Both the position numbers and the translations under genes were made by a program. Shown here piece by piece: positions 1 through 64,000 of a stretch of DNA of 64,000 nt. The notes beneath the pieces were generated by a model. It saw only the letters and a program-made list of their open reading frames with translations. It searched no databases and was not told where the DNA came from. The DNA is from an uncultured Mollicutes bacterium (lineage in GTDB: Bacteria; Bacillota_I; Bacilli_A; RFN20; CAG-826): contig UQFN01000005.1 in assembly GCA_900540365.1 (NCBI GenBank), positions 21,231-85,230 on the forward strand, written 5' to 3'. How positions within the stretch are numbered: position 1 is the first letter of the stretch; each line of letters begins with the position of its first letter.

Positions 1-387
1 TAGCCAAAAAAATGAAAATAGTGGACATATAATACCCATAATATTAAATTTTTGATTTGAATAATCCCATAGTTTAATTTTTAAACCTTTAATAAAAATC
101 AAACCAGCAATAAATTCAATTAAAACTAAACAAAAAGCAATAAAAACAATTTTTAATATGATTGTCCATGGACTAGTTTCATCAAGACCAATTAATGAAA
201 AATCCAAATTACTAAGTAAATATAAAATGACTACCCCAAATCCATATAAAGGAATATAAGGACCTACCATAAAACCTGGATTTACCCATTTATGAGCACT
301 AAAAAATCTTCGAAATAAAACTTCAATTACCCATCCGGCAAGTGAACCAATTACAAATAATGTAGCTATAATAATAAATGTTTCCAT
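1..387 (-). CDS. Polytopic membrane protein of the PF06541 type (so-called putative ABC-transporter type IV / CmpB-like); 3' end outside window
   Basis: Not in the ORF track because it runs off the window edge. ATG at 387-385. My hand translation METFIIIATLFVIGSLAGWVIEVLFRRFFSAHKWVNPGFMVGPYIPLYGFG...KLWDYSNQKFNIMGIICPLFSFFWL stays open to position 1. The GW.IE, NPGF.GP..P.YG and WDYS motifs are recalled from that family. Confidence 0.6.
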   Translation of the reverse strand, partial: METFIIIATLFVIGSLAGWVIEVLFRRFFSAHKWVNPGFMVGPYIPLYGFGVVILYLLSNLDFSLIGLDETSPWTIILKIVFIAFCLVLIEFIAGLIFIKGLKIKLWDYSNQKFNIMGIICPLFSFFWL

Positions 388-475
388 GTTAAATATTATA
401 GAATAATTAAATTCAATTTATAATAATATAGTTATATTCTTGTCTAATTAATGTTAAATAATTTATAAAAATTCT

Positions 476-505
476 AAAAAATACCTAAGTTTTAGATGTT
501 TTTTT
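476..505. repeat. Copy of dispersed ~28-nt intergenic motif (reverse orientation)
   Basis: aaaaaatacctaagttttagatgttttttt; overlaps the TAA of the 492..1274 gene. Confidence 0.45.
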
Positions 506-1274
506 CATTATTTAAAGACTTTTTTCTATTAATTAAATAAATAATCAGTGGACAAATTCCAATGTTAAAACGATTATTTTCTCTCTTTTTAAATATTAAA
601 TTATTTAAATAATTTGTACCAAATATAACTACGAAAAATAAAATATAAACTAGTGCTGCTAAAAACCATGAAAGAGTCATATTATTTGCTGAACTATTAA
701 AATAATTTAGAATCTCTCCATGGATTAAACGATAAATAAAGGTTGTTTTTACAAAACTTACTTTATCATAAATATAACCTTCTCCAGCTAAATATACATA
801 AATTAAAGTAATAGCAAAAAATATAAATGGTATATAAATATCTTTTAAATTATATTTTTCAACATTAAACAATAAATTGATTCCTAAAAATAATAAAGTA
901 AGGTGTGAAATAATCCCTAAAATAAATGTTGCTGGTGGTAGAGAATTAATTATTGAATTTGGAGAAACTACTCCCCCTATTAAATATCCAAGTCCTGCAA
1001 CAAAAGCAAAAATTCCACCAGTAAAATATAATTTTTTATAACCAACAACTATAATTCCACCAGTTAAAAAGTAAGCAATATGAGAAATTTCAACAGGTAC
1101 TGCACCATTGTTAAAAGCATAGCAGGTAAATTCAATTGCTTTCCATATGAAGATAACGCTTCCTAAAGAAAAAATTATTATCATTGTTGCTTTTTGATGC
1201 TTTTTTAAAATTATAGTTATAAAAATAAAACTTATTAAAGCAATAATTAGAAAACATGAATAAAGATATTCCAT
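492..1274 (-). CDS. Polytopic membrane protein (about 7 TM), family uncertain
   Basis: 260-aa ORF that is hydrophobic throughout. Loosely reminiscent of YwaF/TIGR02206-type proteins, but I cannot confirm this. Confidence 0.55.
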   Translation of the reverse strand: MEYLYSCFLIIALISFIFITIILKKHQKATMIIIFSLGSVIFIWKAIEFTCYAFNNGAVPVEISHIAYFLTGGIIVVGYKKLYFTGGIFAFVAGLGYLIGGVVSPNSIINSLPPATFILGIISHLTLLFLGINLLFNVEKYNLKDIYIPFIFFAITLIYVYLAGEGYIYDKVSFVKTTFIYRLIHGEILNYFNSSANNMTLSWFLAALVYILFFVVIFGTNYLNNLIFKKRENNRFNIGICPLIIYLINRKKSLNNEKNI

Positions 1275-1353
1275 CTATTTATTTTCGTAATTTATATATT
1301 TTTTTGTCAATCAATTATTTTTTTAGATTATCAACTAAAACCATTCTTTTTGT

Positions 1354-1383
1354 AAAATACCTTGTAAAACTAAACTATTTTTT
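1354..1383. repeat. Copy of dispersed ~28-nt intergenic motif (forward orientation)
   Basis: aaaataccttgtaaaactaaactatttttt. Confidence 0.5.
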
Positions 1384-1444
1384 ATTATTTTAACTTATTT
1401 TTAATTACTATCTTTTTAAAAAAATTTAAACTTAGAGCGGTTTG

Positions 1445-1473
1445 TTGACAAAAAAATGCATGAATGATAATTT
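1445..1473 (+). promoter_or_regulatory. Candidate sigma-A-type promoter of the 1527-15117 operon
   Basis: TTGACA (1445-1450), a 17-nt spacer ending TGa (1465-1467), then TAATTT (1468-1473), about 55 nt upstream of ATG 1527. Pattern match only. Confidence 0.35.
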
Positions 1474-1526
1474 TATTAGTAGGAGGAAAGGGTATATATA
1501 ATAAGGATATATCTCATTTAATAATT

Positions 1527-2156
1527 ATGAAATTATTTAAAACTTCAAAACTTATAATGGTCACTGCCATTGCTTTAGGCTTAGCATCAGTCGTCGGTAT
1601 TGGTGTTGGTGCCTATATTATTACAGGAGGAAATAAAACCGCTGAAGTACCTGTTACTGATGATGATATAGTAATAACTAATAATGTTGTTAATTTAACA
1701 GCTTCTTTAAAATCAGATGATAATAAACTTGTCTATGAACCTACAGAAGCAGTAACCGGTAAAAGATTAAATTCAGATGGTAATGGCGACTTAGATGTTA
1801 CACTTGTTTTAAGTGTTGAAGCAACTTCAACAAATATTATTCCAACATTTACCGTATCTGTTGTATCAAGTTATAGCGCTGAATCACCTGAATTAACTGC
1901 TTTAAACACTTATTTAGTTAAACCATCTGATGTTACAGTTAGTAACACGGAATTTACTGGATCTGCTCCATACACTAAAGAAGTAAAATTAACTTGGGCT
2001 TGGGGTAGTGCTTTTAATACTACCGATCCTTGTACTTACTATAACAAAAAATCTGAAGAAGAAGTTTCAACTGCTACTTTAGTTAGCGAAATGGAAAGCT
2101 TTAGAGATAATGTTAATGGTAACACTTGGAAAATAGAAATTAATCCTGTAGAATAA
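1527..2156 (+). CDS. Cassette-1 protein A1: secreted/anchored protein with TasA/camelysin-style (SipW-dependent-type) signal peptide
   Basis: The track ORF starts at 1464, inside the putative promoter. ATG 1527 gives MKLFKTSKLIMVTAIALGLASVVGIGVGAYIITGG. This is a basic n-region plus an h-region ending G-x-G-A-Y, comparable to GGGTFAYFSD (camelysin) and GGGTWAAF (TasA). The gene lies directly 5' of a SipW-type peptidase. Confidence 0.65.
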   Translation: MKLFKTSKLIMVTAIALGLASVVGIGVGAYIITGGNKTAEVPVTDDDIVITNNVVNLTASLKSDDNKLVYEPTEAVTGKRLNSDGNGDLDVTLVLSVEATSTNIIPTFTVSVVSSYSAESPELTALNTYLVKPSDVTVSNTEFTGSAPYTKEVKLTWAWGSAFNTTDPCTYYNKKSEEEVSTATLVSEMESFRDNVNGNTWKIEINPVE

Positions 2157-2173
2157 ATAAATTTATTTTAACA

Positions 2174-3097
2174 ATGATTTTTTATATCATCTTAGGAATT
2201 GTTATAATCATTGATTTAATTATTGTTATTTTATTAATTACTACTTCTATTAAATTAATAAAAGAAATTAATTTAGGAAGTTATGATGCGCGTTTGGTTT
2301 TTGAACGACACGAAAAAGAAGTTAAATCAAAAAATAAAAAACACATTTTTCTAAGAAAATTTATTAATATAACTTCAAATTTATTAATTCTAATTATTGG
2401 AATAATGTTTTTAATTGGCGTTGTAGATAGTTTTGTTAACGTTTCAAATATCAAGACTTTCGCTGTTCCAACTGGTTCAATGTCGTATAAAAATGAAGAA
2501 AATACTTATTTAGTAGAAAACAATTTAAATAACCAAATACAAATAAATGATTTAGTATTTGTTAAAAAAATTAATTCCTTAGATGATTTAAAACTTTATG
2601 ACATTATTTGTTATAAAGATGATACTCGTAAGATTAACATTATCCATAGAGTAATCGAAATTAATGAAGATTATGTAAAAACTAAAGGCGATGCAAATAG
2701 TGAAATTGATTTAAAAAATATTTATTTTGATGACATTATTGGAAAATATATTGATGTTCGTGTTCCTTATATAGGTGGGTTTGTCTTATTTACATCTTCT
2801 AATTATGGCTTATTAACTTTTGCATCAGTTCTTCTTGCTTTATTAACTTATGCAATTAGTCGAAATAAAGTAGATGGTGTTGAAGAAAAAAGATTACAAT
2901 ACATTGATACTTATTTAGTTAATACAATAAACGAGTATGCAATTACTTCTAAATATGGTTATCTAGAAGTTAATAACAATAACTTTATATATAAAGAAAA
3001 AGAAGAAGAAAATACAGATATTTTTTCTTCTTCAATATTAAAAATTAACGATAAAGTTATTGCCCTTAGTAAAGGAGAAAAGAAAGATGAAAAATAA
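2174..3097 (+). CDS. sipW: Signal peptidase I, SipW / ER-archaeal type, enlarged (307 aa)
   Basis: Catalytic boxes appear in SipW order: VPTGSMS (Ser), IIHRVIE (His), TKGDAN (Asp). There are N-terminal TM helices, a C-terminal TM (GLLTFASVLLALLTYAI) and a tail of about 80 aa. Confidence 0.8.
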   Translation: MIFYIILGIVIIIDLIIVILLITTSIKLIKEINLGSYDARLVFERHEKEVKSKNKKHIFLRKFINITSNLLILIIGIMFLIGVVDSFVNVSNIKTFAVPTGSMSYKNEENTYLVENNLNNQIQINDLVFVKKINSLDDLKLYDIICYKDDTRKINIIHRVIEINEDYVKTKGDANSEIDLKNIYFDDIIGKYIDVRVPYIGGFVLFTSSNYGLLTFASVLLALLTYAISRNKVDGVEEKRLQYIDTYLVNTINEYAITSKYGYLEVNNNNFIYKEKEEENTDIFSSSILKINDKVIALSKGEKKDEK

Positions 3098-4865
3098 ACT
3101 TAGTAAAAAAGAATGGTTATTTTTATCCTTATCGTTTTTTATTGCTTTAATGGTATTTTTAAGCGGACTAGGAATGGATGCTGGACATACTGTTTTTGCA
3201 AAAGGTAATATTTTTGAAGGTTTTGCTGAATTATTTCAAATTCCTAAAATAACTGCTAACGCTGGAATTTGGATTATGCTCTTATTATTTAGTATTGCCA
3301 TAATTACAACAAGTGTTGCTATATTGTATGTAAGAAGATATTTAATAAAACATGATAAAGATCCTAATTCACTTGTTTCATGGCTATATTATATTGGTTT
3401 ATTTATAGCTTCATTTGCTTTAATGTTAGCAATTGGAACTCTTTTTCAAATTCCTAATGGACGTATTGAAACATATGGATTAACTTTAACTTATGTTTTT
3501 GGTGCATTAGTTATTGGAGTTTTACTTTTTGCAATTATTGCTATATTCTTTTGGGCTTTAATTGGGACTTTACTTTATATTTACCAACCAACCGTTCATC
3601 CTTCTAAACCATTAGTTGATGTATCTAAAGATTATGATGAAAAAGAAGACAAAGTAACTAATGATGAGCCATTAAAAAATACTTTATTAGGTAATAATAA
3701 CCAAACAATTAATACAAACTTGACTCCTGTAAGCACTGGTTCTTCTTTATTTAATAATGGAGTAATTGCTTCTAAAGAAAAAGTTTTTACTAATTTAGTA
3801 GCAATTGACGAAGAAGGTCCAATGAAATTTTTTGATGAAAATAAAGAAAAAATTACCTTAAAAGATTTAGTTGTTAATTTACAAATTTATTTAGCAAATG
3901 TTCATAACTTGTATTACAACAAAAATGAACTTGCTCAATTTATTGCAGGAATGAACGCATCTAAATTAATTATTTTAGAAGGTATCTCTGGAACTGGTAA
4001 ATCTTCTTTACCAAGATATTTTGCTAAATTTATTGGAGAAGATGCTTTCTTTGAACCAATTCAAGTTACTTATAAAGAAAAATCTGATTTACTTGGTTAT
4101 TATAATGAATTAACTGGTAGATATGTCGAAACTAATTTCTTAAAAGAACTTTATCGTGCAAGTATGAATACTGAACGTTTAAATTTAATGGTTCTTGATG
4201 AAATGAATATTTCTCGTATTGAATATTATTTTGCTGACTTTTTATCAGTTATGGAATTCCCTGAAAATGAACGTCAAATTCCAATTATGTCATTACCAAG
4301 CGATTATGATGCTCCAATAAATTTAAAAGATGGGATTTTAAACATAACTCCTAACACTTATTTTATAGGAACCGCTAATAAAGATGATTCTACTTTTACT
4401 ATTACTGATAAAGTTATTGATAGAGCGATTGTCATTGATTTTGAAGATACACAAGTTGAAGCTAAATATGATAAAAATATAACTCCTATTAGTTTATCTT
4501 ATGATGAATTACATAATTTATTTAACGATGCTTTAAAAACTCATCCTTTCAAAACTAAAGATCGTGAAGTGTTTTTAAGTTTATTAAAATTTATTAGTGA
4601 AGAATTGGGTATTGTTTCTGGTAACCGTTTAATTAAACAAATAGATTTAATGGTTCCAGTTTATAATTCAATGGAAATTGATTATACAATTTGCCTTGAT
4701 TATTTCTTAGCTAATAAAGTTTTAAGAAAACTTGATGTTGTTTATGATTCATCTTTAAAAAATCAATTAACTAAATTATTAAAGAAACTTGATGAATTAT
4801 ATTTAAAAGATCAATTTTTATATTCAAAACGTCTAATTACTCGTTTTATTAGGAGAATTAGTTAA
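3087..4865 (+). CDS. Membrane-anchored AAA+ NTPase of the McrB / AAA_5 (dynein-related) type
   Basis: RBS AAAGGAG lies 9 nt before ATG 3087, and the start overlaps the sipW stop by 11 nt. The protein has 4-5 N-terminal TM helices (aa ~15-185) and an Asn/Thr-rich linker. Motifs: Walker A GISGTGKSS, Walker B LMVLDEMN, and FIGTANKDDSTFTITDKVIDRA, which resembles the McrB MNxxDRS region. Confidence 0.7.
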   Translation: MKNKLSKKEWLFLSLSFFIALMVFLSGLGMDAGHTVFAKGNIFEGFAELFQIPKITANAGIWIMLLLFSIAIITTSVAILYVRRYLIKHDKDPNSLVSWLYYIGLFIASFALMLAIGTLFQIPNGRIETYGLTLTYVFGALVIGVLLFAIIAIFFWALIGTLLYIYQPTVHPSKPLVDVSKDYDEKEDKVTNDEPLKNTLLGNNNQTINTNLTPVSTGSSLFNNGVIASKEKVFTNLVAIDEEGPMKFFDENKEKITLKDLVVNLQIYLANVHNLYYNKNELAQFIAGMNASKLIILEGISGTGKSSLPRYFAKFIGEDAFFEPIQVTYKEKSDLLGYYNELTGRYVETNFLKELYRASMNTERLNLMVLDEMNISRIEYYFADFLSVMEFPENERQIPIMSLPSDYDAPINLKDGILNITPNTYFIGTANKDDSTFTITDKVIDRAIVIDFEDTQVEAKYDKNITPISLSYDELHNLFNDALKTHPFKTKDREVFLSLLKFISEELGIVSGNRLIKQIDLMVPVYNSMEIDYTICLDYFLANKVLRKLDVVYDSSLKNQLTKLLKKLDELYLKDQFLYSKRLITRFIRRIS

Positions 4866-5968
4866 TGAAAGAACGTACAATTTATCAAAATAATTTCCAA
4901 CTTCAAACAATTTATGAAATTAAATCTCTTTTAAGCCACGTCTATCATATCCTAAACTCTTATAAAGTAGATTTAAAACATTTTGATAATATTGTACGTA
5001 TTGAAGATTTTAAAAAATATGATCATAAATTAGTTAAAGAAAGTTTAAAAGATTCACGTTTATTTGGTAACCAAAATAATAATATTTATTTAAAACGTGT
5101 ACATTCTTATACTTATGAAACTGATTATGATATATACGAAAATCGATTTATTGTTTTCTTAGTAAAATATTTAAAAGAGACTCTTCTTGAATATTGCTAT
5201 CGTAAACAAAGCATTAAACTTCCATTTTTAAATACTGGGATTAGTTATGGAGAATTTGGAACTTATTCCTTACTTAAAAAATATTCTTTAGATACTTTAA
5301 ATAATAATTTTAATGATTCTATCGATGAATTTTCAAATTTAATCGGCGTTATAAATAATTTACTTAAAAAAGATTTCTTTAATAAAATTAAGCCTTTAAA
5401 TTCAAATGAAATATATCCAACTAATCTTTTATTACAAGATCAAAATTATTCTTTTTGTTATTTTTTCTATCTTGATATGATGAGAAATAATTTAGAAATA
5501 AATAACAAATTTAAATTAAGTTTAAAAAATAAACTTAAGGAACTTCAACAAAATTCATTTTTAACAACTAGTGATGGTTTTAAATTTAAAAAAGATGATT
5601 TTCTTTTTATTTTTAAAGAAAGTGAATATGGTTATAAGTTAATAATTCAAAATGAATTAATTTCATCTTTACATGAATATGACTTAAAGTTTGATGTTAA
5701 CTTATTTTTAGTAAAGTTAGTTATTATTAATGATCAAAAAAAATATAATTTCATGATTAATAATCTTGAAAAAGTCATTGAAATTATATATTCCTTAACT
5801 TCAATATTTAAAAAATCTCCTCTTATTTGTCCAATTTGTGGAGAAGAATTATTAACTGATAATAATTATTGTCATATTTGTCATGCTAAATGGGATAATT
5901 TAACAAACTCAGATGTTGTTTGGGTTTTTAACCCTTATGAAATATCTAAGGAGGTAGTATATGAATAA
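4865..5968 (+). CDS. Partner of the AAA+ gene: possible McrC-N/DUF2357-like region plus C-terminal zinc ribbon; no nuclease motif recognised
   Basis: The ATG overlaps the preceding TAA (TAATG). YDIYENRFIVFLVKYLKETL resembles the ENR helix I recall from DUF2357/McrC N-domains (memory only). CPICGEELLTDNNYCHICHAKW is a CxxC-x10-CxxC zinc ribbon. I find no clear PD-(D/E)xK triad. Confidence 0.5.
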   Translation: MKERTIYQNNFQLQTIYEIKSLLSHVYHILNSYKVDLKHFDNIVRIEDFKKYDHKLVKESLKDSRLFGNQNNNIYLKRVHSYTYETDYDIYENRFIVFLVKYLKETLLEYCYRKQSIKLPFLNTGISYGEFGTYSLLKKYSLDTLNNNFNDSIDEFSNLIGVINNLLKKDFFNKIKPLNSNEIYPTNLLLQDQNYSFCYFFYLDMMRNNLEINNKFKLSLKNKLKELQQNSFLTTSDGFKFKKDDFLFIFKESEYGYKLIIQNELISSLHEYDLKFDVNLFLVKLVIINDQKKYNFMINNLEKVIEIIYSLTSIFKKSPLICPICGEELLTDNNYCHICHAKWDNLTNSDVVWVFNPYEISKEVVYE

Positions 5969-7076
5969 ATTTAAACGTTTTTTAAAAGTTTTATTTTTAA
6001 GCGCTAGTATAAGTTTATTACCTAGTTGTGGGATTTTTGGTAATCAATATGGGGGAGTAATGATTTCAGGAATCACTGCTACAACTAATGCTAATGGTGA
6101 GACTGAATTAACAATTACTTTTACTGATGAAGATATTGAACCTGTTACTTTTGTTATTCCTCAAGGAGAACAAGGTGAAACTGGGGCTCAAGGTGCTCCA
6201 GGAGTAGGAATTTCCACAATTAATGTTTTTCCTTCGGAAGATGGTACATATTCGACAATAGTTATTACATATACTGATTCTTCTATTCCTTCAACTTCTT
6301 TTATTGTTGAAAATGGTGTTAGTGTTATAAATATTACTTCATCAATTAATATAGAAAATAACTCTACAATAATTGAATTTCACTTATCTAATGGTGAAAC
6401 TAAACAATTTGAAATTAAAAATGGTAAAGATGGAGTTGGTATTGAAAGTGTTATTGAAGAAAGAAAAGAAAATGGAGATGTTGTAATTACAATTACTTAT
6501 ACTGATGGTAGAGAACCTAGTGTTATTACTTTACCTTATAAAAATGGTGAAGATGGTCGAGGAATTCAATCAATAATCGGAACACAAAACGGAAACAACT
6601 ATGTGATTACAATTATCTTTACTGATGGAACTTCAACTGAATTAACTCCTATTGAATTACCAGAAACTACTAAATGGTTATATGGTCAAGGTGCTCCTAA
6701 CTTTAGAGTTGAAGAAGAAGCTAATCCCGGTGATTATTATTTTGATTTAGAAAATTACATTATTTACTTATATGATGGGGCAAATTTTAATCCAATTATT
6801 AATTTAACAGATATTCCTTCTTCTACTAAAAAGTATACTGTTAGTTTTGATGCTAATGGAGGAAGTTTTACTTCTTCTATTCCAACAACAATTACTGTTG
6901 ATGCAGGAAAACCAATTGATGCAAGTAGAATTCCAACTTGTTATAAAGAAAATTGTAAATTTATTGGATATTATACAACTCCTGAAGGTCCACTTAATCC
7001 TTTAAGTGGAAAACTTACCGATTTAGTTCCTATTTATAGTGACTATACGTTTTATGCTTCTTATGAGGAAATTTAA
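5961..7076 (+). CDS. Lipoprotein with collagen-like G-x-y triplets, five ~38-aa internal repeats, a tail-fibre-like segment and one Listeria-Bacteroides (Flg_new) repeat
   Basis: RBS AAGGAGG. Lipobox SLLPSCG. Collagen-like run GEQGETGAQGAPGVG. Repeat units end in NGKDGVG and NGEDGRG (ITFTDE.., VITYTDS.., ITITYTDG.., ITIIFTDG..). NPGDYYFDLENYIIYLYDG resembles phage fibre tips. C-terminal YTVSFDANGG...FIGYYT...YTFYASY is the Flg_new repeat. Confidence 0.7.
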   Translation: MNKFKRFLKVLFLSASISLLPSCGIFGNQYGGVMISGITATTNANGETELTITFTDEDIEPVTFVIPQGEQGETGAQGAPGVGISTINVFPSEDGTYSTIVITYTDSSIPSTSFIVENGVSVINITSSINIENNSTIIEFHLSNGETKQFEIKNGKDGVGIESVIEERKENGDVVITITYTDGREPSVITLPYKNGEDGRGIQSIIGTQNGNNYVITIIFTDGTSTELTPIELPETTKWLYGQGAPNFRVEEEANPGDYYFDLENYIIYLYDGANFNPIINLTDIPSSTKKYTVSFDANGGSFTSSIPTTITVDAGKPIDASRIPTCYKENCKFIGYYTTPEGPLNPLSGKLTDLVPIYSDYTFYASYEEI

Positions 7077-7087
7077 AATATTTTAAT

Positions 7088-7786
7088 ATGAAATTAATCA
7101 AAAGCAAAAAAATAGTATTTTCTATATTAAGTTTAATTGGAATTAGTTTAACTATTTCTACTGCTTTTGGTATTTATACAATCGTTGGAACAAGTAATAA
7201 ATCTATACTTGTTAATGATGAAGATATTATTATCAATAACTATAGTGATTTGTTAGTCTTACAAACATTAGGTAGTAACGATAAAATGTATACAGCTTAT
7301 GACTTAATTGTTAGCGATGAAATAGTTTTACCTTTTTTAATTAAAACTGATACTAAATATGATGATGTTTTATCTTCAGGCGGAATGAGAATTGAATTTA
7401 ATGTTCCAAATGAAAGTTTATTTAACTATACTCAACATAAATTAATTAATGAAAAAAATTTCTTTATATCAATTATTGGTAAACAAGTTTATGAAATGAA
7501 TCCTTCAACTAATTATACCTATTTAAAAAATAATGTTGCTTATAGTATTTTTGAAGTCGATTATACAAATAATAAATTTAATATTCATCTTCCTTTTACA
7601 AGAGATCATAGTGAAATTAGTAATTTTAATATTTGGGATTTAAAAGGAAATATTATAAATAACGAAGCTAGTTTTAGTTTAAAATTTGATTTTGATATCA
7701 TTGATGAATCTTTAGGATATTCAACTTTATTTAGTCCTAGTGATTTTAATAATTTTAAAATTGATATTTTTATTGAGGTATATTGA
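7088..7786 (+). CDS. Cassette-1 protein B1 with TasA-style signal peptide
   Basis: N-terminus is MKLIKSKKIVFSILSLIGISLTISTAFGIYTIVG. 232 aa. The TGA stop is overlapped by the next gene. Confidence 0.6.
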   Translation: MKLIKSKKIVFSILSLIGISLTISTAFGIYTIVGTSNKSILVNDEDIIINNYSDLLVLQTLGSNDKMYTAYDLIVSDEIVLPFLIKTDTKYDDVLSSGGMRIEFNVPNESLFNYTQHKLINEKNFFISIIGKQVYEMNPSTNYTYLKNNVAYSIFEVDYTNNKFNIHLPFTRDHSEISNFNIWDLKGNIINNEASFSLKFDFDIIDESLGYSTLFSPSDFNNFKIDIFIEVY

Positions 7787-7788
7787 TT

Positions 7789-10254
7789 ATGAAAAAGTTT
7801 AATAAATTTTCTTTAACTTTATCCATAATATGCCTTAGTTTATTAGCAACTACTAGTATAGCATTTGCTAGTTATATGATTGCTGAACTTACTTATAATG
7901 ATTTTACATCTTCGGATTTAATTAGCAATGATAATTCAAGATTACATCAAATTATTTTTATAGATGATTCAACGCAAGTTGGTGAACTTTATGTTAAACC
8001 TGATAGTAAAATTGATTTAAGTGATGTTCCATATCTATTTAATTCCAATAATGAATTATTAGAATGGAAAGATAGCTCTGGATCAACAAAAATTAGTTTA
8101 ACTCAATCATTTACACCAACTTCTGATACAACTTTAACTGCTTCAGTTGTTTCTAAAACTGATTTAAATAGTGCTGTAAACGTTGAAAGTGGCTCAGGAG
8201 TATCAGTTTCTAGTAATTCTGTAACAATAAATCAAACTACATCTAGTGGTACATCTAATATAGTATCAATTAGCGGAAATATTGATAAAACAATTACGTC
8301 ACAAAGTTATGATGCATTTGGCTCAAATAATGTTTTTGCTGATCTAAGCGACAAGGAATCATTTTTTAGACCTGATAGAAAAAATCAAGCAAGTGGAAAC
8401 AATACTATTGGATTATCAGATAATACATTAGCAAACAAGATAAACTTATCAGGTGATTTAGTAATCACTAATTCAACTTTTAATATAAGTGCTTGGACAG
8501 GGTTTTATAATAGTTACGATTATTCGCAAATAAATTTCCAAGGCTATATAATTGGTAGTTACACACAGCTTGATTTATGTGGAAATAATTTGATTGTTGG
8601 CAACGGAGCAACCTTAAATGCTTATGGTCAAATTGTTGATAGCGTAGGCGGTGGTAAAATTATCGTTGAAAAAGGAGGGACTTTAAAATCAACCTTTGTT
8701 GTTGAAGATCATGTTCACGAGAGACACACTCCTGTTATATACGCATATGGTGGCAGTATTTTTTCAATGTATCGTATGGCATATTTAAATTGCGATATCG
8801 AATTTAGATATGGTTCTTCTGCTTATGGAATTTTGAGAATGGATTTTGGTGGCAATAATGATAATTTTTATGATGGGGAATTAAAACTTATTGGTACCGA
8901 CTCTTCATCATATATTCAAATGAATTCAAATAAAACTGATGGATATATTTTAAGAGAACATACAATTGATGCTGGTGTTCAAAGTGCAATATCTAGTAAT
9001 GATTTTTCTAAAAATAATCTTTTAAATCAAAAATATAAATATTCTTTTAATAACTTAGATATTACGATTAATCCACCAAAATTTAATATTTCATTTACTT
9101 CAGTACTAATTACTTTAAAATTCGATATAAATTTTGGTAAGGGAAACAATTTCATCCCACCATATTTTGATTTCTATTTATATGATACAAAAGTGACATT
9201 AAAAGCTAATTATACATTTTTGACTGGTTCATATTTATATGTCGATTCAAAATCGATAATTAACTTATCTGGTGATTCTAGTGGACATTTTCAGGCTCCA
9301 TCTTTAATTTCAGGTAAATTTACTGAACACTATTATCAAGCTAAAGGTGGTTTAAATTTTGTTTCTCAAAAATGGTATTTTAACGATGCAGTTACTTCAA
9401 AAGATAAAGGATGGTGTCTAGGAAGAGATAGCGAAGATGGTGGATTGTATGGTATTGGAAATAATATCATCTATTCTAGTACAAAAGTATTTTGGGGCTA
9501 TTTAAATAGAAGTAAACCAAGTTATTGCGATATGGAAGGTACTTTTACTTTTGATGATACTTATACTTCAACAACTACTAATGATAAAAAATATATGCTT
9601 GGTGGAAATATAAATATTTCGAATATTGAGACTTTTAAAAATGTAGTAAATTCAAGAAATGATGTTTATTTATATGGATCTACTGCTAAAATTGGACCAT
9701 GTGGATCTTATGGTGTGCCCTATAACTTTGGCACACATATAGTAGGTGTTACAGACTATTTTATTTCACCATTAATTAGTGATGGAAATGTCTTAACTAA
9801 TATGAAGGATAAAACTAAAGTAAGAGAAGATTACGCTAGTTCTTATTCTTCGTATAGTACGGAAACTGGATTAGTTAATTATGGTGGAAAATATTATGCT
9901 TTTATGACTACTAATGCTGAAGGAACATCTTTTAATAATGATAATTCAGGACATGTTAATAAGAGTAATTATGGTAGCGATGAAAACGCCTATCGAAATG
10001 GATTAGATTCTTGTTATGGTACATTTGTTGAAGTAACTAATAATTCTGCTAGTCATTCAGTTATTTGGAATAAAACTGGAGAGACTTATGTTTATTATCG
10101 TGGTATCTTTTTACCATTTACTTATGGTAGTTTAAGTTCTTCTACGGTTAATATGAATAAAATGTCAATTCAAGCTGTTGGAAATCGTACAATAATTTGG
10201 AAAACTTCTAGTACTGATAATTATTATGGGCATGGAGCATGGTGGATATTATGA
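7789..10254 (+). CDS. Cassette-1 giant protein C1 (about 821 aa) with TasA-style signal peptide and beta-helix-like Gly/Asn-rich repeats
   Basis: ATG 7789 gives MKKFNKFSLTLSIICLSLLATTSIAFASYMIAE. Segments such as GNNLIVGNGATLNAYGQIVDSVGGGKIIVEKGGTLKS look like passenger-type beta-helix rungs. Confidence 0.65.
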   Translation: MKKFNKFSLTLSIICLSLLATTSIAFASYMIAELTYNDFTSSDLISNDNSRLHQIIFIDDSTQVGELYVKPDSKIDLSDVPYLFNSNNELLEWKDSSGSTKISLTQSFTPTSDTTLTASVVSKTDLNSAVNVESGSGVSVSSNSVTINQTTSSGTSNIVSISGNIDKTITSQSYDAFGSNNVFADLSDKESFFRPDRKNQASGNNTIGLSDNTLANKINLSGDLVITNSTFNISAWTGFYNSYDYSQINFQGYIIGSYTQLDLCGNNLIVGNGATLNAYGQIVDSVGGGKIIVEKGGTLKSTFVVEDHVHERHTPVIYAYGGSIFSMYRMAYLNCDIEFRYGSSAYGILRMDFGGNNDNFYDGELKLIGTDSSSYIQMNSNKTDGYILREHTIDAGVQSAISSNDFSKNNLLNQKYKYSFNNLDITINPPKFNISFTSVLITLKFDINFGKGNNFIPPYFDFYLYDTKVTLKANYTFLTGSYLYVDSKSIINLSGDSSGHFQAPSLISGKFTEHYYQAKGGLNFVSQKWYFNDAVTSKDKGWCLGRDSEDGGLYGIGNNIIYSSTKVFWGYLNRSKPSYCDMEGTFTFDDTYTSTTTNDKKYMLGGNINISNIETFKNVVNSRNDVYLYGSTAKIGPCGSYGVPYNFGTHIVGVTDYFISPLISDGNVLTNMKDKTKVREDYASSYSSYSTETGLVNYGGKYYAFMTTNAEGTSFNNDNSGHVNKSNYGSDENAYRNGLDSCYGTFVEVTNNSASHSVIWNKTGETYVYYRGIFLPFTYGSLSSSTVNMNKMSIQAVGNRTIIWKTSSTDNYYGHGAWWIL

Positions 10255-10985
10255 TAAATGAAAATAAAATGATTGAAGTTAAAAATTTAAATAAATCCTA
10301 TGGTAAACATCAAGTGCTCTTTGATGTTAATTTTGATATTTATGAAGGGGAGTTATTTGGCTTAATTGGTAAAAATGGAGCTGGAAAATCTACTACTATT
10401 GAATGTATTTTAGGAGCTAAAAAATTCGATAGTGGAGAAATTTTAGTTGATCATAAAAATATTAATAAAGATGCTTTAGAAATTAAAAAAATAATTGGTT
10501 ATGTTCCTAGTGAACCAACTTGTTATTTAGATATGACTGGTTATGATTACTTAAATTTTGTTGGAAGTTTATATCAAGTAAGTTTTAAAACTTTTATCGA
10601 TAATGTTGATTTTTTAGTTAAATTATTTGATTTTTTAGAAAAAGATTTATATCGACCAATTAGAGAATATTCTCATGGTATGCAACAAAAGATATGTTTA
10701 ATGGCTTCTTTAATTCATAATCCTAAAATTTGGATTTTAGATGAACCAACAGTTGGTCTAGATCCTGTTGCTGCTAATGAATTAACTAAATTAATAAAAG
10801 AATTTATTAAACATAATAAATCTTGTTTTATTGCTTCACATAATATTGAGATGATTGCTAAATTATGTGACCGAGTTGCAATTGTTAAAGATGGAGAAAT
10901 TAGTGAAATTATCGATTTAAAAAATAATCCAAATATGCGTAGTAAGATACCAAGTATTTTTATGAAAGTTTATAATTTATTATGA
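10251..10985 (+). CDS. ABC transporter ATP-binding protein (ABC-2 exporter type) with degenerate signature motif
   Basis: ATGA overlap with the C1 stop. Walker A is GKNGAGKST. The signature position reads YSHGMQQK instead of LSGGQ. Walker B is WILDEPTVGLD. Confidence 0.85.
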   Translation: MINENKMIEVKNLNKSYGKHQVLFDVNFDIYEGELFGLIGKNGAGKSTTIECILGAKKFDSGEILVDHKNINKDALEIKKIIGYVPSEPTCYLDMTGYDYLNFVGSLYQVSFKTFIDNVDFLVKLFDFLEKDLYRPIREYSHGMQQKICLMASLIHNPKIWILDEPTVGLDPVAANELTKLIKEFIKHNKSCFIASHNIEMIAKLCDRVAIVKDGEISEIIDLKNNPNMRSKIPSIFMKVYNLL

Positions 10986-12595
10986 TTACTTTAAAAATTG
11001 CTTTAAAAGAAATTATGTCATTAGCCTTTTTTAACAAAAAAGGTTATAAAAAGTATCTTTCGTTAGCTACTTCAATTATTTTAATGGCTTTTTTTATCTT
11101 CTTAGAATGTTTTTTATACATTATGATTTTTAATAAAGTCGATGTATTTATAGATTTAAATTATTCTTTAATTATTATTATTTTATCGATATTTACTTTT
11201 ATTGGAACAATCTATTCGATGATTACTTGTAATAAAATATTTTTCTCTAATAAAAAAGAAAGAATAATTTTAGGAATTTCTCCAGTTAATATTTTAGAAG
11301 TTATTATTGGAAAATTAATTTTTGTTTATTTAAAGACTTTTATTTATTTTACTTCAACCTTTTTTGTATTTGCTTTAACTTATGGAATTAAAGTTCAAAC
11401 AGATTTTATATATTTTATTTGGATGTTTCTTTCTATTTTTATTTTAAGTTTAATGAGTGTAGGATTAGGAATATTATTTACTATTCCTTTTAGAGAAATT
11501 ATTAAATTAGTAGTAAGGTTTAAAATTATTAGTTTTATTTTAATTGTTATTTTAATTATATTACTTGCTGTTGGATATAATTTATTAATGAAATTATTTA
11601 TTGATTTATTAAGAAATGCTTCTTTAGATACTTTATTTACAACTCAAAATGTAGAAACTTTAAAAAAAGTTGCTAATAGTTTATATCCTTTAAAAAGTGT
11701 TGTTGATTATGCTTTAGTAATTAATAGCGGAGTTAATGCTTTAATTATTTTAACTTTTAGTCTTTTATCTATTTTATTTGGAGTGTTCTTTTTCTACTTC
11801 TATTTAAAAAATTATTATCATAACGATGATCAAGCTAAAGATATTAATAAAGTAAAATCTAAAAAAGTAAAATTAATTTCTCCAATACAAGCTTTAATAA
11901 AAAAGGAATTTTTATTGTTATTAAATAATAATGATGGATTATTTTCATATATCTTTTTAGTAATTTTACAACCATTCCTTGTTTATAGCGTTATTTCTAG
12001 TTTAAATTTAATTTTTTCTACTGGTAATTTTATTTATATAAACACTTTATTTCCTGAAATTTATTTATGTGTTGATATTTTACCAATCTTATTATTTTTA
12101 TCAGTTATTAATATGACATCTTCAATGTCTTTAACAAAAGAACGTCAAACCTTAATCATTATGAAAACAATTCCAGTTTCCTTTTTTAAACAAGTATTAG
12201 TTAAACTAGGAGTAAATTTTGTTGTTTCATTAATATCATATATAGCAACATTAATTACTTTAATTGCTACAAAAGAAATTAGTTTATATACTTTCTTATT
12301 TTTAATTATTATTGGAACATTAGCTTTACTTTGTTTAAATATTATTTCAATTAAAAGTGATTTTAAATTTAAAGCAAATTCCGATTTATTATCAATTTTA
12401 GTTGGTTTTGTTTTCCCTGTTTTATATGTTGTAGTTGCCACAATATTTATAATTTTTATAGAAACTTCTCAAACTGAAATTTTCTTTTTAAGTATAATAG
12501 CTCTTTTAGAATTAATTACTTTAGGAATTCTACTAATTAAATTTAAATCAAAAATTACTGAACAATTTTTAAATTATGAGGGGGTAAGTCTATGA
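10982..12595 (+). CDS. ABC exporter permease, about 12 TM
   Basis: ATGA overlaps on both sides. The 537-aa protein is uniformly hydrophobic with two 6-TM halves. Confidence 0.7.
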   Translation: MITLKIALKEIMSLAFFNKKGYKKYLSLATSIILMAFFIFLECFLYIMIFNKVDVFIDLNYSLIIIILSIFTFIGTIYSMITCNKIFFSNKKERIILGISPVNILEVIIGKLIFVYLKTFIYFTSTFFVFALTYGIKVQTDFIYFIWMFLSIFILSLMSVGLGILFTIPFREIIKLVVRFKIISFILIVILIILLAVGYNLLMKLFIDLLRNASLDTLFTTQNVETLKKVANSLYPLKSVVDYALVINSGVNALIILTFSLLSILFGVFFFYFYLKNYYHNDDQAKDINKVKSKKVKLISPIQALIKKEFLLLLNNNDGLFSYIFLVILQPFLVYSVISSLNLIFSTGNFIYINTLFPEIYLCVDILPILLFLSVINMTSSMSLTKERQTLIIMKTIPVSFFKQVLVKLGVNFVVSLISYIATLITLIATKEISLYTFLFLIIIGTLALLCLNIISIKSDFKFKANSDLLSILVGFVFPVLYVVVATIFIIFIETSQTEIFFLSIIALLELITLGILLIKFKSKITEQFLNYEGVSL

Positions 12596-15117
12596 AAACT
12601 AAAGCTATTATTTTTCTATTAATTTTACCCTTAGTTATTTCTATTTTAGCTTTTGTATCTTCGAGCTTTTTTATTCGCGGAGTAGAACAAGATATAACTG
12701 CTATTAGTTGGAATTATAAATCTAATGAAGGTTTTTTAATTAGTGAAGGTAAAGTTAAACTAGAAGCTAAACCAATTTATGATGAACGTTATCCTTTAAG
12801 TGAAGGTAATAATTTAGTTTGGACTTTAAATAATAATGATTATTGTAAATTAGAAATTATTAATGATGAAACTTACTTAGTTCCTTTTTCTCCAGGAAGT
12901 ACAATTGTTACTTGTCAAAATGAAAAGCAAACAATTACACAATCATTTACAGCAGTAATTATTGGTGATGAAGGAGCGATTATTCTTAATCCAATAATTC
13001 CTTTTTCAAAAAATAGTATTTCTTCAACTAATTATGTTGGTTTATATGAATCAACAACTAGTTATGATAATAATCAAATTGATACTACTTTAAAACTTGA
13101 AGTTGAAATTATTGGAGGAAGTTCTTCTATTGCAACTTTAAGTGTTGATCATAGTGACAATATTGAATTTAATGTTGATAAAAAAGAAATTACTTTCTTA
13201 AAAGAAGGCGAAGCTTATTTACGTTTATATCGCAGTTATTCTTCTAAAGGTGAAGCGTATCTTAACTTTGATATTGTTAAGGCAGTGAATATTTATAATT
13301 ATGAAGGATTAATAAATGTCACTAATAAAACTAATAAAAAGTATCCTGCAGTTTTAAGAGTTAATTTAGAATCCTTCGATAATACTTATATTGTAAATAA
13401 AGATAATACTTTAACAAAAAAATCAAATGATACTGAACTATTTGGTCAACTTGATGAAAATAATAAAGTAAAGTCTTTTATTGATGATCTTTATATTTTT
13501 GAAACTACCTATAATCATGATTTTTTAAATAGTTGGAATGAGTCAGTCAAAAATAATTTGATAGAAAATGCCTATGAAACACCAATTATTCGTTATGCTG
13601 GAGTACATATTCAATCAGATTTTTATGGAAATGGTTTTACAATTAATACTCATGAATTAGTATATCCAAGTTTAACCCAATCGATTAATGTCGATGGTAA
13701 TACTATTGTTGTTCCTTTATTAAGTGATGAAGATTTATATCGTGGTCCATTAGCTTTTGTGACAATGGGAGATCCCAATTATATTTTTGATCAAACAATT
13801 CAAAAGCCAATTTTTACTATATTTGGACAAGATAATAGTTCATTTTATATTAACGATGATAATGTTACTGTTGATAATGTTCATTTTAAAGGTTGTGATT
13901 TTGGTAACAACTTAACTAATTTACAATATACTGGTTCAACTCTTGATATTAATGCTAACAATGTTGTAATTCAAAATAGTATTTTAGAAAATAATCGTAA
14001 TATAATTCGTTCATATTCAAGTAAAAATTTATTAATTGATAATTGCTTATTAAGAAATTCAATGGAATTTCTATTTAGAAGTGGATCTAATGAATTTAAT
14101 AAAGTGAATTATGATGAAAATGTTCGTTATTTAGGAGAAAATAATGTTTCATATATTACTTCAAAAAGTAATTATTTAAGTAAACAAATTTTTACTGATA
14201 ATGGTCTAGATGATATTTCTAAAAGTTATCGAGCCGATTCATTATTAACTAATTCTGCTGTAGTTAATACTCAAGCTAATGAATTTTTAAATACTCCATT
14301 ACAAGGTTATACTAAAGAAGAGTTTATTATTGGACAACAAACTATTCGTGAAGCATTAACTAACCTTGAAGGAATTTATGGTGAAAATAATAAAAAAGTT
14401 TATGCAGGAAATACTATTATTAATGATACTTATTTCCAAAATAGTGGAATTTCTGCAATTTCGATGGATACTTTATATCAAGGTCCATTCTTAGAAACTA
14501 ATATTACTTCTTTATTTATATTTTTATTAGGAATTTATACAAGTTTCCTTCCTAAAAATTTAGCCTTAACTAGTTATCCAACATTATTAACTTTAAGTGG
14601 AGATATAAGATTTTATGATTGGAAAAATAAAAATAATTTATATTTTGAATCTTTAGTTGATGAAGATATTGCTGGTTTAATAATTGCTCATGGTGGATTA
14701 GGTTCAAGTTTTGAAGTTAATATTAGTGAAGATGATTATTTACCAATTAAAAAGATCTTGTTAGATAATTATTCAAGTGATGTTTTAAGTAATGATCAAT
14801 TAAACATTCCAATCTATTTCCAAGGCGGAGGATATAATGCTAGTGAAGTTATTATTGATGAAGAATTAAAATCTTACTTTAATTCAATACCTTACGATAT
14901 TGATCCATTTGTATATTCATTAGATTTAAAACAAACTCCATCAACTCATTTTATGAGTGATCCACAAGCTAAATATGAGGCTATGAAAATTGCAATGTTA
15001 AGAGCGTCTTCGAATTTTATAGGTTTATATTCATATAAATTATTAACTTTAAATAATGAAGTTTCTAAATGGATTGGGGAAACTCCTAATATTAATGATT
15101 TAATTTCTAGAGCTTAA
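12592..15117 (+). CDS. Large secreted/anchored protein with Ig-like segment and right-handed beta-helix-like repeats
   Basis: N-terminus is MKTKAIIFLLILPLVISILAFVSSSFFIRG. GSTIVTCQNEKQTITQSFTAVIIG looks like a Big_2 domain. NNVVIQNSILENNRNIIRSYSSKNLLIDNCLLRNS looks like parallel beta-helix rungs. Confidence 0.6.
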   Translation: MKTKAIIFLLILPLVISILAFVSSSFFIRGVEQDITAISWNYKSNEGFLISEGKVKLEAKPIYDERYPLSEGNNLVWTLNNNDYCKLEIINDETYLVPFSPGSTIVTCQNEKQTITQSFTAVIIGDEGAIILNPIIPFSKNSISSTNYVGLYESTTSYDNNQIDTTLKLEVEIIGGSSSIATLSVDHSDNIEFNVDKKEITFLKEGEAYLRLYRSYSSKGEAYLNFDIVKAVNIYNYEGLINVTNKTNKKYPAVLRVNLESFDNTYIVNKDNTLTKKSNDTELFGQLDENNKVKSFIDDLYIFETTYNHDFLNSWNESVKNNLIENAYETPIIRYAGVHIQSDFYGNGFTINTHELVYPSLTQSINVDGNTIVVPLLSDEDLYRGPLAFVTMGDPNYIFDQTIQKPIFTIFGQDNSSFYINDDNVTVDNVHFKGCDFGNNLTNLQYTGSTLDINANNVVIQNSILENNRNIIRSYSSKNLLIDNCLLRNSMEFLFRSGSNEFNKVNYDENVRYLGENNVSYITSKSNYLSKQIFTDNGLDDISKSYRADSLLTNSAVVNTQANEFLNTPLQGYTKEEFIIGQQTIREALTNLEGIYGENNKKVYAGNTIINDTYFQNSGISAISMDTLYQGPFLETNITSLFIFLLGIYTSFLPKNLALTSYPTLLTLSGDIRFYDWKNKNNLYFESLVDEDIAGLIIAHGGLGSSFEVNISEDDYLPIKKILLDNYSSDVLSNDQLNIPIYFQGGGYNASEVIIDEELKSYFNSIPYDIDPFVYSLDLKQTPSTHFMSDPQAKYEAMKIAMLRASSNFIGLYSYKLLTLNNEVSKWIGETPNINDLISRA

Positions 15118-15123
15118 AATTTT

Positions 15124-15152
15124 AAAAAATAGTTGAGTTTTAAAAGATTTTT
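15124..15152. repeat. Copy of dispersed ~28-nt intergenic motif (reverse orientation)
   Basis: aaaaaatagttgagttttaaaagattttt, preceded by taaaatttt as in the long inverted repeats at 41518/45394. Confidence 0.55.
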
Positions 15153-15200
15153 AAAAATTCTAATGAGTTTTCTCTTAATAATATGCTTTATTAATAAATT

Positions 15201-15224
15201 AAAAGCAGCTTGTTAGCTGCTTTT
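15201..15224. terminator. Bidirectional rho-independent terminator between convergent genes
   Basis: aaaa GCAGCT tgtt AGCTGC tttt: a 6-bp GC-containing stem flanked by an A-run and a T-run. Confidence 0.7.
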
Positions 15225-16413
15225 AATATTTAAATATTTCAATTTCCATATCACTAGTTGGATAAGAACAACATGGATGGAAGAAATGATATTTTTTATC
15301 AGTCATACGTAATTTCTCGTACTTAGTTGCTACATAAGTTCCTTTAATAATTCGACTTCTACAAAAACCACATCCACCTAAATGACATTTACTTCTAATA
15401 GGAAGTCCGCTTCTTTCTAAAGCTGTTAAAATAGTTTCGTTTGCATTAGCTTTAATTTCATAAACTTCATGCTCACAATTAACTTTAATATTATAAATAC
15501 TACTATCACTAATATCTAAATTAGTAGCTGTTCTTTCAATACGAATAAATTTCTTTTCTAAGTTAAGTTTTGATAACTCTTTATCTAAAAATTCAATCAT
15601 CGCACTAGGTCCAGCAGCAAAAATAGAATATTGTTCATCTTTTGGAGCATATTTCTTAATTAGATTAACATCAATAAATCCATGTTCATAATTAGGATTA
15701 TTTTCTTCACTTAAAACATAAACTACTTTTACTTTATGATTAGTGTTTTCTTCAATTTCTTTAAATTCTTTTTCAAATATTTTATCTTTTAATGTTCTTA
15801 TACCAAAAAGAATAGTTAAATTAAAGTCTTCACTTTTTTCATTAATAGCTTTTGCCATTGATAAAAATGGAGTAATACCAGTTCCTCCAGCTAGAGCAAT
15901 AACATTTTTAGCATCTCTTAATTTGTTATAAGTTAAATTTCCACCGACTTCACTAGCAATTAATTTATCATTAACTTTAGCTTCATCCAATAAATAAGAT
16001 GATAGTAAACCATCACTTTTTCTTTTAATAGTTACTTTATAAATATTATTTAAAGCTTCTTTTGGTGAAGATGATAAGGAATAAGTTCTAGCAACCACAT
16101 TATTTTTAGTTGCTACATCTTTAAACATAATTGAAATATATGATCCTGCTTTAAATGGAGCAAGTTCTTTTGTTTCACTTTCTTTATCATTAGTTAAAAC
16201 AAAAGTTTTAGTATCATAATTTTCTTCGATAATTTCTTTTATTACTAAATGTTGTTTTTCAGGATGAAAAATACGTGCTAAATGGTTAACATAATATTCT
16301 TCTTTTAAAGGTTTAGCAGGAGTATTTTCAATTGCTTCTAATCGATCACGTTTAAGATTTTTAAACTTCAACATGTCGAAAATTCCAATTAAACCAACTT
16401 TTACTTTTAACAT
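15223..16413 (-). CDS. Ferredoxin-NAD(P) reductase-type flavoprotein with C-terminal 2Fe-2S domain
   Basis: RTYSLSSSP is the FAD RxYS motif. GGTGITPFLSM is the NAD(P) site. The C-terminal Cys cluster is CHLGGCGFCRSR. Confidence 0.8.
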   Translation of the reverse strand: MLKVKVGLIGIFDMLKFKNLKRDRLEAIENTPAKPLKEEYYVNHLARIFHPEKQHLVIKEIIEENYDTKTFVLTNDKESETKELAPFKAGSYISIMFKDVATKNNVVARTYSLSSSPKEALNNIYKVTIKRKSDGLLSSYLLDEAKVNDKLIASEVGGNLTYNKLRDAKNVIALAGGTGITPFLSMAKAINEKSEDFNLTILFGIRTLKDKIFEKEFKEIEENTNHKVKVVYVLSEENNPNYEHGFIDVNLIKKYAPKDEQYSIFAAGPSAMIEFLDKELSKLNLEKKFIRIERTATNLDISDSSIYNIKVNCEHEVYEIKANANETILTALERSGLPIRSKCHLGGCGFCRSRIIKGTYVATKYEKLRMTDKKYHFFHPCCSYPTSDMEIEIFKY

Positions 16414-16414
16414 C

Positions 16415-17947
16415 TTATTTATCCTCCTTCATATCACCTAAGGTAAGTTTAGCAGCTAAATCTCCACTTAAATATGAAGAATTATATCCACTACTTCTAA
16501 CTGCGTGACCACCACAGAATCTTAGTCCTTTTAAATCTTCCTCAGCATACATTGTAGTTAATCTAGCCATCATATTGTCTAAATCTTCTGTTAAATAACC
16601 ATAAATCGTTCCATCTGGAGCATCTGTATAGTGAGCATAAGTTAATGGAGTACCAACTTCAATTTCTTCAATATAATCATGAATATTTGTATTAGTAGCT
16701 TTTTCAAAAGTTTCGATAAATTGTTTTGCTAAGCGATCTTTTAAATCAAAATAATTTTCTTTAGTTAACGCTTTTTCAAAACAATCTCCAAAGTATAAAG
16801 ATGTAAAGTACATAATAGTTGTTCCTTTTGGTGAACAATTAGGAAGCGCATTATTTAATACAACAACTACTTGACCATGATTTGAAATATTTTTCATTGT
16901 TTCAAATTGTTTATTTGAATCTAAATAATCGTAAATAAAATATGAATAATCTTTAAGACCAAGTTCTTGAGGAGTTTTGTTTAATCCTAAGAAAATTGAA
17001 AATCCTCGACCAGCTAATTTATTAAAGTTGGCTTTCTTAACTTGCCAAAGCGGAACATCTTTTTTATCAACCATTTTTCCATAAACACTAACTGGCATTG
17101 CATTTGAAACTATATGTTTAGTTTTTATAATAGTTCCACTAGCTAATACTGCTCCACTAACTACACCGTTTTCAGTTAAAATTTTTACAACTTCATCGCC
17201 ATAAAAAATTTCTCCGCCATGTTTTCTAATTGCATCTTCTAAAGCTTGACTTATTCCATGACTTCTAGTAGTTGGAATTTGTGCTTTTAAACTAATGTAA
17301 AGATAAACCATTATGCAGTAATGAGTAAATCCTAAGTGTGCTGTTGGAGCACCTAAATATGACCAATAAGTTCCCAATATTTCTTGAGCTTTCTTAGGCA
17401 TCTTAATAGCTTTCAAAACTTTATCTGTTGAATAAGTCGCTGTACGCATAAAGTTAGGATATTTTTCCATCATAACTTTAGTATCAGGTTGACCACGCGA
17501 AAGATTTAAATATTTTAAGGCTTCTTGAATTTCAGCGCCTAATTTAAAAAACGTTGTGACACTTTTTTTACTTCCTGGAACATATTCTTCCATTTTGTTA
17601 ATAAAATTTTCAATTCCAAAAGGTAAAGTATAATCTTCTTTAGTAGATAAAGAAATTACTCTAAAAGCTTCAGGAACATCAACAAATTCAATATCTTTTA
17701 AAACATCAAAATCCTTGAATAATTCATATAAATTTCCATGTAAATCTTCGTGTCCGAAATCACATAATTCATGTAATGAGGCTTCAAATTCAAATCTTCC
17801 TCTTATAAACGAAGTGGCAAATCCTCCACCTAAAAGATGTCGTTCAACTAAAAGAACTTTCTTATTACTTTTTGCTAGTCTTAAAGCAGCAGCTAATCCA
17901 CCATTACCAGCACCAATAACAAGAGCATCGTAAGTTAATGTAGTCAT
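16415..17947 (-). CDS. NAD(P)/FAD-dependent oxidoreductase, phytoene-desaturase (CrtI/COG1233) superfamily
   Basis: Dinucleotide fold YDALVIGAGNGGLAAALRLAKSNKKVLLVERH. 510 aa. The stop is 1 nt from the ATG of the reductase gene. Confidence 0.75.
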   Translation of the reverse strand: MTTLTYDALVIGAGNGGLAAALRLAKSNKKVLLVERHLLGGGFATSFIRGRFEFEASLHELCDFGHEDLHGNLYELFKDFDVLKDIEFVDVPEAFRVISLSTKEDYTLPFGIENFINKMEEYVPGSKKSVTTFFKLGAEIQEALKYLNLSRGQPDTKVMMEKYPNFMRTATYSTDKVLKAIKMPKKAQEILGTYWSYLGAPTAHLGFTHYCIMVYLYISLKAQIPTTRSHGISQALEDAIRKHGGEIFYGDEVVKILTENGVVSGAVLASGTIIKTKHIVSNAMPVSVYGKMVDKKDVPLWQVKKANFNKLAGRGFSIFLGLNKTPQELGLKDYSYFIYDYLDSNKQFETMKNISNHGQVVVVLNNALPNCSPKGTTIMYFTSLYFGDCFEKALTKENYFDLKDRLAKQFIETFEKATNTNIHDYIEEIEVGTPLTYAHYTDAPDGTIYGYLTEDLDNMMARLTTMYAEEDLKGLRFCGGHAVRSSGYNSSYLSGDLAAKLTLGDMKEDK

Positions 17948-17975
17948 ATTTCCTCCTATTAAATTAATATTTTAA

Positions 17976-18200
17976 TTATTTAGCAAAAATTAAGTGTTTA
18001 AATAAAACAACCCAAACACAATCAATCCAACCATTTAAAACCGGAATAAAGACTCCAAATATAAGTCCAATTATTGTCTTTAAATTTATTTTATAAAAAA
18101 TTGCACTAACTCTAACAATAATTTCAACAACATAATTAACTCCTGGAATTAATAAAAGAATTAATTGAATTAAACGTGGTAATTTATTAAATGTTTTCAT
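17976..18200 (-). CDS. Small two-TM membrane protein
   Basis: 74-aa hydrophobic ORF upstream of the oxidoreductase pair on the same strand. Confidence 0.45.
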   Translation of the reverse strand: MKTFNKLPRLIQLILLLIPGVNYVVEIIVRVSAIFYKINLKTIIGLIFGVFIPVLNGWIDCVWVVLFKHLIFAK

Positions 18201-18253
18201 AAAATCTCCTTAATATTATTGTATAACAATTAAAGTGTAATTTAAATTTTTTT

Positions 18254-18280
18254 AAAAAATAGTTGAGTTTTAGATGGTTT
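18254..18280. repeat. Copy of dispersed ~28-nt intergenic motif (reverse orientation)
   Basis: aaaaaatagttgagttttagatggttt, abutting the asnA stop. Confidence 0.55.
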
Positions 18281-19283
18281 ATAGTAAAATAACGCCTCTT
18301 TTTTCAAAATAATCTTTAGTTGATTGACTCCATAAAGAAGCTTGAACTTCTCCAATATGTAATTTTTTTAACATAAATAAGCAAACACGAGACTGACCAA
18401 TTCCCCCACCAAAAGTTAAAGGAATAACATCATTCAAAATCTTTTGATGATAATCATATTTTAAATAATCTTCATGTTTAGTTTCTTTTAACTGTTTAAC
18501 AAGAGAAACTTTATCAACTCTTATTCCAAGTGAAGAAATTTCAATAGCATTATCTAAAATTGGATTATATAAATATATATCTCCATTTAAATTCCAATCA
18601 TCATAATCAGGAGCACGATCATCATGAGGCATATTGTTAGATAATTTATTACCTATTCCAATTACGAATACTGCTTTATGTTCTTTAACATACTCATTAA
18701 CGCGTTCGTTTGGATTTAAATTTGGATAAATTTGTAATAATTCTTCGCTAGTAATAAAACTAATTTCTTTAGGAAGAATTGCTTTAATTTTGTATTCTAA
18801 TTCAACATATTGTTCTAAATCATATACGCATTTATAAATTTTCTTAACATAAGTTTTTAAGAAATTAAGATTACGATCGTTTTCATTAATAATTAATTCA
18901 AAATCCCATTGATCTACATATATTGAATGATAATTATCTCTTAATTCATCCTTTCTAATAGCGTTCATATCTGTATATAATCCTTGATGAACTTTAAAAC
19001 CATAACGATTAATATTTAATCTTTTCCATTTTGCTAGTGAATGAACAATTTCTATTTTATTTGTAAAATCTTTTAAAGAAAAATTTACTGGTACTTCTTT
19101 TCCACTAAGTCCATCATTAATTCCTTGATTAGATTCTACAAATAAAGGAGCGGTTACTCTTGTTAAATCTAAATTTTTAGATAATAAACTTTCAAATCTT
19201 TCACGAATATCTTTAATTGCTATTTCAGTTTCTTTTAAAGTTAATGCGCTTTTATATCCTTCAACGTAAATAAAGTTTTCCAT
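18279..19283 (-). CDS. asnA: Aspartate--ammonia ligase (asparagine synthetase A)
   Basis: 334 aa. N-terminal KETEIAIKDIRERFE...LTRVTAPLF and C-terminal GGGIGQSRVCLFMLKKLHIGEVQASLW are AsnA hallmarks. Confidence 0.9.
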   Translation of the reverse strand: MENFIYVEGYKSALTLKETEIAIKDIRERFESLLSKNLDLTRVTAPLFVESNQGINDGLSGKEVPVNFSLKDFTNKIEIVHSLAKWKRLNINRYGFKVHQGLYTDMNAIRKDELRDNYHSIYVDQWDFELIINENDRNLNFLKTYVKKIYKCVYDLEQYVELEYKIKAILPKEISFITSEELLQIYPNLNPNERVNEYVKEHKAVFVIGIGNKLSNNMPHDDRAPDYDDWNLNGDIYLYNPILDNAIEISSLGIRVDKVSLVKQLKETKHEDYLKYDYHQKILNDVIPLTFGGGIGQSRVCLFMLKKLHIGEVQASLWSQSTKDYFEKRGVILL

Positions 19284-19403
19284 ATTTAATTTCCTTTACT
19301 TTTTTAATTATCTTAAAAATACAATAAAAAACAACATATAAATGTTGTTTAAGGTTATTTTTTGCCTTAAATAGTGTATTATGTTTAAAAAAGGAGGATA
19401 GCT

Positions 19404-20393
19404 ATGATTAAAATCTATGAAGAAGTTAATGATGGACTCGATTATAAAAAATTCAAAAATGATGATGATAGTTATTTAGATGTTATTCATCCTCGTGTTT
19501 TAATTGATGTTACTTCACCAAATTTAGAAATGCTTGAAAAAATTTCAAACGCTACTTCTCTTCCATTACAATCTTTACAACTTTCTTTAGATACAGAAGA
19601 GATGGCTCACGTTGATTTTGATGAAACTTCGAATTTAATTGTTATCGACATTCCTTCAAGTGACGACGATGATCGATTTTTTACAATGCCATTTTTTATT
19701 TGCTTTAATGATCAATATATGGTCACAATTTGTAAAAAAAGAAATGATATTTTAAAAAATGTTATTAAAAATGCTAAAAAGTTCGAACCACATAAACATA
19801 CAAGAACAACTTTATTTATTCTTTATCGAATTGCACAAGAATATATTAAATCACTTCGTGAAATCGATAAAAGAACTCGTGATGTTGAAACTAAGTTACA
19901 CGATTCGACGAAAAATAAAGAACTTATTGAATTAATGGATTTAAATAAAATGTTAGTCTATTTTTCAACATCATTAAATAGTAATAAAGCTGTTACTTTG
20001 AAACTTTTACGTTCTACATTATTTAGACAATATGAAGCAAATCAAGACTTAATGGAAGATTTAGTTGTTGAAAACGATCAGGCAATTGAAATGTGTAATA
20101 TTTATCGTGACATTTTAGCTGGTACTATGGATGCTTTTGCTAGTATCATTTCAAATAACTTAAATGTTGTTATGAAAACTTTAGCAATTATTACAATTGT
20201 TTTATCAATTCCAACAATGGTTTCTGGTTTTTATGGAATGAATGTCTCTAACGTTCCTCTTGGTGAAAATAATTATGCCTTTTGGATTATAATTGGAATC
20301 AGTGGTATATTAGCCTTTATTGCAGGAATTTGTTTCTTCTTTTATGGAAGAAAAAGTCGTACAAAAACGTTTAAAAAAAGAGGCAAAAAATAA
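19404..20393 (+). CDS. corA: CorA-family Mg2+/Co2+ transporter
   Basis: RBS AAAGGAGG. Two C-terminal TM helices with the GFYGMNV (GMN) motif. Confidence 0.85.
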   Translation: MIKIYEEVNDGLDYKKFKNDDDSYLDVIHPRVLIDVTSPNLEMLEKISNATSLPLQSLQLSLDTEEMAHVDFDETSNLIVIDIPSSDDDDRFFTMPFFICFNDQYMVTICKKRNDILKNVIKNAKKFEPHKHTRTTLFILYRIAQEYIKSLREIDKRTRDVETKLHDSTKNKELIELMDLNKMLVYFSTSLNSNKAVTLKLLRSTLFRQYEANQDLMEDLVVENDQAIEMCNIYRDILAGTMDAFASIISNNLNVVMKTLAIITIVLSIPTMVSGFYGMNVSNVPLGENNYAFWIIIGISGILAFIAGICFFFYGRKSRTKTFKKRGKK

Positions 20394-20437
20394 AATTTTA
20401 TCTTAGATTAGCAGGGTTTTTTAATAAATTAATAAGT

Positions 20438-21469
20438 TTAGAAGCATTTTTGTTTTCTAAATTTTTTGCATTCTTGTTCTTTTCCACAGTGATAACAAAC
20501 TTCGTTATTATTAAAGACATTTTCAAAATGATCTAACAAATTTTGAGTAGTTGTATCAGCTATATTATTTAAAGCTTCGTTAGTTAAGAAGGCTTGATGA
20601 GAAGTTACTAAAACATTTGGCATCGCAATTAATTGTAATAAGATATCATCATTTATAATGTGATTTGATTTATCTTCGTAAAATAAGTCACTTTCTTCTT
20701 CATAAACATCTAAACAAGCAGCACCAACTTTTCTTTCTTTAATTCCATTTAATAAATCTAAAGAATTAATTAAAGCTCCACGGCTTGTATTTAAAATAAT
20801 GACGCCTTTTTTCATCAAATTAATTGAATCTTTATTAATAAGATGTTTTGTTTCTTCAGTTAATGGACAATGTAAAGAAATAATGTCACTTTCTTTAAAT
20901 AATGTTTCAAGATCTACATAAGTTCCTTTTACGTCTTTTGAAGGAAATTTATCATAACAAAGAACTTTCATGTTAAATCCATTACAAATGTTAATAAAGA
21001 TTCTTCCAATATTTCCGGTTCCAATTACTCCAATAGTTTTATTATTTAAATCCATTCCAGTTAAACCATTTAAAGAAAAGTTGTATTCTCTAGTGCGATT
21101 ATAGGCTTTATGAATTCTTCGATTAATAGTTAATAACATCGCCATAGTATGTTCTGCTACTGCATAAGGAGAATAAGAAGGGACTCGGTAAATATGGATT
21201 TTGTTAAAAGCGTGTTTAACATCGACATTATTAAATCCAGCACATCTTAACAAAATTGCTTTTACCTTTAATTTATATAATTCATCAATTACTTCTTTAG
21301 AAACATCATCATTAACAAATACACAAACAGCATCAAAACCATTAGCTAAGCCAACAGTCGTAATATTTAATTTATCTTCAAAGTAAGTAATTTCAATATT
21401 TCTTAACTTTGCATAATAATCAAAGGATAATTTATCATAAGGTTTTGCATCAAAAAAAGCTAATTTCAT
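20438..21469 (-). CDS. ldhA: D-lactate dehydrogenase (D-2-hydroxyacid dehydrogenase) with Cys-rich C-terminal tail
   Basis: GGAGGTG is the RBS, so ATG 21469 (MKLAFFDAKPYDK) is the likely start. The sequence is colinear with E. coli LdhA (MKLAVYSTKQYDK..AVCIFVNDD..LRCAGFNNVD). NAD site is GVIGTGNIG. The tail reads CYHCGKEQECKKFRKQKC. Confidence 0.85.
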   Translation of the reverse strand: MKLAFFDAKPYDKLSFDYYAKLRNIEITYFEDKLNITTVGLANGFDAVCVFVNDDVSKEVIDELYKLKVKAILLRCAGFNNVDVKHAFNKIHIYRVPSYSPYAVAEHTMAMLLTINRRIHKAYNRTREYNFSLNGLTGMDLNNKTIGVIGTGNIGRIFINICNGFNMKVLCYDKFPSKDVKGTYVDLETLFKESDIISLHCPLTEETKHLINKDSINLMKKGVIILNTSRGALINSLDLLNGIKERKVGAACLDVYEEESDLFYEDKSNHIINDDILLQLIAMPNVLVTSHQAFLTNEALNNIADTTTQNLLDHFENVFNNNEVCYHCGKEQECKKFRKQKCF

Positions 21470-21545
21470 AATTTTCACCTCCATTTTTATATTAAAGATA
21501 ATATGAAAATTTAAAAGAAATATGCTTTTTTATTTTTAAAATTAT

Positions 21546-21974
21546 TTATAAACTTAAATCAAATCTTTCAATGACTTTTTTTACTTTTTTATATATTTCA
21601 ATTCGAAACAATTCATCTTTTTCTCTTGAATAAAAAACGTATAGTTCCTTATGATTTATAAAAACTTTTTTATAAGTAACTTCTTCAAAGAAATATCTTT
21701 TATTTTTATAAATTATATATTTTCGATTAAAGTTAAAATAAACTTTTCTTTTAATTCGAGGCAAAAAAGTAAAAAAGACAAAAAACATTAATAAAACCGC
21801 TACTACAATTATTGCAATAAAAGTAACTGGAATATCATTTTGAAAATCATCATAATTAACACCAATTAATATCACAAAAGTAATTGGAACAACTGCTAAA
21901 AGAAAAAGCAAAATGAGCATTGTAATTAATGAGGAAATATCTTCAAAAACGCTTTCTAATTCATTACTTTTCAT
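21546..21974 (-). CDS. Membrane protein with two TM helices and a small C-terminal domain
   Basis: 142-aa ORF; no family recognised. Confidence 0.45.
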   Translation of the reverse strand: MKSNELESVFEDISSLITMLILLFLLAVVPITFVILIGVNYDDFQNDIPVTFIAIIVVAVLLMFFVFFTFLPRIKRKVYFNFNRKYIIYKNKRYFFEEVTYKKVFINHKELYVFYSREKDELFRIEIYKKVKKVIERFDLSL

Positions 21975-22046
21975 AATATAAATAGATTATAAGTTAATAA
22001 AAGGTAAATAAAAAGGACTTTATTAAGTCCTTTAATTTTATTTTAT

Positions 22047-22715
22047 TTAGAAAAATACTTCTCTAGCTTTTTCTTTAATTTCTTTGGTAGCGCTAAATGG
22101 AATTCTAGTTGTATATCCAGCTCTTGCTGCAACAATCATTTTAACTGGCCAAGCATTGACATCTCTATTCCAAGCATTTACTGAATCATTATAAAGCTCT
22201 CTAGCTGCAGTAATTTCTCTTTGTAAATATGAATTTTGTTGTAAACAATCAGCAATTTCATTATGTGCTTTTAAATCTGGATAATTTTCAAAAGCTACAT
22301 TAATTTTAGCTGCAACATTATCTACTTTAGTAGCAATTTCATTTCTTAAAGCATCATTATCAGGATTTGCTCCACCTCGATAAGCTGCAATTTGAGTCAA
22401 TGTATCTTTATCTAAATCAATTGCTTTATCAAGTAATTTAGCAGCATTTGATAAAATGACTACTCTTTGTTCAAGATAATTATCAATTTGGCTTGCGTCA
22501 TGTTGAATTTTCTGCTCTAATTGGCGGAAATAATTTTGAGCTTTAATTTTTAAAATTAAAAAAATAACACCTGGAATTATTCCACAAATCCATAACATAA
22601 TTTCAAAAATTGTACTGCCAACACCAACTTTAATTGGAATTTGTTTAGCAATTACATTTACATCGCGACCTTGTTCTAAAACTGGTCCAGTTAATTCATC
22701 TAATTGATTAGCCAT
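22047..22715 (-). CDS. lemA: LemA family protein
   Basis: One TM (IFEIMLWICGIIPGVIFLIL) followed by LemA-type helices (..AFENYPDLKAH..REITAARELYNDSVNAWN..WP). Confidence 0.85.
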   Translation of the reverse strand: MANQLDELTGPVLEQGRDVNVIAKQIPIKVGVGSTIFEIMLWICGIIPGVIFLILKIKAQNYFRQLEQKIQHDASQIDNYLEQRVVILSNAAKLLDKAIDLDKDTLTQIAAYRGGANPDNDALRNEIATKVDNVAAKINVAFENYPDLKAHNEIADCLQQNSYLQREITAARELYNDSVNAWNRDVNAWPVKMIVAARAGYTTRIPFSATKEIKEKAREVFF

Positions 22716-22727
22716 TTTTGTCCTCCT

Positions 22728-24569
22728 TTAATTTTTATGGTTAATATTATTAAATAACGAATTTACATTCTTGTCATCTTCTAAAGTGACTTCCTTATCA
22801 ATAAGCCATGCAAATAAACCTCTTTGATAAGACATATTTGTTGGAAGACGATTCATTTGCTTTTGAATAAGATCATTAAATGTTAAATAAGTCCAATTAG
22901 AAGATTTAACATCTTTTAATGCCATTAAAGATGTTCTTTCAAGTGGAATATATTCATCATAATAAACAGGAATCGAATGCATTCTTCCATCTCCACCCAT
23001 TTGGCTTACATATTCTACTCTTTGTACTGTTTTATAAGAATAGGCTTTTACTTCAATATTATCGATACTTCCAACTTTACTTAAAAAATGAGTTTTAAGC
23101 ATTACTTTAGTTACGCTTTCAGGATGAGCAAATAATTTTGGATCGAAACTATTAGCCAAAGTTTCTGCTTCATAATTTGTATAATTAGACAAAAAATCTT
23201 TATTGTAAATATATTCGATCGGTTTATGCTGTTGATATAAAGGTATCGATAATAAAGGAGCTAAATCAAAATATAAACTTTGGAAAAAATTATTCATATA
23301 ATCAACAAATATCTTTTTCAAAGCTTCTAAATCATGACTTTGAAATAAAGAAGGATTTGCTGTATAGTTCGTAATTTGAGAATGCTTAGAAGAAATTATA
23401 TTTAATGGACCATATTTATTAAAATAAAAATCATCTCCATAAGGTTCTTTGGAAGTTAAAAGTTCAACATAATTAGTTTGAGCTAGTGGCGTAAATAAAA
23501 GTCTATATTCAACTTCATTATTTCGATCTACTGCACCAAATAAAGACTCAAATTCTGTATTCGCCATTAAAGTAAACTTTTTACCTTTTTTAATAGCTTT
23601 TCTTGATAATTTTTCTAATTTCTTTTCTTTATTTTCAACAAATTTTTCTAAATCTTTTTCATCGTCACCATCATAATTTGAAGGTTTTCTTGTAAAAATT
23701 AAATTTGGTGCTGCTTCATTTCCATAGACTAAATATGTTTCTTGACCATAATATGGGCAAGGTTTTTGCACACTAGCAGTTAAGACTTGTGTTTTAGTTA
23801 CAGTGTGCGATCTTCCTTGAGAATCACGAACAGTTTCAACCCAAGAAATTGTAATACTACCGTGATAAACTTTTGTTCCCATTTTAGTTTTATTATTAGT
23901 TACTACTAAAAATGGGTTCCCAACAATTGATCCGCTAACAACACAACAAGTTGATTTAGACTTTTCATCTAAATTTTTAAATCCATATTTATCATACATA
24001 TAGTTAAATTTTCTAACATCAAAGATTGGATCAAGATCAATTAATGGAGTTACTTTTTCAATAATTTTAGAAGGAATATTCCAATCAAAACACACCAATA
24101 ATGGATGAATTTGATTATAACAATCTTGATAATTTTTATTTTTAATTTTTGTTAATTGATTAAAAGTTTGCTCTGACAATTTAACTTTTTGTCTTAAAAC
24201 TTTAAAGTTAACAATAAATAAAATAATACTTACAACGATTAAACTAGCACCAACAGAAGTTAAAACAATAACATTTACTTCTTCTAAAAATAAACCAAAA
24301 AATAAACAAATTAAGCCTGCAACTAATGCTAATCCAGCTAAAATATAAAGAAAAATATACCAAGAGTTTAAAGAGTTAAATTTCTTTTGTGCTTTATCAG
24401 CTTTTGTTTTTGAAATATTATACTTTTTTACTAAAGCTTTATTTTCTTCTTTATTAACTTTAGAAATTTTTACTAGTTCTTCAAAATACTTATTGCTTTC
24501 ATCATTTATTTGATTTTTAAACTTAGTTTTATATAAATGTATAGGTTCTAATATTTGAGTATTTTCCAT
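22728..24569 (-). CDS. Large two-TM protein co-transcribed with lemA, function unknown
   Basis: 613 aa. It has an N-terminal coiled region, a TM hairpin (aa ~70-125) and a globular part of about 480 aa. The stop is 12 nt before the lemA ATG. Confidence 0.6.
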   Translation of the reverse strand: MENTQILEPIHLYKTKFKNQINDESNKYFEELVKISKVNKEENKALVKKYNISKTKADKAQKKFNSLNSWYIFLYILAGLALVAGLICLFFGLFLEEVNVIVLTSVGASLIVVSIILFIVNFKVLRQKVKLSEQTFNQLTKIKNKNYQDCYNQIHPLLVCFDWNIPSKIIEKVTPLIDLDPIFDVRKFNYMYDKYGFKNLDEKSKSTCCVVSGSIVGNPFLVVTNNKTKMGTKVYHGSITISWVETVRDSQGRSHTVTKTQVLTASVQKPCPYYGQETYLVYGNEAAPNLIFTRKPSNYDGDDEKDLEKFVENKEKKLEKLSRKAIKKGKKFTLMANTEFESLFGAVDRNNEVEYRLLFTPLAQTNYVELLTSKEPYGDDFYFNKYGPLNIISSKHSQITNYTANPSLFQSHDLEALKKIFVDYMNNFFQSLYFDLAPLLSIPLYQQHKPIEYIYNKDFLSNYTNYEAETLANSFDPKLFAHPESVTKVMLKTHFLSKVGSIDNIEVKAYSYKTVQRVEYVSQMGGDGRMHSIPVYYDEYIPLERTSLMALKDVKSSNWTYLTFNDLIQKQMNRLPTNMSYQRGLFAWLIDKEVTLEDDKNVNSLFNNINHKN

Positions 24570-24651
24570 ATAAACTTCCTTTATATTATTATTACATAAG
24601 TTGATAAAATTTAAAATTGTTTAAAAATAAACAAAATCACTAGTTTTTATT

Positions 24652-24680
24652 AAAAACCCTTTTAAACCCAATTATTTTTT
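24652..24680. repeat. Copy of dispersed ~28-nt intergenic motif (forward orientation)
   Basis: aaaaacccttttaaacccaattatttttt. Confidence 0.45.
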
Positions 24681-24700
24681 AAAAAATAAACTATTTTTTG

Positions 24701-25094
24701 TTTTAAATAAAATCTTTTAATAAGCTTTTGAATTTCAAATAAAACTAAAGAAACTAAAGAAATTAGTAACACATATAAATAATTAATTGGTTCTAAATAA
24801 ACTAATTGAAATATATTCATAACTTTAGGAGTAAAAACAATAAAAGCAACGACCCCTTAAGCTCCAAACAAAACGATGTAAAGCCATTTATTATGATCTT
24901 TTGGAGAAAAATAGAAACAATGTTTGATCTTTGATTAAACGAATGAATGATTTGTGAAATAGATAATACTAAAAATGACATAGTCATTGCAGCTTGAGGA
25001 TCTTTTAAACCTAATATTCAATACATATAAATACTAAAAAAACTTAAAGCAATAAAAATTCCATGGATTATTACCCTAATAGCTAAACTATTTG
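24701..25094 (-). pseudogene. Remnant of the C-terminal membrane domain of a P-type cation ATPase
   Basis: Hand translation gives ..YMY*ILGLKDPQAAMTMSFLVLSISQIIHSFNQRSNIVSIFSPKDHNKWLYIVLFGA*GVVAFIVFTPKVMNIFQLVYLEPINYLYVLLISLVSLVLFEIQKLIKRFYLK. It has in-frame TGA and TAA codons, and no ATPase body lies upstream. Confidence 0.6.
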
Positions 25095-25389
25095 CTATTC
25101 ATGATAAAGTTTTGCTAAAGGCTCAGTTTTAGCATAATATTCATCACTAGTTATTTCTTCCTTAATTTTATTTAATCGATTAAGAATAATCTCTTTTTCA
25201 TAATTAACATATTCATCAAAACTATTAAAATCTGGATATTTTGCTAAACAACCAACATCTAACATATCATTAAAACTATATCCTTAATATGAATAATCTA
25301 GAGGAAATTTTGTATTAACAAAATCGACAAAATTTTCGTTGTCGCTTTTAAATACTAATACACTACAGTTTTTTTAAATGTTCTTTCAT
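25095..25389 (-). pseudogene. Degraded small ORF of unknown family
   Basis: The ATG 25389 frame stops after 8 codons. Adding one nt to the T7 run at 25369-25375 restores ..CSVLVFKSDNENFVDFVNTKFPLDYSY*GYSFNDMLDVGCLAKYPDF..LAKLYHE. One in-frame TAA remains even then. Confidence 0.4.
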
Positions 25390-25401
25390 AATAAATTCTT
25401 T

Positions 25402-25429
25402 AAAAATAATTGAGTTTTAGAGATTTTTT
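25402..25429. repeat. Copy of dispersed ~28-nt intergenic motif (reverse orientation)
   Basis: aaaaataattgagttttagagatttttt. Confidence 0.55.
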
Positions 25430-25518
25430 CTTAAATTGATAGCTTTTTTACTTCCGTTCTTTATCTAAAATAGCATATTGATATGTATTTTCATATATAG
25501 GAGAGCCATCTTCTCTAT

Positions 25519-26127
25519 TTAAAAACTTTCTAAGTACTTTTTCTTTTGATCTTCCCAATATTTTTTATCTTCAAGAGTTATTTTTCTAATTACTTTGCAA
25601 GGATTTCCACACGCAATTACATTATCTTCAATATCATGAGTAACTACTGATCCAGATCCAATTACAACATTATTTCCAATTTTAACTCCAGCATTGATAG
25701 TCACATTCCCACCAATCCAAACATCATTGCCGATAACTACTTTATAACCATATTCTAATAATTCATTACGAATATCTTTATCTATTGGATGTCCAGCTGT
25801 AAATATATTAACTCTTGGCCCTAACATTACATTATTTCCAATAATAATTTCATTTACATCTAAAAATATACAATCCATATTTGCATAAAAATTATCACCT
25901 ACAGAAATATTGCAACCATAATCACATCTAAATGGATAATTAATAAATGCATTTGAACCAATGTGTTTAAACAATTTTCTTAACAAATCTTGTTTTGAAA
26001 CTGTGTCAGTGTTACTTTCATCATTAAAAAGTTTTAAAATACTTTTCTTATATTCATTTAGTTTACTTAACTCTTCATCGTTTGCTTTATAAAGCATTCC
26101 AGATAACATTCTTTCTTTTTGTGTCAT
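25519..26127 (-). CDS. maa: Maltose/galactoside O-acetyltransferase (left-handed beta-helix, hexapeptide repeats)
   Basis: Colinear with E. coli Maa: ERMLSGMLYKANDEEL.., FRCDYGCNISVGDNFYANMDC, GNDVWIGGNVTINAGVKIGNNVVIGSGSVV. Confidence 0.85.
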   Translation of the reverse strand: MTQKERMLSGMLYKANDEELSKLNEYKKSILKLFNDESNTDTVSKQDLLRKLFKHIGSNAFINYPFRCDYGCNISVGDNFYANMDCIFLDVNEIIIGNNVMLGPRVNIFTAGHPIDKDIRNELLEYGYKVVIGNDVWIGGNVTINAGVKIGNNVVIGSGSVVTHDIEDNVIACGNPCKVIRKITLEDKKYWEDQKKKYLESF

Positions 26128-26172
26128 AAAAAACCTCTAACATAGTATACACAAAAAGTAAAAATATTTAAA

Positions 26173-26797
26173 TTAAGGTTGCATAATACCAGCAAATACT
26201 AACCATGCAAGTAATGTTTTTGCTACTAAACTTAAAATGATATATACTCTTTCGCCGTATAAATAGTCTTTCCACTTTCCAACTTTTTTATATTGTAAGA
26301 CCATATTTATTGGGAATAAATTAAATAAGACAAAATAAACTGCTGCTATAACAAAAACAAACCAAGGAACAAGAGATAAATCTGCACAAGAAACTAAGTT
26401 AATTAAAAAAAAATCCAAGAACCAATCTCAGCAATTGAGCCAAAAATAAAAGGTAACCAATTGACTTTTTCTTTGCTTGATTTATTTTTTCCATCAATAA
26501 CCCAAATAAATTCATTGAAGCATTTAATAAGAAAATTAAAATTAAAGTACATATATCATAAATGCCAAATAATATAGCAATTAAAACCATCATTAAAGAA
26601 GAAGATAAAGCATATTCATACCATCTAAAAACATTAATATTATTTTTTAAACCTAAATTATAACAGTCATTAACTTTTTTAGGTAAACTTACTAAATGAT
26701 GAAAAATTGTTGATATAAATAAAAATAACAACACACAAATTCAAAAAGGTAAACTAAAAAAGTACTTTAGAACTTGATACTAAAAATCCCATATCAT
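26173..26797 (-). pseudogene. Heliorhodopsin remnant (5'-truncated, two frameshifts)
   Basis: Track ORFs 26399..26734 and 26173..26418, plus a short third-frame stretch (VNWLPFIFGSIAEIGSWIFF), join into a helices B-G sequence. Matching motifs: NVFRWYEYALSSSLMMVLIA, NASMNLFGLLMEK, LQYKKVGKWKDYLYGERVYIILSLVAKTLLAW. The Schiff-base Lys in LVAK is kept. The comparison is from my memory of heliorhodopsin 48C12. Confidence 0.75.
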
Positions 26798-26857
26798 TTA
26801 AAGTTAAATTTATAAACAGTTTTTATATTTTTTTATTAAAAAAATCTTTTTTTAAGT

Positions 26858-26885
26858 AAAAACCTTGCAAAACTGAACTATTTTT
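26858..26885. repeat. Copy of dispersed ~28-nt intergenic motif (forward orientation)
   Basis: aaaaaccttgcaaaactgaactatttttc, directly after the LysR stop. Confidence 0.55.
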
Positions 26886-27776
26886 CTATATTTTGTATTG
26901 ATGATACATTGATAAAATATTATCAACAATTTCTTGAGAAATAAAATCTTTCATAAAAACAATATTAGTTTCTCTAATCATATTCATATTTTCAATTGGT
27001 AAAATAGCTAATGAATGGTCTTTTAATTCACTAAAACAAACACTTCTAGGAAGTACGGATACTCCTGCTCCTTTTCTAATTAAATCTTTGATTGTAGCAA
27101 TATTATCAATCTCTAAAATAACATTAAATTCATCAATTGACATATTCATATTCATAAGTTGAGAAACAAATAAATTTCTAGTTCCACTTTGTTTTGAACG
27201 TAAAATCATCTTCTCTTTTTTTAAATCGTTAATATTAACAATCTTTTGCTTAGCTAAAGGATTATCTAAACTCATAACTGCTACTAAATAATCAGTATCA
27301 AGCAAGACACTAGAATATTTTTTCTCAGTGACTTTACCTTCAACAAAGGCTAAGTCAATCTCATAAGTTGATAATTTATCATAAAGATTTTTTATAGTAT
27401 CAGAAACAATTTTTATTTTAGTACCCTTATTATTTGCACAATAATTTGCTAAAACTTCAGCAACAATATTGCTCTCTGAAGTATGTGTAATTCCAATAAT
27501 TAAGCTTTTGGCATGCATCTTTTCATCTTTTAATTTAGACGCTAATTCATGATATAAAGAGACAATTCTTCTAGCATATTTAAGTAAAATCTCTCCTTCA
27601 GGTGTAATTTTTAAATCATTACCAACTCTATTAAATATTTTAATATTTAATTCAGTTTCAAGTTGTTTTATATGTTGACTAACTGCAGGTTGAGTCAAAT
27701 TTAATTTTTTAGCAGCTAGAGTGAAGTTTTTTAATTCACTTGCTGCTAATAAAGAAACTAGTTTTACATCTTCCAT
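26886..27776 (-). CDS. LysR-family transcriptional regulator
   Basis: wHTH FTLAAKKLNLTQPAVSQHIKQLE followed by a substrate-binding domain of about 200 aa. Divergent from the antiporter gene. Confidence 0.9.
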   Translation of the reverse strand: MEDVKLVSLLAASELKNFTLAAKKLNLTQPAVSQHIKQLETELNIKIFNRVGNDLKITPEGEILLKYARRIVSLYHELASKLKDEKMHAKSLIIGITHTSESNIVAEVLANYCANNKGTKIKIVSDTIKNLYDKLSTYEIDLAFVEGKVTEKKYSSVLLDTDYLVAVMSLDNPLAKQKIVNINDLKKEKMILRSKQSGTRNLFVSQLMNMNMSIDEFNVILEIDNIATIKDLIRKGAGVSVLPRSVCFSELKDHSLAILPIENMNMIRETNIVFMKDFISQEIVDNILSMYHQYKI

Positions 27777-27799
27777 AAATCATGCCTCCATAAGATTTT

Positions 27800-27815
27800 G
27801 TTATAGTATTATAAC
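27800..27815. promoter_or_regulatory. Candidate LysR-type operator in the divergent intergenic region
   Basis: Perfect inverted repeat GTTATA-gtat-TATAAC. A further ATTATAAC lies 19 nt downstream. Confidence 0.3.
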
Positions 27816-27907
27816 GATTTATTAGTTTTCATTATAACCTTACTTGTTAAGATAATAGCATGCTTGCTAATTTTTTCAAGCCAAATATTTAAAAGGAGGA
27901 AACGAAA

Positions 27908-29284
27908 ATGCCACTAGAAATTTACAAGTTATACGATGGTCTAGGTGTAGCAACAGTTCTTATTGCTTTAGCAATAATGTTACTAGCTGGCTTTGCCTTA
28001 TCGCGTTTAACAAAATTATTAAAATTACCAAATGTTACCGGCTATATTATTGCTGGCGTCTTAATTGGACCTTATGTCTTAAATATGATTCCAGGTGAAA
28101 TTATTGATAGCATGAGTTTCTTAAGTGATTTAGCTCTTGGATTTATTGCCTTTGGTGTAGGTAAATTTTTTAAGAAAAATGTTATTAAGAGTGCTGGCTT
28201 AAAGATTATTGTTATTACTTTATTTGAAGCTTTACTTGCCGGAATATTAGTTACAGTTTTTGTTGGAGTTTGTTTCCCTAGCTTAGGATGGTCTTTTGCT
28301 TTATTATTAGGTGCTATTGCAACTGCTACTGCTCCAGCTTCAACCATGATGACAATTAATCAATATAAAGCAAAAGGTGATTTTGTTAATACTTTATTAC
28401 AGGTTGTTGCTTTAGATGACATTGTTTGTTTATTAGTATTTAGTGTTGTTTCAGCGATTATTAGTGGTACTAATGGTGAAGGTGTTAATGTTTGGAGTAT
28501 TATTCTTCCAATTCTTTATAATATTGCCTTTATTGTAGTCGGATTTATTTCTGGATTTATTCTTGGTTTCCTTGTTAAGAAAAGAAGTCCAAATAGTAGA
28601 TTAATAATTGCTGTCGCTTTAATTTGTGCAATTTCTGGAGCATGTATTGTTTTAAATATTTCTCCACTTCTTTCTTGTATGGTATTTGGTGCAACATATA
28701 TTAACTTTAAAGAAGATGAAAAAATCTTTAAATATATGGATCACTTCACTCCTCCAATTATGCTTTTATTCTTTGTTATGAGTGGAATGAATATGAATTT
28801 AACAGCCTTTGCAACTGTAGGTTTAGTTGGAGTTGTTTACTTCTTAGTTCGTATTGTTGGCAAATATGGTGGTGCATATTTAGGTTGTTTAGTTACTAAA
28901 AAAGCTCCTGCTGTTAAAAACTATTTAGGTTTTGCTTTAATTCCTCAAGCCGGAGTTGCTATTGGATTAGCTTTCCTTGGTCAAAGAATGTTACCAGCTG
29001 AAATAGGTTCAACCTTCTTATCAATTATTTTATGTTCTTCAGTTTTATATGAAATGGCTGGTCCAATTCTTGCTAAGTTTGCTTTATTTAAAAGTGGAGC
29101 CATTAGTAAAGATCAAGTTCCAGTTTTAGATACTAGTGATGTAATTGATTCTGGTAATACTTATCAAAGAATTAACGTTAAACAAATTGAACAAATTAAT
29201 GAAGTTAATTCACCTGCTTCAAAACCTATTGAAGATGAATCAACTCCAGTTTCCAATGAATTAGTTCATAGTAAAAAGGGGTGA
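27908..29284 (+). CDS. Cation:proton antiporter (Na+/H+ exchanger fold) with polar C-terminal tail
   Basis: RBS AAAGGAGGAA. About 12 TM helices. The N-terminal pattern LSRLTKLLKLPNVTGYIIAGVLIGP is typical of CPA2 (KefB/YbaL-like) transporters. Confidence 0.75.
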   Translation: MPLEIYKLYDGLGVATVLIALAIMLLAGFALSRLTKLLKLPNVTGYIIAGVLIGPYVLNMIPGEIIDSMSFLSDLALGFIAFGVGKFFKKNVIKSAGLKIIVITLFEALLAGILVTVFVGVCFPSLGWSFALLLGAIATATAPASTMMTINQYKAKGDFVNTLLQVVALDDIVCLLVFSVVSAIISGTNGEGVNVWSIILPILYNIAFIVVGFISGFILGFLVKKRSPNSRLIIAVALICAISGACIVLNISPLLSCMVFGATYINFKEDEKIFKYMDHFTPPIMLLFFVMSGMNMNLTAFATVGLVGVVYFLVRIVGKYGGAYLGCLVTKKAPAVKNYLGFALIPQAGVAIGLAFLGQRMLPAEIGSTFLSIILCSSVLYEMAGPILAKFALFKSGAISKDQVPVLDTSDVIDSGNTYQRINVKQIEQINEVNSPASKPIEDESTPVSNELVHSKKG

Positions 29285-29288
29285 TTTT

Positions 29289-29687
29289 ATGAGTTATTAT
29301 ACAAATATTTTACTTGCTAATTTTAATCGTATTATTCCAAATAAGAAAAAATCTTATGTCACTATAATTAAAAATACATATGAAGAAAAAAAGTCTGCAC
29401 TAGCTACTACTTTATTATTAAATATTGTAGCCTTTATAATTACTGGTGTTATTGATTTAATGGTTTATTTATTTAATGTAAGTTATTTAAACGCTATCTT
29501 TATTCATTTAGGATTAATCTTCTATTATGTTTTACATTTTAATATGTATCGTAATAATATGATCTTCTTATTTGCATATATCTTTATGATAATATCCTTA
29601 TTTATTTTTAAATATTGGATCTTAACATTTATATTTATTTTAGTTGGTTCGTTTTATTTACTTCATGAGATATATTCATTTAAATAA
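29289..29687 (+). CDS. Small 3-4 TM membrane protein
   Basis: 132-aa hydrophobic ORF starting 4 nt after the antiporter gene. Confidence 0.45.
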   Translation: MSYYTNILLANFNRIIPNKKKSYVTIIKNTYEEKKSALATTLLLNIVAFIITGVIDLMVYLFNVSYLNAIFIHLGLIFYYVLHFNMYRNNMIFLFAYIFMIISLFIFKYWILTFIFILVGSFYLLHEIYSFK

Positions 29688-29688
29688 A

Positions 29689-29709
29689 TAAAGGGCACTT
29701 GGTGCCCTT
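29689..29709. terminator. Bidirectional rho-independent terminator
   Basis: AAAGGGCAC-ttg-GTGCCCTTT: a perfect 9-bp stem between convergent stops. Confidence 0.75.
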
Positions 29710-29711
29710 TA

Positions 29712-31742
29712 TTAATAAGAATTCCCAATAAATTCTAAAATATATTCAACACTAATTTTTTCTTTATTAGATTTAAATATTGGTAAATATGTATAATATT
29801 CACTAGTTATCTTATCAATTAAGTTAGTAGTTATATTAAGTGAAAAATCTAAATAAGAATTTTCGTTATTAATATCTTTTTCTAAATCTACAAGTTTTTC
29901 TTCTTGAACAAATAACATTGGAATATTATAGCCTTCAACTACATAATTTTCATTAGTTGCATCATAATAAGTAAAATATCTTGTTCTTAATTCAATATCA
30001 TATCTTCTTGAAAGCATTTTAGTAGATAAACCACCATATTTCTTAGCGACAAAGACATCAGTGGATCCATTAACATATATGGAATAGGAATTCATACTTA
30101 AGTCTTCTTCTTCACTACTGCCTTTATGTATTGCTTTAATTGAATTAATACCACTAGTGTCGCTTAAATTAAACCATAATGTATTATATTCAGTTTCTGT
30201 TCCTAAAGCTGAAAGATGTTCATTAACTTCATATCCAATTAAATGTCCTGTGTTAGTATTATATACTTCGCAAATTACTCCATCAAAACCAGGTAATGCT
30301 CCGGCTTTATTTCCGATTACAGTTGTATAGTCTTCATTAATGTAAAATTCAGCAGCACTCGATGTAGAAATACTACCATCAATACCTAAATACTCATATA
30401 TGCTTCCAGATATACTTGCATCTTCATTAACAATCATATTAAAGTAAGCTCTTCTTACTCCACCATAACGTATAGCAAACGTATAATTATCACCATTAAT
30501 TACATATTTTAAAGCATTAGCATCATTTAGTTGAATTCTTCCAACTCGTTCACCAGTAGTTACATTTAATTCTAACCCAATTTGGACTTTAGTTTCACCG
30601 ATTAAAGGAATTGTAGTATCAAATTCAAGTACATAAATCATTAGTGTTCCATCAAAAGAAATATCTACTTTATATACTCCTACTTCAAATGAATATTCTG
30701 CAGTTGAACTAGGATTTTTATCTAAATAATTATTAAAGGCTGTAATGGATGCTGAAGAAACTAAATCAATAACACTTAAAACATTAAAGAAAATTGTGGA
30801 TTGATTCAAATTATCAACAACCATTTTCCATTGTTCACCATAACCATAATCCAAAATTAAGTTTGTATTTACAAAATTAGTATAATCAAAATCTAATTGT
30901 CCTTGATTAATTAGATTTGCTTCATATGAAGGTAATAATGATTGTGGAATCTTACTAAGTGGATTATATGAATATCCTTCTAATAAAGACTTCAAATATT
31001 GACCAATATTAACTTTTTCGTTATATGATGCATAGAAAGTAACATCACCAACTAATTTATATGGCCAAGTAACTGCAGTTGTTAAATCTTCATCGATACA
31101 CCAACCAACAAAACGATAGTTTTCAAGAATAGGTTTATCCTCAGGTTCATTAATTAATGTTCCATAATCTGCAGTTATACTATTAACTTTTGAACCATCA
31201 AATGTTTCAAAAGTAATTGTATATTTATTTATTGTCTCCTTAAATTTTGCAACATATTCAGTATTTTCTTTAACAGGAAGAATTTCTTTATCCCATCCAT
31301 CAAACGAGTATGAATATTCGACACTTTTTGGTTTTAAAGGAGTTTCTCCATCATATTTTGGTAAAGTATTATAAGGGACATTATTATCGATTTCTAAAAC
31401 GCTACCATCATAGTTTTTCCATACAACTTGATAAGTATTAATAACTTCATTAAAAGTAGCCGTATAAGTTGCATCGCTATAAGCTTTTATAACCGATGGA
31501 GTCCATCCACTAAAAGTATAAGAATATTGATCATTTCCTTCTTTACAAGGTTCTTTCCCATTATAAACTGGCAATTCTCCTTCTAATACTTCATCAACTA
31601 ACAATATATTACCATCATAGTTTTTCCACGTAATAGTATATTCTTTTGGTTCAGTTGTATCAGTTGAATTATTATTACAACTAGCTAATACAAATAAACT
31701 TAATAAAGAAAAACTAACAGCACTAATAAATTTTATATTCAT
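29712..31742 (-). CDS. Surface lipoprotein with three tandem Listeria-Bacteroides (Flg_new-like) repeats and a large C-terminal domain
   Basis: Lipobox LFVLASCNN. Three ~70-aa repeats: YTITWKNYDG..YTFSGW..YTATF, YQVVWKNYDG..YSFDGW..YVAKF, YTITFETFDG..FVGW..TFYASY. Confidence 0.75.
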   Translation of the reverse strand: MNIKFISAVSFSLLSLFVLASCNNNSTDTTEPKEYTITWKNYDGNILLVDEVLEGELPVYNGKEPCKEGNDQYSYTFSGWTPSVIKAYSDATYTATFNEVINTYQVVWKNYDGSVLEIDNNVPYNTLPKYDGETPLKPKSVEYSYSFDGWDKEILPVKENTEYVAKFKETINKYTITFETFDGSKVNSITADYGTLINEPEDKPILENYRFVGWCIDEDLTTAVTWPYKLVGDVTFYASYNEKVNIGQYLKSLLEGYSYNPLSKIPQSLLPSYEANLINQGQLDFDYTNFVNTNLILDYGYGEQWKMVVDNLNQSTIFFNVLSVIDLVSSASITAFNNYLDKNPSSTAEYSFEVGVYKVDISFDGTLMIYVLEFDTTIPLIGETKVQIGLELNVTTGERVGRIQLNDANALKYVINGDNYTFAIRYGGVRRAYFNMIVNEDASISGSIYEYLGIDGSISTSSAAEFYINEDYTTVIGNKAGALPGFDGVICEVYNTNTGHLIGYEVNEHLSALGTETEYNTLWFNLSDTSGINSIKAIHKGSSEEEDLSMNSYSIYVNGSTDVFVAKKYGGLSTKMLSRRYDIELRTRYFTYYDATNENYVVEGYNIPMLFVQEEKLVDLEKDINNENSYLDFSLNITTNLIDKITSEYYTYLPIFKSNKEKISVEYILEFIGNSY

Positions 31743-31753
31743 CTTTTTCCTCC

Positions 31754-32617
31754 TTATATTTCAGTTTTTGCATCATTAGTGTATGACCAATAAATAGAAA
31801 ATGGAAATACAAAAAAACTCATAACAGCACAAATTCCAGTTGCTAAAATAATCGCTCCTAGCATTAGTACAAACCCAATTATTGCAAAAACAATTTTAAT
31901 TAAAATAAGAGATTTAATTCCATCAAAAGTGAAAGAAAAAATTATTCCAGGAAATTTAATTGCTCCCCAAGAAGCTACTGTCAACCGCATATCACCGATA
32001 AAATTGTTACGCATAAATACACAAAAAACAAATGTAAAAGTAAGTATCATTGCTGGGGCAAGAAATGAATAATATATCAAAGCATTACTTTGATCTCCTA
32101 TTGTAGCAAGTAAAATAAAAATAATACCAACTACAGCAGATAAAATTCCTCCAAAAACATATCCACGTAAACGAAAGGAGTTATTTTTATCACTTCGAAC
32201 TTGTTGCTGACGTATTTTCTCTTTTCTTAAACATTCATTACAAACATAATAAAGTTCGCGTCCTCCTCTAGACTTAGCAATAGAACGCTGAACTCCTTCC
32301 CCTGGATGAATATATTTATGACATATTTTACATTCCCCGATTACTGGCAATGATTTATTTACTTCATTGTTTGATTGTTTTACGTTTTCTTCATCCTTTT
32401 TTGGTTCTTCTTTTTCCTTTAATTCTAATAAATCGTCCACTGATACTTTATATAAAGCTGCTAAGTCCTTTATAGTATCAATATTTGGTTCAACCGCATC
32501 TAATTCCCAACGAGACACGGCTTGTGGAGTTACATTTAATTTTTCTGCAACTTCATTTTGTGTATAACCACACTTAATTCTATATTCTTTAAGATTCTTT
32601 CCTAAATTCACAAGCAA
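31754..32617 (-). CDS. Membrane-bound XRE-family HTH regulator with zinc ribbon
   Basis: HTH is YTQNEVAEKLNVTPQAVSRWE. Zinc ribbon is CKICHK..x..CNEC. There are 4 C-terminal TM helices. The true start is probably GTG 32611, 7 nt after GGAGGG. Confidence 0.75.
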   Translation of the reverse strand: MLVNLGKNLKEYRIKCGYTQNEVAEKLNVTPQAVSRWELDAVEPNIDTIKDLAALYKVSVDDLLELKEKEEPKKDEENVKQSNNEVNKSLPVIGECKICHKYIHPGEGVQRSIAKSRGGRELYYVCNECLRKEKIRQQQVRSDKNNSFRLRGYVFGGILSAVVGIIFILLATIGDQSNALIYYSFLAPAMILTFTFVFCVFMRNNFIGDMRLTVASWGAIKFPGIIFSFTFDGIKSLILIKIVFAIIGFVLMLGAIILATGICAVMSFFVFPFSIYWSYTNDAKTEI

Positions 32618-32936
32618 CCCTCCTGTTGTCTATATACTGCGATTAATCTCTTTAATTTTAAATAAACAAAACTGTGATTTCGATAAACATTTTGTTGAGT
32701 TAATTTATAATTAAGTATTTATAAAATTAAATTATTCTAAAATAAAAACCTTACTTTATAATTATACTTTAAACTACTTGATTTTAATGTCATGTATAGA
32801 ATTCATATATTTTTTATTAAGATTAAGATATTATTTTTCTTTAATATTAAATAAATAAAAATATTTATTTTAAATTTTATTTAAGTTTTAAAAGGTTTTA
32901 GTTAAAAATTTACTTTTAATAATTAATAGGAACTAT

Positions 32937-35510
32937 TTAAGATCCTGTTTTATCAAAGTATAAAATATAGTTTTTCATTACTCTTAAATTCAAAACTAAA
33001 TTTCCTGTATTATCAAAATATCCAATTAAAGCATCAGTAACAAAATCTCTAATTAATAAATTTTGTTTGGTATATCCATTTGTATTAGAGTTAATAAAAC
33101 TTTCAACTGCTTCTTGGAATGTAATTTGAGTTGAATTAAAACTAATATCACAGGTATCGCTACGTTTCATATTAACTCCAAGATAATACTTCTTTCTCCA
33201 TAATAAATAATCAAAATCAGTTCCGTCAGCATTTTTATGGATAGCAAGTCCAGTATTTGTATCAATGCTTACTTTATTTTCAAAAAGTTTAATGAAAATA
33301 TTAGTATGACGATATGTATATACATTAAATTGATCGCTATCTTTATTATATTCAATTAAAATATCATAAATACCTCGATCATTTTCATAATCATTTAAAC
33401 TTAAAGCATTTTCTTTTACATTTGTACTAGCAATTGTAATTTGCTTTGCATTAAACCATAAACTAGCATTAGTAAATACATCTTCATCATTAAATTTAAA
33501 TTGATTGTTTGCATATGTTGGATTAAAAATTAGTGCTTCATTATTATTTAATGGATTTAAATTATATAATTCACCATCGACATTATAATATTCATTATTA
33601 AATCGAATTTGCATTAATAAATTAGTGCTAATCTCTGTTAAATCAACATTTTGTGCTAAATAAATATAACTATTGTTTTCTGTTAATTCACTAGTTGAAT
33701 CTACTACATAAGCTCCACTTGAATTTAATGTTGCTTTATATAACTTAGCATTTAAATTATAAAATTTTGGAGCATTAACTTGTTTGTTTAAATCTGAATC
33801 GAAAGTTTTATCATCTATATAAGAGCTATTTAATTCCTTATAAAATGAAGCTTCAGCTATTTTTTCTACTAGTAATATGTATGGACGATTAGTATATATA
33901 TCACTAATTATTATATTATCTTTAAATAAATATTCTAAAACTCCTCCTCCTTTATTAGTATCTTTGCTAATATATGATAAATTTTTATTATAAATTTGTT
34001 TAAAGACAGTTAAATTGCTTGTAACATTATCGGCAATAGTAGATATGTTATTAAATCCTGCTGTGGAACTACTTGCTGTTGTGTTTCTTCCAACTACCAA
34101 ATAAAAATTATAAAGCCCAAGACCATAGTTATTTTTAATATATGTTATAATGCTTGAACCAGTTATGGAAGTATTTGAACCATAAAATGCTGCCCACGGT
34201 TGACCTCCCCAATGTCCAGCACTCTCTGCAGGATGTATTGCTATTTCTAAATCGGTTATATTTTCATTTATGTTAATGTTTGAAACATAGCCAATGTTTG
34301 TATTATTTATTCCATTAATAGGTGTACCTGCTTCAGAACCTTGAAAATATAACATTGGATATCTTGTTGAGTTTCCGCTTTTATCTTTAATATCCATTCT
34401 TAAAGCATCTCTTCCACCTTCAGAAATTATATCTTTATAACCTTTGGAATTTGAAAAAACTGGGAATAGTCTAATTACATTATCTTTATCAGCAAAGCCT
34501 GATAAAGCTTTATTTATATCAAAAAATTGATTAATGTCTTTACTTCTAAATACGGAAATTTCAATACTATCATCACCAACTTTGCAAGGATAAATTGGAT
34601 TGTCATTTCCATCAAAATCAACATAAGTCCACATTGCAAAATTTAATTCGTACCAACCTTCTTGATCGCCCATTGAAGTCCATGGGGTCATTGTAAGCTT
34701 AGAAAAATCACCTTGAGAAATAGATTCAAAAACCTCTATTTTTTGAGGTAAGACTCTTCCTTCATCATAATTTAAATTTGGCCAAAAACCAAATCGATCA
34801 TTTTTAAAATGCCTTCTATTATTATATTGACTATTATTAAAGTTAATATGATTAAATTTACCACTATCAAATCCATTTAACTGATTTTGATCTATATAAT
34901 AATCATCCCATGAAGTATTTGTAGGAATTACTCCTTTTCCATTAGAGTCGTCTTTTTCACCAAAATCGCTACGAGCATTATGACCACCATTTAATCCTGA
35001 TTCTCCGATTCCATTAATTTCTAAATCATAGACAATTTGGTAACCATAAACTTCAGCTTTGTTATACTCCATTACACCTAAGCCTTTTTGTGCGACTATT
35101 CTTTTAGAATTGTCTAAATATTCGTTATTATTATTAACATAATCACGATATGTTTCTTTGCTAGATTGTTTTAAGGTTTGCTTATAAGAAATATTTCCAG
35201 AACTATCTTCAATAGCTTCAATATAACCAAAAGCATCTTCTGGTTTGATAGTACTTCCATTTAAATAATCTTGATAAATCTCTAAATATAACGTACTTGG
35301 AAATAAATATATAGTGTAGTCTTTTCCAACATAATCTTCTCTACCAAATACATAATTTTCTTCGATATTATCAACTCTAATTTGATCTTCAATTAATTGA
35401 CTAGATTTAACTTCATCACTAAAAATAAAATATGCAAAAGCACTACTTGTAGCAATTGCTACAATTCCAATTAAACTTAAAAGAAATGTTTTAAATTTAA
35501 ATCTAACCAT
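32937..35510 (-). CDS. Cassette-2 giant protein C2 (about 857 aa) with TasA-style signal peptide
   Basis: ATG 35510 follows GAGGGG and gives MVRFKFKTFLLSLIGIVAIATSSAFAYFIFSDE (compare camelysin TFAYFSD). It overlaps the B2 stop by 8 nt. Confidence 0.65.
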   Translation of the reverse strand: MVRFKFKTFLLSLIGIVAIATSSAFAYFIFSDEVKSSQLIEDQIRVDNIEENYVFGREDYVGKDYTIYLFPSTLYLEIYQDYLNGSTIKPEDAFGYIEAIEDSSGNISYKQTLKQSSKETYRDYVNNNNEYLDNSKRIVAQKGLGVMEYNKAEVYGYQIVYDLEINGIGESGLNGGHNARSDFGEKDDSNGKGVIPTNTSWDDYYIDQNQLNGFDSGKFNHINFNNSQYNNRRHFKNDRFGFWPNLNYDEGRVLPQKIEVFESISQGDFSKLTMTPWTSMGDQEGWYELNFAMWTYVDFDGNDNPIYPCKVGDDSIEISVFRSKDINQFFDINKALSGFADKDNVIRLFPVFSNSKGYKDIISEGGRDALRMDIKDKSGNSTRYPMLYFQGSEAGTPINGINNTNIGYVSNININENITDLEIAIHPAESAGHWGGQPWAAFYGSNTSITGSSIITYIKNNYGLGLYNFYLVVGRNTTASSSTAGFNNISTIADNVTSNLTVFKQIYNKNLSYISKDTNKGGGVLEYLFKDNIIISDIYTNRPYILLVEKIAEASFYKELNSSYIDDKTFDSDLNKQVNAPKFYNLNAKLYKATLNSSGAYVVDSTSELTENNSYIYLAQNVDLTEISTNLLMQIRFNNEYYNVDGELYNLNPLNNNEALIFNPTYANNQFKFNDEDVFTNASLWFNAKQITIASTNVKENALSLNDYENDRGIYDILIEYNKDSDQFNVYTYRHTNIFIKLFENKVSIDTNTGLAIHKNADGTDFDYLLWRKKYYLGVNMKRSDTCDISFNSTQITFQEAVESFINSNTNGYTKQNLLIRDFVTDALIGYFDNTGNLVLNLRVMKNYILYFDKTGS

Positions 35511-36246
35511 TTGTCCCCTCAAATCTAGCTGTAAATTCTATATCAATAGTCCAATATTTACCATATTTTGTGAAATCTTGATACAAAGTAGTATATTTAG
35601 TTAATGTATTAGGTTTTACCTTTTCACTAGCATATGCAAAAATATCACCTAAATTAATTGTTATAACATATTCTTGAATTTTTAATCCTTCATACCCAGT
35701 TGCATTATCGACAAATGGATCGCTAACAGTATAAGGATAATAATCTAATAAATTTACAAAATTATTATTTGCATATAAATTAGATGAGATTGTAACATAT
35801 TTTGATAATGGTACTGCATTTTGATCAGTTGAAGTATCAGTAAGAATAGATATTTTTGCTCCTAAAACAAATCTAATATCACTAGGTAAAGTAAAATCAT
35901 TCACTTCACGGTGAAATATGACCTTAATTTCATCGTTTTTAACTAATTCATATTTATTAGTAACATTACTATAAGTACTTTTATAAAATTCTAAGCCTTC
36001 ATTTAAATCGGTTGAGGAATTTCCTTCTTCAAATAACATAAAAGTAGGAAACACTTGATTATCATGGGCATTTGCAAAATGTCCTAAGTTAGCTTTTGAT
36101 GATATATTAATTGGTATTCCAACTTCTTGAGATAAATCTCCAGCTTCACTACTATAAAAAACCCACACTCCAAATCCACTACCAACAAATAAAAAAGTAG
36201 TTAAAAAAGGAAGAACAGTTACTAATAATTTATTTTTAAACCACAT
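35503..36246 (-). CDS. Cassette-2 protein B2 with TasA-style signal peptide
   Basis: N-terminus is MWFKNKLLVTVLPFLTTFLFVGSGFGVWVFYSS. 247 aa. It overlaps the sipW-2 stop by 11 nt. Confidence 0.6.
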   Translation of the reverse strand: MWFKNKLLVTVLPFLTTFLFVGSGFGVWVFYSSEAGDLSQEVGIPINISSKANLGHFANAHDNQVFPTFMLFEEGNSSTDLNEGLEFYKSTYSNVTNKYELVKNDEIKVIFHREVNDFTLPSDIRFVLGAKISILTDTSTDQNAVPLSKYVTISSNLYANNNFVNLLDYYPYTVSDPFVDNATGYEGLKIQEYVITINLGDIFAYASEKVKPNTLTKYTTLYQDFTKYGKYWTIDIEFTARFEGTNG

Positions 36247-37270
36247 TATTAGTATCTTCCTTTAGTTGAAAACTAATATTATAGTCTTCATCTATTTTCT
36301 TTGAAAGTTCTAAAATCTTATTATCATAAGTTTTTTCAATTAAACCTTCAGCAACGTTATATGTAATTAAAAATAAGAAACTAGCTGCAAGAGCAACAAG
36401 TCCTATATTTGATTGCAAATAAATAAGTGTGACACCTAAGCCATAATTTTGAAAACCATTATATTTACCAACTACTTTATCAAAAGTTAATGTTAATTCT
36501 TCTGCTGAAGAAGTATCATTAGCATCTCCTCTTAAAGTATAATAAGTAACATTAGTTTCTTCATTTTGATATATTCTTATAACGCGGTGAACGATAATAC
36601 TTCCACTTTCACTTTTATAAGCCAATATATCATATAATTTTATATCGTTTTCACTATAAATTTTATCGATTCCAATTAAAGAATATTGTTCAATTTGATT
36701 AGTTAAATTATGTTCTTCAATATAATTATTTTCATTATTAACTGTTTCCATTGATCCTGTACGAATAGTTAATAATGTAGTGTCACCAAAAAACAATTGT
36801 TCTCCACCAATTTTAAAACCTAGTGCAAAACCAAAAATTATTAGTAATGCACAATAAAGAATACCAAATAATGTGTTCATTATAATTTGATATTTCTTGT
36901 TTCTTTTCTTGTCTATTAATATTGATTCGTAAACACCTATTGGTTCATCTACTTTAGCATTTTTAATTTTCTTTTTTAAATCTCTTCTTAAAAAAGTTTT
37001 AATATGTGGTTCGTTTTGAACTAAATAATAGTTCAAAACGCTTACTTCCACATCTTTATTTTTTTCTTCTATTTTAGGTTTTTCTAAAACATAACGATAT
37101 TTTCTTTTTAAAGAAGATTCAAGTTTATCATCTTCATGACCTAATTTAATATGTCTAATTTTATAATGACCATATAGTCCGAATAAAATACTAAATACAA
37201 TTGCGAATCCGATGATTACACACATTGAGACAATAAAAGCTATAAAAGATAGTCTTTCTTGTCCGTTCAT
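36236..37270 (-). CDS. sipW: Signal peptidase I, SipW / ER-archaeal type, enlarged (344 aa)
   Basis: Catalytic boxes are IRTGSMET, IVHRVIRI and LRGDAN. It has a ~135-aa N-terminal extension with two TM helices and a charged loop, plus a C-terminal TM and tail. Confidence 0.8.
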   Translation of the reverse strand: MNGQERLSFIAFIVSMCVIIGFAIVFSILFGLYGHYKIRHIKLGHEDDKLESSLKRKYRYVLEKPKIEEKNKDVEVSVLNYYLVQNEPHIKTFLRRDLKKKIKNAKVDEPIGVYESILIDKKRNKKYQIIMNTLFGILYCALLIIFGFALGFKIGGEQLFFGDTTLLTIRTGSMETVNNENNYIEEHNLTNQIEQYSLIGIDKIYSENDIKLYDILAYKSESGSIIVHRVIRIYQNEETNVTYYTLRGDANDTSSAEELTLTFDKVVGKYNGFQNYGLGVTLIYLQSNIGLVALAASFLFLITYNVAEGLIEKTYDNKILELSKKIDEDYNISFQLKEDTNNVV

Positions 37271-37301
37271 ATAAAAAGTAATATTTAAAAATAATTAATT
37301 A

Positions 37302-37928
37302 CTAGGCACCAACTTCGACAACTACTGCCGACCATTCAAAAGTAATTGAGGCCTTTGCTAAATTACTTTTCATTGTCCCATAATCAATTGAATTTCCAGG
37401 TTTTTTGCCTTCTATATACTCTAAGAATGTACATACATCTCCTGACATTAATGAAATAGTATCAGTTAGTCCTGTATTTGAAGTAACATCTTGCGTTAAT
37501 GTATGAACAGTTGAACCAGGTGTATAATCTGATAATCCTGTTACTTTAACATAATCTAATAAATTTGCAGTGAATGTGATAGTTCTAGTAACTTCAACTT
37601 TCATTCCAGCAGAAGTTAAATTCTCATAAGCTCCGTCTTTAAATGTAAATTTAGCACCAACGCTAGCTGCATCAAAACTAATTCCTTTCTTAACATCAGT
37701 TCTATTTTGAAATCCGCCTTGATCAAGCGTAAGTGTTGTAGCTTTTGTTTCATTTAATGTTAAAGTACCCACAGCATTATCAACCATATCTGAAACGATG
37801 ACATTAACATTTTGTTCTGCTTCCTTAATATTATTTTCGCTAAAATACCAAGCTGAAAAACCACTACCAACAAGTGCACTAACGGCTACTGCTGGTAAAA
37901 CTAACGCCAATAATTTTCTATTTAGCAT
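37302..37928 (-). CDS. Cassette-2 protein A2 with TasA-style signal peptide
   Basis: RBS AGGGGGA lies 8 nt before ATG 37928 and gives MLNRKLLALVLPAVAVSALVGSGFSAWYFSENN. The track start at 37970 lies inside the promoter. Confidence 0.65.
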   Translation of the reverse strand: MLNRKLLALVLPAVAVSALVGSGFSAWYFSENNIKEAEQNVNVIVSDMVDNAVGTLTLNETKATTLTLDQGGFQNRTDVKKGISFDAASVGAKFTFKDGAYENLTSAGMKVEVTRTITFTANLLDYVKVTGLSDYTPGSTVHTLTQDVTSNTGLTDTISLMSGDVCTFLEYIEGKKPGNSIDYGTMKSNLAKASITFEWSAVVVEVGA

Positions 37929-37958
37929 AAAAAAAATCCCCCTAAACTTTGTGCTTAG

Positions 37959-37986
37959 ATAATAACACATTTTGTGTTATTGTCAA
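37959..37986 (-). promoter_or_regulatory. Promoter of cassette 2 with an operator-like palindrome between -35 and -10
   Basis: The minus strand reads TTGACA-ATAACACAAAATGTGT-TATTAT (extended TGt-TATTAT). ATAACACA-aaa-TGTGTTAT (37962-37980) is a perfect 8-bp inverted repeat filling the spacer. Confidence 0.5.
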
Positions 37987-38043
37987 ATTTAATTAGTTAT
38001 GGGTTAATGATTAAATAACTAAAAAAAGCAAAAATTTAAAATT

Positions 38044-38068
38044 TTCTTTTTAAAACTCAATTATTTTT
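38044..38068. repeat. Copy of dispersed ~28-nt intergenic motif (forward orientation)
   Basis: ttctttttaaaactcaattattttt. Confidence 0.5.
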
Positions 38069-38082
38069 ATAAAATTTCTATC

Positions 38083-38427
38083 TTAAGGATAATCATATCC
38101 ACCATTAGGATATTTACAACTTTTTAAGCGATCAATTCCTTTTTTTAATCCTTCAAACAAACCATATTTAATAATAGCTAATTTCATATACTCTGAACAA
38201 GAAGGTTCAAAACGACATTTCATTCTTAATTTTTTTGGCGCTATTAATTGATATAAATCTATTAAAAATAAAATAATTGCTTTTAATCTAATTGATACAT
38301 AAAAAAGAATATAAATTATAGGAATTATTATTTTTAGACAATATTTATCAATAAAAAAATATGTTATTAATGTGATTATAACTAAAAAGCTACTAAATAA
38401 AATAAATTCTAAAAGTATTTTTTCCAA
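38083..38427 (-). CDS. YidD-domain protein (membrane protein insertion efficiency factor-like) with N-terminal two-TM extension
   Basis: C-terminal CRFEPSCSEYMKLAIIKYGLFEGLKKGIDRLKSC matches the YidD motif C.F.PSCS.Y. It appears to use a TTG start. Confidence 0.65.
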   Translation of the reverse strand: MEKILLEFILFSSFLVIITLITYFFIDKYCLKIIIPIIYILFYVSIRLKAIILFLIDLYQLIAPKKLRMKCRFEPSCSEYMKLAIIKYGLFEGLKKGIDRLKSCKYPNGGYDYP

Positions 38428-38505
38428 TTAATTTTTGGATAAGTTAAAACACGTTTATAATTTAATGAACTTGGATCGTTATTATAACTAATGTTAAAAG
38501 ATGAA

Positions 38506-38706
38506 TTATTCATCTTTTTCAAAAATTAACATGTAAAGAGTTGCATCACTTTCTTTATGAAAGCAACCACCTTTTGCAGTTTGTCTAACAGTTTCCATTG
38601 AATGATATCTCCACCCACCAACAGAATTTTTGTTAATTAAGTCCTCAAAAAGTTAACAAGCATCTCCTTCAACAGATGTTGGTCCTGGTACAACTTTATA
38701 CATCAT
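38506..38706 (-). pseudogene. DUF4177-like small protein interrupted by an in-frame TAA
   Basis: Translation is MMYKVVPGPTSVEGDAC*LFEDLINKNSVGGWRYHSMETVRQTAKGGCFHKESDATLYMLIFEKDE. The stop is at 38653-38655. Confidence 0.5.
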
Positions 38707-38759
38707 AGACGATTCCAACTTTATATTTTTGTTTTATCACTAGAAAATTTTTATCAATA

Positions 38760-40229
38760 TTAAAAATTTAATGTCTTTAATTTTTCAACTGCATACTCAT
38801 TAAATGTTAAGTTTACAGTTGATGAATTATTTTCCTTACTATATTTAAATTGTTTACTAAATTCCATAAATTTATTATTATCTAAATATTTAGAAGCATA
38901 TTCTTTACATAAAGATATATATCTACTTTGATATTCTTCAATTACTGGATATTTATTTGAATAATCAACATTATTATCGTTTTCACTTAAAAATAATCTC
39001 CATAATAAAGGATTAGGTTGATATGGTTCATTTCCATTACCTAAATATTGTTTATTATAATCTAAAGGAATATTTTCCATATGAATTTCCCAATCTTTTA
39101 ATATTCCAAAACAACGATCAAAATCATAAGGGATAAAACTCATTTTATTAGTTTTACTATTAAAATATATATAAAAGTTATTAGAGTTATTTCTTGAATC
39201 ATCTGGATTTCCAATTACCCAGCATAATGCTTGATATTTTAAAATTGAATCTACATCTATTAAAGAATCTAAAGTATCTTTAAATGATGATGCACTACTT
39301 GTATCATCATTTAAAGTATTAATAACATTTCTTAATAAACTATGATCTATTTCATCTTCTTTATCATTAGTTTTTAAGTCATAACTAGGATGATAATTAG
39401 GACCTTCTACACCAATTTTATCTATTGTATTTTTATTTAAAGATGCTGGTCCTTGGTCAGTATAAGTTGCTTTATATAAATTACCTTTATATTCTTCTTT
39501 AGTTAAACGCTTTTTTAAAAAATCTTTATCAATTGTTTCTTGAATTTGATAAATATTAGTCATTGAATCACTTTCTGAATTAATTGTTACTTTAGCTAAA
39601 GTAACATTACTAGCCATTATTCCTTCTTCATTAAAAGCATTATATGCATATATTTGACGAGTAAAGGTTTGATCTTCTTCTTTATTATATTTCATATCAA
39701 GTTTTTGTTGATCTGCAAAACTACGATCTTTTCTTTCTTCTCTTAAAGTATCATCTTCCCAAGAACGAATATAATAATCATTATCTTTAACATCATCAAA
39801 AGTTTCTTTAAAAGATAATTTAAAATGTACTGGGGCATTAAAATGACCATCTTCACTAACAAAATTTTCATTTTTAGAAGTATTACCTTTCATTCTTGCT
39901 CCAACTTCCTTAAATGTATAAATTTCATCATTTAAAGAAATTGTTACATTACAAGGATGATACATTTCTTTTTTAACTTCATCTGAAGAATATTTTGCAA
40001 GTTTATAAATAGCTTCATTAGTAAAATTTAAAGTTATTTGTAAATTTGAAGTTGGATCATACATTTCTTCATATAAATCTTCTTCAACTGGAGTATCTGG
40101 ATTAGTAGGTTCATCTGTTTCGCTAGGTTCTTCTGGATTAGGAACTACAACTACTTCATCATTTAATGAATTACAACTACTTAATAATAAACAAGCAAGA
40201 AAACTAATTAAAAAAGCAAATTTTATCAT
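38760..40229 (-). CDS. CotH-family (atypical kinase fold) lipoprotein
   Basis: Lipobox LLLSSCNS followed by an acidic Pro-rich linker. NNFYIYFNSKTNKMSFIPYDFDRCFG resembles the CotH catalytic region (from memory). Confidence 0.65.
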   Translation of the reverse strand: MIKFAFLISFLACLLLSSCNSLNDEVVVVPNPEEPSETDEPTNPDTPVEEDLYEEMYDPTSNLQITLNFTNEAIYKLAKYSSDEVKKEMYHPCNVTISLNDEIYTFKEVGARMKGNTSKNENFVSEDGHFNAPVHFKLSFKETFDDVKDNDYYIRSWEDDTLREERKDRSFADQQKLDMKYNKEEDQTFTRQIYAYNAFNEEGIMASNVTLAKVTINSESDSMTNIYQIQETIDKDFLKKRLTKEEYKGNLYKATYTDQGPASLNKNTIDKIGVEGPNYHPSYDLKTNDKEDEIDHSLLRNVINTLNDDTSSASSFKDTLDSLIDVDSILKYQALCWVIGNPDDSRNNSNNFYIYFNSKTNKMSFIPYDFDRCFGILKDWEIHMENIPLDYNKQYLGNGNEPYQPNPLLWRLFLSENDNNVDYSNKYPVIEEYQSRYISLCKEYASKYLDNNKFMEFSKQFKYSKENNSSTVNLTFNEYAVEKLKTLNF

Positions 40230-40290
40230 AGACTCTCCTTAATTATTTAATATTGTATTAAATTAAATTATAAATTTAAATATTTAAATT

Positions 40291-40725
40291 TTATTTTAGT
40301 TTTAAAGGCTTTTTATTATTTTTTAAAGACAAATAAATAATTCTAAATATAAAATAAATTAGAAAAATAATTAAGAAAACTAAACATAAAATTATTAAAA
40401 TATTGTAACTATTTAAGTATAAATTAAATAATATTCCACTAACTAAACTAAAAATATTTACTCCTAAAGATATTAAAAATTCATATTTATTTTTATATAT
40501 AAAATATAAGATTAAACCTTCAAGTAAAAATATTATTATTTCTCCAAAGATTAACCAATATAAAGAATAATTTAATCTTACATATATAAAATTAAAAGTA
40601 AGATTAGTGAATACATTCATTAAAATAATATAAGATAAATTTAAAATAGTTTTTTTCTTATTTAATTCAAAATAAATTGGAGTTTCGATAAATAAAGTTA
40701 AAACGAGAGGAAATAAATATTCCAT
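40291..40725 (-). CDS. Small 4-TM membrane protein
   Basis: 144-aa hydrophobic ORF. Confidence 0.45.
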   Translation of the reverse strand: MEYLFPLVLTLFIETPIYFELNKKKTILNLSYIILMNVFTNLTFNFIYVRLNYSLYWLIFGEIIIFLLEGLILYFIYKNKYEFLISLGVNIFSLVSGILFNLYLNSYNILIILCLVFLIIFLIYFIFRIIYLSLKNNKKPLKLK

Positions 40726-40781
40726 TCTATTATTTTAAAAGAAAAGATTTATTAAGTACACTAAAATGCTATAATGAAATT

Positions 40782-41525
40782 ATGAATAAGAAACTTCTTC
40801 CTATTATAATTTGTTTAACTCCTTTATTATTAGCAAACGCTCCTGCTCCTGATACAAAGGTTTCTTATGAAGAAACGTTTTTACTAAGTAAAGAAGAATT
40901 TACATTAAGTGATAATATATTAAGTTTTAATTTTACTAATTCAAGTAAGTATTATATTACTTCTTTAAAATTAAATGATAATTATATCTTTGATTTTTAT
41001 TACTATGGGATGATTATTCCACCTTCAAAAACTACTTTAATTCAAGTTAATAATTTTGAAGAAAAAATCAAAGATAATAATGAAGTTAAAGTACTAGGAA
41101 AAGATTTTTCTATTTCATCTTCTAAAGTTAGTAATATTAATATAAATTCAGCTAATTACGATAGTGACACTAACTTAACTACTTTAAGTATAACTTATGA
41201 TTTTACTTATCTTGATAATATTTCTTTACAAGGAATATATTTTTATTTTTATTTAGAAGATAGTAATTCTTACTATGCTTCTAAAAGTGATTTATCAAAC
41301 TATAAAAAAGAAGAAACAACAAGTTTTACTTCTACTTTTTATTTTTTAAATGATGTTAGTTATTTAAAAAATGAAGATTTAAATTATTTTATTGGAACTT
41401 TAGATAATCGTTCAAATATTAATTTACTTACAATAATAATAGTAATTGGAGTAATTATTGTTGTTCTAGTTGTAAGTTTACTGATATTTATTTTATATAA
41501 AATTAGTTTTCATTATAAAAAATAA
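40782..41525 (+). CDS. Secreted protein with cleavable signal peptide and C-terminal TM anchor
   Basis: Signal peptide is MNKKLLPIIICLTPLLLANA/PAP. The C-terminal anchor is LLTIIIVIGVIIVVLVVSLLIFILY. Confidence 0.55.
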   Translation: MNKKLLPIIICLTPLLLANAPAPDTKVSYEETFLLSKEEFTLSDNILSFNFTNSSKYYITSLKLNDNYIFDFYYYGMIIPPSKTTLIQVNNFEEKIKDNNEVKVLGKDFSISSSKVSNININSANYDSDTNLTTLSITYDFTYLDNISLQGIYFYFYLEDSNSYYASKSDLSNYKKEETTSFTSTFYFLNDVSYLKNEDLNYFIGTLDNRSNINLLTIIIVIGVIIVVLVVSLLIFILYKISFHYKK

Positions 41526-41609
41526 AAATAAGTTAATAAAAAATTTCTGTATAATAATTATTTTTTATTACTAAAATTTTAAAAAATATTTAAGTTTTTA
41601 AAGGTTTTT
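41518..41609 (+). repeat. Left arm of ~92-bp inverted repeat flanking the nuclease/ATPase pair
   Basis: aaaaataaaaataagttaataaaaaatttctgtataataattattttttattactaaaattttaaaaaatatttaagtttttaaaggttttt. The inner 29 nt is a copy of the dispersed motif. Confidence 0.8.
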
Positions 41610-41626
41610 GAAAAAATTGCTGGAAA

Positions 41627-44143
41627 TTATATTTTTCTACTTTCATGACATGTTAAATAGATAATTTGGATATCTTTAGAGATTTTTTTAATAATATCAA
41701 TTGCATTTATTAAATGTTTTTCATCTAATTGTACAAATGGATCATCAAGTAAAACAAATGGTTTTTCATCTTTATACATGTTTTCAATAAGAGCTAATCT
41801 AAAACATAATTCACAAATTGCTTTATTTCCGCTTGAAAGATGTTTGTCGCTTCTTAAACCTCCAGCAATATCAAAAGTAATTTCTAAATTAGAATTCATT
41901 CTAAGTTTTGTTGAAAGTGTTTTTTCGATTAAATTTGCATATTTTGTAAAATTATTAACAAGTGGCATTAAATATTTATTATTTAAATTTCGATCTGCTT
42001 CTTTTAAATTTTCAATTGCCGCAGTAATTAAATCATAATTTTTTATATATTGTTTTTTTCTATTTGAAACTTCATTTAATTGATATTCTAATTCTCCTAA
42101 TCTTGAAATTTCATCTTCATCTTGAATAATTTCTTTTTCTAATAAATTGTAGTCTTTATCAATGTCTTCTTTTTCTTTATTTAAGTAAGTAAAATCTTTA
42201 GAAATTATTTCTTTAATAAGTTCTTCTTTTAATCTAAATTTTTCTAATTGTTCTTCATTTTCTTTATAAAAATTTAGAATATTTTGCTCTTCATTTTTAA
42301 TTTGAGTAGTTAATGAATTAAAGTCATTGATATCGTTTTTTACTTCTTCTATTTTGTCTAAAGAAATATGATATTTATTTAAAATATTATTGATTGAAGC
42401 TTGATTTTCTTTAATTTGTTCTTCATTAGTTTTATTTAAATTATTTAAAGTTTCTTGTTCTTTAAATAAAGCTATATATTCTTTTAAATTGTTAAATAAA
42501 ATTTCATAATTTTCGTTATTAGACTCTAAATAATATTTTCTTAAAATCGAAATAATACTAATTTCAAATTGGTTAATTTCTTCATTATTTTTTCTAATTA
42601 AAACCAAGTAATCGTTTTGTTGTTTAATGTAATTTAAATAGTTAGTTGCTTCATTAGAAAATAATATTAAAGAATTTAATATATTTGTTTCATTATAAAA
42701 ATTATATTTAACTAAAATTTCTTTAATTTCTCCATTTAGAGTTTTAGATTTTTGTTTTGTATAATCTTCACTTTTCTTTTTAATTTTATTAATGTAAACA
42801 ATGGTTGTAATTGATAATAAAACTCCCACAACTCCAATTATCAAACCAGCAATTAAATTAAAGAAAATAGTAACGAGTCCACCAATTAAAAGTATAAAAG
42901 AAAGAATTCCTAAAAGTAGGCTTGTAATCTTTTTATTTTTTAAATTAAGAGGTGGAGAATTTTTAAAATCATCACTATTAATTGTAGAAATATAATCTTG
43001 AACTTTTTTTAAATTTTCTTCGACTTTAGGATCGTCTTTATATTTAGCATCTAAATCTTTATTTTTTTCTTTTAAATCAGTTAGATTTTTATTAATTAAT
43101 TCATTAGTGCCTTTTATTTTTTTAACTTCACTAATTGTCTTAGTTAAATTATCAATATCTTCATTTTTAATATTTTCATTAATTAATGTTTCCTTATGTT
43201 TTTTAAATAATTTGCTTTTTTCTTCATCTAAAGAAAAGACTTGATTACTTAATTTATCGTTAACATCTTTTTTTGTTATTACTTCGATAATTTCATTTTG
43301 TAGTGGAATACCATTTAAGTAATTGTTTTTGATATTTTGTAATTTAACTTCATCTGCTTTTTTTGTATTTAAAAAATCTTGATATTTTTTATTAAGTTCA
43401 TTTAATTTAAAAGCTTCTTCCCATGAGTTTATTTTTGAATAAATTTCATTACGCTTATTCTCGATATTTTTTAGTTTATTATATTTAAGTGAAATATTCT
43501 TTTTAATTTGTTCTAAATTTCTAATTTGAATTTCAATTTCATACATTCTTTCTTTTGCTTTGTTAATATAGCCATTACCAAGGCCACGTTTATTGCGGTA
43601 CTTCTTTCCTTTTTCTTCAAGAAGTTTGATAGCGCTATCTAAATCAAATTTTTCTTCACCACCATAAATTGTCATTCCTAGTTTACTAGAAATTGAGCTA
43701 GTTGATTTAATATCAATTTCATTAGAGGTTATAAAGAAGATACGTTCAAATGAAGTTTTATCAATACCAAAAAAGTATGTTCCAAGAGAATAAATCTTTT
43801 CTAATTCTCTACTTCTTTGATTGTTTTTATAAACAACTAAAACATCATAATTAGCTGAATGTCTAGAAAAAGTTCTTTCTATACGATAAGCATTGCCTTC
43901 ATGTTCAAATTCAATATTTCCTCCAAATTTATTATTGTTAAAAGGATAAAATCTAATTCTTTCATTAAATTTTGAAGTACTATAATAATTTTCTAATCCA
44001 TAAAACATTGCTTTAATAAAACATACTAATGTAGTTTTCCCATAACCATTTTCTTCATAAAAACTACTTAGATTAGAGTCAAAGTTATATTTATATGCGG
44101 ATAAATTTCCAAAATTTTCTATATATAATGAAATTAATCTCAT
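41627..44143 (-). CDS. SMC/SbcC-like AAA ATPase of the YhaN (AAA_27) type with a TM hairpin in the middle of the coiled coil
   Basis: N-terminus is MRLISLYIENFGNL..ENGYGKTTL (Walker A). It has long Lys/Glu/Asn-rich coiled coils. The central TM segment is SLLLGILSFILLIGGLVTIFFNLIAGLIIGVVGVLLSITTIVYI. C-terminal motifs are LSSGNK (signature) and FVLLDDPFVQLD (Walker B). Confidence 0.8.
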   Translation of the reverse strand: MRLISLYIENFGNLSAYKYNFDSNLSSFYEENGYGKTTLVCFIKAMFYGLENYYSTSKFNERIRFYPFNNNKFGGNIEFEHEGNAYRIERTFSRHSANYDVLVVYKNNQRSRELEKIYSLGTYFFGIDKTSFERIFFITSNEIDIKSTSSISSKLGMTIYGGEEKFDLDSAIKLLEEKGKKYRNKRGLGNGYINKAKERMYEIEIQIRNLEQIKKNISLKYNKLKNIENKRNEIYSKINSWEEAFKLNELNKKYQDFLNTKKADEVKLQNIKNNYLNGIPLQNEIIEVITKKDVNDKLSNQVFSLDEEKSKLFKKHKETLINENIKNEDIDNLTKTISEVKKIKGTNELINKNLTDLKEKNKDLDAKYKDDPKVEENLKKVQDYISTINSDDFKNSPPLNLKNKKITSLLLGILSFILLIGGLVTIFFNLIAGLIIGVVGVLLSITTIVYINKIKKKSEDYTKQKSKTLNGEIKEILVKYNFYNETNILNSLILFSNEATNYLNYIKQQNDYLVLIRKNNEEINQFEISIISILRKYYLESNNENYEILFNNLKEYIALFKEQETLNNLNKTNEEQIKENQASINNILNKYHISLDKIEEVKNDINDFNSLTTQIKNEEQNILNFYKENEEQLEKFRLKEELIKEIISKDFTYLNKEKEDIDKDYNLLEKEIIQDEDEISRLGELEYQLNEVSNRKKQYIKNYDLITAAIENLKEADRNLNNKYLMPLVNNFTKYANLIEKTLSTKLRMNSNLEITFDIAGGLRSDKHLSSGNKAICELCFRLALIENMYKDEKPFVLLDDPFVQLDEKHLINAIDIIKKISKDIQIIYLTCHESRKI

Positions 44144-45201
44144 AAATCGTACTCCTTGCCTTCAAGAGCTCTTAATCCAAGATTAATAACTTTAACTTTA
44201 TCGTTATCATTTAAATCTTTAGAATTTAAAACGTTACGAACAAATTCACCTTTAATAGAAACTTCATCTTTATATTTTGAGATATCAAAAGTTTTAGTTG
44301 TCTTATCTTTTATTGAAAGATAACCAACTTCTTTACGTAATCTTGAACTTAAATCATCGACTAAATCTTCTATATCACCATTTAGGGAACCAGTTAAGTT
44401 AATTCGATATATTTCATCTTTGGATAATAAATAATTTTGTTTAATTAATAAATAAATTTCATTAATAGTTTTGGCATTTGTAACATCAATTGTTAATTCA
44501 TTAATTTCTTCTCCATCACAAACATAAAATTTATGAGTAATTGTTTTATCTTCTATATTTATAACAACAAAACCTTTTTGGCCTGTTTCATCAAATCCTC
44601 TTCCAACTAAACAACCTGGATAAACATAATAAGTATCATTTTCAAGAATTCCAGATTGATATTGATGAACATGTCCTAATGCTAAATAATTTATGTTTTT
44701 ATCATTTAAACTTTTAAGATTAATATTATTAGGAGCAATTGTATTAGAAACTTGTCCATGCAATAGCACAATATTGACATCATTTTTATCTAATAACAAA
44801 GTAGAATATAAGCTTTTAAAATTACTTTCATCCATCTCAATTCCACTAATGGCAACATTACCATATCGATATAATTTCCATTCATTATTAAATAATTTTA
44901 AATTAGGTAATGTTCTATTATGTGCACTATTAGAATCATGATTTCCTTTTAAATATAAAAAATCAATCTCACTATTATCTTTGATTATTTCATAAAAGAA
45001 ATCTTTATCTTTTTTAATAGGAGAATCGCTATCAAAAATATCTCCAGTTAATAAAATAACTTTTATGTTATTTTGAGATGCATAGTTAACTACATATCTA
45101 AATCTTTCACGAATTAAATTCTTTCTTTGAATAGCTATTTCTTTTGGAAATGTGCCTATTTTAGATCCTAAATGAAGATCACTGACATGAATTATTTTCA
45201 T
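44140..45201 (-). CDS. Mre11/SbcD-like metallophosphoesterase (YhaO-type DNA repair exonuclease)
   Basis: Phosphoesterase motifs HVSDLHLG, GDIFDS, LKGNHD, LLHG and LGHVH. ATGA overlap with the ATPase gene. Confidence 0.85.
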   Translation of the reverse strand: MKIIHVSDLHLGSKIGTFPKEIAIQRKNLIRERFRYVVNYASQNNIKVILLTGDIFDSDSPIKKDKDFFYEIIKDNSEIDFLYLKGNHDSNSAHNRTLPNLKLFNNEWKLYRYGNVAISGIEMDESNFKSLYSTLLLDKNDVNIVLLHGQVSNTIAPNNINLKSLNDKNINYLALGHVHQYQSGILENDTYYVYPGCLVGRGFDETGQKGFVVINIEDKTITHKFYVCDGEEINELTIDVTNAKTINEIYLLIKQNYLLSKDEIYRINLTGSLNGDIEDLVDDLSSRLRKEVGYLSIKDKTTKTFDISKYKDEVSIKGEFVRNVLNSKDLNDNDKVKVINLGLRALEGKEYDL

Positions 45202-45301
45202 AAAATCCCCTTAATAGTTATTATTATTATAACTATTATCATACAATAAAAAAATGATTATTTTAAAATTTTAAAATATATGAAAAATGTTATTTTTAGA
45301 T

Positions 45302-45394
45302 AAAAAAACCTTTAAAACTCTACTATTTTTTAAAATTTTAGTAATAAAAAATAATTATTTTACAGAAATTTTTTATTAACATATTTTTATTTTT
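45302..45394 (-). repeat. Right arm of ~92-bp inverted repeat
   Basis: The reverse complement reads aaaaataaaaatatgttaataaaaaatttctgtaaaataattattttttattactaaaattttaaaaaatagtagagttttaaaggttttt. It differs from the left arm by 5 mismatches and 1 gap. Confidence 0.8.
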
Positions 45395-45447
45395 GAGAAG
45401 AGTATTTATGTAAAATATTGTTTTAACTATATTTAAGAGGGAATCTT

Positions 45448-45866
45448 ATGAAAAAAGGAAAAATTTTTTACTCTTAACAGGTATAACATGCGCATTAGCT
45501 CTTAGCTCATGCGAAAGTAAACCTTCTTTCGAATTAACCATTGATAAAGACGAAGGTGTTAACCAAGTTACTCTTTATGATAGTGAAACAGTTTTTAGTG
45601 ATTTAGAAAATATTAATTTAGAGAAGAAAAATAAAAATATTATTATTTTGTCAGAATCTTATTATTATTGTATCTTATGTGCTTATTCTGATATAAAAAC
45701 TAATGTTAAAGTATACGATAATTTATTAAAAATAAATAAAGACCGAATAATTATTGAATCTGAACTATATAGTGATTATTCAAAAATAACATCCCCAATA
45801 TTCGAATTACGTTGTTCATTAAATGAAAATGAAGCAGCTAAAATAATAAAAAAAATCGCTAAATAG
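45448..45866 (+). pseudogene. Small lipoprotein gene, out of frame after the start codon at a poly-A tract
   Basis: RBS AAGAGGG plus ATG 45448, but this frame stops at 45475. Adding one A to A6 (45451-45456) or A5 (45459-45463) gives MKK(R/G)KNFLLLTGITCALALSSC|ESKP... This reading is open to 45866 and contains track ORF 45648..45866. Confidence 0.65.
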
Positions 45867-45879
45867 AAGCGATTTTTTT
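45855..45879 (+). terminator. Rho-independent terminator
   Basis: ATCGCT-aaataga-AGCGAT followed by T7; overlaps the TAG stop. Confidence 0.6.
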
Positions 45880-45899
45880 AAAAATAAGCACTTTTTAGA

Positions 45900-46619
45900 T
45901 TATTTAGAAGATCCTTCAACTGCTTCAGTTTTCTTACTAAGATCTTCTTTTAAATTAAATGATGAGAATTCTTTAGTGTTTGGTAATTTTAAATCCCATT
46001 CATTTAATTTATTAAGTTTATATTGAATATTTTCACCACTTACTTTTAAGATATGTCCACCTTTAGTTAAATCCTTAGAGATGAAATGAATATGCCATCC
46101 TGGTAAGTTCATTCCTTCAACATAATTTGGGCAAAATACACCAACAACATATCCTTCAATGTCGTGATATTCAAATTCTCTTTGATCTTTAGCAACTTTA
46201 TAAAGAGGTTCATAAGGCTTATCTTGTTTAAAGCAAGATCTAACTCTAACATTAAACTTACCTTCCATTTTAATCATATAGAAATAGTTTGTAGAAACTA
46301 ACTCTTTTGATAGTAAAGTTTTAAAGTCTTCAATTGATTCAAAACTAATAACTTGTTCTTTAGCTTTTTCATCAAAGAAAGCTACTGTTGTAAATGGTAA
46401 GCTATCTTCTTCACTCATTTCGCTTACAACACCATTTGCTCTTCCATTATAAGCTTTTCCGTTTAAAATAATAGCTTCTCCATCAAGTCCATCATATGTA
46501 CCAATACCAGTATCACCATGTTTTAATAATTCTTTTACTGAACAAGTACCATTATAATCGCCTAACATTAAATCATTTAATGTAGAAACTTGAAATAATT
46601 TATTTGTTTTCATTTTCAT
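45900..46619 (-). CDS. budA: Alpha-acetolactate decarboxylase
   Basis: LFQVSTLNDLMLGDYNGTCSVKELLKHGDTGIGTYDGLDGEAIILNGKAY is colinear with AlsD/BudA. Confidence 0.85.
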   Translation of the reverse strand: MKMKTNKLFQVSTLNDLMLGDYNGTCSVKELLKHGDTGIGTYDGLDGEAIILNGKAYNGRANGVVSEMSEEDSLPFTTVAFFDEKAKEQVISFESIEDFKTLLSKELVSTNYFYMIKMEGKFNVRVRSCFKQDKPYEPLYKVAKDQREFEYHDIEGYVVGVFCPNYVEGMNLPGWHIHFISKDLTKGGHILKVSGENIQYKLNKLNEWDLKLPNTKEFSSFNLKEDLSKKTEAVEGSSK

Positions 46620-47844
46620 TCTCCTTTGTAATTTCTTCTTTATGTGATTTTATATGAAAAACCTTTTTAAAATATGTATGGTTATGGTGATGAGTTCTAT
46701 AGTTGTTATTTTCATCATAAACAGCTTCTAATAACTCAGGATGAGTTTCTTGGAAAACTCTTTTTGGATCAGATATTTTATCACCTTGATGGGTTTTAAA
46801 ATAAAAGTTCATAGTCCATTTTGTAAAGAAAGGTGACAAGATATTTGTGATTAAAAGGACAATTGCAAGAACAGCAACTGCACGAGAAATCATATCTTCT
46901 CCAAATGTTTCACCATTAAATGCAAAGCCATTAAACATTGCAGGAATTGATAATGCAACTCCAGCTAATGAAGCACTTCCTACACTAGCATATCCAGGTC
47001 TTTTTAAAGCAAAACGATCAACAATATAAGGAATAATTAAAGTAACAGCCCAGTATAATAAAATTGCTACTAAAACTGATAATAATACTTGTGCGTCAAA
47101 GAGTTTTGTTAAATTAATAGTACTTCCAAATTGGAATCCTAAGAAAGGAAGAATAATAGCATTACCACCTTTAAAGACATCTCTAATTTTTGGATCTAAA
47201 TTACCTAATAATACACCAAGTAAGAATGGAATAAGCAAAGAGAAAATTTGCATTATTTTTTGAGTTAATGATGTACTTCCTTCACCAAATGAACTAATAA
47301 AGATAAATGGTAATAAAGGCATTGAACATATTAACATAATAGGGAATGTACCAAGATCGCTTTTATCAGCATAAGGTTGAATAATACCCATATATAATGC
47401 AGCATTAGCACTTGTTAATATACAAGTTAAAGTTACAAAGTCAATTCCAGCAAATCCATTTAAGCCACAAACGACATAAACAATTGCACTTAAGACATAA
47501 GCAGGAATTAATCTAGCAAGAATAATCCAAATTCCTCTTTTACCAACTTCAACAAAATCATGAGGTTTAATCATTGTTCCTGTGCAAAATAGCATTAATC
47601 CAATCATCAACATTTGACCAGTTGATCCGAATAAATCTTGCATAGGATTTCCTAAATATTGCCATAACGTAACTCCATGTCCTAATTCTGTTGTACCTTC
47701 TGGAGCACCTAAATTAAATTCAATAGTTAATGTACAAATAATTGCACTAATTAATAAAGGTACAAACATAGTACCGGCTGGAATTTTATTTAAAAATTTC
47801 CAAATGCCAATACCTTTAAATTTCTTTTGTTTAACTTCTTCCAT
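46600..47844 (-). CDS. KdgT-family (2-keto-3-deoxygluconate permease-like) transporter with His-rich C-terminal extension
   Basis: N-terminal FLNKIPAGTMFVPLLISAIICT is KdgT-like, with about 10 TM helices. A ~60-aa tail contains THHHNH. The gene overlaps budA by 20 nt. Confidence 0.65.
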   Translation of the reverse strand: MEEVKQKKFKGIGIWKFLNKIPAGTMFVPLLISAIICTLTIEFNLGAPEGTTELGHGVTLWQYLGNPMQDLFGSTGQMLMIGLMLFCTGTMIKPHDFVEVGKRGIWIILARLIPAYVLSAIVYVVCGLNGFAGIDFVTLTCILTSANAALYMGIIQPYADKSDLGTFPIMLICSMPLLPFIFISSFGEGSTSLTQKIMQIFSLLIPFLLGVLLGNLDPKIRDVFKGGNAIILPFLGFQFGSTINLTKLFDAQVLLSVLVAILLYWAVTLIIPYIVDRFALKRPGYASVGSASLAGVALSIPAMFNGFAFNGETFGEDMISRAVAVLAIVLLITNILSPFFTKWTMNFYFKTHQGDKISDPKRVFQETHPELLEAVYDENNNYRTHHHNHTYFKKVFHIKSHKEEITKENENENK

Positions 47845-47852
47845 AATTTATA

Positions 47853-48953
47853 TTACCTAGCACTTTCTTTTAAATATTCTTTATTAATTGCATCAACAAG
47901 CAAAATGGCATCTTCTAATTCTTTAACTGAAACGTCACCACTAAAATTGTGTATTGATTCGCCATCAGCACAACTTGCTACAGCAACTTTATGAACATCT
48001 TCTTTTGTAATTCCAACTTCTTCTAATGTTAAAGGTAATCCAACACTATGCATAAATTCTCTAACAGTATTAAATTCTTCTTTATCATTATTTTCTAATA
48101 AAAGTTGAACAAGGGTACCATAAGCTACACAGCAACCATGCATTGCAGTTTTCTTTCCAAGTGAACTTACACCATTATAAAATGAATGAGCTACACATAA
48201 ACCACCATTATCAGCACCAACACCACTTAAATATGTATTAGCTTCGATAATAGCATCAAGTTCAGGGGTAACTAAATGGTTATCACAACTAATTTTTGCT
48301 TCTTTACCACATTTTAATAAAGTTTCATAGCAAAGTTTACAAAGAGCTAATGATGATAATGTAATTCCACCATTTTCTAATGATAATGAACTTGTTTTAT
48401 AGCATTCTCTTGCTTCAAAATAAGTTCCTAAAGCATCACCCATTCCTGCGACAAGAAATTTAGTAGGAGCATTTGCAATTACTAAACTATCAACCAAAAC
48501 AAAGTCTGGATTATTAGGATAAAATAAATAAGAATTAAACGTATGATCGTCATTATAAATGACACTTAATCCTGTACATGGAGCATCAGTAGCACAAACA
48601 GTAGGAATTATTGCAATACGTTTTTTCTCATAATATGCAGTTGCTTTACTTGTGTCGATAGCACTACCACCACCAACTCCTACAACGACATCAATTTTTT
48701 CATTACGGACGATTTCTCTCATCTTATTAATTTCACCAACTGAAGAAATTCCGCCAAAAATTTGATAAATTCTTTTCGTTTTAGAATCTTTAAATGATTC
48801 TTCAATTAAATCATGAGTTGACTTATAAGCACTATTTGAACATATAAAAAGATAGTTATTACCGAATTCTTTTATATTTTCATAAAAATGTTTCAATGCA
48901 TTAGCGCCTTGGACATATTTTAGAGGTGCTCTCATGAGTAATAAATTTTTCAT
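47853..48953 (-). CDS. gldA: Glycerol dehydrogenase (iron/zinc ADH family III)
   Basis: Colinear with E. coli GldA: YVQGANAL, GVGGGSAIDTSKA, TDAPCTGLSVIY, AGMGDALGTYFEAREC, EANTYLSGVG. Confidence 0.9.
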   Translation of the reverse strand: MKNLLLMRAPLKYVQGANALKHFYENIKEFGNNYLFICSNSAYKSTHDLIEESFKDSKTKRIYQIFGGISSVGEINKMREIVRNEKIDVVVGVGGGSAIDTSKATAYYEKKRIAIIPTVCATDAPCTGLSVIYNDDHTFNSYLFYPNNPDFVLVDSLVIANAPTKFLVAGMGDALGTYFEARECYKTSSLSLENGGITLSSLALCKLCYETLLKCGKEAKISCDNHLVTPELDAIIEANTYLSGVGADNGGLCVAHSFYNGVSSLGKKTAMHGCCVAYGTLVQLLLENNDKEEFNTVREFMHSVGLPLTLEEVGITKEDVHKVAVASCADGESIHNFSGDVSVKELEDAILLVDAINKEYLKESAR

Positions 48954-49063
48954 AAACGATTCCTCCTCTTACGCTAGAAATTTTATTACCAAAAAATATT
49001 GAAATAAATATTTTGATGTAATAAAATTCATATAGTAAATTGTGCTACTAGCCTAATTAAATT

Positions 49064-50248
49064 ATGGATACCTATCAAAAATTATTCGAAATATATATCA
49101 AGAGCATTTCCATTAATGATTTTGTCAAAAATATTACTAGAGAAATAAATAATCCTATTGCTTTAATTAACGAAAATTTTCAAATTATTTCTTATAGTGA
49201 TAATGATTTATATAATGATAGTTTTTATGATGAAGCAACCAAAATAGGCTTTTGGTCGTTAAGCTTTGCAAAAAAAATTACTGATGAATTTAAAGATGGT
49301 AGTGAATATAAGATTATTGATTATATTAACGAACATCGAAGACTATTTATTAGATTAACTTATGACAATAAGTTTGTTGGATATTGTGTAATCTTAGAAA
49401 TTAATAAAAATTTAGATAGTCTTAATAAAGAATTTGTTAAGGCCGCAAGTATTATTTTTGCTAAATCTATATATACCTTTGATCCAATTTCAAAAGACAT
49501 TAGTAATGAAACTTTTTTAATAAACTTAATCAATCATATTTACAATTCACGTCAAATATATTTAGAAAGATTAAAAAGATCTAATTTTCATCAAAATACA
49601 GACTCATATATTTTTATTTTTAATATAAAAAATATTAAAAACGAAAAAGAAGACTATTTTTTAAAAGCTCTACGCGAAATTGATTCAAAGCTTATATTAG
49701 TTCTTAAAGATGACTACTTAATATGTTATCTTAATGAAAACTATTCTTCATCAACATTTTCAAAAATAGATAATTTATTATTTACATGTCATCTTGATGG
49801 GATTGTATCTTCAAAAATACTTGATTTATATAAACTCGATGAAATTTTTTCATTAAATGTAAAGCTACTAACAGCATTAAATAATAGCTTTTTGGAATAT
49901 AAATTGTATAAAGAAGAAGATTATAAAATCATTCTTCCTTTTTTAGAAATAGATAAAAATATTTTATTTAGTTTTTTAAATGAAAAAATAGCTAAACTAT
50001 ATCATTATGATTTAATTAATAAGACTAATTATATTGATACTTTATATGCTTATATATTAAATGAAAGAAGTTTAAATGAAGCTAGTAAAATTTTATACCT
50101 ACATAAAAATACTATTTTGTATAGATTAGATAAAATAAAAAATATCGCAAACATTAACTTAGAAAATTATAACGAAAAACTTTCATATATATTTTCGATA
50201 GTGCTTTTATATTATTTATTAAATGAATTGCATAAAATAAATTTATAA
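49064..50248 (+). CDS. PucR/CdaR-family transcriptional regulator
   Basis: C-terminal HTH is SLNEASKILYLHKNTILYRLDKIKNI. Divergent from the gldA operon. Confidence 0.7.
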   Translation: MDTYQKLFEIYIKSISINDFVKNITREINNPIALINENFQIISYSDNDLYNDSFYDEATKIGFWSLSFAKKITDEFKDGSEYKIIDYINEHRRLFIRLTYDNKFVGYCVILEINKNLDSLNKEFVKAASIIFAKSIYTFDPISKDISNETFLINLINHIYNSRQIYLERLKRSNFHQNTDSYIFIFNIKNIKNEKEDYFLKALREIDSKLILVLKDDYLICYLNENYSSSTFSKIDNLLFTCHLDGIVSSKILDLYKLDEIFSLNVKLLTALNNSFLEYKLYKEEDYKIILPFLEIDKNILFSFLNEKIAKLYHYDLINKTNYIDTLYAYILNERSLNEASKILYLHKNTILYRLDKIKNIANINLENYNEKLSYIFSIVLLYYLLNELHKINL

Positions 50249-50361
50249 GATTAATTATTTAATAATTTTTAATTGATATTTCTTAAAAATATAAGGTTAA
50301 ATTTTTGTTATATATATTAATATTTGTCTGCTGATACATTAAAAAAGTGCTTTATTTTTAT

Positions 50362-50390
50362 AAAAAGTATGCAAAACTAAACTTTTTTTT
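50362..50390. repeat. Copy of dispersed ~28-nt intergenic motif (forward orientation, diverged)
   Basis: aaaaagtatgcaaaactaaactttttttt. Confidence 0.45.
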
Positions 50391-50892
50391 AAAATTTTAG
50401 CCAATTAATTAATATGTCATCAATATTAGATTGATTAACTTCATGTCCCTTAATTGCTAAACCATCTTTGATAATTGCAAGTGGATATTTACTTTTTAAA
50501 ATTTTAATAATATTTCCAAGTCCACTTCCTTCATGTGTAACTAATGGCATAATGATTTTATTTTCCAAATTTAAATTATCTAATAATGAATATATTTCAT
50601 AAGGATATTCACCAAAATAAATAGGTCCAGCAACAATAATGTAGTCATATTCATCAACATTATTTAAATATTGTTTTAACTTAGGTCTTAAATTGTTTTG
50701 CATGTTAAAGGGTGCTTCTTTTACACATTCTTTATAATTAGGAGAATATTCTTTAACAGGCTCACATTTAAAAAGATCGCAATTTATTAATTTTTTAATA
50801 TGATTTGCTAATACTTCTGTATTACCAACTTTTAAATTACCAACCGCATAATTTTCGTTTGCTCTTGAAAAAAATATTAAAATTGATTTCAT
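50389..50892 (-). CDS. Flavodoxin-family protein
   Basis: 167 aa. MKSILIFFSRANENY..GNTEVLANHI has the layout of flavodoxin_4-type proteins. Confidence 0.7.
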   Translation of the reverse strand: MKSILIFFSRANENYAVGNLKVGNTEVLANHIKKLINCDLFKCEPVKEYSPNYKECVKEAPFNMQNNLRPKLKQYLNNVDEYDYIIVAGPIYFGEYPYEIYSLLDNLNLENKIIMPLVTHEGSGLGNIIKILKSKYPLAIIKDGLAIKGHEVNQSNIDDILINWLKF

Positions 50893-50898
50893 AATACA

Positions 50899-52548
50899 TT
50901 AATATGACTTTAAATCATTATTCAAAGATTTAAATAATCTATATCCTCCAGCTAAATGAAAACAATCATAACCTTTTTGAGTCAAAATTCTTGCTGCAAT
51001 ATAACTTCTTAAGGCACTAAAACATATTAAATATATTGTTTTGTCTTTATTAATTTTAAATAAATTATCTCTTAATTCATCTAATGGAATATTAACACTT
51101 CCATTAATATGATCTGCATCATATTCTTCTTTAGTTCTAACATCAATTAACAAACTATTTTGACTTGAGATTATTTTATCTAATTCTTCAACATAAAATT
51201 GCTTAACAAGATTATTTTTTAAATTTTCAATCATATAACCTATCATATTAATAGGATCTTTTGCAGAAGCAAACGGAGGAGCATAAGATAATTCTAAACT
51301 ACCTAATTCATAGCCTTTTAAGTGCGCTTTTATGCATGTAGCTAATACATCAATTCTTTTATCTACACCTTCTTCTCCTACAATTTGCGCTCCTAATATT
51401 TCATAATTGTTTTTATTAAATAAAACTTTTATAAACAACATTTTTGAATTTGGATAATAGGTTGCGTGGTTATACGGAGATAAATATACTTTGTCAAAAA
51501 TTATATTCTTTTGTTTTAATTGCTCTTCAGATAAACCCACAGAACCAATTGATAAATTAAATAATTTTAAAATTGAAGTTCCTAGGGGTTTAATTTCATT
51601 AACTTTATTAAAAGCAAAATAAGACGCTAAATCTCTTCCTTCCTTATTTGCTAATCCGGCTAAAGCAATATTCACTTTTAAATTATCAAAGAAAGAATTT
51701 AAACAAATTACATCGCCAATGGCGAAAATATTTTCATCGTAAGTTTGATAGACATCATTTACGGCAATACTATTTTTAAAATCTAGTTTTAAATTTGAAT
51801 CAGCCGCTAATTTTGAATTTGGTCTGACACCAATAGCTTGAATTAAAATATCACTTCCAATTTCAAATCCATCTAATTTAGTTACTACGCAGTCTTCTTT
51901 TTCTTCAATACTTTTAACAATTTTGTTTAAAAATAAATTTATATTATTATTTCTAAGTTCTTCGTGAACAAATGTCGCTACATCTAAATCTAAATTAGCT
52001 AAAACATGATTTCTTCCTTCAATTAAATTTACTTTAATACCTAGTTTAATTAGATTCTCACTTATCTCTAATCCAATAAACCCTCCACCAATTACAGTTG
52101 CGGTGTGAATATTATTATTAATCACATATTCTTTAATTCTTAAAGAATCTTCAACTGTCTTTAATTCAAAAATTTTTGACGAGTTTGGAGTTAATTTAAT
52201 AGCTTCTGCACCTAAAGCTAGTATTAATTTATCATAAAAAAATTCTTTCTCTAAATTCGTTAAAAGATCTTTAACTATAACAGACTTTTTTTCTTTATTA
52301 ATCTTAACAACCTCGTGATTTACGAATACATCAATATTAAAACGTTTTTTTAAAGAATTAGGAGTTTGCAATGTTAAACTTGATTTTTCTTTAATTACCG
52401 AAGAAATATAATATGGCAGTCCACAATTAGCATAAGATACAAAATTAGATTTTTCAAAAATAGTAATCTTAGAATTTTCATCTAATCTTCTTAGTCTACA
52501 AGCAAATGATGCTCCAGCAGCAACTCCACCAACAACAATATAATTCAT
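50899..52548 (-). CDS. CoA-disulfide reductase / NADH oxidase-family flavoprotein fused to a rhodanese domain
   Basis: N-terminus is MNYIVVGGVAAGAS. The redox Cys lies in SYANCGLPYY. The second dinucleotide site is VIGGGFIGLE. The C-terminal rhodanese region is LLIDVRTKEEY...ICFSALRS. Confidence 0.85.
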   Translation of the reverse strand: MNYIVVGGVAAGASFACRLRRLDENSKITIFEKSNFVSYANCGLPYYISSVIKEKSSLTLQTPNSLKKRFNIDVFVNHEVVKINKEKKSVIVKDLLTNLEKEFFYDKLILALGAEAIKLTPNSSKIFELKTVEDSLRIKEYVINNNIHTATVIGGGFIGLEISENLIKLGIKVNLIEGRNHVLANLDLDVATFVHEELRNNNINLFLNKIVKSIEEKEDCVVTKLDGFEIGSDILIQAIGVRPNSKLAADSNLKLDFKNSIAVNDVYQTYDENIFAIGDVICLNSFFDNLKVNIALAGLANKEGRDLASYFAFNKVNEIKPLGTSILKLFNLSIGSVGLSEEQLKQKNIIFDKVYLSPYNHATYYPNSKMLFIKVLFNKNNYEILGAQIVGEEGVDKRIDVLATCIKAHLKGYELGSLELSYAPPFASAKDPINMIGYMIENLKNNLVKQFYVEELDKIISSQNSLLIDVRTKEEYDADHINGSVNIPLDELRDNLFKINKDKTIYLICFSALRSYIAARILTQKGYDCFHLAGGYRLFKSLNNDLKSY

Positions 52549-52651
52549 AATTTACTCCTTGGCTTTATTATAAGTAAATATAGAAATAGCTTCTAGATAA
52601 TTGCACTATAAATTCTTATTAATTATTATTAATAAAGAATGAGGTAATTGT

Positions 52652-53560
52652 ATGATAATTTGTGTTGGTGAAATTTTATACGATTGTTATGTGAATAAAC
52701 AAAATGTATGCGGTGACTTAACTATTAATGCTCATCCAGGTGGCGCTCCTTATAATGTAGCATGTAATTTAACATATCTAGGTGATAAGGTATGTTTTAT
52801 AGGAAATGTTGGTAATGATATTTTCGGTAAAGAATTAAGAAAACATGCTTTAAGTATGAATTTTCATCATATATCAATTTTAAAAAAATTTAATACAACT
52901 TTAGCACTTGTTTCTTTAGATGAAAATAATGAACGTAATTTTTCTTTTATAAGAAAAAATGGAGCAGATTTTCGATTTAAAAAATTACCTTTTAAACTAG
53001 TAAATAAAGCAAAAATAGTTCATTTTGGATCGTTGATGCTTTCAACAAAAGAAGGAAGAAATTTCATTTTAAAAGAATTAAATTTATTAAAAAAATCAAA
53101 TGTTTTTTTAACTTTTGATGTTAATTATCGAAATGAAATTTTTACTAGTCAAATAAACGCTAAGAACTTTTACTTAAAAATTCTTCCTTATTTTAATTTA
53201 GTAAAACTAAGTGAGGACGAAGTATTTTTTCTAACAAATTTAAACGATATTGATGCAGGCGTAAAAATGTTAAAAAAAGATTTTCAAATTTATATAGTAA
53301 CTTTGTCAGATAAGGGTAGCAAATTATATTATCAAGATAAGATTTATTTTGAGAATTCAAAAAAAGTAAATGTAGTTGATACAACGGGCGCTGGAGATGC
53401 CTTTTTAAGTGGAGTATTACATTACATAAATAATAAAGACATTAAATATAATGACGAATATTTTCACAACCTACTAGAATATGCTAATTGCTTAGGAGCG
53501 TTTAGTGTCACACACGAAGGAGCAATTTCTAATAAAATTTCTAATTATTCAATAAAATAG
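52652..53560 (+). CDS. PfkB-family sugar kinase (fructokinase-like)
   Basis: Motifs GGAPYNVA and DTTGAGDAF. Confidence 0.85.
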   Translation: MIICVGEILYDCYVNKQNVCGDLTINAHPGGAPYNVACNLTYLGDKVCFIGNVGNDIFGKELRKHALSMNFHHISILKKFNTTLALVSLDENNERNFSFIRKNGADFRFKKLPFKLVNKAKIVHFGSLMLSTKEGRNFILKELNLLKKSNVFLTFDVNYRNEIFTSQINAKNFYLKILPYFNLVKLSEDEVFFLTNLNDIDAGVKMLKKDFQIYIVTLSDKGSKLYYQDKIYFENSKKVNVVDTTGAGDAFLSGVLHYINNKDIKYNDEYFHNLLEYANCLGAFSVTHEGAISNKISNYSIK

Positions 53561-53582
53561 TTTACTTTTGCAGGGTTTTTTT
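53558..53582. repeat. Partial copy of dispersed motif (reverse orientation)
   Basis: tagtttacttttgcagggttttttt, starting at the kinase stop codon. Confidence 0.4.
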
Positions 53583-53653
53583 ATATTTTAAGGATTTTAA
53601 CTACATGAATATTTTAATTTAATTTAGTAAAAATAAAGTGTATATTAAATCAT

Positions 53654-54355
53654 ATGAAAAAATATTTTGAACTTATTGATTGCTTATTGTTATCTTATTT
53701 AGGTGGTTTTTTAGATGGATATTCTCTTTTGTTTAGAGGTAATAAATTCACCTGTATGCAAACTGGAAATATCATATATTTTGCTATTGATTTAGTTAAT
53801 AAAAATTATGATTCTCTTTTATTTCCATTTTATTTATTTATATGTTTTGTAGTTGGTTTAATATTTGCCTATCTTTTCGAATTTTTTCTTGTTAAATATA
53901 AAAAAGAAAAACTTGTACATCCTTTATTTTTAATAGTTATTTTGCTACTACTATTACCAAACTTTTTTTATGGAAAGACTAATGGAATTGATGACTCTTT
54001 AATTTGTCCTTTGTTAATGAGCATTTGTGGAGGTATTTTATTAGAGTCTTTTACAAAATTTAAGGTAAAATTTACTCCTACAATGATGACAAATAATACC
54101 AAACTAATGGTTAACTCATTTTTAGATTCTTTTTTATATAAAAATAAAAGTTACTTATATAAAGGCATAACATATATATTTGTTATTGTATTTTTTGTTT
54201 TTGGAGTAGCTTCATCAGCTTTATTAATAAACTTTACAGCATTAGCACAATATACAATTTTCCTTGCTTTTATTGTAATTATTCTTTTACTAGTTAATGA
54301 ATTAATAATTAATAAAATTTCAATTAATGAAATAAATTCCAATGATTCAATTTAG
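53654..54355 (+). CDS. YoaK/DUF1275-family membrane protein
   Basis: The LSYLGGFLDGYS motif near the N-terminus, with 6 TM helices. Confidence 0.7.
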   Translation: MKKYFELIDCLLLSYLGGFLDGYSLLFRGNKFTCMQTGNIIYFAIDLVNKNYDSLLFPFYLFICFVVGLIFAYLFEFFLVKYKKEKLVHPLFLIVILLLLLPNFFYGKTNGIDDSLICPLLMSICGGILLESFTKFKVKFTPTMMTNNTKLMVNSFLDSFLYKNKSYLYKGITYIFVIVFFVFGVASSALLINFTALAQYTIFLAFIVIILLLVNELIINKISINEINSNDSI

Positions 54356-54503
54356 ATATAAAATTTATAAATAAATCGTTTATCTAAACAATATAATAAA
54401 TAATTATAAAAAGGTTTTAAAAAGAATTAAATTTTATGAATATTAATATGTACATTTATTACTTTTAAAGTAAAATTTTAGTTTCTTTATATATAATATT
54501 TAT

Positions 54504-55070
54504 ATGAATTTTATAGGGACAAAAACTTTAAAAACAAAACGTTTAATTTTAAGGAAATTTAGTAAAAATGATTTAAACGATTTTTATGAGTATGCTTCTA
54601 ATTATGAAATTACCAAGTTTTTAACATGGAATCCTCATAAATCTATAAAGGAATCGCAAAATATTTTAGAAAATATTTTCATAAAATATGATAATAAAAC
54701 TTTTAGATGGGCAGTTATTTTAAAAGAGGAAAATAAATTAATCGGTTCAATTGATGTTATAAAAATAAATAAAATTGATGAGAGTGTTGAAGTTGGATAT
54801 GCATTAAACATTAATTATCATAACAAAGGATTTATGACCGAGGCATTTAAAGAAATTATTAACTATTTATTTAACGAAGTTAACGTTAAAGAAATAAGAG
54901 CTTGTTTCCAAATTGAAAATACTCCTTCTTATAAAGTAATGAAAAAATGTGGATTTAAAGATTTAAATTTAATAGTTGAGAAAATTTTACCTCTTAAAAA
55001 TAATAAAGTAGTTTATGTTAAATATATGACAATTAAAAAATATGAATATACTTTATTAAATAAAAACTAA
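54504..55070 (+). CDS. GNAT N-acetyltransferase (RimJ/RimL-like)
   Basis: TKRLILRKFSKNDLNDFYEY...VGYALNINYHNKGFMTEA. Confidence 0.8.
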   Translation: MNFIGTKTLKTKRLILRKFSKNDLNDFYEYASNYEITKFLTWNPHKSIKESQNILENIFIKYDNKTFRWAVILKEENKLIGSIDVIKINKIDESVEVGYALNINYHNKGFMTEAFKEIINYLFNEVNVKEIRACFQIENTPSYKVMKKCGFKDLNLIVEKILPLKNNKVVYVKYMTIKKYEYTLLNKN

Positions 55071-55073
55071 ATT

Positions 55074-55709
55074 TTATAACATAATTTGATCTATGATAGT
55101 TTTAATTTCATTTAAATTTTTTAATGGATAAATTTCATAATTTTCTTTATTTGTATAGATTATAAGTTTGCCTGAATTAAGCTTTCCATGCGTTTTAATT
55201 TGAACACTATCTATATCGTCGTAGTTAATTTCCCTAGTTTTTATCAAGGTTTTAATTTTAAGGCTATAATCATTATATTCAACAAGTACTTTTTTTAATG
55301 GAAAAATTGTTTTTATTAACATATAAACAATCATTAAAAGGAATGCAAAACATAAAATATTACTTAAAATCAAAGATACTAGTTCCACATTTTGATAATT
55401 TAAATTTAACATAATAATTACAAAAATAACAAAAAATAAGTAAATACTATATAAACCTATAAACCAAAATTGTTTATATCCAAGAGGTTTGTATATACTT
55501 GATTTATTTTCTTTATTAACTTCTAATAATTCACTTATTGAAATATTAAATTCTTTAGAAATTAATTTAAGTGTATCAATTGAAGGATAACTTAATCCTC
55601 TTTCATATTTTGATACAGCTTGTCTAGTTAAAAATAAACGTTGTGCAAATTCTTCTTGTGTAAGATTATTTTCTTTTCTTATTGTAATAATTTTTTCATT
55701 TAGTGCCAT
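55074..55709 (-). CDS. Membrane-anchored XRE-family HTH protein with C-terminal bacterial-PH-like domain
   Basis: HTH is LTQEEFAQRLFLTRQAVSKYE, followed by two TM helices. The C-terminal INYDDIDSVQIKTHGKLNSGKLIIYT is bPH-like. Confidence 0.7.
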   Translation of the reverse strand: MALNEKIITIRKENNLTQEEFAQRLFLTRQAVSKYERGLSYPSIDTLKLISKEFNISISELLEVNKENKSSIYKPLGYKQFWFIGLYSIYLFFVIFVIIMLNLNYQNVELVSLILSNILCFAFLLMIVYMLIKTIFPLKKVLVEYNDYSLKIKTLIKTREINYDDIDSVQIKTHGKLNSGKLIIYTNKENYEIYPLKNLNEIKTIIDQIML

Positions 55710-55781
55710 AAAATACCTCTATCAACTATTAGAAGTCAAAAAGAATAATAATCAAGAAACTATCGGTTGCAAATGCTTTTA

Positions 55782-55970
55782 TTATTGATTTAAAAGCATA
55801 GTTAATAAATTACCACTACCAATTTTATGTCCAAGACGATCATATGTATATTTTCCATCATAATATCCAAGCTTATGTCCTAAATGGTCATATATAACAT
55901 CTCTATTTCCCTCAACACGAATTTCACCTATTTTATGTCCTAAACGATCCCTTAAGATTTCTCTATCCAT
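55782..55970 (-). CDS. 62-aa protein built from three D[RH]LGHK[IL]G repeats
   Basis: RBS AAAGGAGAA. Protein is MDREILRDRLGHKIGEIRVEGNRDVIYDHLGHKLGYYDGKYTYDRLGHKIGSGNLL. The DNA carries a threefold ttatgtccnanangntc repeat. Confidence 0.6.
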   Translation of the reverse strand: MDREILRDRLGHKIGEIRVEGNRDVIYDHLGHKLGYYDGKYTYDRLGHKIGSGNLLTMLLNQ

Positions 55971-56031
55971 ATAATTCTCCTTTTATTTAATTATAAATGA
56001 TTAATTATTTTTAAAAAACTACTAATTTTAG

Positions 56032-56060
56032 AAAAAACCTTGCAGAACTAACTTATTTTT
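56032..56060. repeat. Copy of dispersed ~28-nt intergenic motif (forward orientation)
   Basis: aaaaaaccttgcagaactaacttatttttc. Confidence 0.55.
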
Positions 56061-56204
56061 CGAGTTTTTTTCTTAAAAATTTAATATTAACTTCTGATTC
56101 ATTTTTTAAAAATTATAACAAAATCAATAAAACTTAATTTTATAAAGCTAAACTATTTAGTTTAAAAAAAGAAATAATTTAAAACTCTAAAATATTTTTA
56201 TTTA

Positions 56205-56465
56205 GCAAAAATTCCTTAATTCTTATAATTAAATATCCTTTTTCATATCGCCTTGGTTTCATACTTTATCCAACAATAATATTTTTTTCAAAAGAATCAT
56301 CGACTTTATCAAATTATCATATTTCTTGTAAGATTTTCTCTTTATTTATCTTGTATATAATAACGATTGCTCTCTAAATTAGCTACAAAATCAATTTCGT
56401 ATTGATATTTTGTTTGGTTTTCATTTTTTAAATATACTTCGACAACTCCAACATCTTTTTATTCA
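56205..56465 (-). pseudogene. C-terminal remnant of a DUF4143-type AAA ATPase gene
   Basis: Hand translation across frames gives DVGVVEVYLKNENQTKYQYEIDFVANLESNRYYIQ..KILQEI..FDKVDDSFEKNIIVG..KPRRYEKGYLIIRIKEFLL. Several stops and frameshifts are present, and no N-terminal part remains. Confidence 0.5.
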
Positions 56466-56575
56466 TGTAACTATTTTTATTAATCTGTTATATTTTTTAT
56501 AATTAATTTTATTTTTATTTGAATTTAATATAAATTATAAGTTTAAGTGAAAGCTAAATTATATTTAAAAAGTTG

Positions 56576-57649
56576 TTAATAATCGCTAGTTTTGAATTTA
56601 TATGAAGTTTTAAATTTTTTATCAAACTTGCCATAAGGTACTAAGTAATTTTTTTCTTTATGGAGTCTTCCTAAAACAATGCAAGGATGAATTCCAACAC
56701 TATTTGCAAATTCGATAATTGAGTCTTCAGTAAAACAATTTTTATTTATATAATCGTTCCATTTATCGTTAGAAATTAACATCTCTGCAGCTATTAAATC
56801 AGCTTCATCATCTTCGTCATTTTCAATATTTATTAATGTTTCTCTACGATGTTCCATTAAGACATGGGATATTTCATGAAACAATGTAAACCAAAATAAA
56901 TCTGCTTTCTCACCTCTATTTGAAATTGCTAGCATGACATTATCCTTGCTAAACCATTTTGTTGCTCCATAAATATAAGATTTTGATAAATAAGGTAGTA
57001 AAACAAAAGAAATACCACATTCATTTAAAATATATTTTAATCTAGGTAAAAAATCTTCTAAATTTTGTTTCGTCATTCCTCTAATTTCTGGAATATATTC
57101 AATTAACATATTCTTATTAAAAGGGATTTCATTTTTCTTTCTAGCTTCATTTAAAGCTAAAGCAATCCAAAAGTTTTGAGCAAAATAATCGACTTCTTTT
57201 TTTGTATGATGTTCTTTTAAACAAACAAATAAGTCCTTTTTATCTAAAAGCATTAAACTATTTACTCCAACTACTTCTCTACACTTATTAATAATTTCTT
57301 CCTTTGTAAAATTATTAAAAACATAACCATAATCTATTAAGTAATTTTTTACTTTGCTTGCAAAAACCCATTCTTTTTTAAGTTCTTCGTTTTTATTTAA
57401 TTCTTTTAAATATACGTTGTATTGTGTTTGTAAATTAGTCCAATAATTAATTGAGTTATCAAAAAATATTGATAATTTATATGCAATATCAAAAGTAAGA
57501 TCACCGTTCCCAGTAATTAGTGCAGAAATTGTTCTTTCTGAAATTCCTGTTCTAAGTGAAAATTCTTTTGCAGTCATTTCCATAGAATCTAATAATTCTT
57601 TTAAATAAACACCTGGATGAAATCTTTTAATACTCGCCATAATGGTCAC
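56576..57649 (-). CDS. HigA-type XRE antitoxin domain fused to an ImmA/IrrE (COG2856) zinc metallopeptidase domain
   Basis: The N-terminal FHPGVYLKELLDSMEMTAKEFSLRTGISERTISALITG is a HigA-like HTH. The HExxH motif lies in LFHEISHVLMEH. The gene overlaps the upstream toxin-like gene by 23 nt. Confidence 0.75.
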   Translation of the reverse strand: MTIMASIKRFHPGVYLKELLDSMEMTAKEFSLRTGISERTISALITGNGDLTFDIAYKLSIFFDNSINYWTNLQTQYNVYLKELNKNEELKKEWVFASKVKNYLIDYGYVFNNFTKEEIINKCREVVGVNSLMLLDKKDLFVCLKEHHTKKEVDYFAQNFWIALALNEARKKNEIPFNKNMLIEYIPEIRGMTKQNLEDFLPRLKYILNECGISFVLLPYLSKSYIYGATKWFSKDNVMLAISNRGEKADLFWFTLFHEISHVLMEHRRETLINIENDEDDEADLIAAEMLISNDKWNDYINKNCFTEDSIIEFANSVGIHPCIVLGRLHKEKNYLVPYGKFDKKFKTSYKFKTSDY

Positions 57650-57989
57650 TTATCTCCTTAATTCTTATTTTCTTTACACTTTTTAAAAATTCTTTTTCGT
57701 TTTCTGTTGGAACAAGAACATTATTGTTTTCATCGAGCATTTGTATTAATATTCGCCACTTACTTTTTTTCTTATCTAGTGATAACGAATAATAATTTTT
57801 TAGATTACCTTTTTTATGTTCCATATAGAAATATATATTAACTTTTAAATCATAAGCATTGTCTGCTGCATCTAAAACACCAAGTAAAAGTAACATTCCT
57901 CTTGATATAACCTTACCATATTTCCTAGTCATGTACTTTTCATCTTCATATTTATTTTTCAAACTTGGCGGGCTATATTCATATTCCAC
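57627..57989 (-). CDS. HigB-like (RelE/ParE superfamily) toxin candidate
   Basis: 120 aa. LLGVLDAADNAYDL..MEHKKGNLKNYYSLSLDKKKSKWRILIQ...IRIKEISDHY follows the HigB pattern (L.G.....YS.r.....Ri.f......v.i.dYH). Confidence 0.55.
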   Translation of the reverse strand: MEYEYSPPSLKNKYEDEKYMTRKYGKVISRGMLLLLGVLDAADNAYDLKVNIYFYMEHKKGNLKNYYSLSLDKKKSKWRILIQMLDENNNVLVPTENEKEFLKSVKKIRIKEISDHYGEY

Positions 57990-58091
57990 AAGTACCTCCT
58001 TACTAAATTCATATTACATAAATTGTAATTTAAAATCAATTTAAAAGCAAATTAAAATTACTTTTTATGTAATTTGAACATAAGAAAATAT

Positions 58092-58250
58092 TTTAAAGTT
58101 AATAACGATGCTTGTTTAAAATGTAATAAATGTTTTGAAGTTTGTCCTTTAAATAACATTTTGATGGTTAATGATAAAATAACTTTTAAAGACAATTCTA
58201 TGTTTTGCTTATCATGTATTAATCGTTGTCTAATAAATACAATAACATAA
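58092..58250 (+). pseudogene. Start-less fragment of a 4Fe-4S ferredoxin-domain gene
   Basis: Plus-strand frame reads FKVNNDACLKCNKCFEVCPLNNILMVNDKITFKDNSMFCLSCINRCLINTIT*. It has CxxCxxCxxxCP and then a degenerate second cluster. There is no ATG or RBS. The 58058..58258 minus-strand ORF is its antisense shadow. Confidence 0.5.
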
Positions 58251-58506
58251 AAAAACAATAAAAATGGAGATTATTTATGTCCAATAGGTCATTTTAAAAC
58301 AAAATAAAATAATAATCTTAAACTTAATAAATTAATATAGATTACTTAAAAATAAAATTAAACTTTCTTTTTAAATCATATTTTATTTAAATAAAAGTAT
58401 GCAGTTCTAAGGTAAATACTTATTTTTTGCACATTTTAATAAAATATCTTTAATTCTAAATTTCTTAATTAATGACAACTTTTTAAAATAGTTTTATAAT
58501 AACTTT

Positions 58507-59327
58507 ATGAAAAAAGAAGCTGTTTTTTTAAACAATACATATTTATGTGGACATGAAATATTTTTTAATTTAAGTGAAATAAAGGAAGAATATCCTTTAC
58601 ACTTTCATGAGTTTTACGAATTGGAACTTTTAATTGAAGGTGAAGGATATGAAATTATTAACGGAATAAAATATGATATTAAACCTAATACTTTATTTTT
58701 ATTTCATCCAACCGATTATCATCAAATTATAGCTACTAAACCTTTAAAAATATTTAATGTTGCTTTTACTGACTCTATAATTGATGAAAAAAATATTATT
58801 AACTTTCTTGATTACGATAATGGAATAGTTATTAATCTTTCCGAAAATAAATTAAAGCAAGTTCGTTCAACAATTGAAATTATTAGAGACGTATTTTATG
58901 GAAATAGAAGTAACAAAGAATTAATTTTAACTCATTTAGTAAACGCTTTATTATTAATTATTATCGGATCACACGAATTAAAAAATAATACCATAACTAC
59001 TAAAAAAATGTTGATGTTTTAAAATATATCCAAAATAACTTTCAAAAAAATCCTTCATTAGAAGAATTAAGTCAATTTTGTGGATATCAAAAAAATTATT
59101 TTTGTGAATATTTTAAAAAGAATTTTAATACAACTTATAAAGAATATTTATCAAGTGTCAAAATTAATCATTCAAAGAAACTTTTAAAACTTACTAATAA
59201 ATCTATTAAAGAAATTGCTACTGAATGTGGTTTTAATAGCGCTAATAATTTCATAAGAAAATTTAAAGAGACTTCTATTATTACTCCTAAAGAATATCGA
59301 CAACTTTATTTAAAAACTATGAAATAA
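58507..59327 (+). pseudogene. AraC-family regulator (cupin + HTH) split by a -1 frameshift in an A7 tract
   Basis: Track ORF 58507..59022 is the cupin half (HFHEFYELELLIEG). Adding one A at 59002-59008 continues into ..VDVLKYIQNNFQKNPSLEELSQFCGYQKNYFCEYFKK...IKEIATECGFNSANNFIRKFKE, the AraC HTH, which ends at 59327. Confidence 0.75.
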
Positions 59328-60510
59328 ACTTTTCAAAATATATAGACTTGGAAATTAAAGAAGATAAGCCTTTATTATTTTTATTTATTGTTAAAGTTAA
59401 AAGTGATATAACACCTAAAAATAAACTTAAAACCGATAAATGATAAGTTGAAATTGTAAAGACTCCTACTTCAATTAAAGTAAAGTTCAAAGTATTAATT
59501 CCACCTAATATTAATAAAATAAACATTGAGATATAAAAATATTTAAATAACGAACAAATCATATTAACTAATATAATTTTTAAACTATATTCTTTATAAT
59601 TATTTAATCTAGCTAAAGATAAAATCAAATTAGATGGATTAACTTTATTTTTGTTAAATATAGGAAAAATACATTCAAATATTATAAAAGAAATTAAAAA
59701 GGAAAATACTCCTGCATACATTTTATAACTATGAATAACTTCATATGTTTCATTATATAAATTAAAATTAATTTGATAATCTTTATATTTCAATAATAGA
59801 TCTCCAGCGTTAGAATAAATCTCTTTAAAGTAATTATAGAATGACGCATCAACCTCTCTTAAAGTTGAATAACTAACATCCATAACGTGATATTGAAATA
59901 AATATCGACAAATATCGACATTTAATCGTGGTAACTTATCATAATTATTATCAAAAGTAAAAAATTCTTTACCTTCTTCATTAATTTTTAAAACATTATT
60001 AACATAATAAACTTTTCCATCATAGCTAGTATTATAATTTACTAGAAGTTCATCATTAGTATCTACTTTATTTAATATAAAAGAAGTGTAAAAATAACCT
60101 AAAAAATCAGTTTCATAAGAATCAATTAAAAAATTTTCCATGAAATCTTTTTTAGTAGAATAACCATAATTATCTAACTCCTCTTTATATATATCTCCAT
60201 ATTCTTCATAACACATTTTTATATTTTGAATTACGTAAACAAAATAAATACTATCTAAAGTAGATATATTATTAAATTCTTCATTATAAAAAAATAATTT
60301 ACTGCTTGTACCTATTTCAAGCATATTATCTTTATAAGTAACATTATTAGTAAGAGCGTTTTGATAAGTCGAATCGTTATTAACAATTGGCATTCCAACA
60401 GCAAAAACTAAGATTAAAGAACTTAAAAATAAAAAAATACTTTCTAATAAATTAGAAAATAAAATTCTTTTTTTACTTGCTTTTAATAAAGTCTCATTCA
60501 TAAACTTCAT
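59317..60510 (-). CDS. Membrane protein (1 N-terminal + about 4 C-terminal TM) coupled to the alpha-galactosidase gene
   Basis: 397 aa. The start overlaps the GH36 stop by 17 nt. Confidence 0.5.
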   Translation of the reverse strand: MKFMNETLLKASKKRILFSNLLESIFLFLSSLILVFAVGMPIVNNDSTYQNALTNNVTYKDNMLEIGTSSKLFFYNEEFNNISTLDSIYFVYVIQNIKMCYEEYGDIYKEELDNYGYSTKKDFMENFLIDSYETDFLGYFYTSFILNKVDTNDELLVNYNTSYDGKVYYVNNVLKINEEGKEFFTFDNNYDKLPRLNVDICRYLFQYHVMDVSYSTLREVDASFYNYFKEIYSNAGDLLLKYKDYQINFNLYNETYEVIHSYKMYAGVFSFLISFIIFECIFPIFNKNKVNPSNLILSLARLNNYKEYSLKIILVNMICSLFKYFYISMFILLILGGINTLNFTLIEVGVFTISTYHLSVLSLFLGVISLLTLTINKNNKGLSSLISKSIYFEKFIS

Positions 60511-62677
60511 CTAATTCTATTAATTGAGGAGTAAAAGAAGCCATTCCCATCGATAAATTAATTCCAATATTCATATAAAAATCACCTCTATAAATACCTC
60601 CATTAAAAGAGTTTTTATAAAGTTTATTTTTATCTAATCCTTTTAATTTTAAATAACGTGAAAACCAATTGACTTGCAAATAGTTCATAAAAAAGACTAC
60701 TGCTTTAGATTTATTTTTTGCAACTAATTCAAAAGAAATAAAATTAGAATTAAAAGGTGCAATTAAAGAATAATAATCTCCATTTTTAATTAAATCTTCA
60801 TTATCTAAATATCTTTTATTAGAAATTATAATTTCATTTTCTTGAATAGGATCTAACTTAGTAATATCTAATTCATATCCAAATGTACCAAACATACTGA
60901 TGGCGCTTTTTTCTTTAATAGAAAGATATTTTCGATTTGAAGTATGTGATCCAATAACGCAAAGTGGATAAAATAAATATGTTGAATATTGAATAAAAGT
61001 TCTACTTATACCATCAGTTTCATCACTTGCCCAAATTTGAGGTGAATAAAATAACATCCCTAGATCGAAACGACCTCCACCTCCTGAACAAGTTTCAAGT
61101 AATATTTTTGGATATCTATTTATAAAACGATTTAATAAATCATAAGTTCCTAAAATAAAACGATGATAAATCTCTCCATGATTTAAAGAGTTATTTGAAT
61201 AAGGTTCTGTTAAAACACGGTTAAAATCCCATTTACAATAATCAATTTCATAATTATCAAAAATATTTGAAATTTTCTTAAAAATATAATCAATAACTTC
61301 ATTGTTAGTTAAATCCATAACTAATTGATGTCTAAAAGTCGTTAAATTAAGTTTATTATATCCTAAAGCGTACTCAGGATGAGCTTTAAAAATCTTAGAA
61401 TTAAAACTAATCATTTCTGGTTCGATCCGTAAGCCAAATTTAACATTTAATTGATGTGCGTAATTAATAACCGCTTTTAAATCAATTTTTTTATGATTAA
61501 TTTCCCAATCTCCAAGTCCACCAGTATCATCATCTCGATTAATAAACCATCCATCATCTAAGACGACTAAATTTATTCCTAATTCACTTGCTTTTTTTAT
61601 AAATTCAATAATTTTATTTGTATCAAATTTCATTTCAAAAGCTTCCCATGAATTTAATAAAATAGATTTATCAATGTAAGTTTCTTTTCTAATTAAGTTT
61701 TCACGTATTAAATCATGGAACGTATTTGTTAAGTTATCTAGCCCATTTTCGCTATAAACTAATATAGCTTCAGGAGAAATAAACGTTTCCTCTTCATTTA
61801 AAGAGTAAAGAAAACTTTCATCATTAATACCAAAAATTACTCGAGTTGAGTTCATTTCAGTTCCATTAACTTCTAATTTAAAGTTACCACTATAAACTAA
61901 ACCAAATCCAATTGCTTCTGTAGTATTATAATTTTTATTATTGTTAATTAAAATTGCCATTGGATTATGATAAAAAGATTTTCCATTAGTATTTGTTTCG
62001 ATAACAATTGTATTATGTTTAATTTCTTGCTTTTCAATTAACCTATCAGTAGCATATGTTCCATGTAATGAAATTAAATCATATTCATTAGTAGGTAAAT
62101 CTATTGATAAAGAACATATTTTACTTATTTTAATCTTATGATTAGTTTTATTAATAATCTCGTTATGTCGAATAATTACATTCTTATCTTTTAAAATTGA
62201 ATAGAAAGTATTTAAATATATTTCATCTTTTCGATCTTTTAAAACAACTTTTAAAGTTTCGATATAACTATTATTTTCTCTTATAAAAGGTAAATTAATA
62301 AAGGTAGGTTTTCCTTTATATATTTCATGACTTACATATCTAAAATCAGTTAAATCTACTTCATCAATATTTTTAATTTTAATAGCAGCGATACGTTTAT
62401 CAAAAGTACCAAAACTAGGAATTTCCACTCTTGAAGCAATTCCAGAAAAATATTGATCATTAATAACTTCTTCCTTCTTATTAATATCAAAATAAGTATA
62501 CTTATCTGCATACATATTATTAATAAATTCATAAGAATCTTTACTTAATTGATTAATTTTTTTGCCAAAATAAAGATTTACTAAAATATTTTCATGATTA
62601 ACATAAAAAATATAAGAAATATCATTATTTTCGATAGTAAATGTTTTAGTTGTTTTATCAAATTTGATTAATTGCAT
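60494..62677 (-). CDS. Alpha-galactosidase, glycoside hydrolase family 36
   Basis: 727 aa with LVVLDDGWF, DYCKWDFNR and CSGGGGRFDLG..IWASDETD, the GH36 catalytic-region motifs. Confidence 0.9.
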   Translation of the reverse strand: MQLIKFDKTTKTFTIENNDISYIFYVNHENILVNLYFGKKINQLSKDSYEFINNMYADKYTYFDINKKEEVINDQYFSGIASRVEIPSFGTFDKRIAAIKIKNIDEVDLTDFRYVSHEIYKGKPTFINLPFIRENNSYIETLKVVLKDRKDEIYLNTFYSILKDKNVIIRHNEIINKTNHKIKISKICSLSIDLPTNEYDLISLHGTYATDRLIEKQEIKHNTIVIETNTNGKSFYHNPMAILINNNKNYNTTEAIGFGLVYSGNFKLEVNGTEMNSTRVIFGINDESFLYSLNEEETFISPEAILVYSENGLDNLTNTFHDLIRENLIRKETYIDKSILLNSWEAFEMKFDTNKIIEFIKKASELGINLVVLDDGWFINRDDDTGGLGDWEINHKKIDLKAVINYAHQLNVKFGLRIEPEMISFNSKIFKAHPEYALGYNKLNLTTFRHQLVMDLTNNEVIDYIFKKISNIFDNYEIDYCKWDFNRVLTEPYSNNSLNHGEIYHRFILGTYDLLNRFINRYPKILLETCSGGGGRFDLGMLFYSPQIWASDETDGISRTFIQYSTYLFYPLCVIGSHTSNRKYLSIKEKSAISMFGTFGYELDITKLDPIQENEIIISNKRYLDNEDLIKNGDYYSLIAPFNSNFISFELVAKNKSKAVVFFMNYLQVNWFSRYLKLKGLDKNKLYKNSFNGGIYRGDFYMNIGINLSMGMASFTPQLIELDEVYE

Positions 62678-62696
62678 AAATTTATCTTAATAATAA

Positions 62697-64000
62697 TTAA
62701 ACTAACAAGCAATCATCAATTGTATCAAATAAATGAATTTTTTCTAAATTGAAGAAAACATTAACATTTTCATTTTCTTTAATATCATTATTAGCACTTG
62801 TTTTTAAAATAAAGTCTTTATTATTTATTAATGTATGTAAGAAATATTCATGTCCTAATAATTCTGGGATTGTAATTGTGACGTTAATTAAATCACTTTT
62901 AACAACACTAGGTTCAATGACGCTATTTTCTACATAAACATCTTCAGGTCTAATTCCAAGTTTAACTTGATACACATTATCTTGTAGCATTTTTTCATAT
63001 TTTTCTTTTTTGACTTTTGCTACTTTTAATTGTTCTTCGTACATGTTCTTACACAAATTCATTTCAAATTCATCAAGTTTAACATCGTTAAATGGATCTA
63101 AACTATTTCCAGCTTCATCATGATTTACATGATAACCTTTCTTTAAGAAATTTAATCTTACTGCCGCTCTTTTTACATTTAACTCTTTTTCAATTTCTTC
63201 GTTTAAACCATTTTCGATAAAGTTATTAACTTCATTTAATTTCTCTAAAATCTTATTTCTTAATCTTAATTTAAAATCTTCTTTGATTGATATTTTTGTA
63301 TTTTCATCAATCTTAACTTCATTATTTTCAATAGTTGCATTTAAAATATTCATTGAAGGACTACCAATAAAGGTTGCAACAAAAATATTTTTAGGATTAT
63401 TATAAATTTCTTTAGGTGTTCCGATTTGTTGAGTAACACCTTTATTCATAATGACAATTCGATCAGCCATAGTCATTGCTTCGGTTTGATCGTGAGTAAC
63501 ATAAATTGTTGTAGCATTAATTGTTTTATGAATACGAATAATTTCACTTCTCATTGAAACACGGAGTTTAGCATCTAAGTTAGAAAGTGGTTCATCCATT
63601 AAAAATAATTTAGCTCTTTTACAAATTGCTCTACCTAAAGCAACTCTTTGACGTTGTCCACCAGATAAAGCTCTAGGTTTACGATCTAAATATTCTTCAA
63701 TTTGTAAAATTTTAGCAGCTTCATGAACTCTTTCATCAATTTCTTCTTTTGTAAGTTTTTTCTCAATAATTTTTAAGACTTTATGAGATTTAGTAAATTC
63801 TAATTCTTTATTAAGTTGATCGATTTCACTATTTAAATCTTTAATTTCTAAATTCTTAGCATAAATTTTATCTTTTAAATTAAATGCTTTTTCTTGATAA
63901 ATATGTTTTATTTTTGAAGAAACAAAGTTATCTTTACTAAATTTATTAGATTTTTCTAATAAATTGTTTATTTTAGTTGTTAAAAGATTTTCATCGATTG
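62697..64000 (-). CDS. MsmK/MalK/UgpC-type sugar ABC transporter ATPase with long coiled-coil insertions; 5' end outside window
   Basis: The track ORF starts at an internal Met (MDEPLSNLD, Walker B). My translation stays open upstream to 64000: ..[75 protein letters not shown] second insert lies in the C-terminal regulatory domain. Confidence 0.85.

Follow-up and report, generated by a model that had tools for sequence, protein, structure and literature searches.

A decayed heliorhodopsin gene in a probably gut-dwelling Candidatus Onthovivens species

Results

Structure of the locus

The DNA analyzed here is a stretch of 64,000 nucleotides, called the window throughout. At 26173–26808 its minus strand carries the remnant of a heliorhodopsin (HeR) gene, enclosed by an intact LysR-family regulator gene and an intact gene of a maltose/galactoside O-acetyltransferase-like protein (Mac). 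Between the LysR stop at 26886 and the acetyltransferase start at 26127 no long open reading frame (ORF) exists on the minus strand, only three short overlapping ones, and ORFs of 111 and 81 aa persist in the remnant. The anatomy given below was derived from comparison with an intact relative (contig L001) and with conspecific alleles; the 5' part of the 13-sequence alignment sets intergenic DNA against helix A, and calls before codon ~60 were redone by hand.

Features of the locus, all on the minus strand (basis in brackets):
26886–27776: LysR-family regulator gene, intact, directly upstream of the remnant
26173–26808: whole HeR remnant, distal A–B loop to helix G and original TAA stop at 26173–26175 (PF18761, blastn, 11 population alleles)
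26793–26808: deletion junction, lone remaining copy of the direct repeat TTTAACTTTAAATGAT (comparison with L010)
26756–26761: insertion of one T, T6 versus T5 in intact genes and in L010 and L008, codon ~65 (alignment)
26741–26743: nonsense TGA for Gly71 (GGA), PFG motif, start of helix B (alignment)
26477–26740: frame-B segment, helices B–D, ICVLLFLFISTIFHHLVS...NASMNLFGLLMEKINQ (111-aa ORF, Pfam E=4.1e-32, profile positions 62–153)
26475–26476: −1 frameshift, one G of CAAGGC gone, leaving CAAGC, codon 160 (alignment; same in L003)
26414–26474: frame-A segment, KEKVNWLPFIFGSIAEIGSWI (Pfam profile positions 138–166)
26405–26413: −1 frameshift in a T9 run (A9 on the plus strand), codon 182, other alleles reading ATTGTTATTTTA (alignment)
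26176–26404: frame-C segment, helices E–G with the Schiff-base Lys, LSLVAK (Pfam E=1.2e-31, profile positions 170–242; PDB alignments)
25883–26355: recombination patch, over the 3' third of the remnant, across the spacer and ~245 nt into Mac (comparison with L001)
25519–26127: Mac gene, intact, directly downstream of the remnant, its place after HeR being the same in L001

Family membership of the remnant

Three minus-strand frames, from 26173 to about 26745, were joined at two frame changes to give 189 aa, which match the Pfam family PF18761 with E=1.6e-76 and 257.3 bits (cut-off 26.7 bits) over profile positions 59–242 of 242, each of the three frame fragments aligning to its own successive portion of the profile. 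The preliminary description of this DNA had recognized the gene by heliorhodopsin hallmark peptides and had recommended such a profile search; all peptides that it quoted were found in the frames. The best PDB matches of the joined sequence were 6is6 of a Thermoplasmatales archaeon (TaHeR; E=1.8e-48) and 6su3 of 48C12 (E=1.7e-43). In these alignments the Schiff-base Lys of helix G (LSLVAK), described beforehand as kept in LVAK, falls on the same motif in 48C12 and TaHeR, while the Glu of RWYEY at the counterion position in helix C and the His of helix B are aligned with their equivalents in 6is6 and 6su3. In 48C12 numbering, we take the lysine to be K241 and the counterion glutamate to be E107. 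Judged by these comparisons, the HeR match in the window is real and lies far above chance.

The window copy is thus like the heliorhodopsins 6is6 and 48C12 over helices B–G, including the Schiff-base Lys, the counterion Glu and the helix-B His, but differs from 48C12 in the loss of helix A and hence of the helix-A His (His23 in 48C12). Compared with functional heliorhodopsins it has no start codon and bears three frameshifts and one nonsense codon, which make a seven-helix protein impossible. A complete seven-helix ORF with a start codon is missing, profile positions 1–58 being gone. An upstream start restoring a full protein, a possibility raised beforehand, is absent from the window, and tblastn with the intact relative found neither helix A nor another HeR piece nor a second HeR copy elsewhere in the 64 kb; a divergent second copy may lie elsewhere in the genome. 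Based on its sequence, the window copy is a member of the heliorhodopsin family that would no longer be a functional one.

Lesions of the window copy

Blastn of window positions 26783–25522 against the intact L001 gene gave 89% identity, and the distal half of the A–B loop (LNDMGFLVSSSKVLFSLPF) is readable up to 26808. The remnant had previously been delimited at 26173–26797, of which the lower end is correct while the true upper reach is 26808; helix A is absent as reported, whereas the A–B loop, believed to be lost with it, survives in its distal half.

A total of 190 nt has been lost at the 5' end, comprising the ribosome-binding site, the start codon, helix A and the proximal A–B loop. Contig L010 of the same species has the TTTAACTTTAAATGAT motif twice, at 10970–10984 (one T shorter) and 11160–11175, 190 nt apart, the first copy preceding the Shine-Dalgarno sequence, within the spacer, and the second within codons of the A–B loop (…FLTLNDM…). 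When one repeat copy and the spacer are subtracted from L010, the reconstruction equals the window sequence. The repeats were found by string search, the automated repeat finder being blind to the L010 pair with its 1-nt indel between copies.

Further downstream, the additional T at codon ~65, which makes an apparent stop after KVLF, is common to nine of 11 distinct population alleles, and the TGA at Gly71 occurs only in the window's contig (L004 being the same record). The codon-160 lesion recurs in L003, an independent assembly from a different sequencing run. Of the two frame corrections proposed earlier, the one at A9 26405–26413 was confirmed; the other, assigned to T5 26466–26470, corresponds to the G lost beside 26476, about 6–10 nt away. 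Two frameshifts had thus been seen, and the T inserted at 26756–26761 and the Gly71 nonsense codon had been overlooked.

Alleles of the same species

Exact-protein look-ups of the neighboring Mac and LysR yielded, among the matches listed, 11 further contigs of the species, originating from SRR35937387, ERR10610485, ERZ16268129/055/149/097, DRR588499, SRR26665618, ERR11532960 and ERZ24773424. The sampled contigs bear the handles L003 and L005–L013, in addition to the window's own record (L002/L004; ULOB01051052.1 of GCA_900522185.1). In all sampled contigs LysR is followed by a remnant of 750–944 nt and then by Mac. A broken HeR was present in 12 of 12 contigs of the species (at least six sequencing projects, among the matches listed from 24 of 49 index blocks), with lesion sets that differ yet overlap; a rare strain may still have an intact allele. 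L003 shows frameshifts at codons 65, 94, 160 and 183 and a TGA at codon 198, its codon-160 lesion being common to the window and its codon-94 lesion to L007, L009 and L011; L005 and L013 display the shift at 65, a TAA at 139 and a −2 shift at 161; L008 has −1 shifts at codons 77, 136 and 200 and is free of the codon-65 insertion; L009 possesses a TGA at 146 and a −1 shift at 226. Such mosaic sharing points to recombination among dead alleles. The 190-nt deletion has an identical junction in 11 contigs. Only L010 keeps the 5' end, with an ATT start codon, a frameshifted helix A and stops at ~codon 35 and Trp251, and a gene was called for its ORF of 196 aa. No lesion is present in every allele.

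Since the sequences come from metagenome assembly, and two frameshifts of the window copy are in homopolymers, one of 9 nt and one a T6 run, it might be supposed that the gene is intact in the organism, that the frameshifts are homopolymer or assembly errors and that the missing N-terminus is a mis-assembly. This would require the same kind of failure in a further 11 assemblies (six projects or more), all of them broken by shared and private lesions that include stop substitutions, with the same deletion junction recurring in 11 contigs and the codon-160 frameshift, which is outside any long homopolymer, repeated in L003. It would also have to spare the flanking genes, which in the same contigs contain no stop codons and a single gapped alignment cell in total (g613). 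An artefact is effectively refuted and retains next to no probability; the disabling lesions are real and not sequencing errors.

Selection on the remnant and its neighbors

Variants seen in a single allele among the 11 distinct alleles were counted over codons 66–259 in the frame of the intact relative. The HeR remnant had 16 synonymous, 38 nonsynonymous and five stop variants (omega 0.68; 0.101 variants per site), as against 154 synonymous, 65 nonsynonymous and no stop variants in eight flanking genes pooled from the same contigs (omega 0.11; 0.030 variants per site). The two omega values differ significantly (Fisher p=3e-9). The density at synonymous sites of the flanks (154/1468 = 0.105) equals the overall density of the remnant (0.101), from which it follows that the remnant drifts at the neutral rate over the whole sampled genealogy. 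Clade-invariant residues are struck as well: W111L, E113K at the counterion position, G151W/E, P168S, A245T in LVAK, and W198* and W251*. Omega of the remnant is below 1, for which the small sample, the crude site counting in a genome of 25% GC and variants older than the inactivation are plausible reasons. A pairwise dN/dS among alleles (ratio 0.29) was not used, since the 3' part falls into two deeply diverged haplotypes that confound it.

For the intact orthologues L094 and L014, dN was 0.027 and dS 0.66 (dN/dS about 0.04), and the intact members of the clade are under strong purifying selection. Relative to its neighbors and to intact orthologues, the remnant is under relaxed selection.

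These values also bear on the question of whether the locus still makes a working six-helix or small C-terminal product by internal starts, by programmed frameshifting or by phase variation at homopolymers. In Mollicutes-like bacteria homopolymer tracts serve phase variation, and ORFs are left, of 111 and 81 aa in the window and the 196 aa called as a gene in L010. The omega of 0.68 and the hits on invariant residues argue against a shortened product, as do an ORF layout that varies by strain with stops and shifts at different sites, the deletion of the ribosome-binding site and start codon, and several nonsense substitutions, which slippage is unable to reverse. We consider such a product very improbable.

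Synteny with an intact sister lineage and a recombination patch

The preliminary description had advised a search for intact orthologues in relatives, and these were found. The closest intact protein, P0001 (260 aa, contig L001), shares 86% of its amino acids with the relic, and no intact protein of higher identity occurred among the best 120 matches listed from 5.8 billion sequences. The gene order in L001 is HeR, Mac, a TIR-containing three-gene island, the MAG1210-family gene, LemA, a 142-aa gene and 2-Hacid_dh, and its nucleotide identity to the downstream flank of the window is 78–89% (blastn). On the upstream side the two differ, with 170-aa and 205-aa genes in L001 and LysR, a Na/H exchanger and other genes in the window. 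Truncation of HeR by a LysR block moving in from upstream was ruled out, as L010 has LysR upstream yet retains the 5' end. The conserved adjacency of HeR and Mac and the downstream synteny with L001 argue for decay in situ of a vertically inherited gene.

Within 25883–26355 the window has five mismatches to L001 in 473 nt (99% identity), whereas the flanks of this patch reach only 82–90%, and most other population alleles are 65–85% identical to the window within the patch. The patch of L003 has a different left boundary (~26235). By recombination, DNA of the lineage with the intact gene has thus replaced the 3' third of the relic together with the spacer and the beginning of Mac, and it is because of this tract that the helix F–G part including LVAK looks pristine.

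A patch of ~470 nt that is 99% identical to the L001 lineage, in a locus among strain-variable islands and in a gene whose context varies in more distant relatives, could alternatively mean that the fragment reached this species in a broken state, through horizontal transfer or recombination, and at no time worked there. Yet the patch spans the remnant only in part and is missing from most strains, and outside of it the remnant is 82–89% identical to L001, as are the neighboring vertically inherited genes. Together with the HeR–Mac adjacency kept with L001 and the full-length gene footprint of L010, which includes the Shine-Dalgarno sequence, this leaves acquisition of a dead fragment with only a very small probability.

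Host organism

The window has a GC content of 24.6% and is densely coding under table 11; tRNA or Rfam matches were not found in the 64 kb. According to NCBI labels, the 90%-identity clusters of the flanking proteins AsnA and CorA include members from Candidatus Onthovivens sp., a taxon that NCBI places in Bacillota/Bacilli, and three other flanking-protein clusters queried contained no named organism among the members read. Onthovivens was named from chicken feces and has been reported from pig fecal MAGs and the gut of hunter-gatherer humans. A neighbor of 613 aa is a MAG1210-family protein, a type typical of mycoplasmas. The low GC content, this neighbor and the Onthovivens labels fit the earlier characterization of the organism as an AT-rich, Mollicutes-like and probably host-associated lineage. 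Host association, apt as a description, is drawn from the genus label and the literature. A host in a monoderm (Bacillota) lineage agrees with the restriction of the heliorhodopsin family to monoderms, from which alone it has been reported (PMC8612252).

The codon CGG is nearly absent, with two occurrences in 18,807 codons of the window and one in 4,673 of L001. In the window, CGG at 61427–61429 (minus strand) is codon 417 of a GH36 alpha-galactosidase gene (60494–62677) and falls on the invariant Trp of the GH36 enzyme motif KFGLW(F/L/V)EPEM; the other, at 31985–31987 (minus strand), is codon 211 of an HTH gene (31754–32617). The only CGG of L001 is codon 198 of its HeR gene (5153–5935), a clade-invariant Trp (PWFVF). 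Reassignment of CGG from Arg to Trp has been predicted in some Onthovivens genomes (PMC13092985), and the codons at invariant Trp positions fit this prediction.

Discussion

Origin and decay of the relic

The relic is very probably a non-functional pseudogene of a vertically inherited HeR in a gut-dwelling Candidatus Onthovivens species. The view that the gene is in the course of loss was borne out by differently broken copies in 12 of 12 contigs, neutral drift and an intact syntenic gene in the sister lineage. Selection on the photoreceptor would have been relaxed before the sampled strains split, because no lesion is common to all alleles; the cause may have been life in a dark and anoxic gut, or else that a partner or the supply of retinal was lost. 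In most strains a deletion of 190 nt between direct repeats of 15/16 nt, presumably through slipped replication or illegitimate recombination between the copies, has removed helix A and half of the A–B loop along with the ribosome-binding site and the start codon, the state before the deletion persisting in L010, which is itself disabled in other ways. In the window copy, a tract of ~470 nt from the intact-gene lineage has covered the 3' third. As far as its reading frames tell, the relic should yield no functional protein.

In its multiple lesions, repeat deletion, neutrality and strain polymorphism, the relic is like ordinary pseudogenes of host-restricted, genome-reducing lineages, from which it is mechanistically no different; pseudogenes commonly decay by frameshifts and by deletions between direct repeats. 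What is unusual is that the photoreceptor family occurs in a gut anaerobe and that part of the copy was patched by recombination with a lineage whose gene is working. The locus illustrates the decay of a pseudogene at population level: DNA between direct repeats was deleted, recombination shuffled the lesions among alleles, and a functional allele contributed a conversion patch.

Retention and repeated loss in the wider clade

Besides P0001, intact HeRs of the clade (P0002, P0003, P0005–P0007, P0011) are 75–82% identical to the relic and occur in varied gene contexts. Over the 75–86% amino acid identity spanned by all of these proteins, the sister-lineage and clade genes are uninterrupted at 255–260 aa and under strong purifying selection, unlike the relic. 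Three further lineages have N-terminal lesions of their own: a helix-A frameshift in the P0004 lineage (L095–L097, L016), a helix-A frameshift in the P0009 lineage (L101), and, in the P0010 lineage, frameshifts in L098–L100 and a CAA to TAA change at codon ~105 in L015, a relative from another project. These lesions identify P0004 (227 aa), P0009 (234 aa) and P0010 (212 aa) as truncations by the gene caller and not as short isoforms. The losses in the P0004 and P0009 lineages are probable, with support that possibly comes from a single project.

A clade in or near this genus, which is known from gut samples, displays three states of HeR, strongly constrained and intact, freshly broken by a single frameshift, and thoroughly decayed. 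One reading, which we put forward tentatively and regard as rather unlikely, is that HeR is actively maintained in several species of a strictly gut-associated, anaerobic, Mollicutes-like clade and is being lost independently in at least four others, namely the species of the window and the lineages of P0004, P0009 and P0010, which would mean a role that does not hinge on the illumination of the habitat. If so, the role could be light-independent or confined to a phase of transmission outside the host with exposure to light and oxygen, each loss would mark a lineage that is done with this role or with a still-unknown partner, and the clade would be a natural co-loss experiment for heliorhodopsin function. 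The gradient of states could be used to look for co-retained and co-lost genes and to relate retention to a light-exposed stage outside the host. Proposed roles of heliorhodopsins include regulation of glutamine synthetase (PMC9529153), help to photolyase (PMC9769723) and modulation of ABC transporters (PMC11109279); our literature search found no paper that deals with heliorhodopsins of gut bacteria or with pseudogenization of the family there. The expectation that the relic would bear on what heliorhodopsins do was reasonable, but its bearing is modest and derives from how the gene is retained and repeatedly lost across the clade, the window copy by itself being one more pseudogene and an ordinary loss.

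Other features of the window

Matches to the families blh, crtB and crtY were absent among the window ORFs scanned. At 15223–17947 (minus strand), 8 kb from the relic, lies a gene pair for a CrtI/carotenoid-isomerase-family FAD oxidoreductase (510 aa; distant CrtI family, 103 bits against a cut-off of 587 bits) and a ferredoxin-reductase-type protein (396 aa; Fer2, FAD_binding_6 and NAD_binding_1), and the same pair is found directly beside HeR in the P0004 lineage (L095 8745–11455, L096 6667–9365). A link of this pair to carotenoid or retinoid chemistry would be speculative, and a function in retinal supply is not claimed, the scores being far under the family cut-offs.

Strain-variable islands occur on both sides of the locus, at 29712–32617 and 24570–25518. 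Depending on the strain, the interval between the 861-aa and 132-aa genes holds an HTH and Flg_new pair (as in the window), a TIR_2 trio or nothing. The trio consists of TIR_2 (409 aa), a 274-aa and a 719-aa protein (3666–7882 in L005–L007), is located in L001 at 6914–11126 between Mac and the MAG1210-family gene, and looks like a mobile defense-type cassette. Many long ORFs (up to 841 aa) in 1–15117 and 35503–37970 have no Pfam match at E<=1e-5, among them a cluster at 7783–15117 (plus strand) that contains an ABC ATPase, and a 247/344/861-aa set shared with L001.

A second relic is present beside the locus, about 1.2 kb from the HeR relic: the C terminus of a P-type cation ATPase at 24662–24987 (minus strand). 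It scores 17.6 bits against Cation_ATPase_C in the window and 70.7 bits in L010, where a 112-aa ORF at the same place covers profile positions 77–175 of 175; of a large gene only the last ~100 aa are left, and these are further frameshifted in the window.

Follow-up and report, generated by a model that had tools for sequence, protein, structure and literature searches.

Inverted repeats flanking an SbcCD-like operon in an uncultured gut bacterium are probably a relic of an old duplication of a surface-lipoprotein gene 5′ region

Results

A Rad50/Mre11-like gene pair between two repeat arms

The stretch of DNA analysed here (the window; 64 kb) contains a pair of inverted repeats of about 92 nt. 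As a sequence-only reading of the same DNA had recognized, just two genes lie between the arms, overlapping by 4 nt (ATGA). The first gene, sbcD (44140..45201, reverse strand), encodes an Mre11/SbcD-like metallophosphoesterase of 353 aa (Pfam Metallophos, E=1e-13), and the second, sbcC (41627..44143, reverse strand), encodes a Rad50/SbcC/YhaN-like ABC ATPase of 838 aa (Pfam AAA_23, 33 bits; AAA_15 and AAA_27 below cut-off). In a consensus scan, the best sigma-70-like site for sbcD is TTAAAA-17-TATGAT (45238..45267, reverse strand), and the region of this candidate promoter is conserved in all strains. The end of sbcD is placed at 44140 rather than at 44134 because TGA is a stop codon. Genetic code 4 (TGA=Trp), which a GC content of 24% might suggest, is excluded: TGA terminates seven of the window ORFs and never occurs in frame. 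It is also disfavoured by the full-length domain matches of standard-code gene calls.

The phosphoesterase matches Mre11/SbcD structures in the PDB (E=5e-8) and scores 58 bits against the NCBIfam sbcd subfamily, below the cut-off of 77.65; indeed, all NCBIfam scores of both proteins fall under the curated family cut-offs. The head domains of the ATPase are split, as in Rad50-type proteins, with AAA_23 above its cut-off at the N-terminus, matches to PDB Rad50 heads (E=3e-5) and a Rad50 C-terminal head at residues 653-834. The AAA_27 score is 16.4 bits against a cut-off of 22, so that a YhaN-type N-terminal domain cannot be called; several database homologues carry PF13514.

In having a metallophosphoesterase gene that overlaps a gene for a long split-head ABC ATPase, the pair resembles SbcCD/Mre11-Rad50 and the Bacillus YhaO-YhaN (SbcF-SbcE) proteins. 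It differs from SbcCD/Mre11-Rad50 in the middle of the ATPase, which has a hydrophobic stretch in place of the CxxC hook. There is no central CxxC in the protein, the only cysteines being at positions 41, 777, 780 and 832, and residues ~406-450, where a zinc hook would be expected, are hydrophobic and probably form two membrane helices. A defence-system identity could not be assigned to the pair, PADLOC giving only a weak LmuB-like match for the ATPase and a generic endonuclease match.

For comparison among strains, we used contigs of Candidatus Onthovivens sp., an uncultured gut bacterium, from ~13 other samples. All strain contigs carry the sbcCD genes at one and the same locus, and the GC content of the module is not distinct from that of its neighbourhood; the pair appears to be a resident chromosomal operon and not cargo. 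In two contigs (L005 and L006) the genes are unusually divergent, at 74% nucleotide identity versus 94% in the flank.

The inverted repeat and its two arms

The inverted repeat itself was correctly described by the sequence-only reading. In blastn, 41518-41609 aligns with 45394-45304 at 93.5% over 92 nt, with five mismatches and one gap, and an inverted-repeat scan delimits it as 41513-41609 and 45303-45399 (97 nt, 90% complementary); the longest exact run common to both arms is 36 nt. The left arm (41518..41609, reverse strand) reads outward, that is, leftward and away from sbcC, and consists of a copy of a dispersed motif plus ~53-56 nt of a lipoprotein-gene upstream region. The right arm (45302..45394, forward strand), which is homologous to it, also reads outward, rightward toward an ATG at 45448. 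The outer two-thirds of the arms is confined to them within the window, as had been claimed: its 49-nt core occurs exactly twice, once per arm, with zero occurrences expected from 100 dinucleotide-preserving shuffles.

There is no target-site duplication, because the flanking sequences TCATTATA (before the arm) and GAGAAGAG (after the arm) share no direct repeat. Transposase, integrase and recombinase domains are absent, by Pfam, from all ORFs of at least 90 aa in the 64-kb window, which bears out a further point of the sequence-only reading. A consensus scan of the arms gave 35 sigma-70-like sites, compared with 39.5 expected in shuffles, and hence no enrichment from which a promoter position could be assigned.

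The left arm is an orphan. It is cut where the 3′ flank of a convergent gene starts (40782..41525, forward strand), which encodes a secreted or membrane protein of unknown family (247 aa) and faces sbcC; the last codons and stop codon of this gene abut or overlap the outer end of the arm. An extension of the left arm to 41489 offered by blastn (121 nt at 87%) was rejected as AT-rich noise, since the alignment with L021 identifies the sequence beyond 41518 as the flank of the neighbouring gene; the same alignment supports the outer end at ~41518 given previously. The 247-aa gene adjoins sbcC in A-type and D-type strains only, and in the window strain it marks the site of a missing lipoprotein gene.

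A dispersed intergenic motif at the inner ends

The arms each carry, as their inner third, a copy of a ~36-nt dispersed intergenic motif, and here too the sequence-only reading was right. At E<0.02, nhmmer detects 15 copies in the 64-kb window. The left copy (41571..41610, reverse strand; AAAAACCTTTAAAAACTTAAATATTTTTTAAAATTTTAG; E=2.9e-6) begins 17 nt past the sbcC stop codon, and the right copy (45302..45341, forward strand; E=8.6e-7) forms the inner third of the right arm. All 15 copies are located between genes or overlap gene ends by at most 13 nt, and 11 of the 15 are within ~115 nt of a stop codon; their orientation relative to neighbouring genes is mixed. Neither strand of the motif has a stable hairpin or palindrome when compared with shuffles (z-scores of -0.5 to +1.8), Rfam gives no match at the gathering threshold or at E<=1, and a consensus scan of 41300-45700, both arms included, reveals no terminator-like site.

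Orthologous copies of the motif are conserved between strains. It was not found in the divergent-allele contigs L005 and L006, in distant relatives or in other genera. The exact 28-nt arm pattern has no match among the GTDB species representatives, where the species has no close representative, and a protein-seeded scan of the same set returned relatives at 27-40% identity only. Three matches to a 23-nt arm pattern in metagenomes lie in unrelated DNA of 32-43% GC, and all were set aside as chance.

The motif copies coincide with places where strains differ. The 3′ end of the right copy (45339/45340) is a switch point to other sequence in four strains, with breakpoints at 45338-45340 in L015, L019, L021 and L023. 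Overall, five or six of 14 distinct strain breakpoints are at most 15 nt from a motif copy; on the assumption that breakpoints occur in intergenic DNA alone, this association is only modest.

The lipoprotein 5′ unit in other strains

In other strains, alignment shows that the position of the left arm continues into an RBS, an ATG and a lipoprotein gene of 1125 aa. Strains with an intact left copy have, downstream of sbcC, the promoter/leader region, the RBS, the ATG and the intact lipoprotein gene. The product of the L003 gene begins with MKKGKNFLLLTGITCALALSSC... (1125 aa), and the same N-terminus is found in the window ORF that follows the right arm. A search with this N-terminus of 5.8 billion protein clusters retrieved only the intact gene and the chimeric ORF described below. 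The whole repeat unit comprises ~310 nt: the dispersed motif, the promoter/leader and the first 54 lipoprotein codons. It forms the inverted repeat of B-type strains, which measures 311-319 nt at 83-85% in L003, L017 and L018. When the region downstream of sbcC is aligned with that upstream of sbcD, the homology passes through a conserved TAAAAT and the RBS and then into ATGAAAAAAGGAAAAA.

Variation in the two arms is independent of sbcCD. What remains of the left copy in the window is a stump of 92 nt, the lipoprotein gene and those behind it being absent from this strain. In L021 the left copy breaks off at 122 nt, and a 101-aa ORF comes next. Of the two arms, L023 has only the left, and L019 likewise has no right arm but possesses an intact 1124-aa lipoprotein gene downstream of sbcC, with a long left copy. 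The right arms of L027 and L028 have an internal deletion that removes the RBS and ATG. In several A-type strains the inverted repeat persists at 86-94%. One further contig from Logan, L002, ends inside both arms, which we attribute to the assembler breaking at a repeat that exceeds k, and not to biology.

Three sequence types can be distinguished among the copies, termed alpha-L, R and beta-L. The alpha-L allele, common to L001, L023, L025, L032 and L033, is 86-91% identical to R. The right arm is ~90% identical to the truncated alpha-L copies, and 72-79% identical to beta-L, the type that would still drive the intact gene. Within strains, left and right copies are no more alike (86-90%) than between strains (88-91%).

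The right-hand tract and its chimeric ORF

On the right, the duplicated tract extends well past the arm (45302..45607, forward strand). It includes the motif, the promoter/leader, the RBS (AAGAGGGA), the ATG, and ~52 codons of the lipoprotein signal peptide and N-terminus, and in B-type strains the region downstream of sbcC aligns with it over 311 nt at 84.6% identity. The tract opens a chimeric, frameshifted ORF (45448..45866, forward strand), in which lipoprotein codons (MKKGK.NFLLLTGITCALALSSC...) run to 45599 and are followed by an 8-nt microhomology and the last 87 codons of a MerR-like gene. The microhomology, GATTTAGA at 45600-45607, is present in both parent sequences. The tail matches the C-terminal end of the 278-aa MerR-like protein of L021, from which it differs at three of 87 residues.

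Other strains reveal what the tract replaced. In place of window 45340-45593, L021 has intact MerR and MatE genes, so that its 2.9-kb MerR-MatE block stands where the window has the right tract; in L019 the tract is replaced by 139 bp. The inner end of the pasted-in tract is exactly at the motif end, and the outer end is at the 8-nt microhomology inside the MerR-like gene. The ~2.9 kb lost, which is kept in another strain, consists of two small ORFs (85 and 62 aa), the MatE gene and the initial two-thirds of the MerR-like gene.

The homopolymeric tract puts the ATG at 45448 out of frame: it has five A residues (A5) here, compared with six (A6) in the intact paralogue. All strains with the chimeric locus have A5 there (L001, L003, L017, L025 and L032), and A6 is found at the intact gene in L003, L017 and L019. 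Phase variation through this tract is rejected, the length being constant per locus across strains. The one in-frame variant of the chimeric locus, P0198, is from an assembly that looks error-prone.

Discussion

We consider it likely that both arms stem from the 5′ control region of a surface-lipoprotein gene, as paralogous copies that flank the sbcCD-like operon, face away from it, and result from an old inverted duplication. The joints of the right arm demonstrably mark it as a derived inverted duplicate that replaced ~2.9 kb: an 8-nt microhomology joins it to the 3′ third of a MerR-like gene, of which another strain has an intact copy. We infer the donor allele rather than observe it, since the right arm is nearer to alpha-L than to beta-L, and the postulated ancestor, with both an intact MerR-MatE block and an intact lipoprotein gene, occurs in no sampled strain.

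The duplication could have proceeded by one-sided-homology recombination or by template switching. The inverted motif copies that flank sbcCD would have served as the anchor, and resolution would have taken place at the microhomology. Recombination of this general form is known as homology-facilitated illegitimate recombination, in which a homology anchor on one side is combined with a microhomology joint on the other, from work in Acinetobacter and Streptococcus pneumoniae. Common to that process, or to template switching, and to the window is that one end of the tract lies in the shared ~36-nt motif, the other at the 8-nt GATTTAGA, and 2.9 kb of resident DNA has been replaced. The difference is that the donor here is intrachromosomal, inverted and 3.7 kb away, so that no uptake of foreign DNA is implied; the mechanism is deduced from the joints.

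The conserved 5′ portion of the lipoprotein gene has parallels in mycoplasmas, where paralogues of variable surface lipoproteins share conserved 5′ regions comprising promoter, leader and signal peptide, e.g., vlp of M. hyorhinis and vsp of M. bovis. The window unit likewise consists of an upstream region and a lipoprotein signal peptide, with an LSSC lipobox, and a homopolymeric A tract sets the reading frame. Unlike vlp and vsp, it exists in two copies only, one of them a dead MerR-fused chimera, rather than as several expressed paralogues. Unlike in mycoplasmas, the tract length is fixed per locus and TGA is a stop codon.

The left arm may be a remnant of the donor allele, or it may be a later copy of the right-arm type. 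The second scenario, in which the left arm is a gene-conversion patch copied from the right arm and not the original remnant of the lipoprotein promoter, is a real possibility, albeit not the one we favour. It would account for the fact that alpha-L is 86-91% identical to the R type and only 69-79% identical to the orthologous beta-L copies, and for the switch from strain-specific to R-like sequence at the motif end. Against it, alpha-L is a stable allele in five strains, one of which (L023) has no right arm, and its identity to a strain's own right arm is not raised. Alpha and beta also diverge in the 17-18 nt that separate the sbcC stop codon from the motif, which fits an old allelic divergence, and everything can be explained by one duplication, from left to right, of an alpha-type donor. 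The sequence-only reading had proposed gene conversion between copies of a larger repeat element. Its larger element is real, in the form of the ~310-nt unit and the non-reciprocal paste-in on the right; nothing points to homogenization that is recent or still under way, and we reject a recent conversion in the window strain on the within-strain and between-strain identities.

A different question is whether the arms do anything. It is conceivable, though unlikely, that the motif-bearing arms are kept as a pair for their action on the operon, e.g., as a protein-binding insulator, an upstream operator, or a downstream termination or 3′-end signal. The motif is found on both sides of sbcCD, facing outward, in all close strains unless IS-interrupted, its orthologous copies are conserved, and most of its copies in the window are close to stop codons. 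However, such a role covers the ~36-nt motif only and not the 92-nt repeat, the outer two-thirds of which is dispensable on the right side of L015, L019, L021 and L023. The motif, moreover, lacks a stable hairpin, a terminator-like site nearby and an Rfam match, is oriented inconsistently with respect to neighbouring genes, and is absent from L005/L006 and distant relatives. The arms would appear to have no function as a pair, and the left arm is probably an inert promoter fragment that at most fires antisense. Weak selection could underlie the persistence of the inverted repeat in A-type strains.

That the 3.7-kb sbcCD segment is invertible, flipped by RecA-type or site-specific recombination between the arms and perhaps altering its own or its neighbours' expression, is in our judgement very improbable. 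The inverted repeats are real, the 36-nt exact run could support rare homologous exchange, and both flanks differ between strains. Yet at least 12 contigs, from 11 or more samples, all have sbcD on the AAL-decarboxylase side and sbcC opposite, B-type strains with the 310-nt repeat included; the count was made on metagenome assemblies, at which level minority inverted forms are invisible. The sequence patterns of the arms are also not reciprocal mosaics, and the 64-kb window has no recombinase. Furthermore, the candidate sbcD promoter would travel with sbcCD on inversion, because it is located inside the arm-bounded segment; with both arms facing outward and the likely promoter internal, inversion would reconnect nothing and exchange like for like. 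Invertible DNA switches are well known from Hin/Gin, fim and the shufflons, and from the vsa and mpl inversions of mycoplasmas. The window shares with these systems inverted repeats that flank a segment beside surface-protein genes, but it differs in having no recombinase, a single orientation and repeats whose promoters face outward.

The notion of a mobilizable or recently inserted cassette, in which sbcCD and terminal inverted repeats would make up a non-autonomous transposable unit or a recently acquired island, is scarcely credible: the terminal repeats around a two-gene module, the divergence of sbcCD in L005 and L006, and the mobile elements beside the module in L015 are outweighed by the single locus of the module in all strains, arms that are present, absent or truncated independently, GC content like that of the neighbourhood, no further copy in the window or fetched loci, and no target-site duplication or transposase. 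The resemblance to composite transposons and TIR-bounded cassettes goes no further than a small gene module with inverted repeats at either side, for transposase and target-site duplication are missing here and the boundaries of the unit vary between strains. Because the arms are continuous with flanking genes in other strains, their outer ends are deletion or fusion joints and not element termini. Of the readings first offered from the single sequence, neither the cassette nor the invertible segment is supported by comparison among strains. That first account had also named an observation that would count against it, namely that the element be common at unrelated intergenic sites; this turned out to be the case for the inner third, and not for the outer two-thirds, which is restricted to two loci.

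Our verdict is that the flanking repeats are an ordinary recombination relic. The value of the comparison lies in part in the removal of a false lead, since the repeats look like the borders of a mobile or switchable defence cassette and prove, on comparison of strains, to be a decaying inverted duplication of a lipoprotein 5′ end. Current understanding of SbcCD and of mobile elements is unchanged. The locus nevertheless provides a clean, sequence-resolved case of a duplication with its anchor in a short dispersed repeat, its closing joint at an 8-nt microhomology, and a chimeric ORF as its product. It also draws attention, in an uncultured gut lineage without genetics, to a species-specific intergenic repeat whose copies coincide with strain breakpoints.

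That motif copies coincide with strain breakpoints offers a modest lead. Other bacteria, too, have short dispersed intergenic repeats that lie at rearrangement junctions and draw in IS elements, such as REP/BIME in enterobacteria (a target of IS1397), Correia and dRS3 in Neisseria, and BOX and RUP in pneumococcus. The window motif is like them in being short, present in many similar copies, intergenic, near breakpoints and the site of an IS3 insertion; unlike them, it has no palindrome or hairpin and no terminal inverted repeats. Tentatively, and with more doubt than confidence, one may picture the motif as a REP-like hotspot of recombination and insertion that structures variation in gene content in this reduced-genome gut lineage. 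Cassettes would be replaced with the motif as homology anchor (the lipoprotein 5′ duplication; the indels of MerR-MatE, DUF1275 and YidD), and an IS3-family element would insert into it by preference. One of its variable patches would then surround a fast-diverging, membrane-anchored Rad50/Mre11-like pair that may serve in defence rather than repair. In L015, the left motif copy has an IS3-family element inserted within it, and two inverted motif halves flank the element.

The inverted repeat and its composition

The inverted repeat around the sbcCD-like gene pair is real and non-random. The left arm at 41518-41609 pairs with the right arm at 45302-45394 with 93.5% identity over 92 nt (5 mismatches and 1 gap by blastn), as the sequence-only reading described, and a repeat search of the window returns arms of 97 nt at 41513-41609 and 45303-45399 that are 90% complementary. 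The longest exact run common to both arms is 36 nt. The arm composition and gene content noted in that reading also hold: a 49-nt outer core is present in the two arms only within the window (0 occurrences expected by chance), a dispersed motif that recurs 15 times in the window supplies the inner ~36 nt of each arm, and two overlapping genes, both on the minus strand, alone occupy the space between the arms.

Both flanks of sbcCD (downstream of sbcC, upstream of sbcD) were compared for several strains, with the locus taken from metagenome contigs of ~13 other samples of the species (contigs with L numbers below); no close representative is present in the GTDB species set. By this comparison, each arm has two modules, the inner ~36-nt motif and an outer ~55 nt that corresponds to the beginning of a lipoprotein gene's upstream region. 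In B-type strains (L003/4, L017/18, L019/20, L027 and L028), sbcC is followed by a conserved TAAAAT, then an RBS, then ATGAAAAAAGGAAAAAA, and then a gene for a lipoprotein of 1125 aa (1124 aa in L019/20; N-terminus MKKGKNFLLLTGITCALALSSC...). The window's right arm continues through the RBS AAGAGGGA and an ATG at 45448 into the same lipoprotein N-terminus, and an A5 tract instead of A6 after the arm puts this ATG out of frame. Where B-type strains retain the whole right copy, in L003/4 and L017/18, sbcCD is surrounded by an inverted repeat of 311-319 nt (83-85%) that takes in 54 codons. The right arm is absent from L019/20, and the right copy of L027 and L028 is internally deleted between two AAATTTTTTA repeats, with loss of the RBS and ATG. 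The repeat is thus the relic of a segmental duplication, in inverted orientation, that took in the control region and the 5′ end of the lipoprotein gene; one side later underwent deletion and the other a gene fusion. Truncation of the left copy has reduced the repeat to 92 nt in the window.

Origin of the right copy

The gene fusion is a chimeric ORF at 45448-45866 (+), in which ~52 lipoprotein-like codons are followed by a MerR-like C-terminus. In L021 this MerR-like protein is intact (278 aa); the last 87 codons of the chimera encode its C-terminus, with 3 of the 87 residues differing, and the joint, GATTTAGA at 45600-45607, is found in both parent sequences. Where the window has 45340-45593, L021 carries a 2.9-kb block with two ORFs (85 aa and 62 aa), a MatE gene and the MerR-like gene's 5′ two-thirds; L019 and L023 keep a short remnant of this block. 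The inner joint of the right arm, 45339/45340, is the exact 3′ end of the motif and is identical in L015, L019, L021 and L023. Together, the motif-end joint and the microhomology joint of the chimera indicate that the right arm and lipoprotein 5′ end (~306 nt) are an inverted, pasted-in copy. This copy would have been anchored in the motif and closed at the microhomology, and the joints are consistent with either recombination with one-sided homology or a template switch between the motif copies that flank sbcCD in inverted orientation. The kind of event is already known; here it is found in an uncharacterised organism.

L032 and L033 carry a G-to-T substitution in the RBS region (AAGAGGGA to AAGATGGA) that makes a new in-frame ATG, and gene callers predict a 142-aa lipoprotein-like product (protein P0197, MESYEKRKNFLLL...). 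The new ATG and gene calls point to possible expression of the chimera in some strains.

Left arm and alternative explanations

In A-type strains (the window, L023, L025/26, L032 and L033), the left copy ends ~55 nt past the motif, and the 3′ flank of the convergent gene 40782-41525 starts at that point. In the D-type L021, the left copy extends to 122 nt, and a 101-aa ORF and a hairpin come next. The arm sequences fall into three types: alpha-L, in A-type strains (93-97% identity among them); R (94-96% among strains); and beta-L, in B- and D-type strains (90-95%). Alpha-L is closer to R (86-91% identity) than to beta-L (69-79%). There are two scenarios for these relationships: either the right copy derives from an alpha-type donor, of which the left arm would be the stump, or alpha-L arose long ago as a copy of the R type.

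Of the three explanations offered initially, gene conversion between copies of a larger repeat comes closest to the duplication described here, in that the arms are copies of a longer sequence; recent homogenisation, however, is not seen. The left and right arms of one strain are 90% identical in the window, over the stretch used for typing, and 86% in L025, values not above between-strain identity, and L023 has an alpha-L arm and wholly lacks the right arm. An invertible segment is not supported: in every orientable contig sbcD lies on the AAL-decarboxylase side and sbcC on the opposite side (minority inverted forms would need reads to show), and no recombinase is present in the window. The arms both point outward from a segment that includes the probable sbcD promoter, so that inversion would switch nothing. 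A mobile or recently inserted cassette is dismissed, since sbcCD stays at an unchanged place across strain contigs, changes in the arms (loss, truncation, internal deletion or interruption by an IS) are independent of it, no target-site duplication flanks the arms, and, as first reported, no window ORF has a transposase or recombinase domain. The arm-flanked sbcCD pair is thus neither a transposable nor a switchable cassette.

The dispersed motif

The species-specific motif (consensus ~AAAAACCTTnnAAAACTnAACTATTTTTTAAAATTTT) occurs at 468-505, 1354-1391, 15115-15153, 18249-18282, 24651-24685, 25392-25430, 26856-26894, 32867-32899, 38048-38076, 40278-40315, 41571-41610, 45302-45341, 50361-50399, 53554-53580 and 56031-56069. 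All copies are intergenic or at gene ends, often no more than ~115 nt from a stop codon, and their orientation relative to neighbours is mixed. No stable fold is predicted for either strand, no Rfam family matches, and a consensus scan of 41300-45700, which includes both arms, gave no terminator-like site. Between strains, orthologous copies are conserved; the motif was not found in ~100 kb from more distant relatives.

Five or six of 14 distinct window-versus-strain breakpoints lie within 15 nt of a motif copy (38072, 40298, 41594, 45339, 53548 and perhaps 41624), which is far above uniform expectation but only ~two- to three-fold above the expectation for breakpoints confined to intergenic DNA. 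We regard the motif as a breakpoint site as a lead, not a finding. In L015 (12550-14010; GCA_034116585.1), an IS3-family element with rve and HTH_Tnp_1 genes lies inside the motif downstream of sbcC (window ~41594), followed by an integrase/Rep_trans element. Its flanks are two inverted motif 5′ halves (...AAAAACCTTTTAAAAC, IS, TTTTGTAAGGTTTTTT...), which suggests motif-targeted insertion and then IS-mediated inversion.

The DUF1275 gene at 53654-54355 is absent from L003 (window 53548-54401 versus L003:569-596); 6 nt separate one breakpoint of this indel from motif copy 53554-53580, and the L003 joint has a motif-like sequence of its own. At 24651-25430, two facing copies ~700 bp apart, with no ORF of at least 90 aa between them, form another motif-bounded inverted pair.

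The sbcCD-like gene pair

The pair encodes an 838-aa ATPase (41627-44143, minus strand; Pfam AAA_23 and PDB Rad50 heads) and a 353-aa metallophosphoesterase (44140-45201, minus strand; Pfam Metallophos and PDB Mre11/SbcD). The original label, SbcCD/YhaON-like, is fair at the superfamily level, but NCBIfam equivalog and subfamily scores are all below the curated cut-offs for both proteins, and the AAA_27 score of the ATPase is below the Pfam cut-off. The ATPase sequence has no central CxxC (zinc hook); a hydrophobic stretch of ~45 residues (~406-450) in mid coiled coil is probably a membrane hairpin. The pair would act in either repair or defence. The ATPase has a weak LmuB-like match in PADLOC (E=3e-12). 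It is encoded on NCBI contig ULOB01051052.1 (GCA_900522185.1), and proteins in its 90% cluster carry the name Candidatus Onthovivens sp., uncultured gut Bacilli.

L005 (21-3638) and L006 carry an sbcCD allele with 74% DNA identity to window 41624-45253 (ATPase, 57% amino acid identity), whereas the adjoining CotH region is 94% identical, making the pair a divergence outlier in an otherwise conserved neighbourhood. Neither contig has the left arm, the 247-aa gene or the 144-aa gene.

Genetic code and other genes

The window is 24% GC and uses TGA as a stop codon. CGG is nearly unused (2 codons versus 273 AGA in 52 window ORFs), and Onthovivens is listed among lineages predicted to read CGG as Trp (2026 paper, PMC13092985). 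Because CGG is absent from sbcC and sbcD, the translations of both are unaffected.

At 56576-57989 (minus strand), in a strain-variable stretch, the ORFs for a HigB-like toxin (120 aa) and an HTH_3 protein (357 aa) overlap and form a possible toxin-antitoxin pair. Heliorhodopsin is unusual in a gut Bacilli lineage; a 111-aa ORF at 26399-26734 (minus strand) matches positions 62-153 only of the 242-position heliorhodopsin profile (E=4e-32) and would be either a truncated gene or one with a disrupted start.
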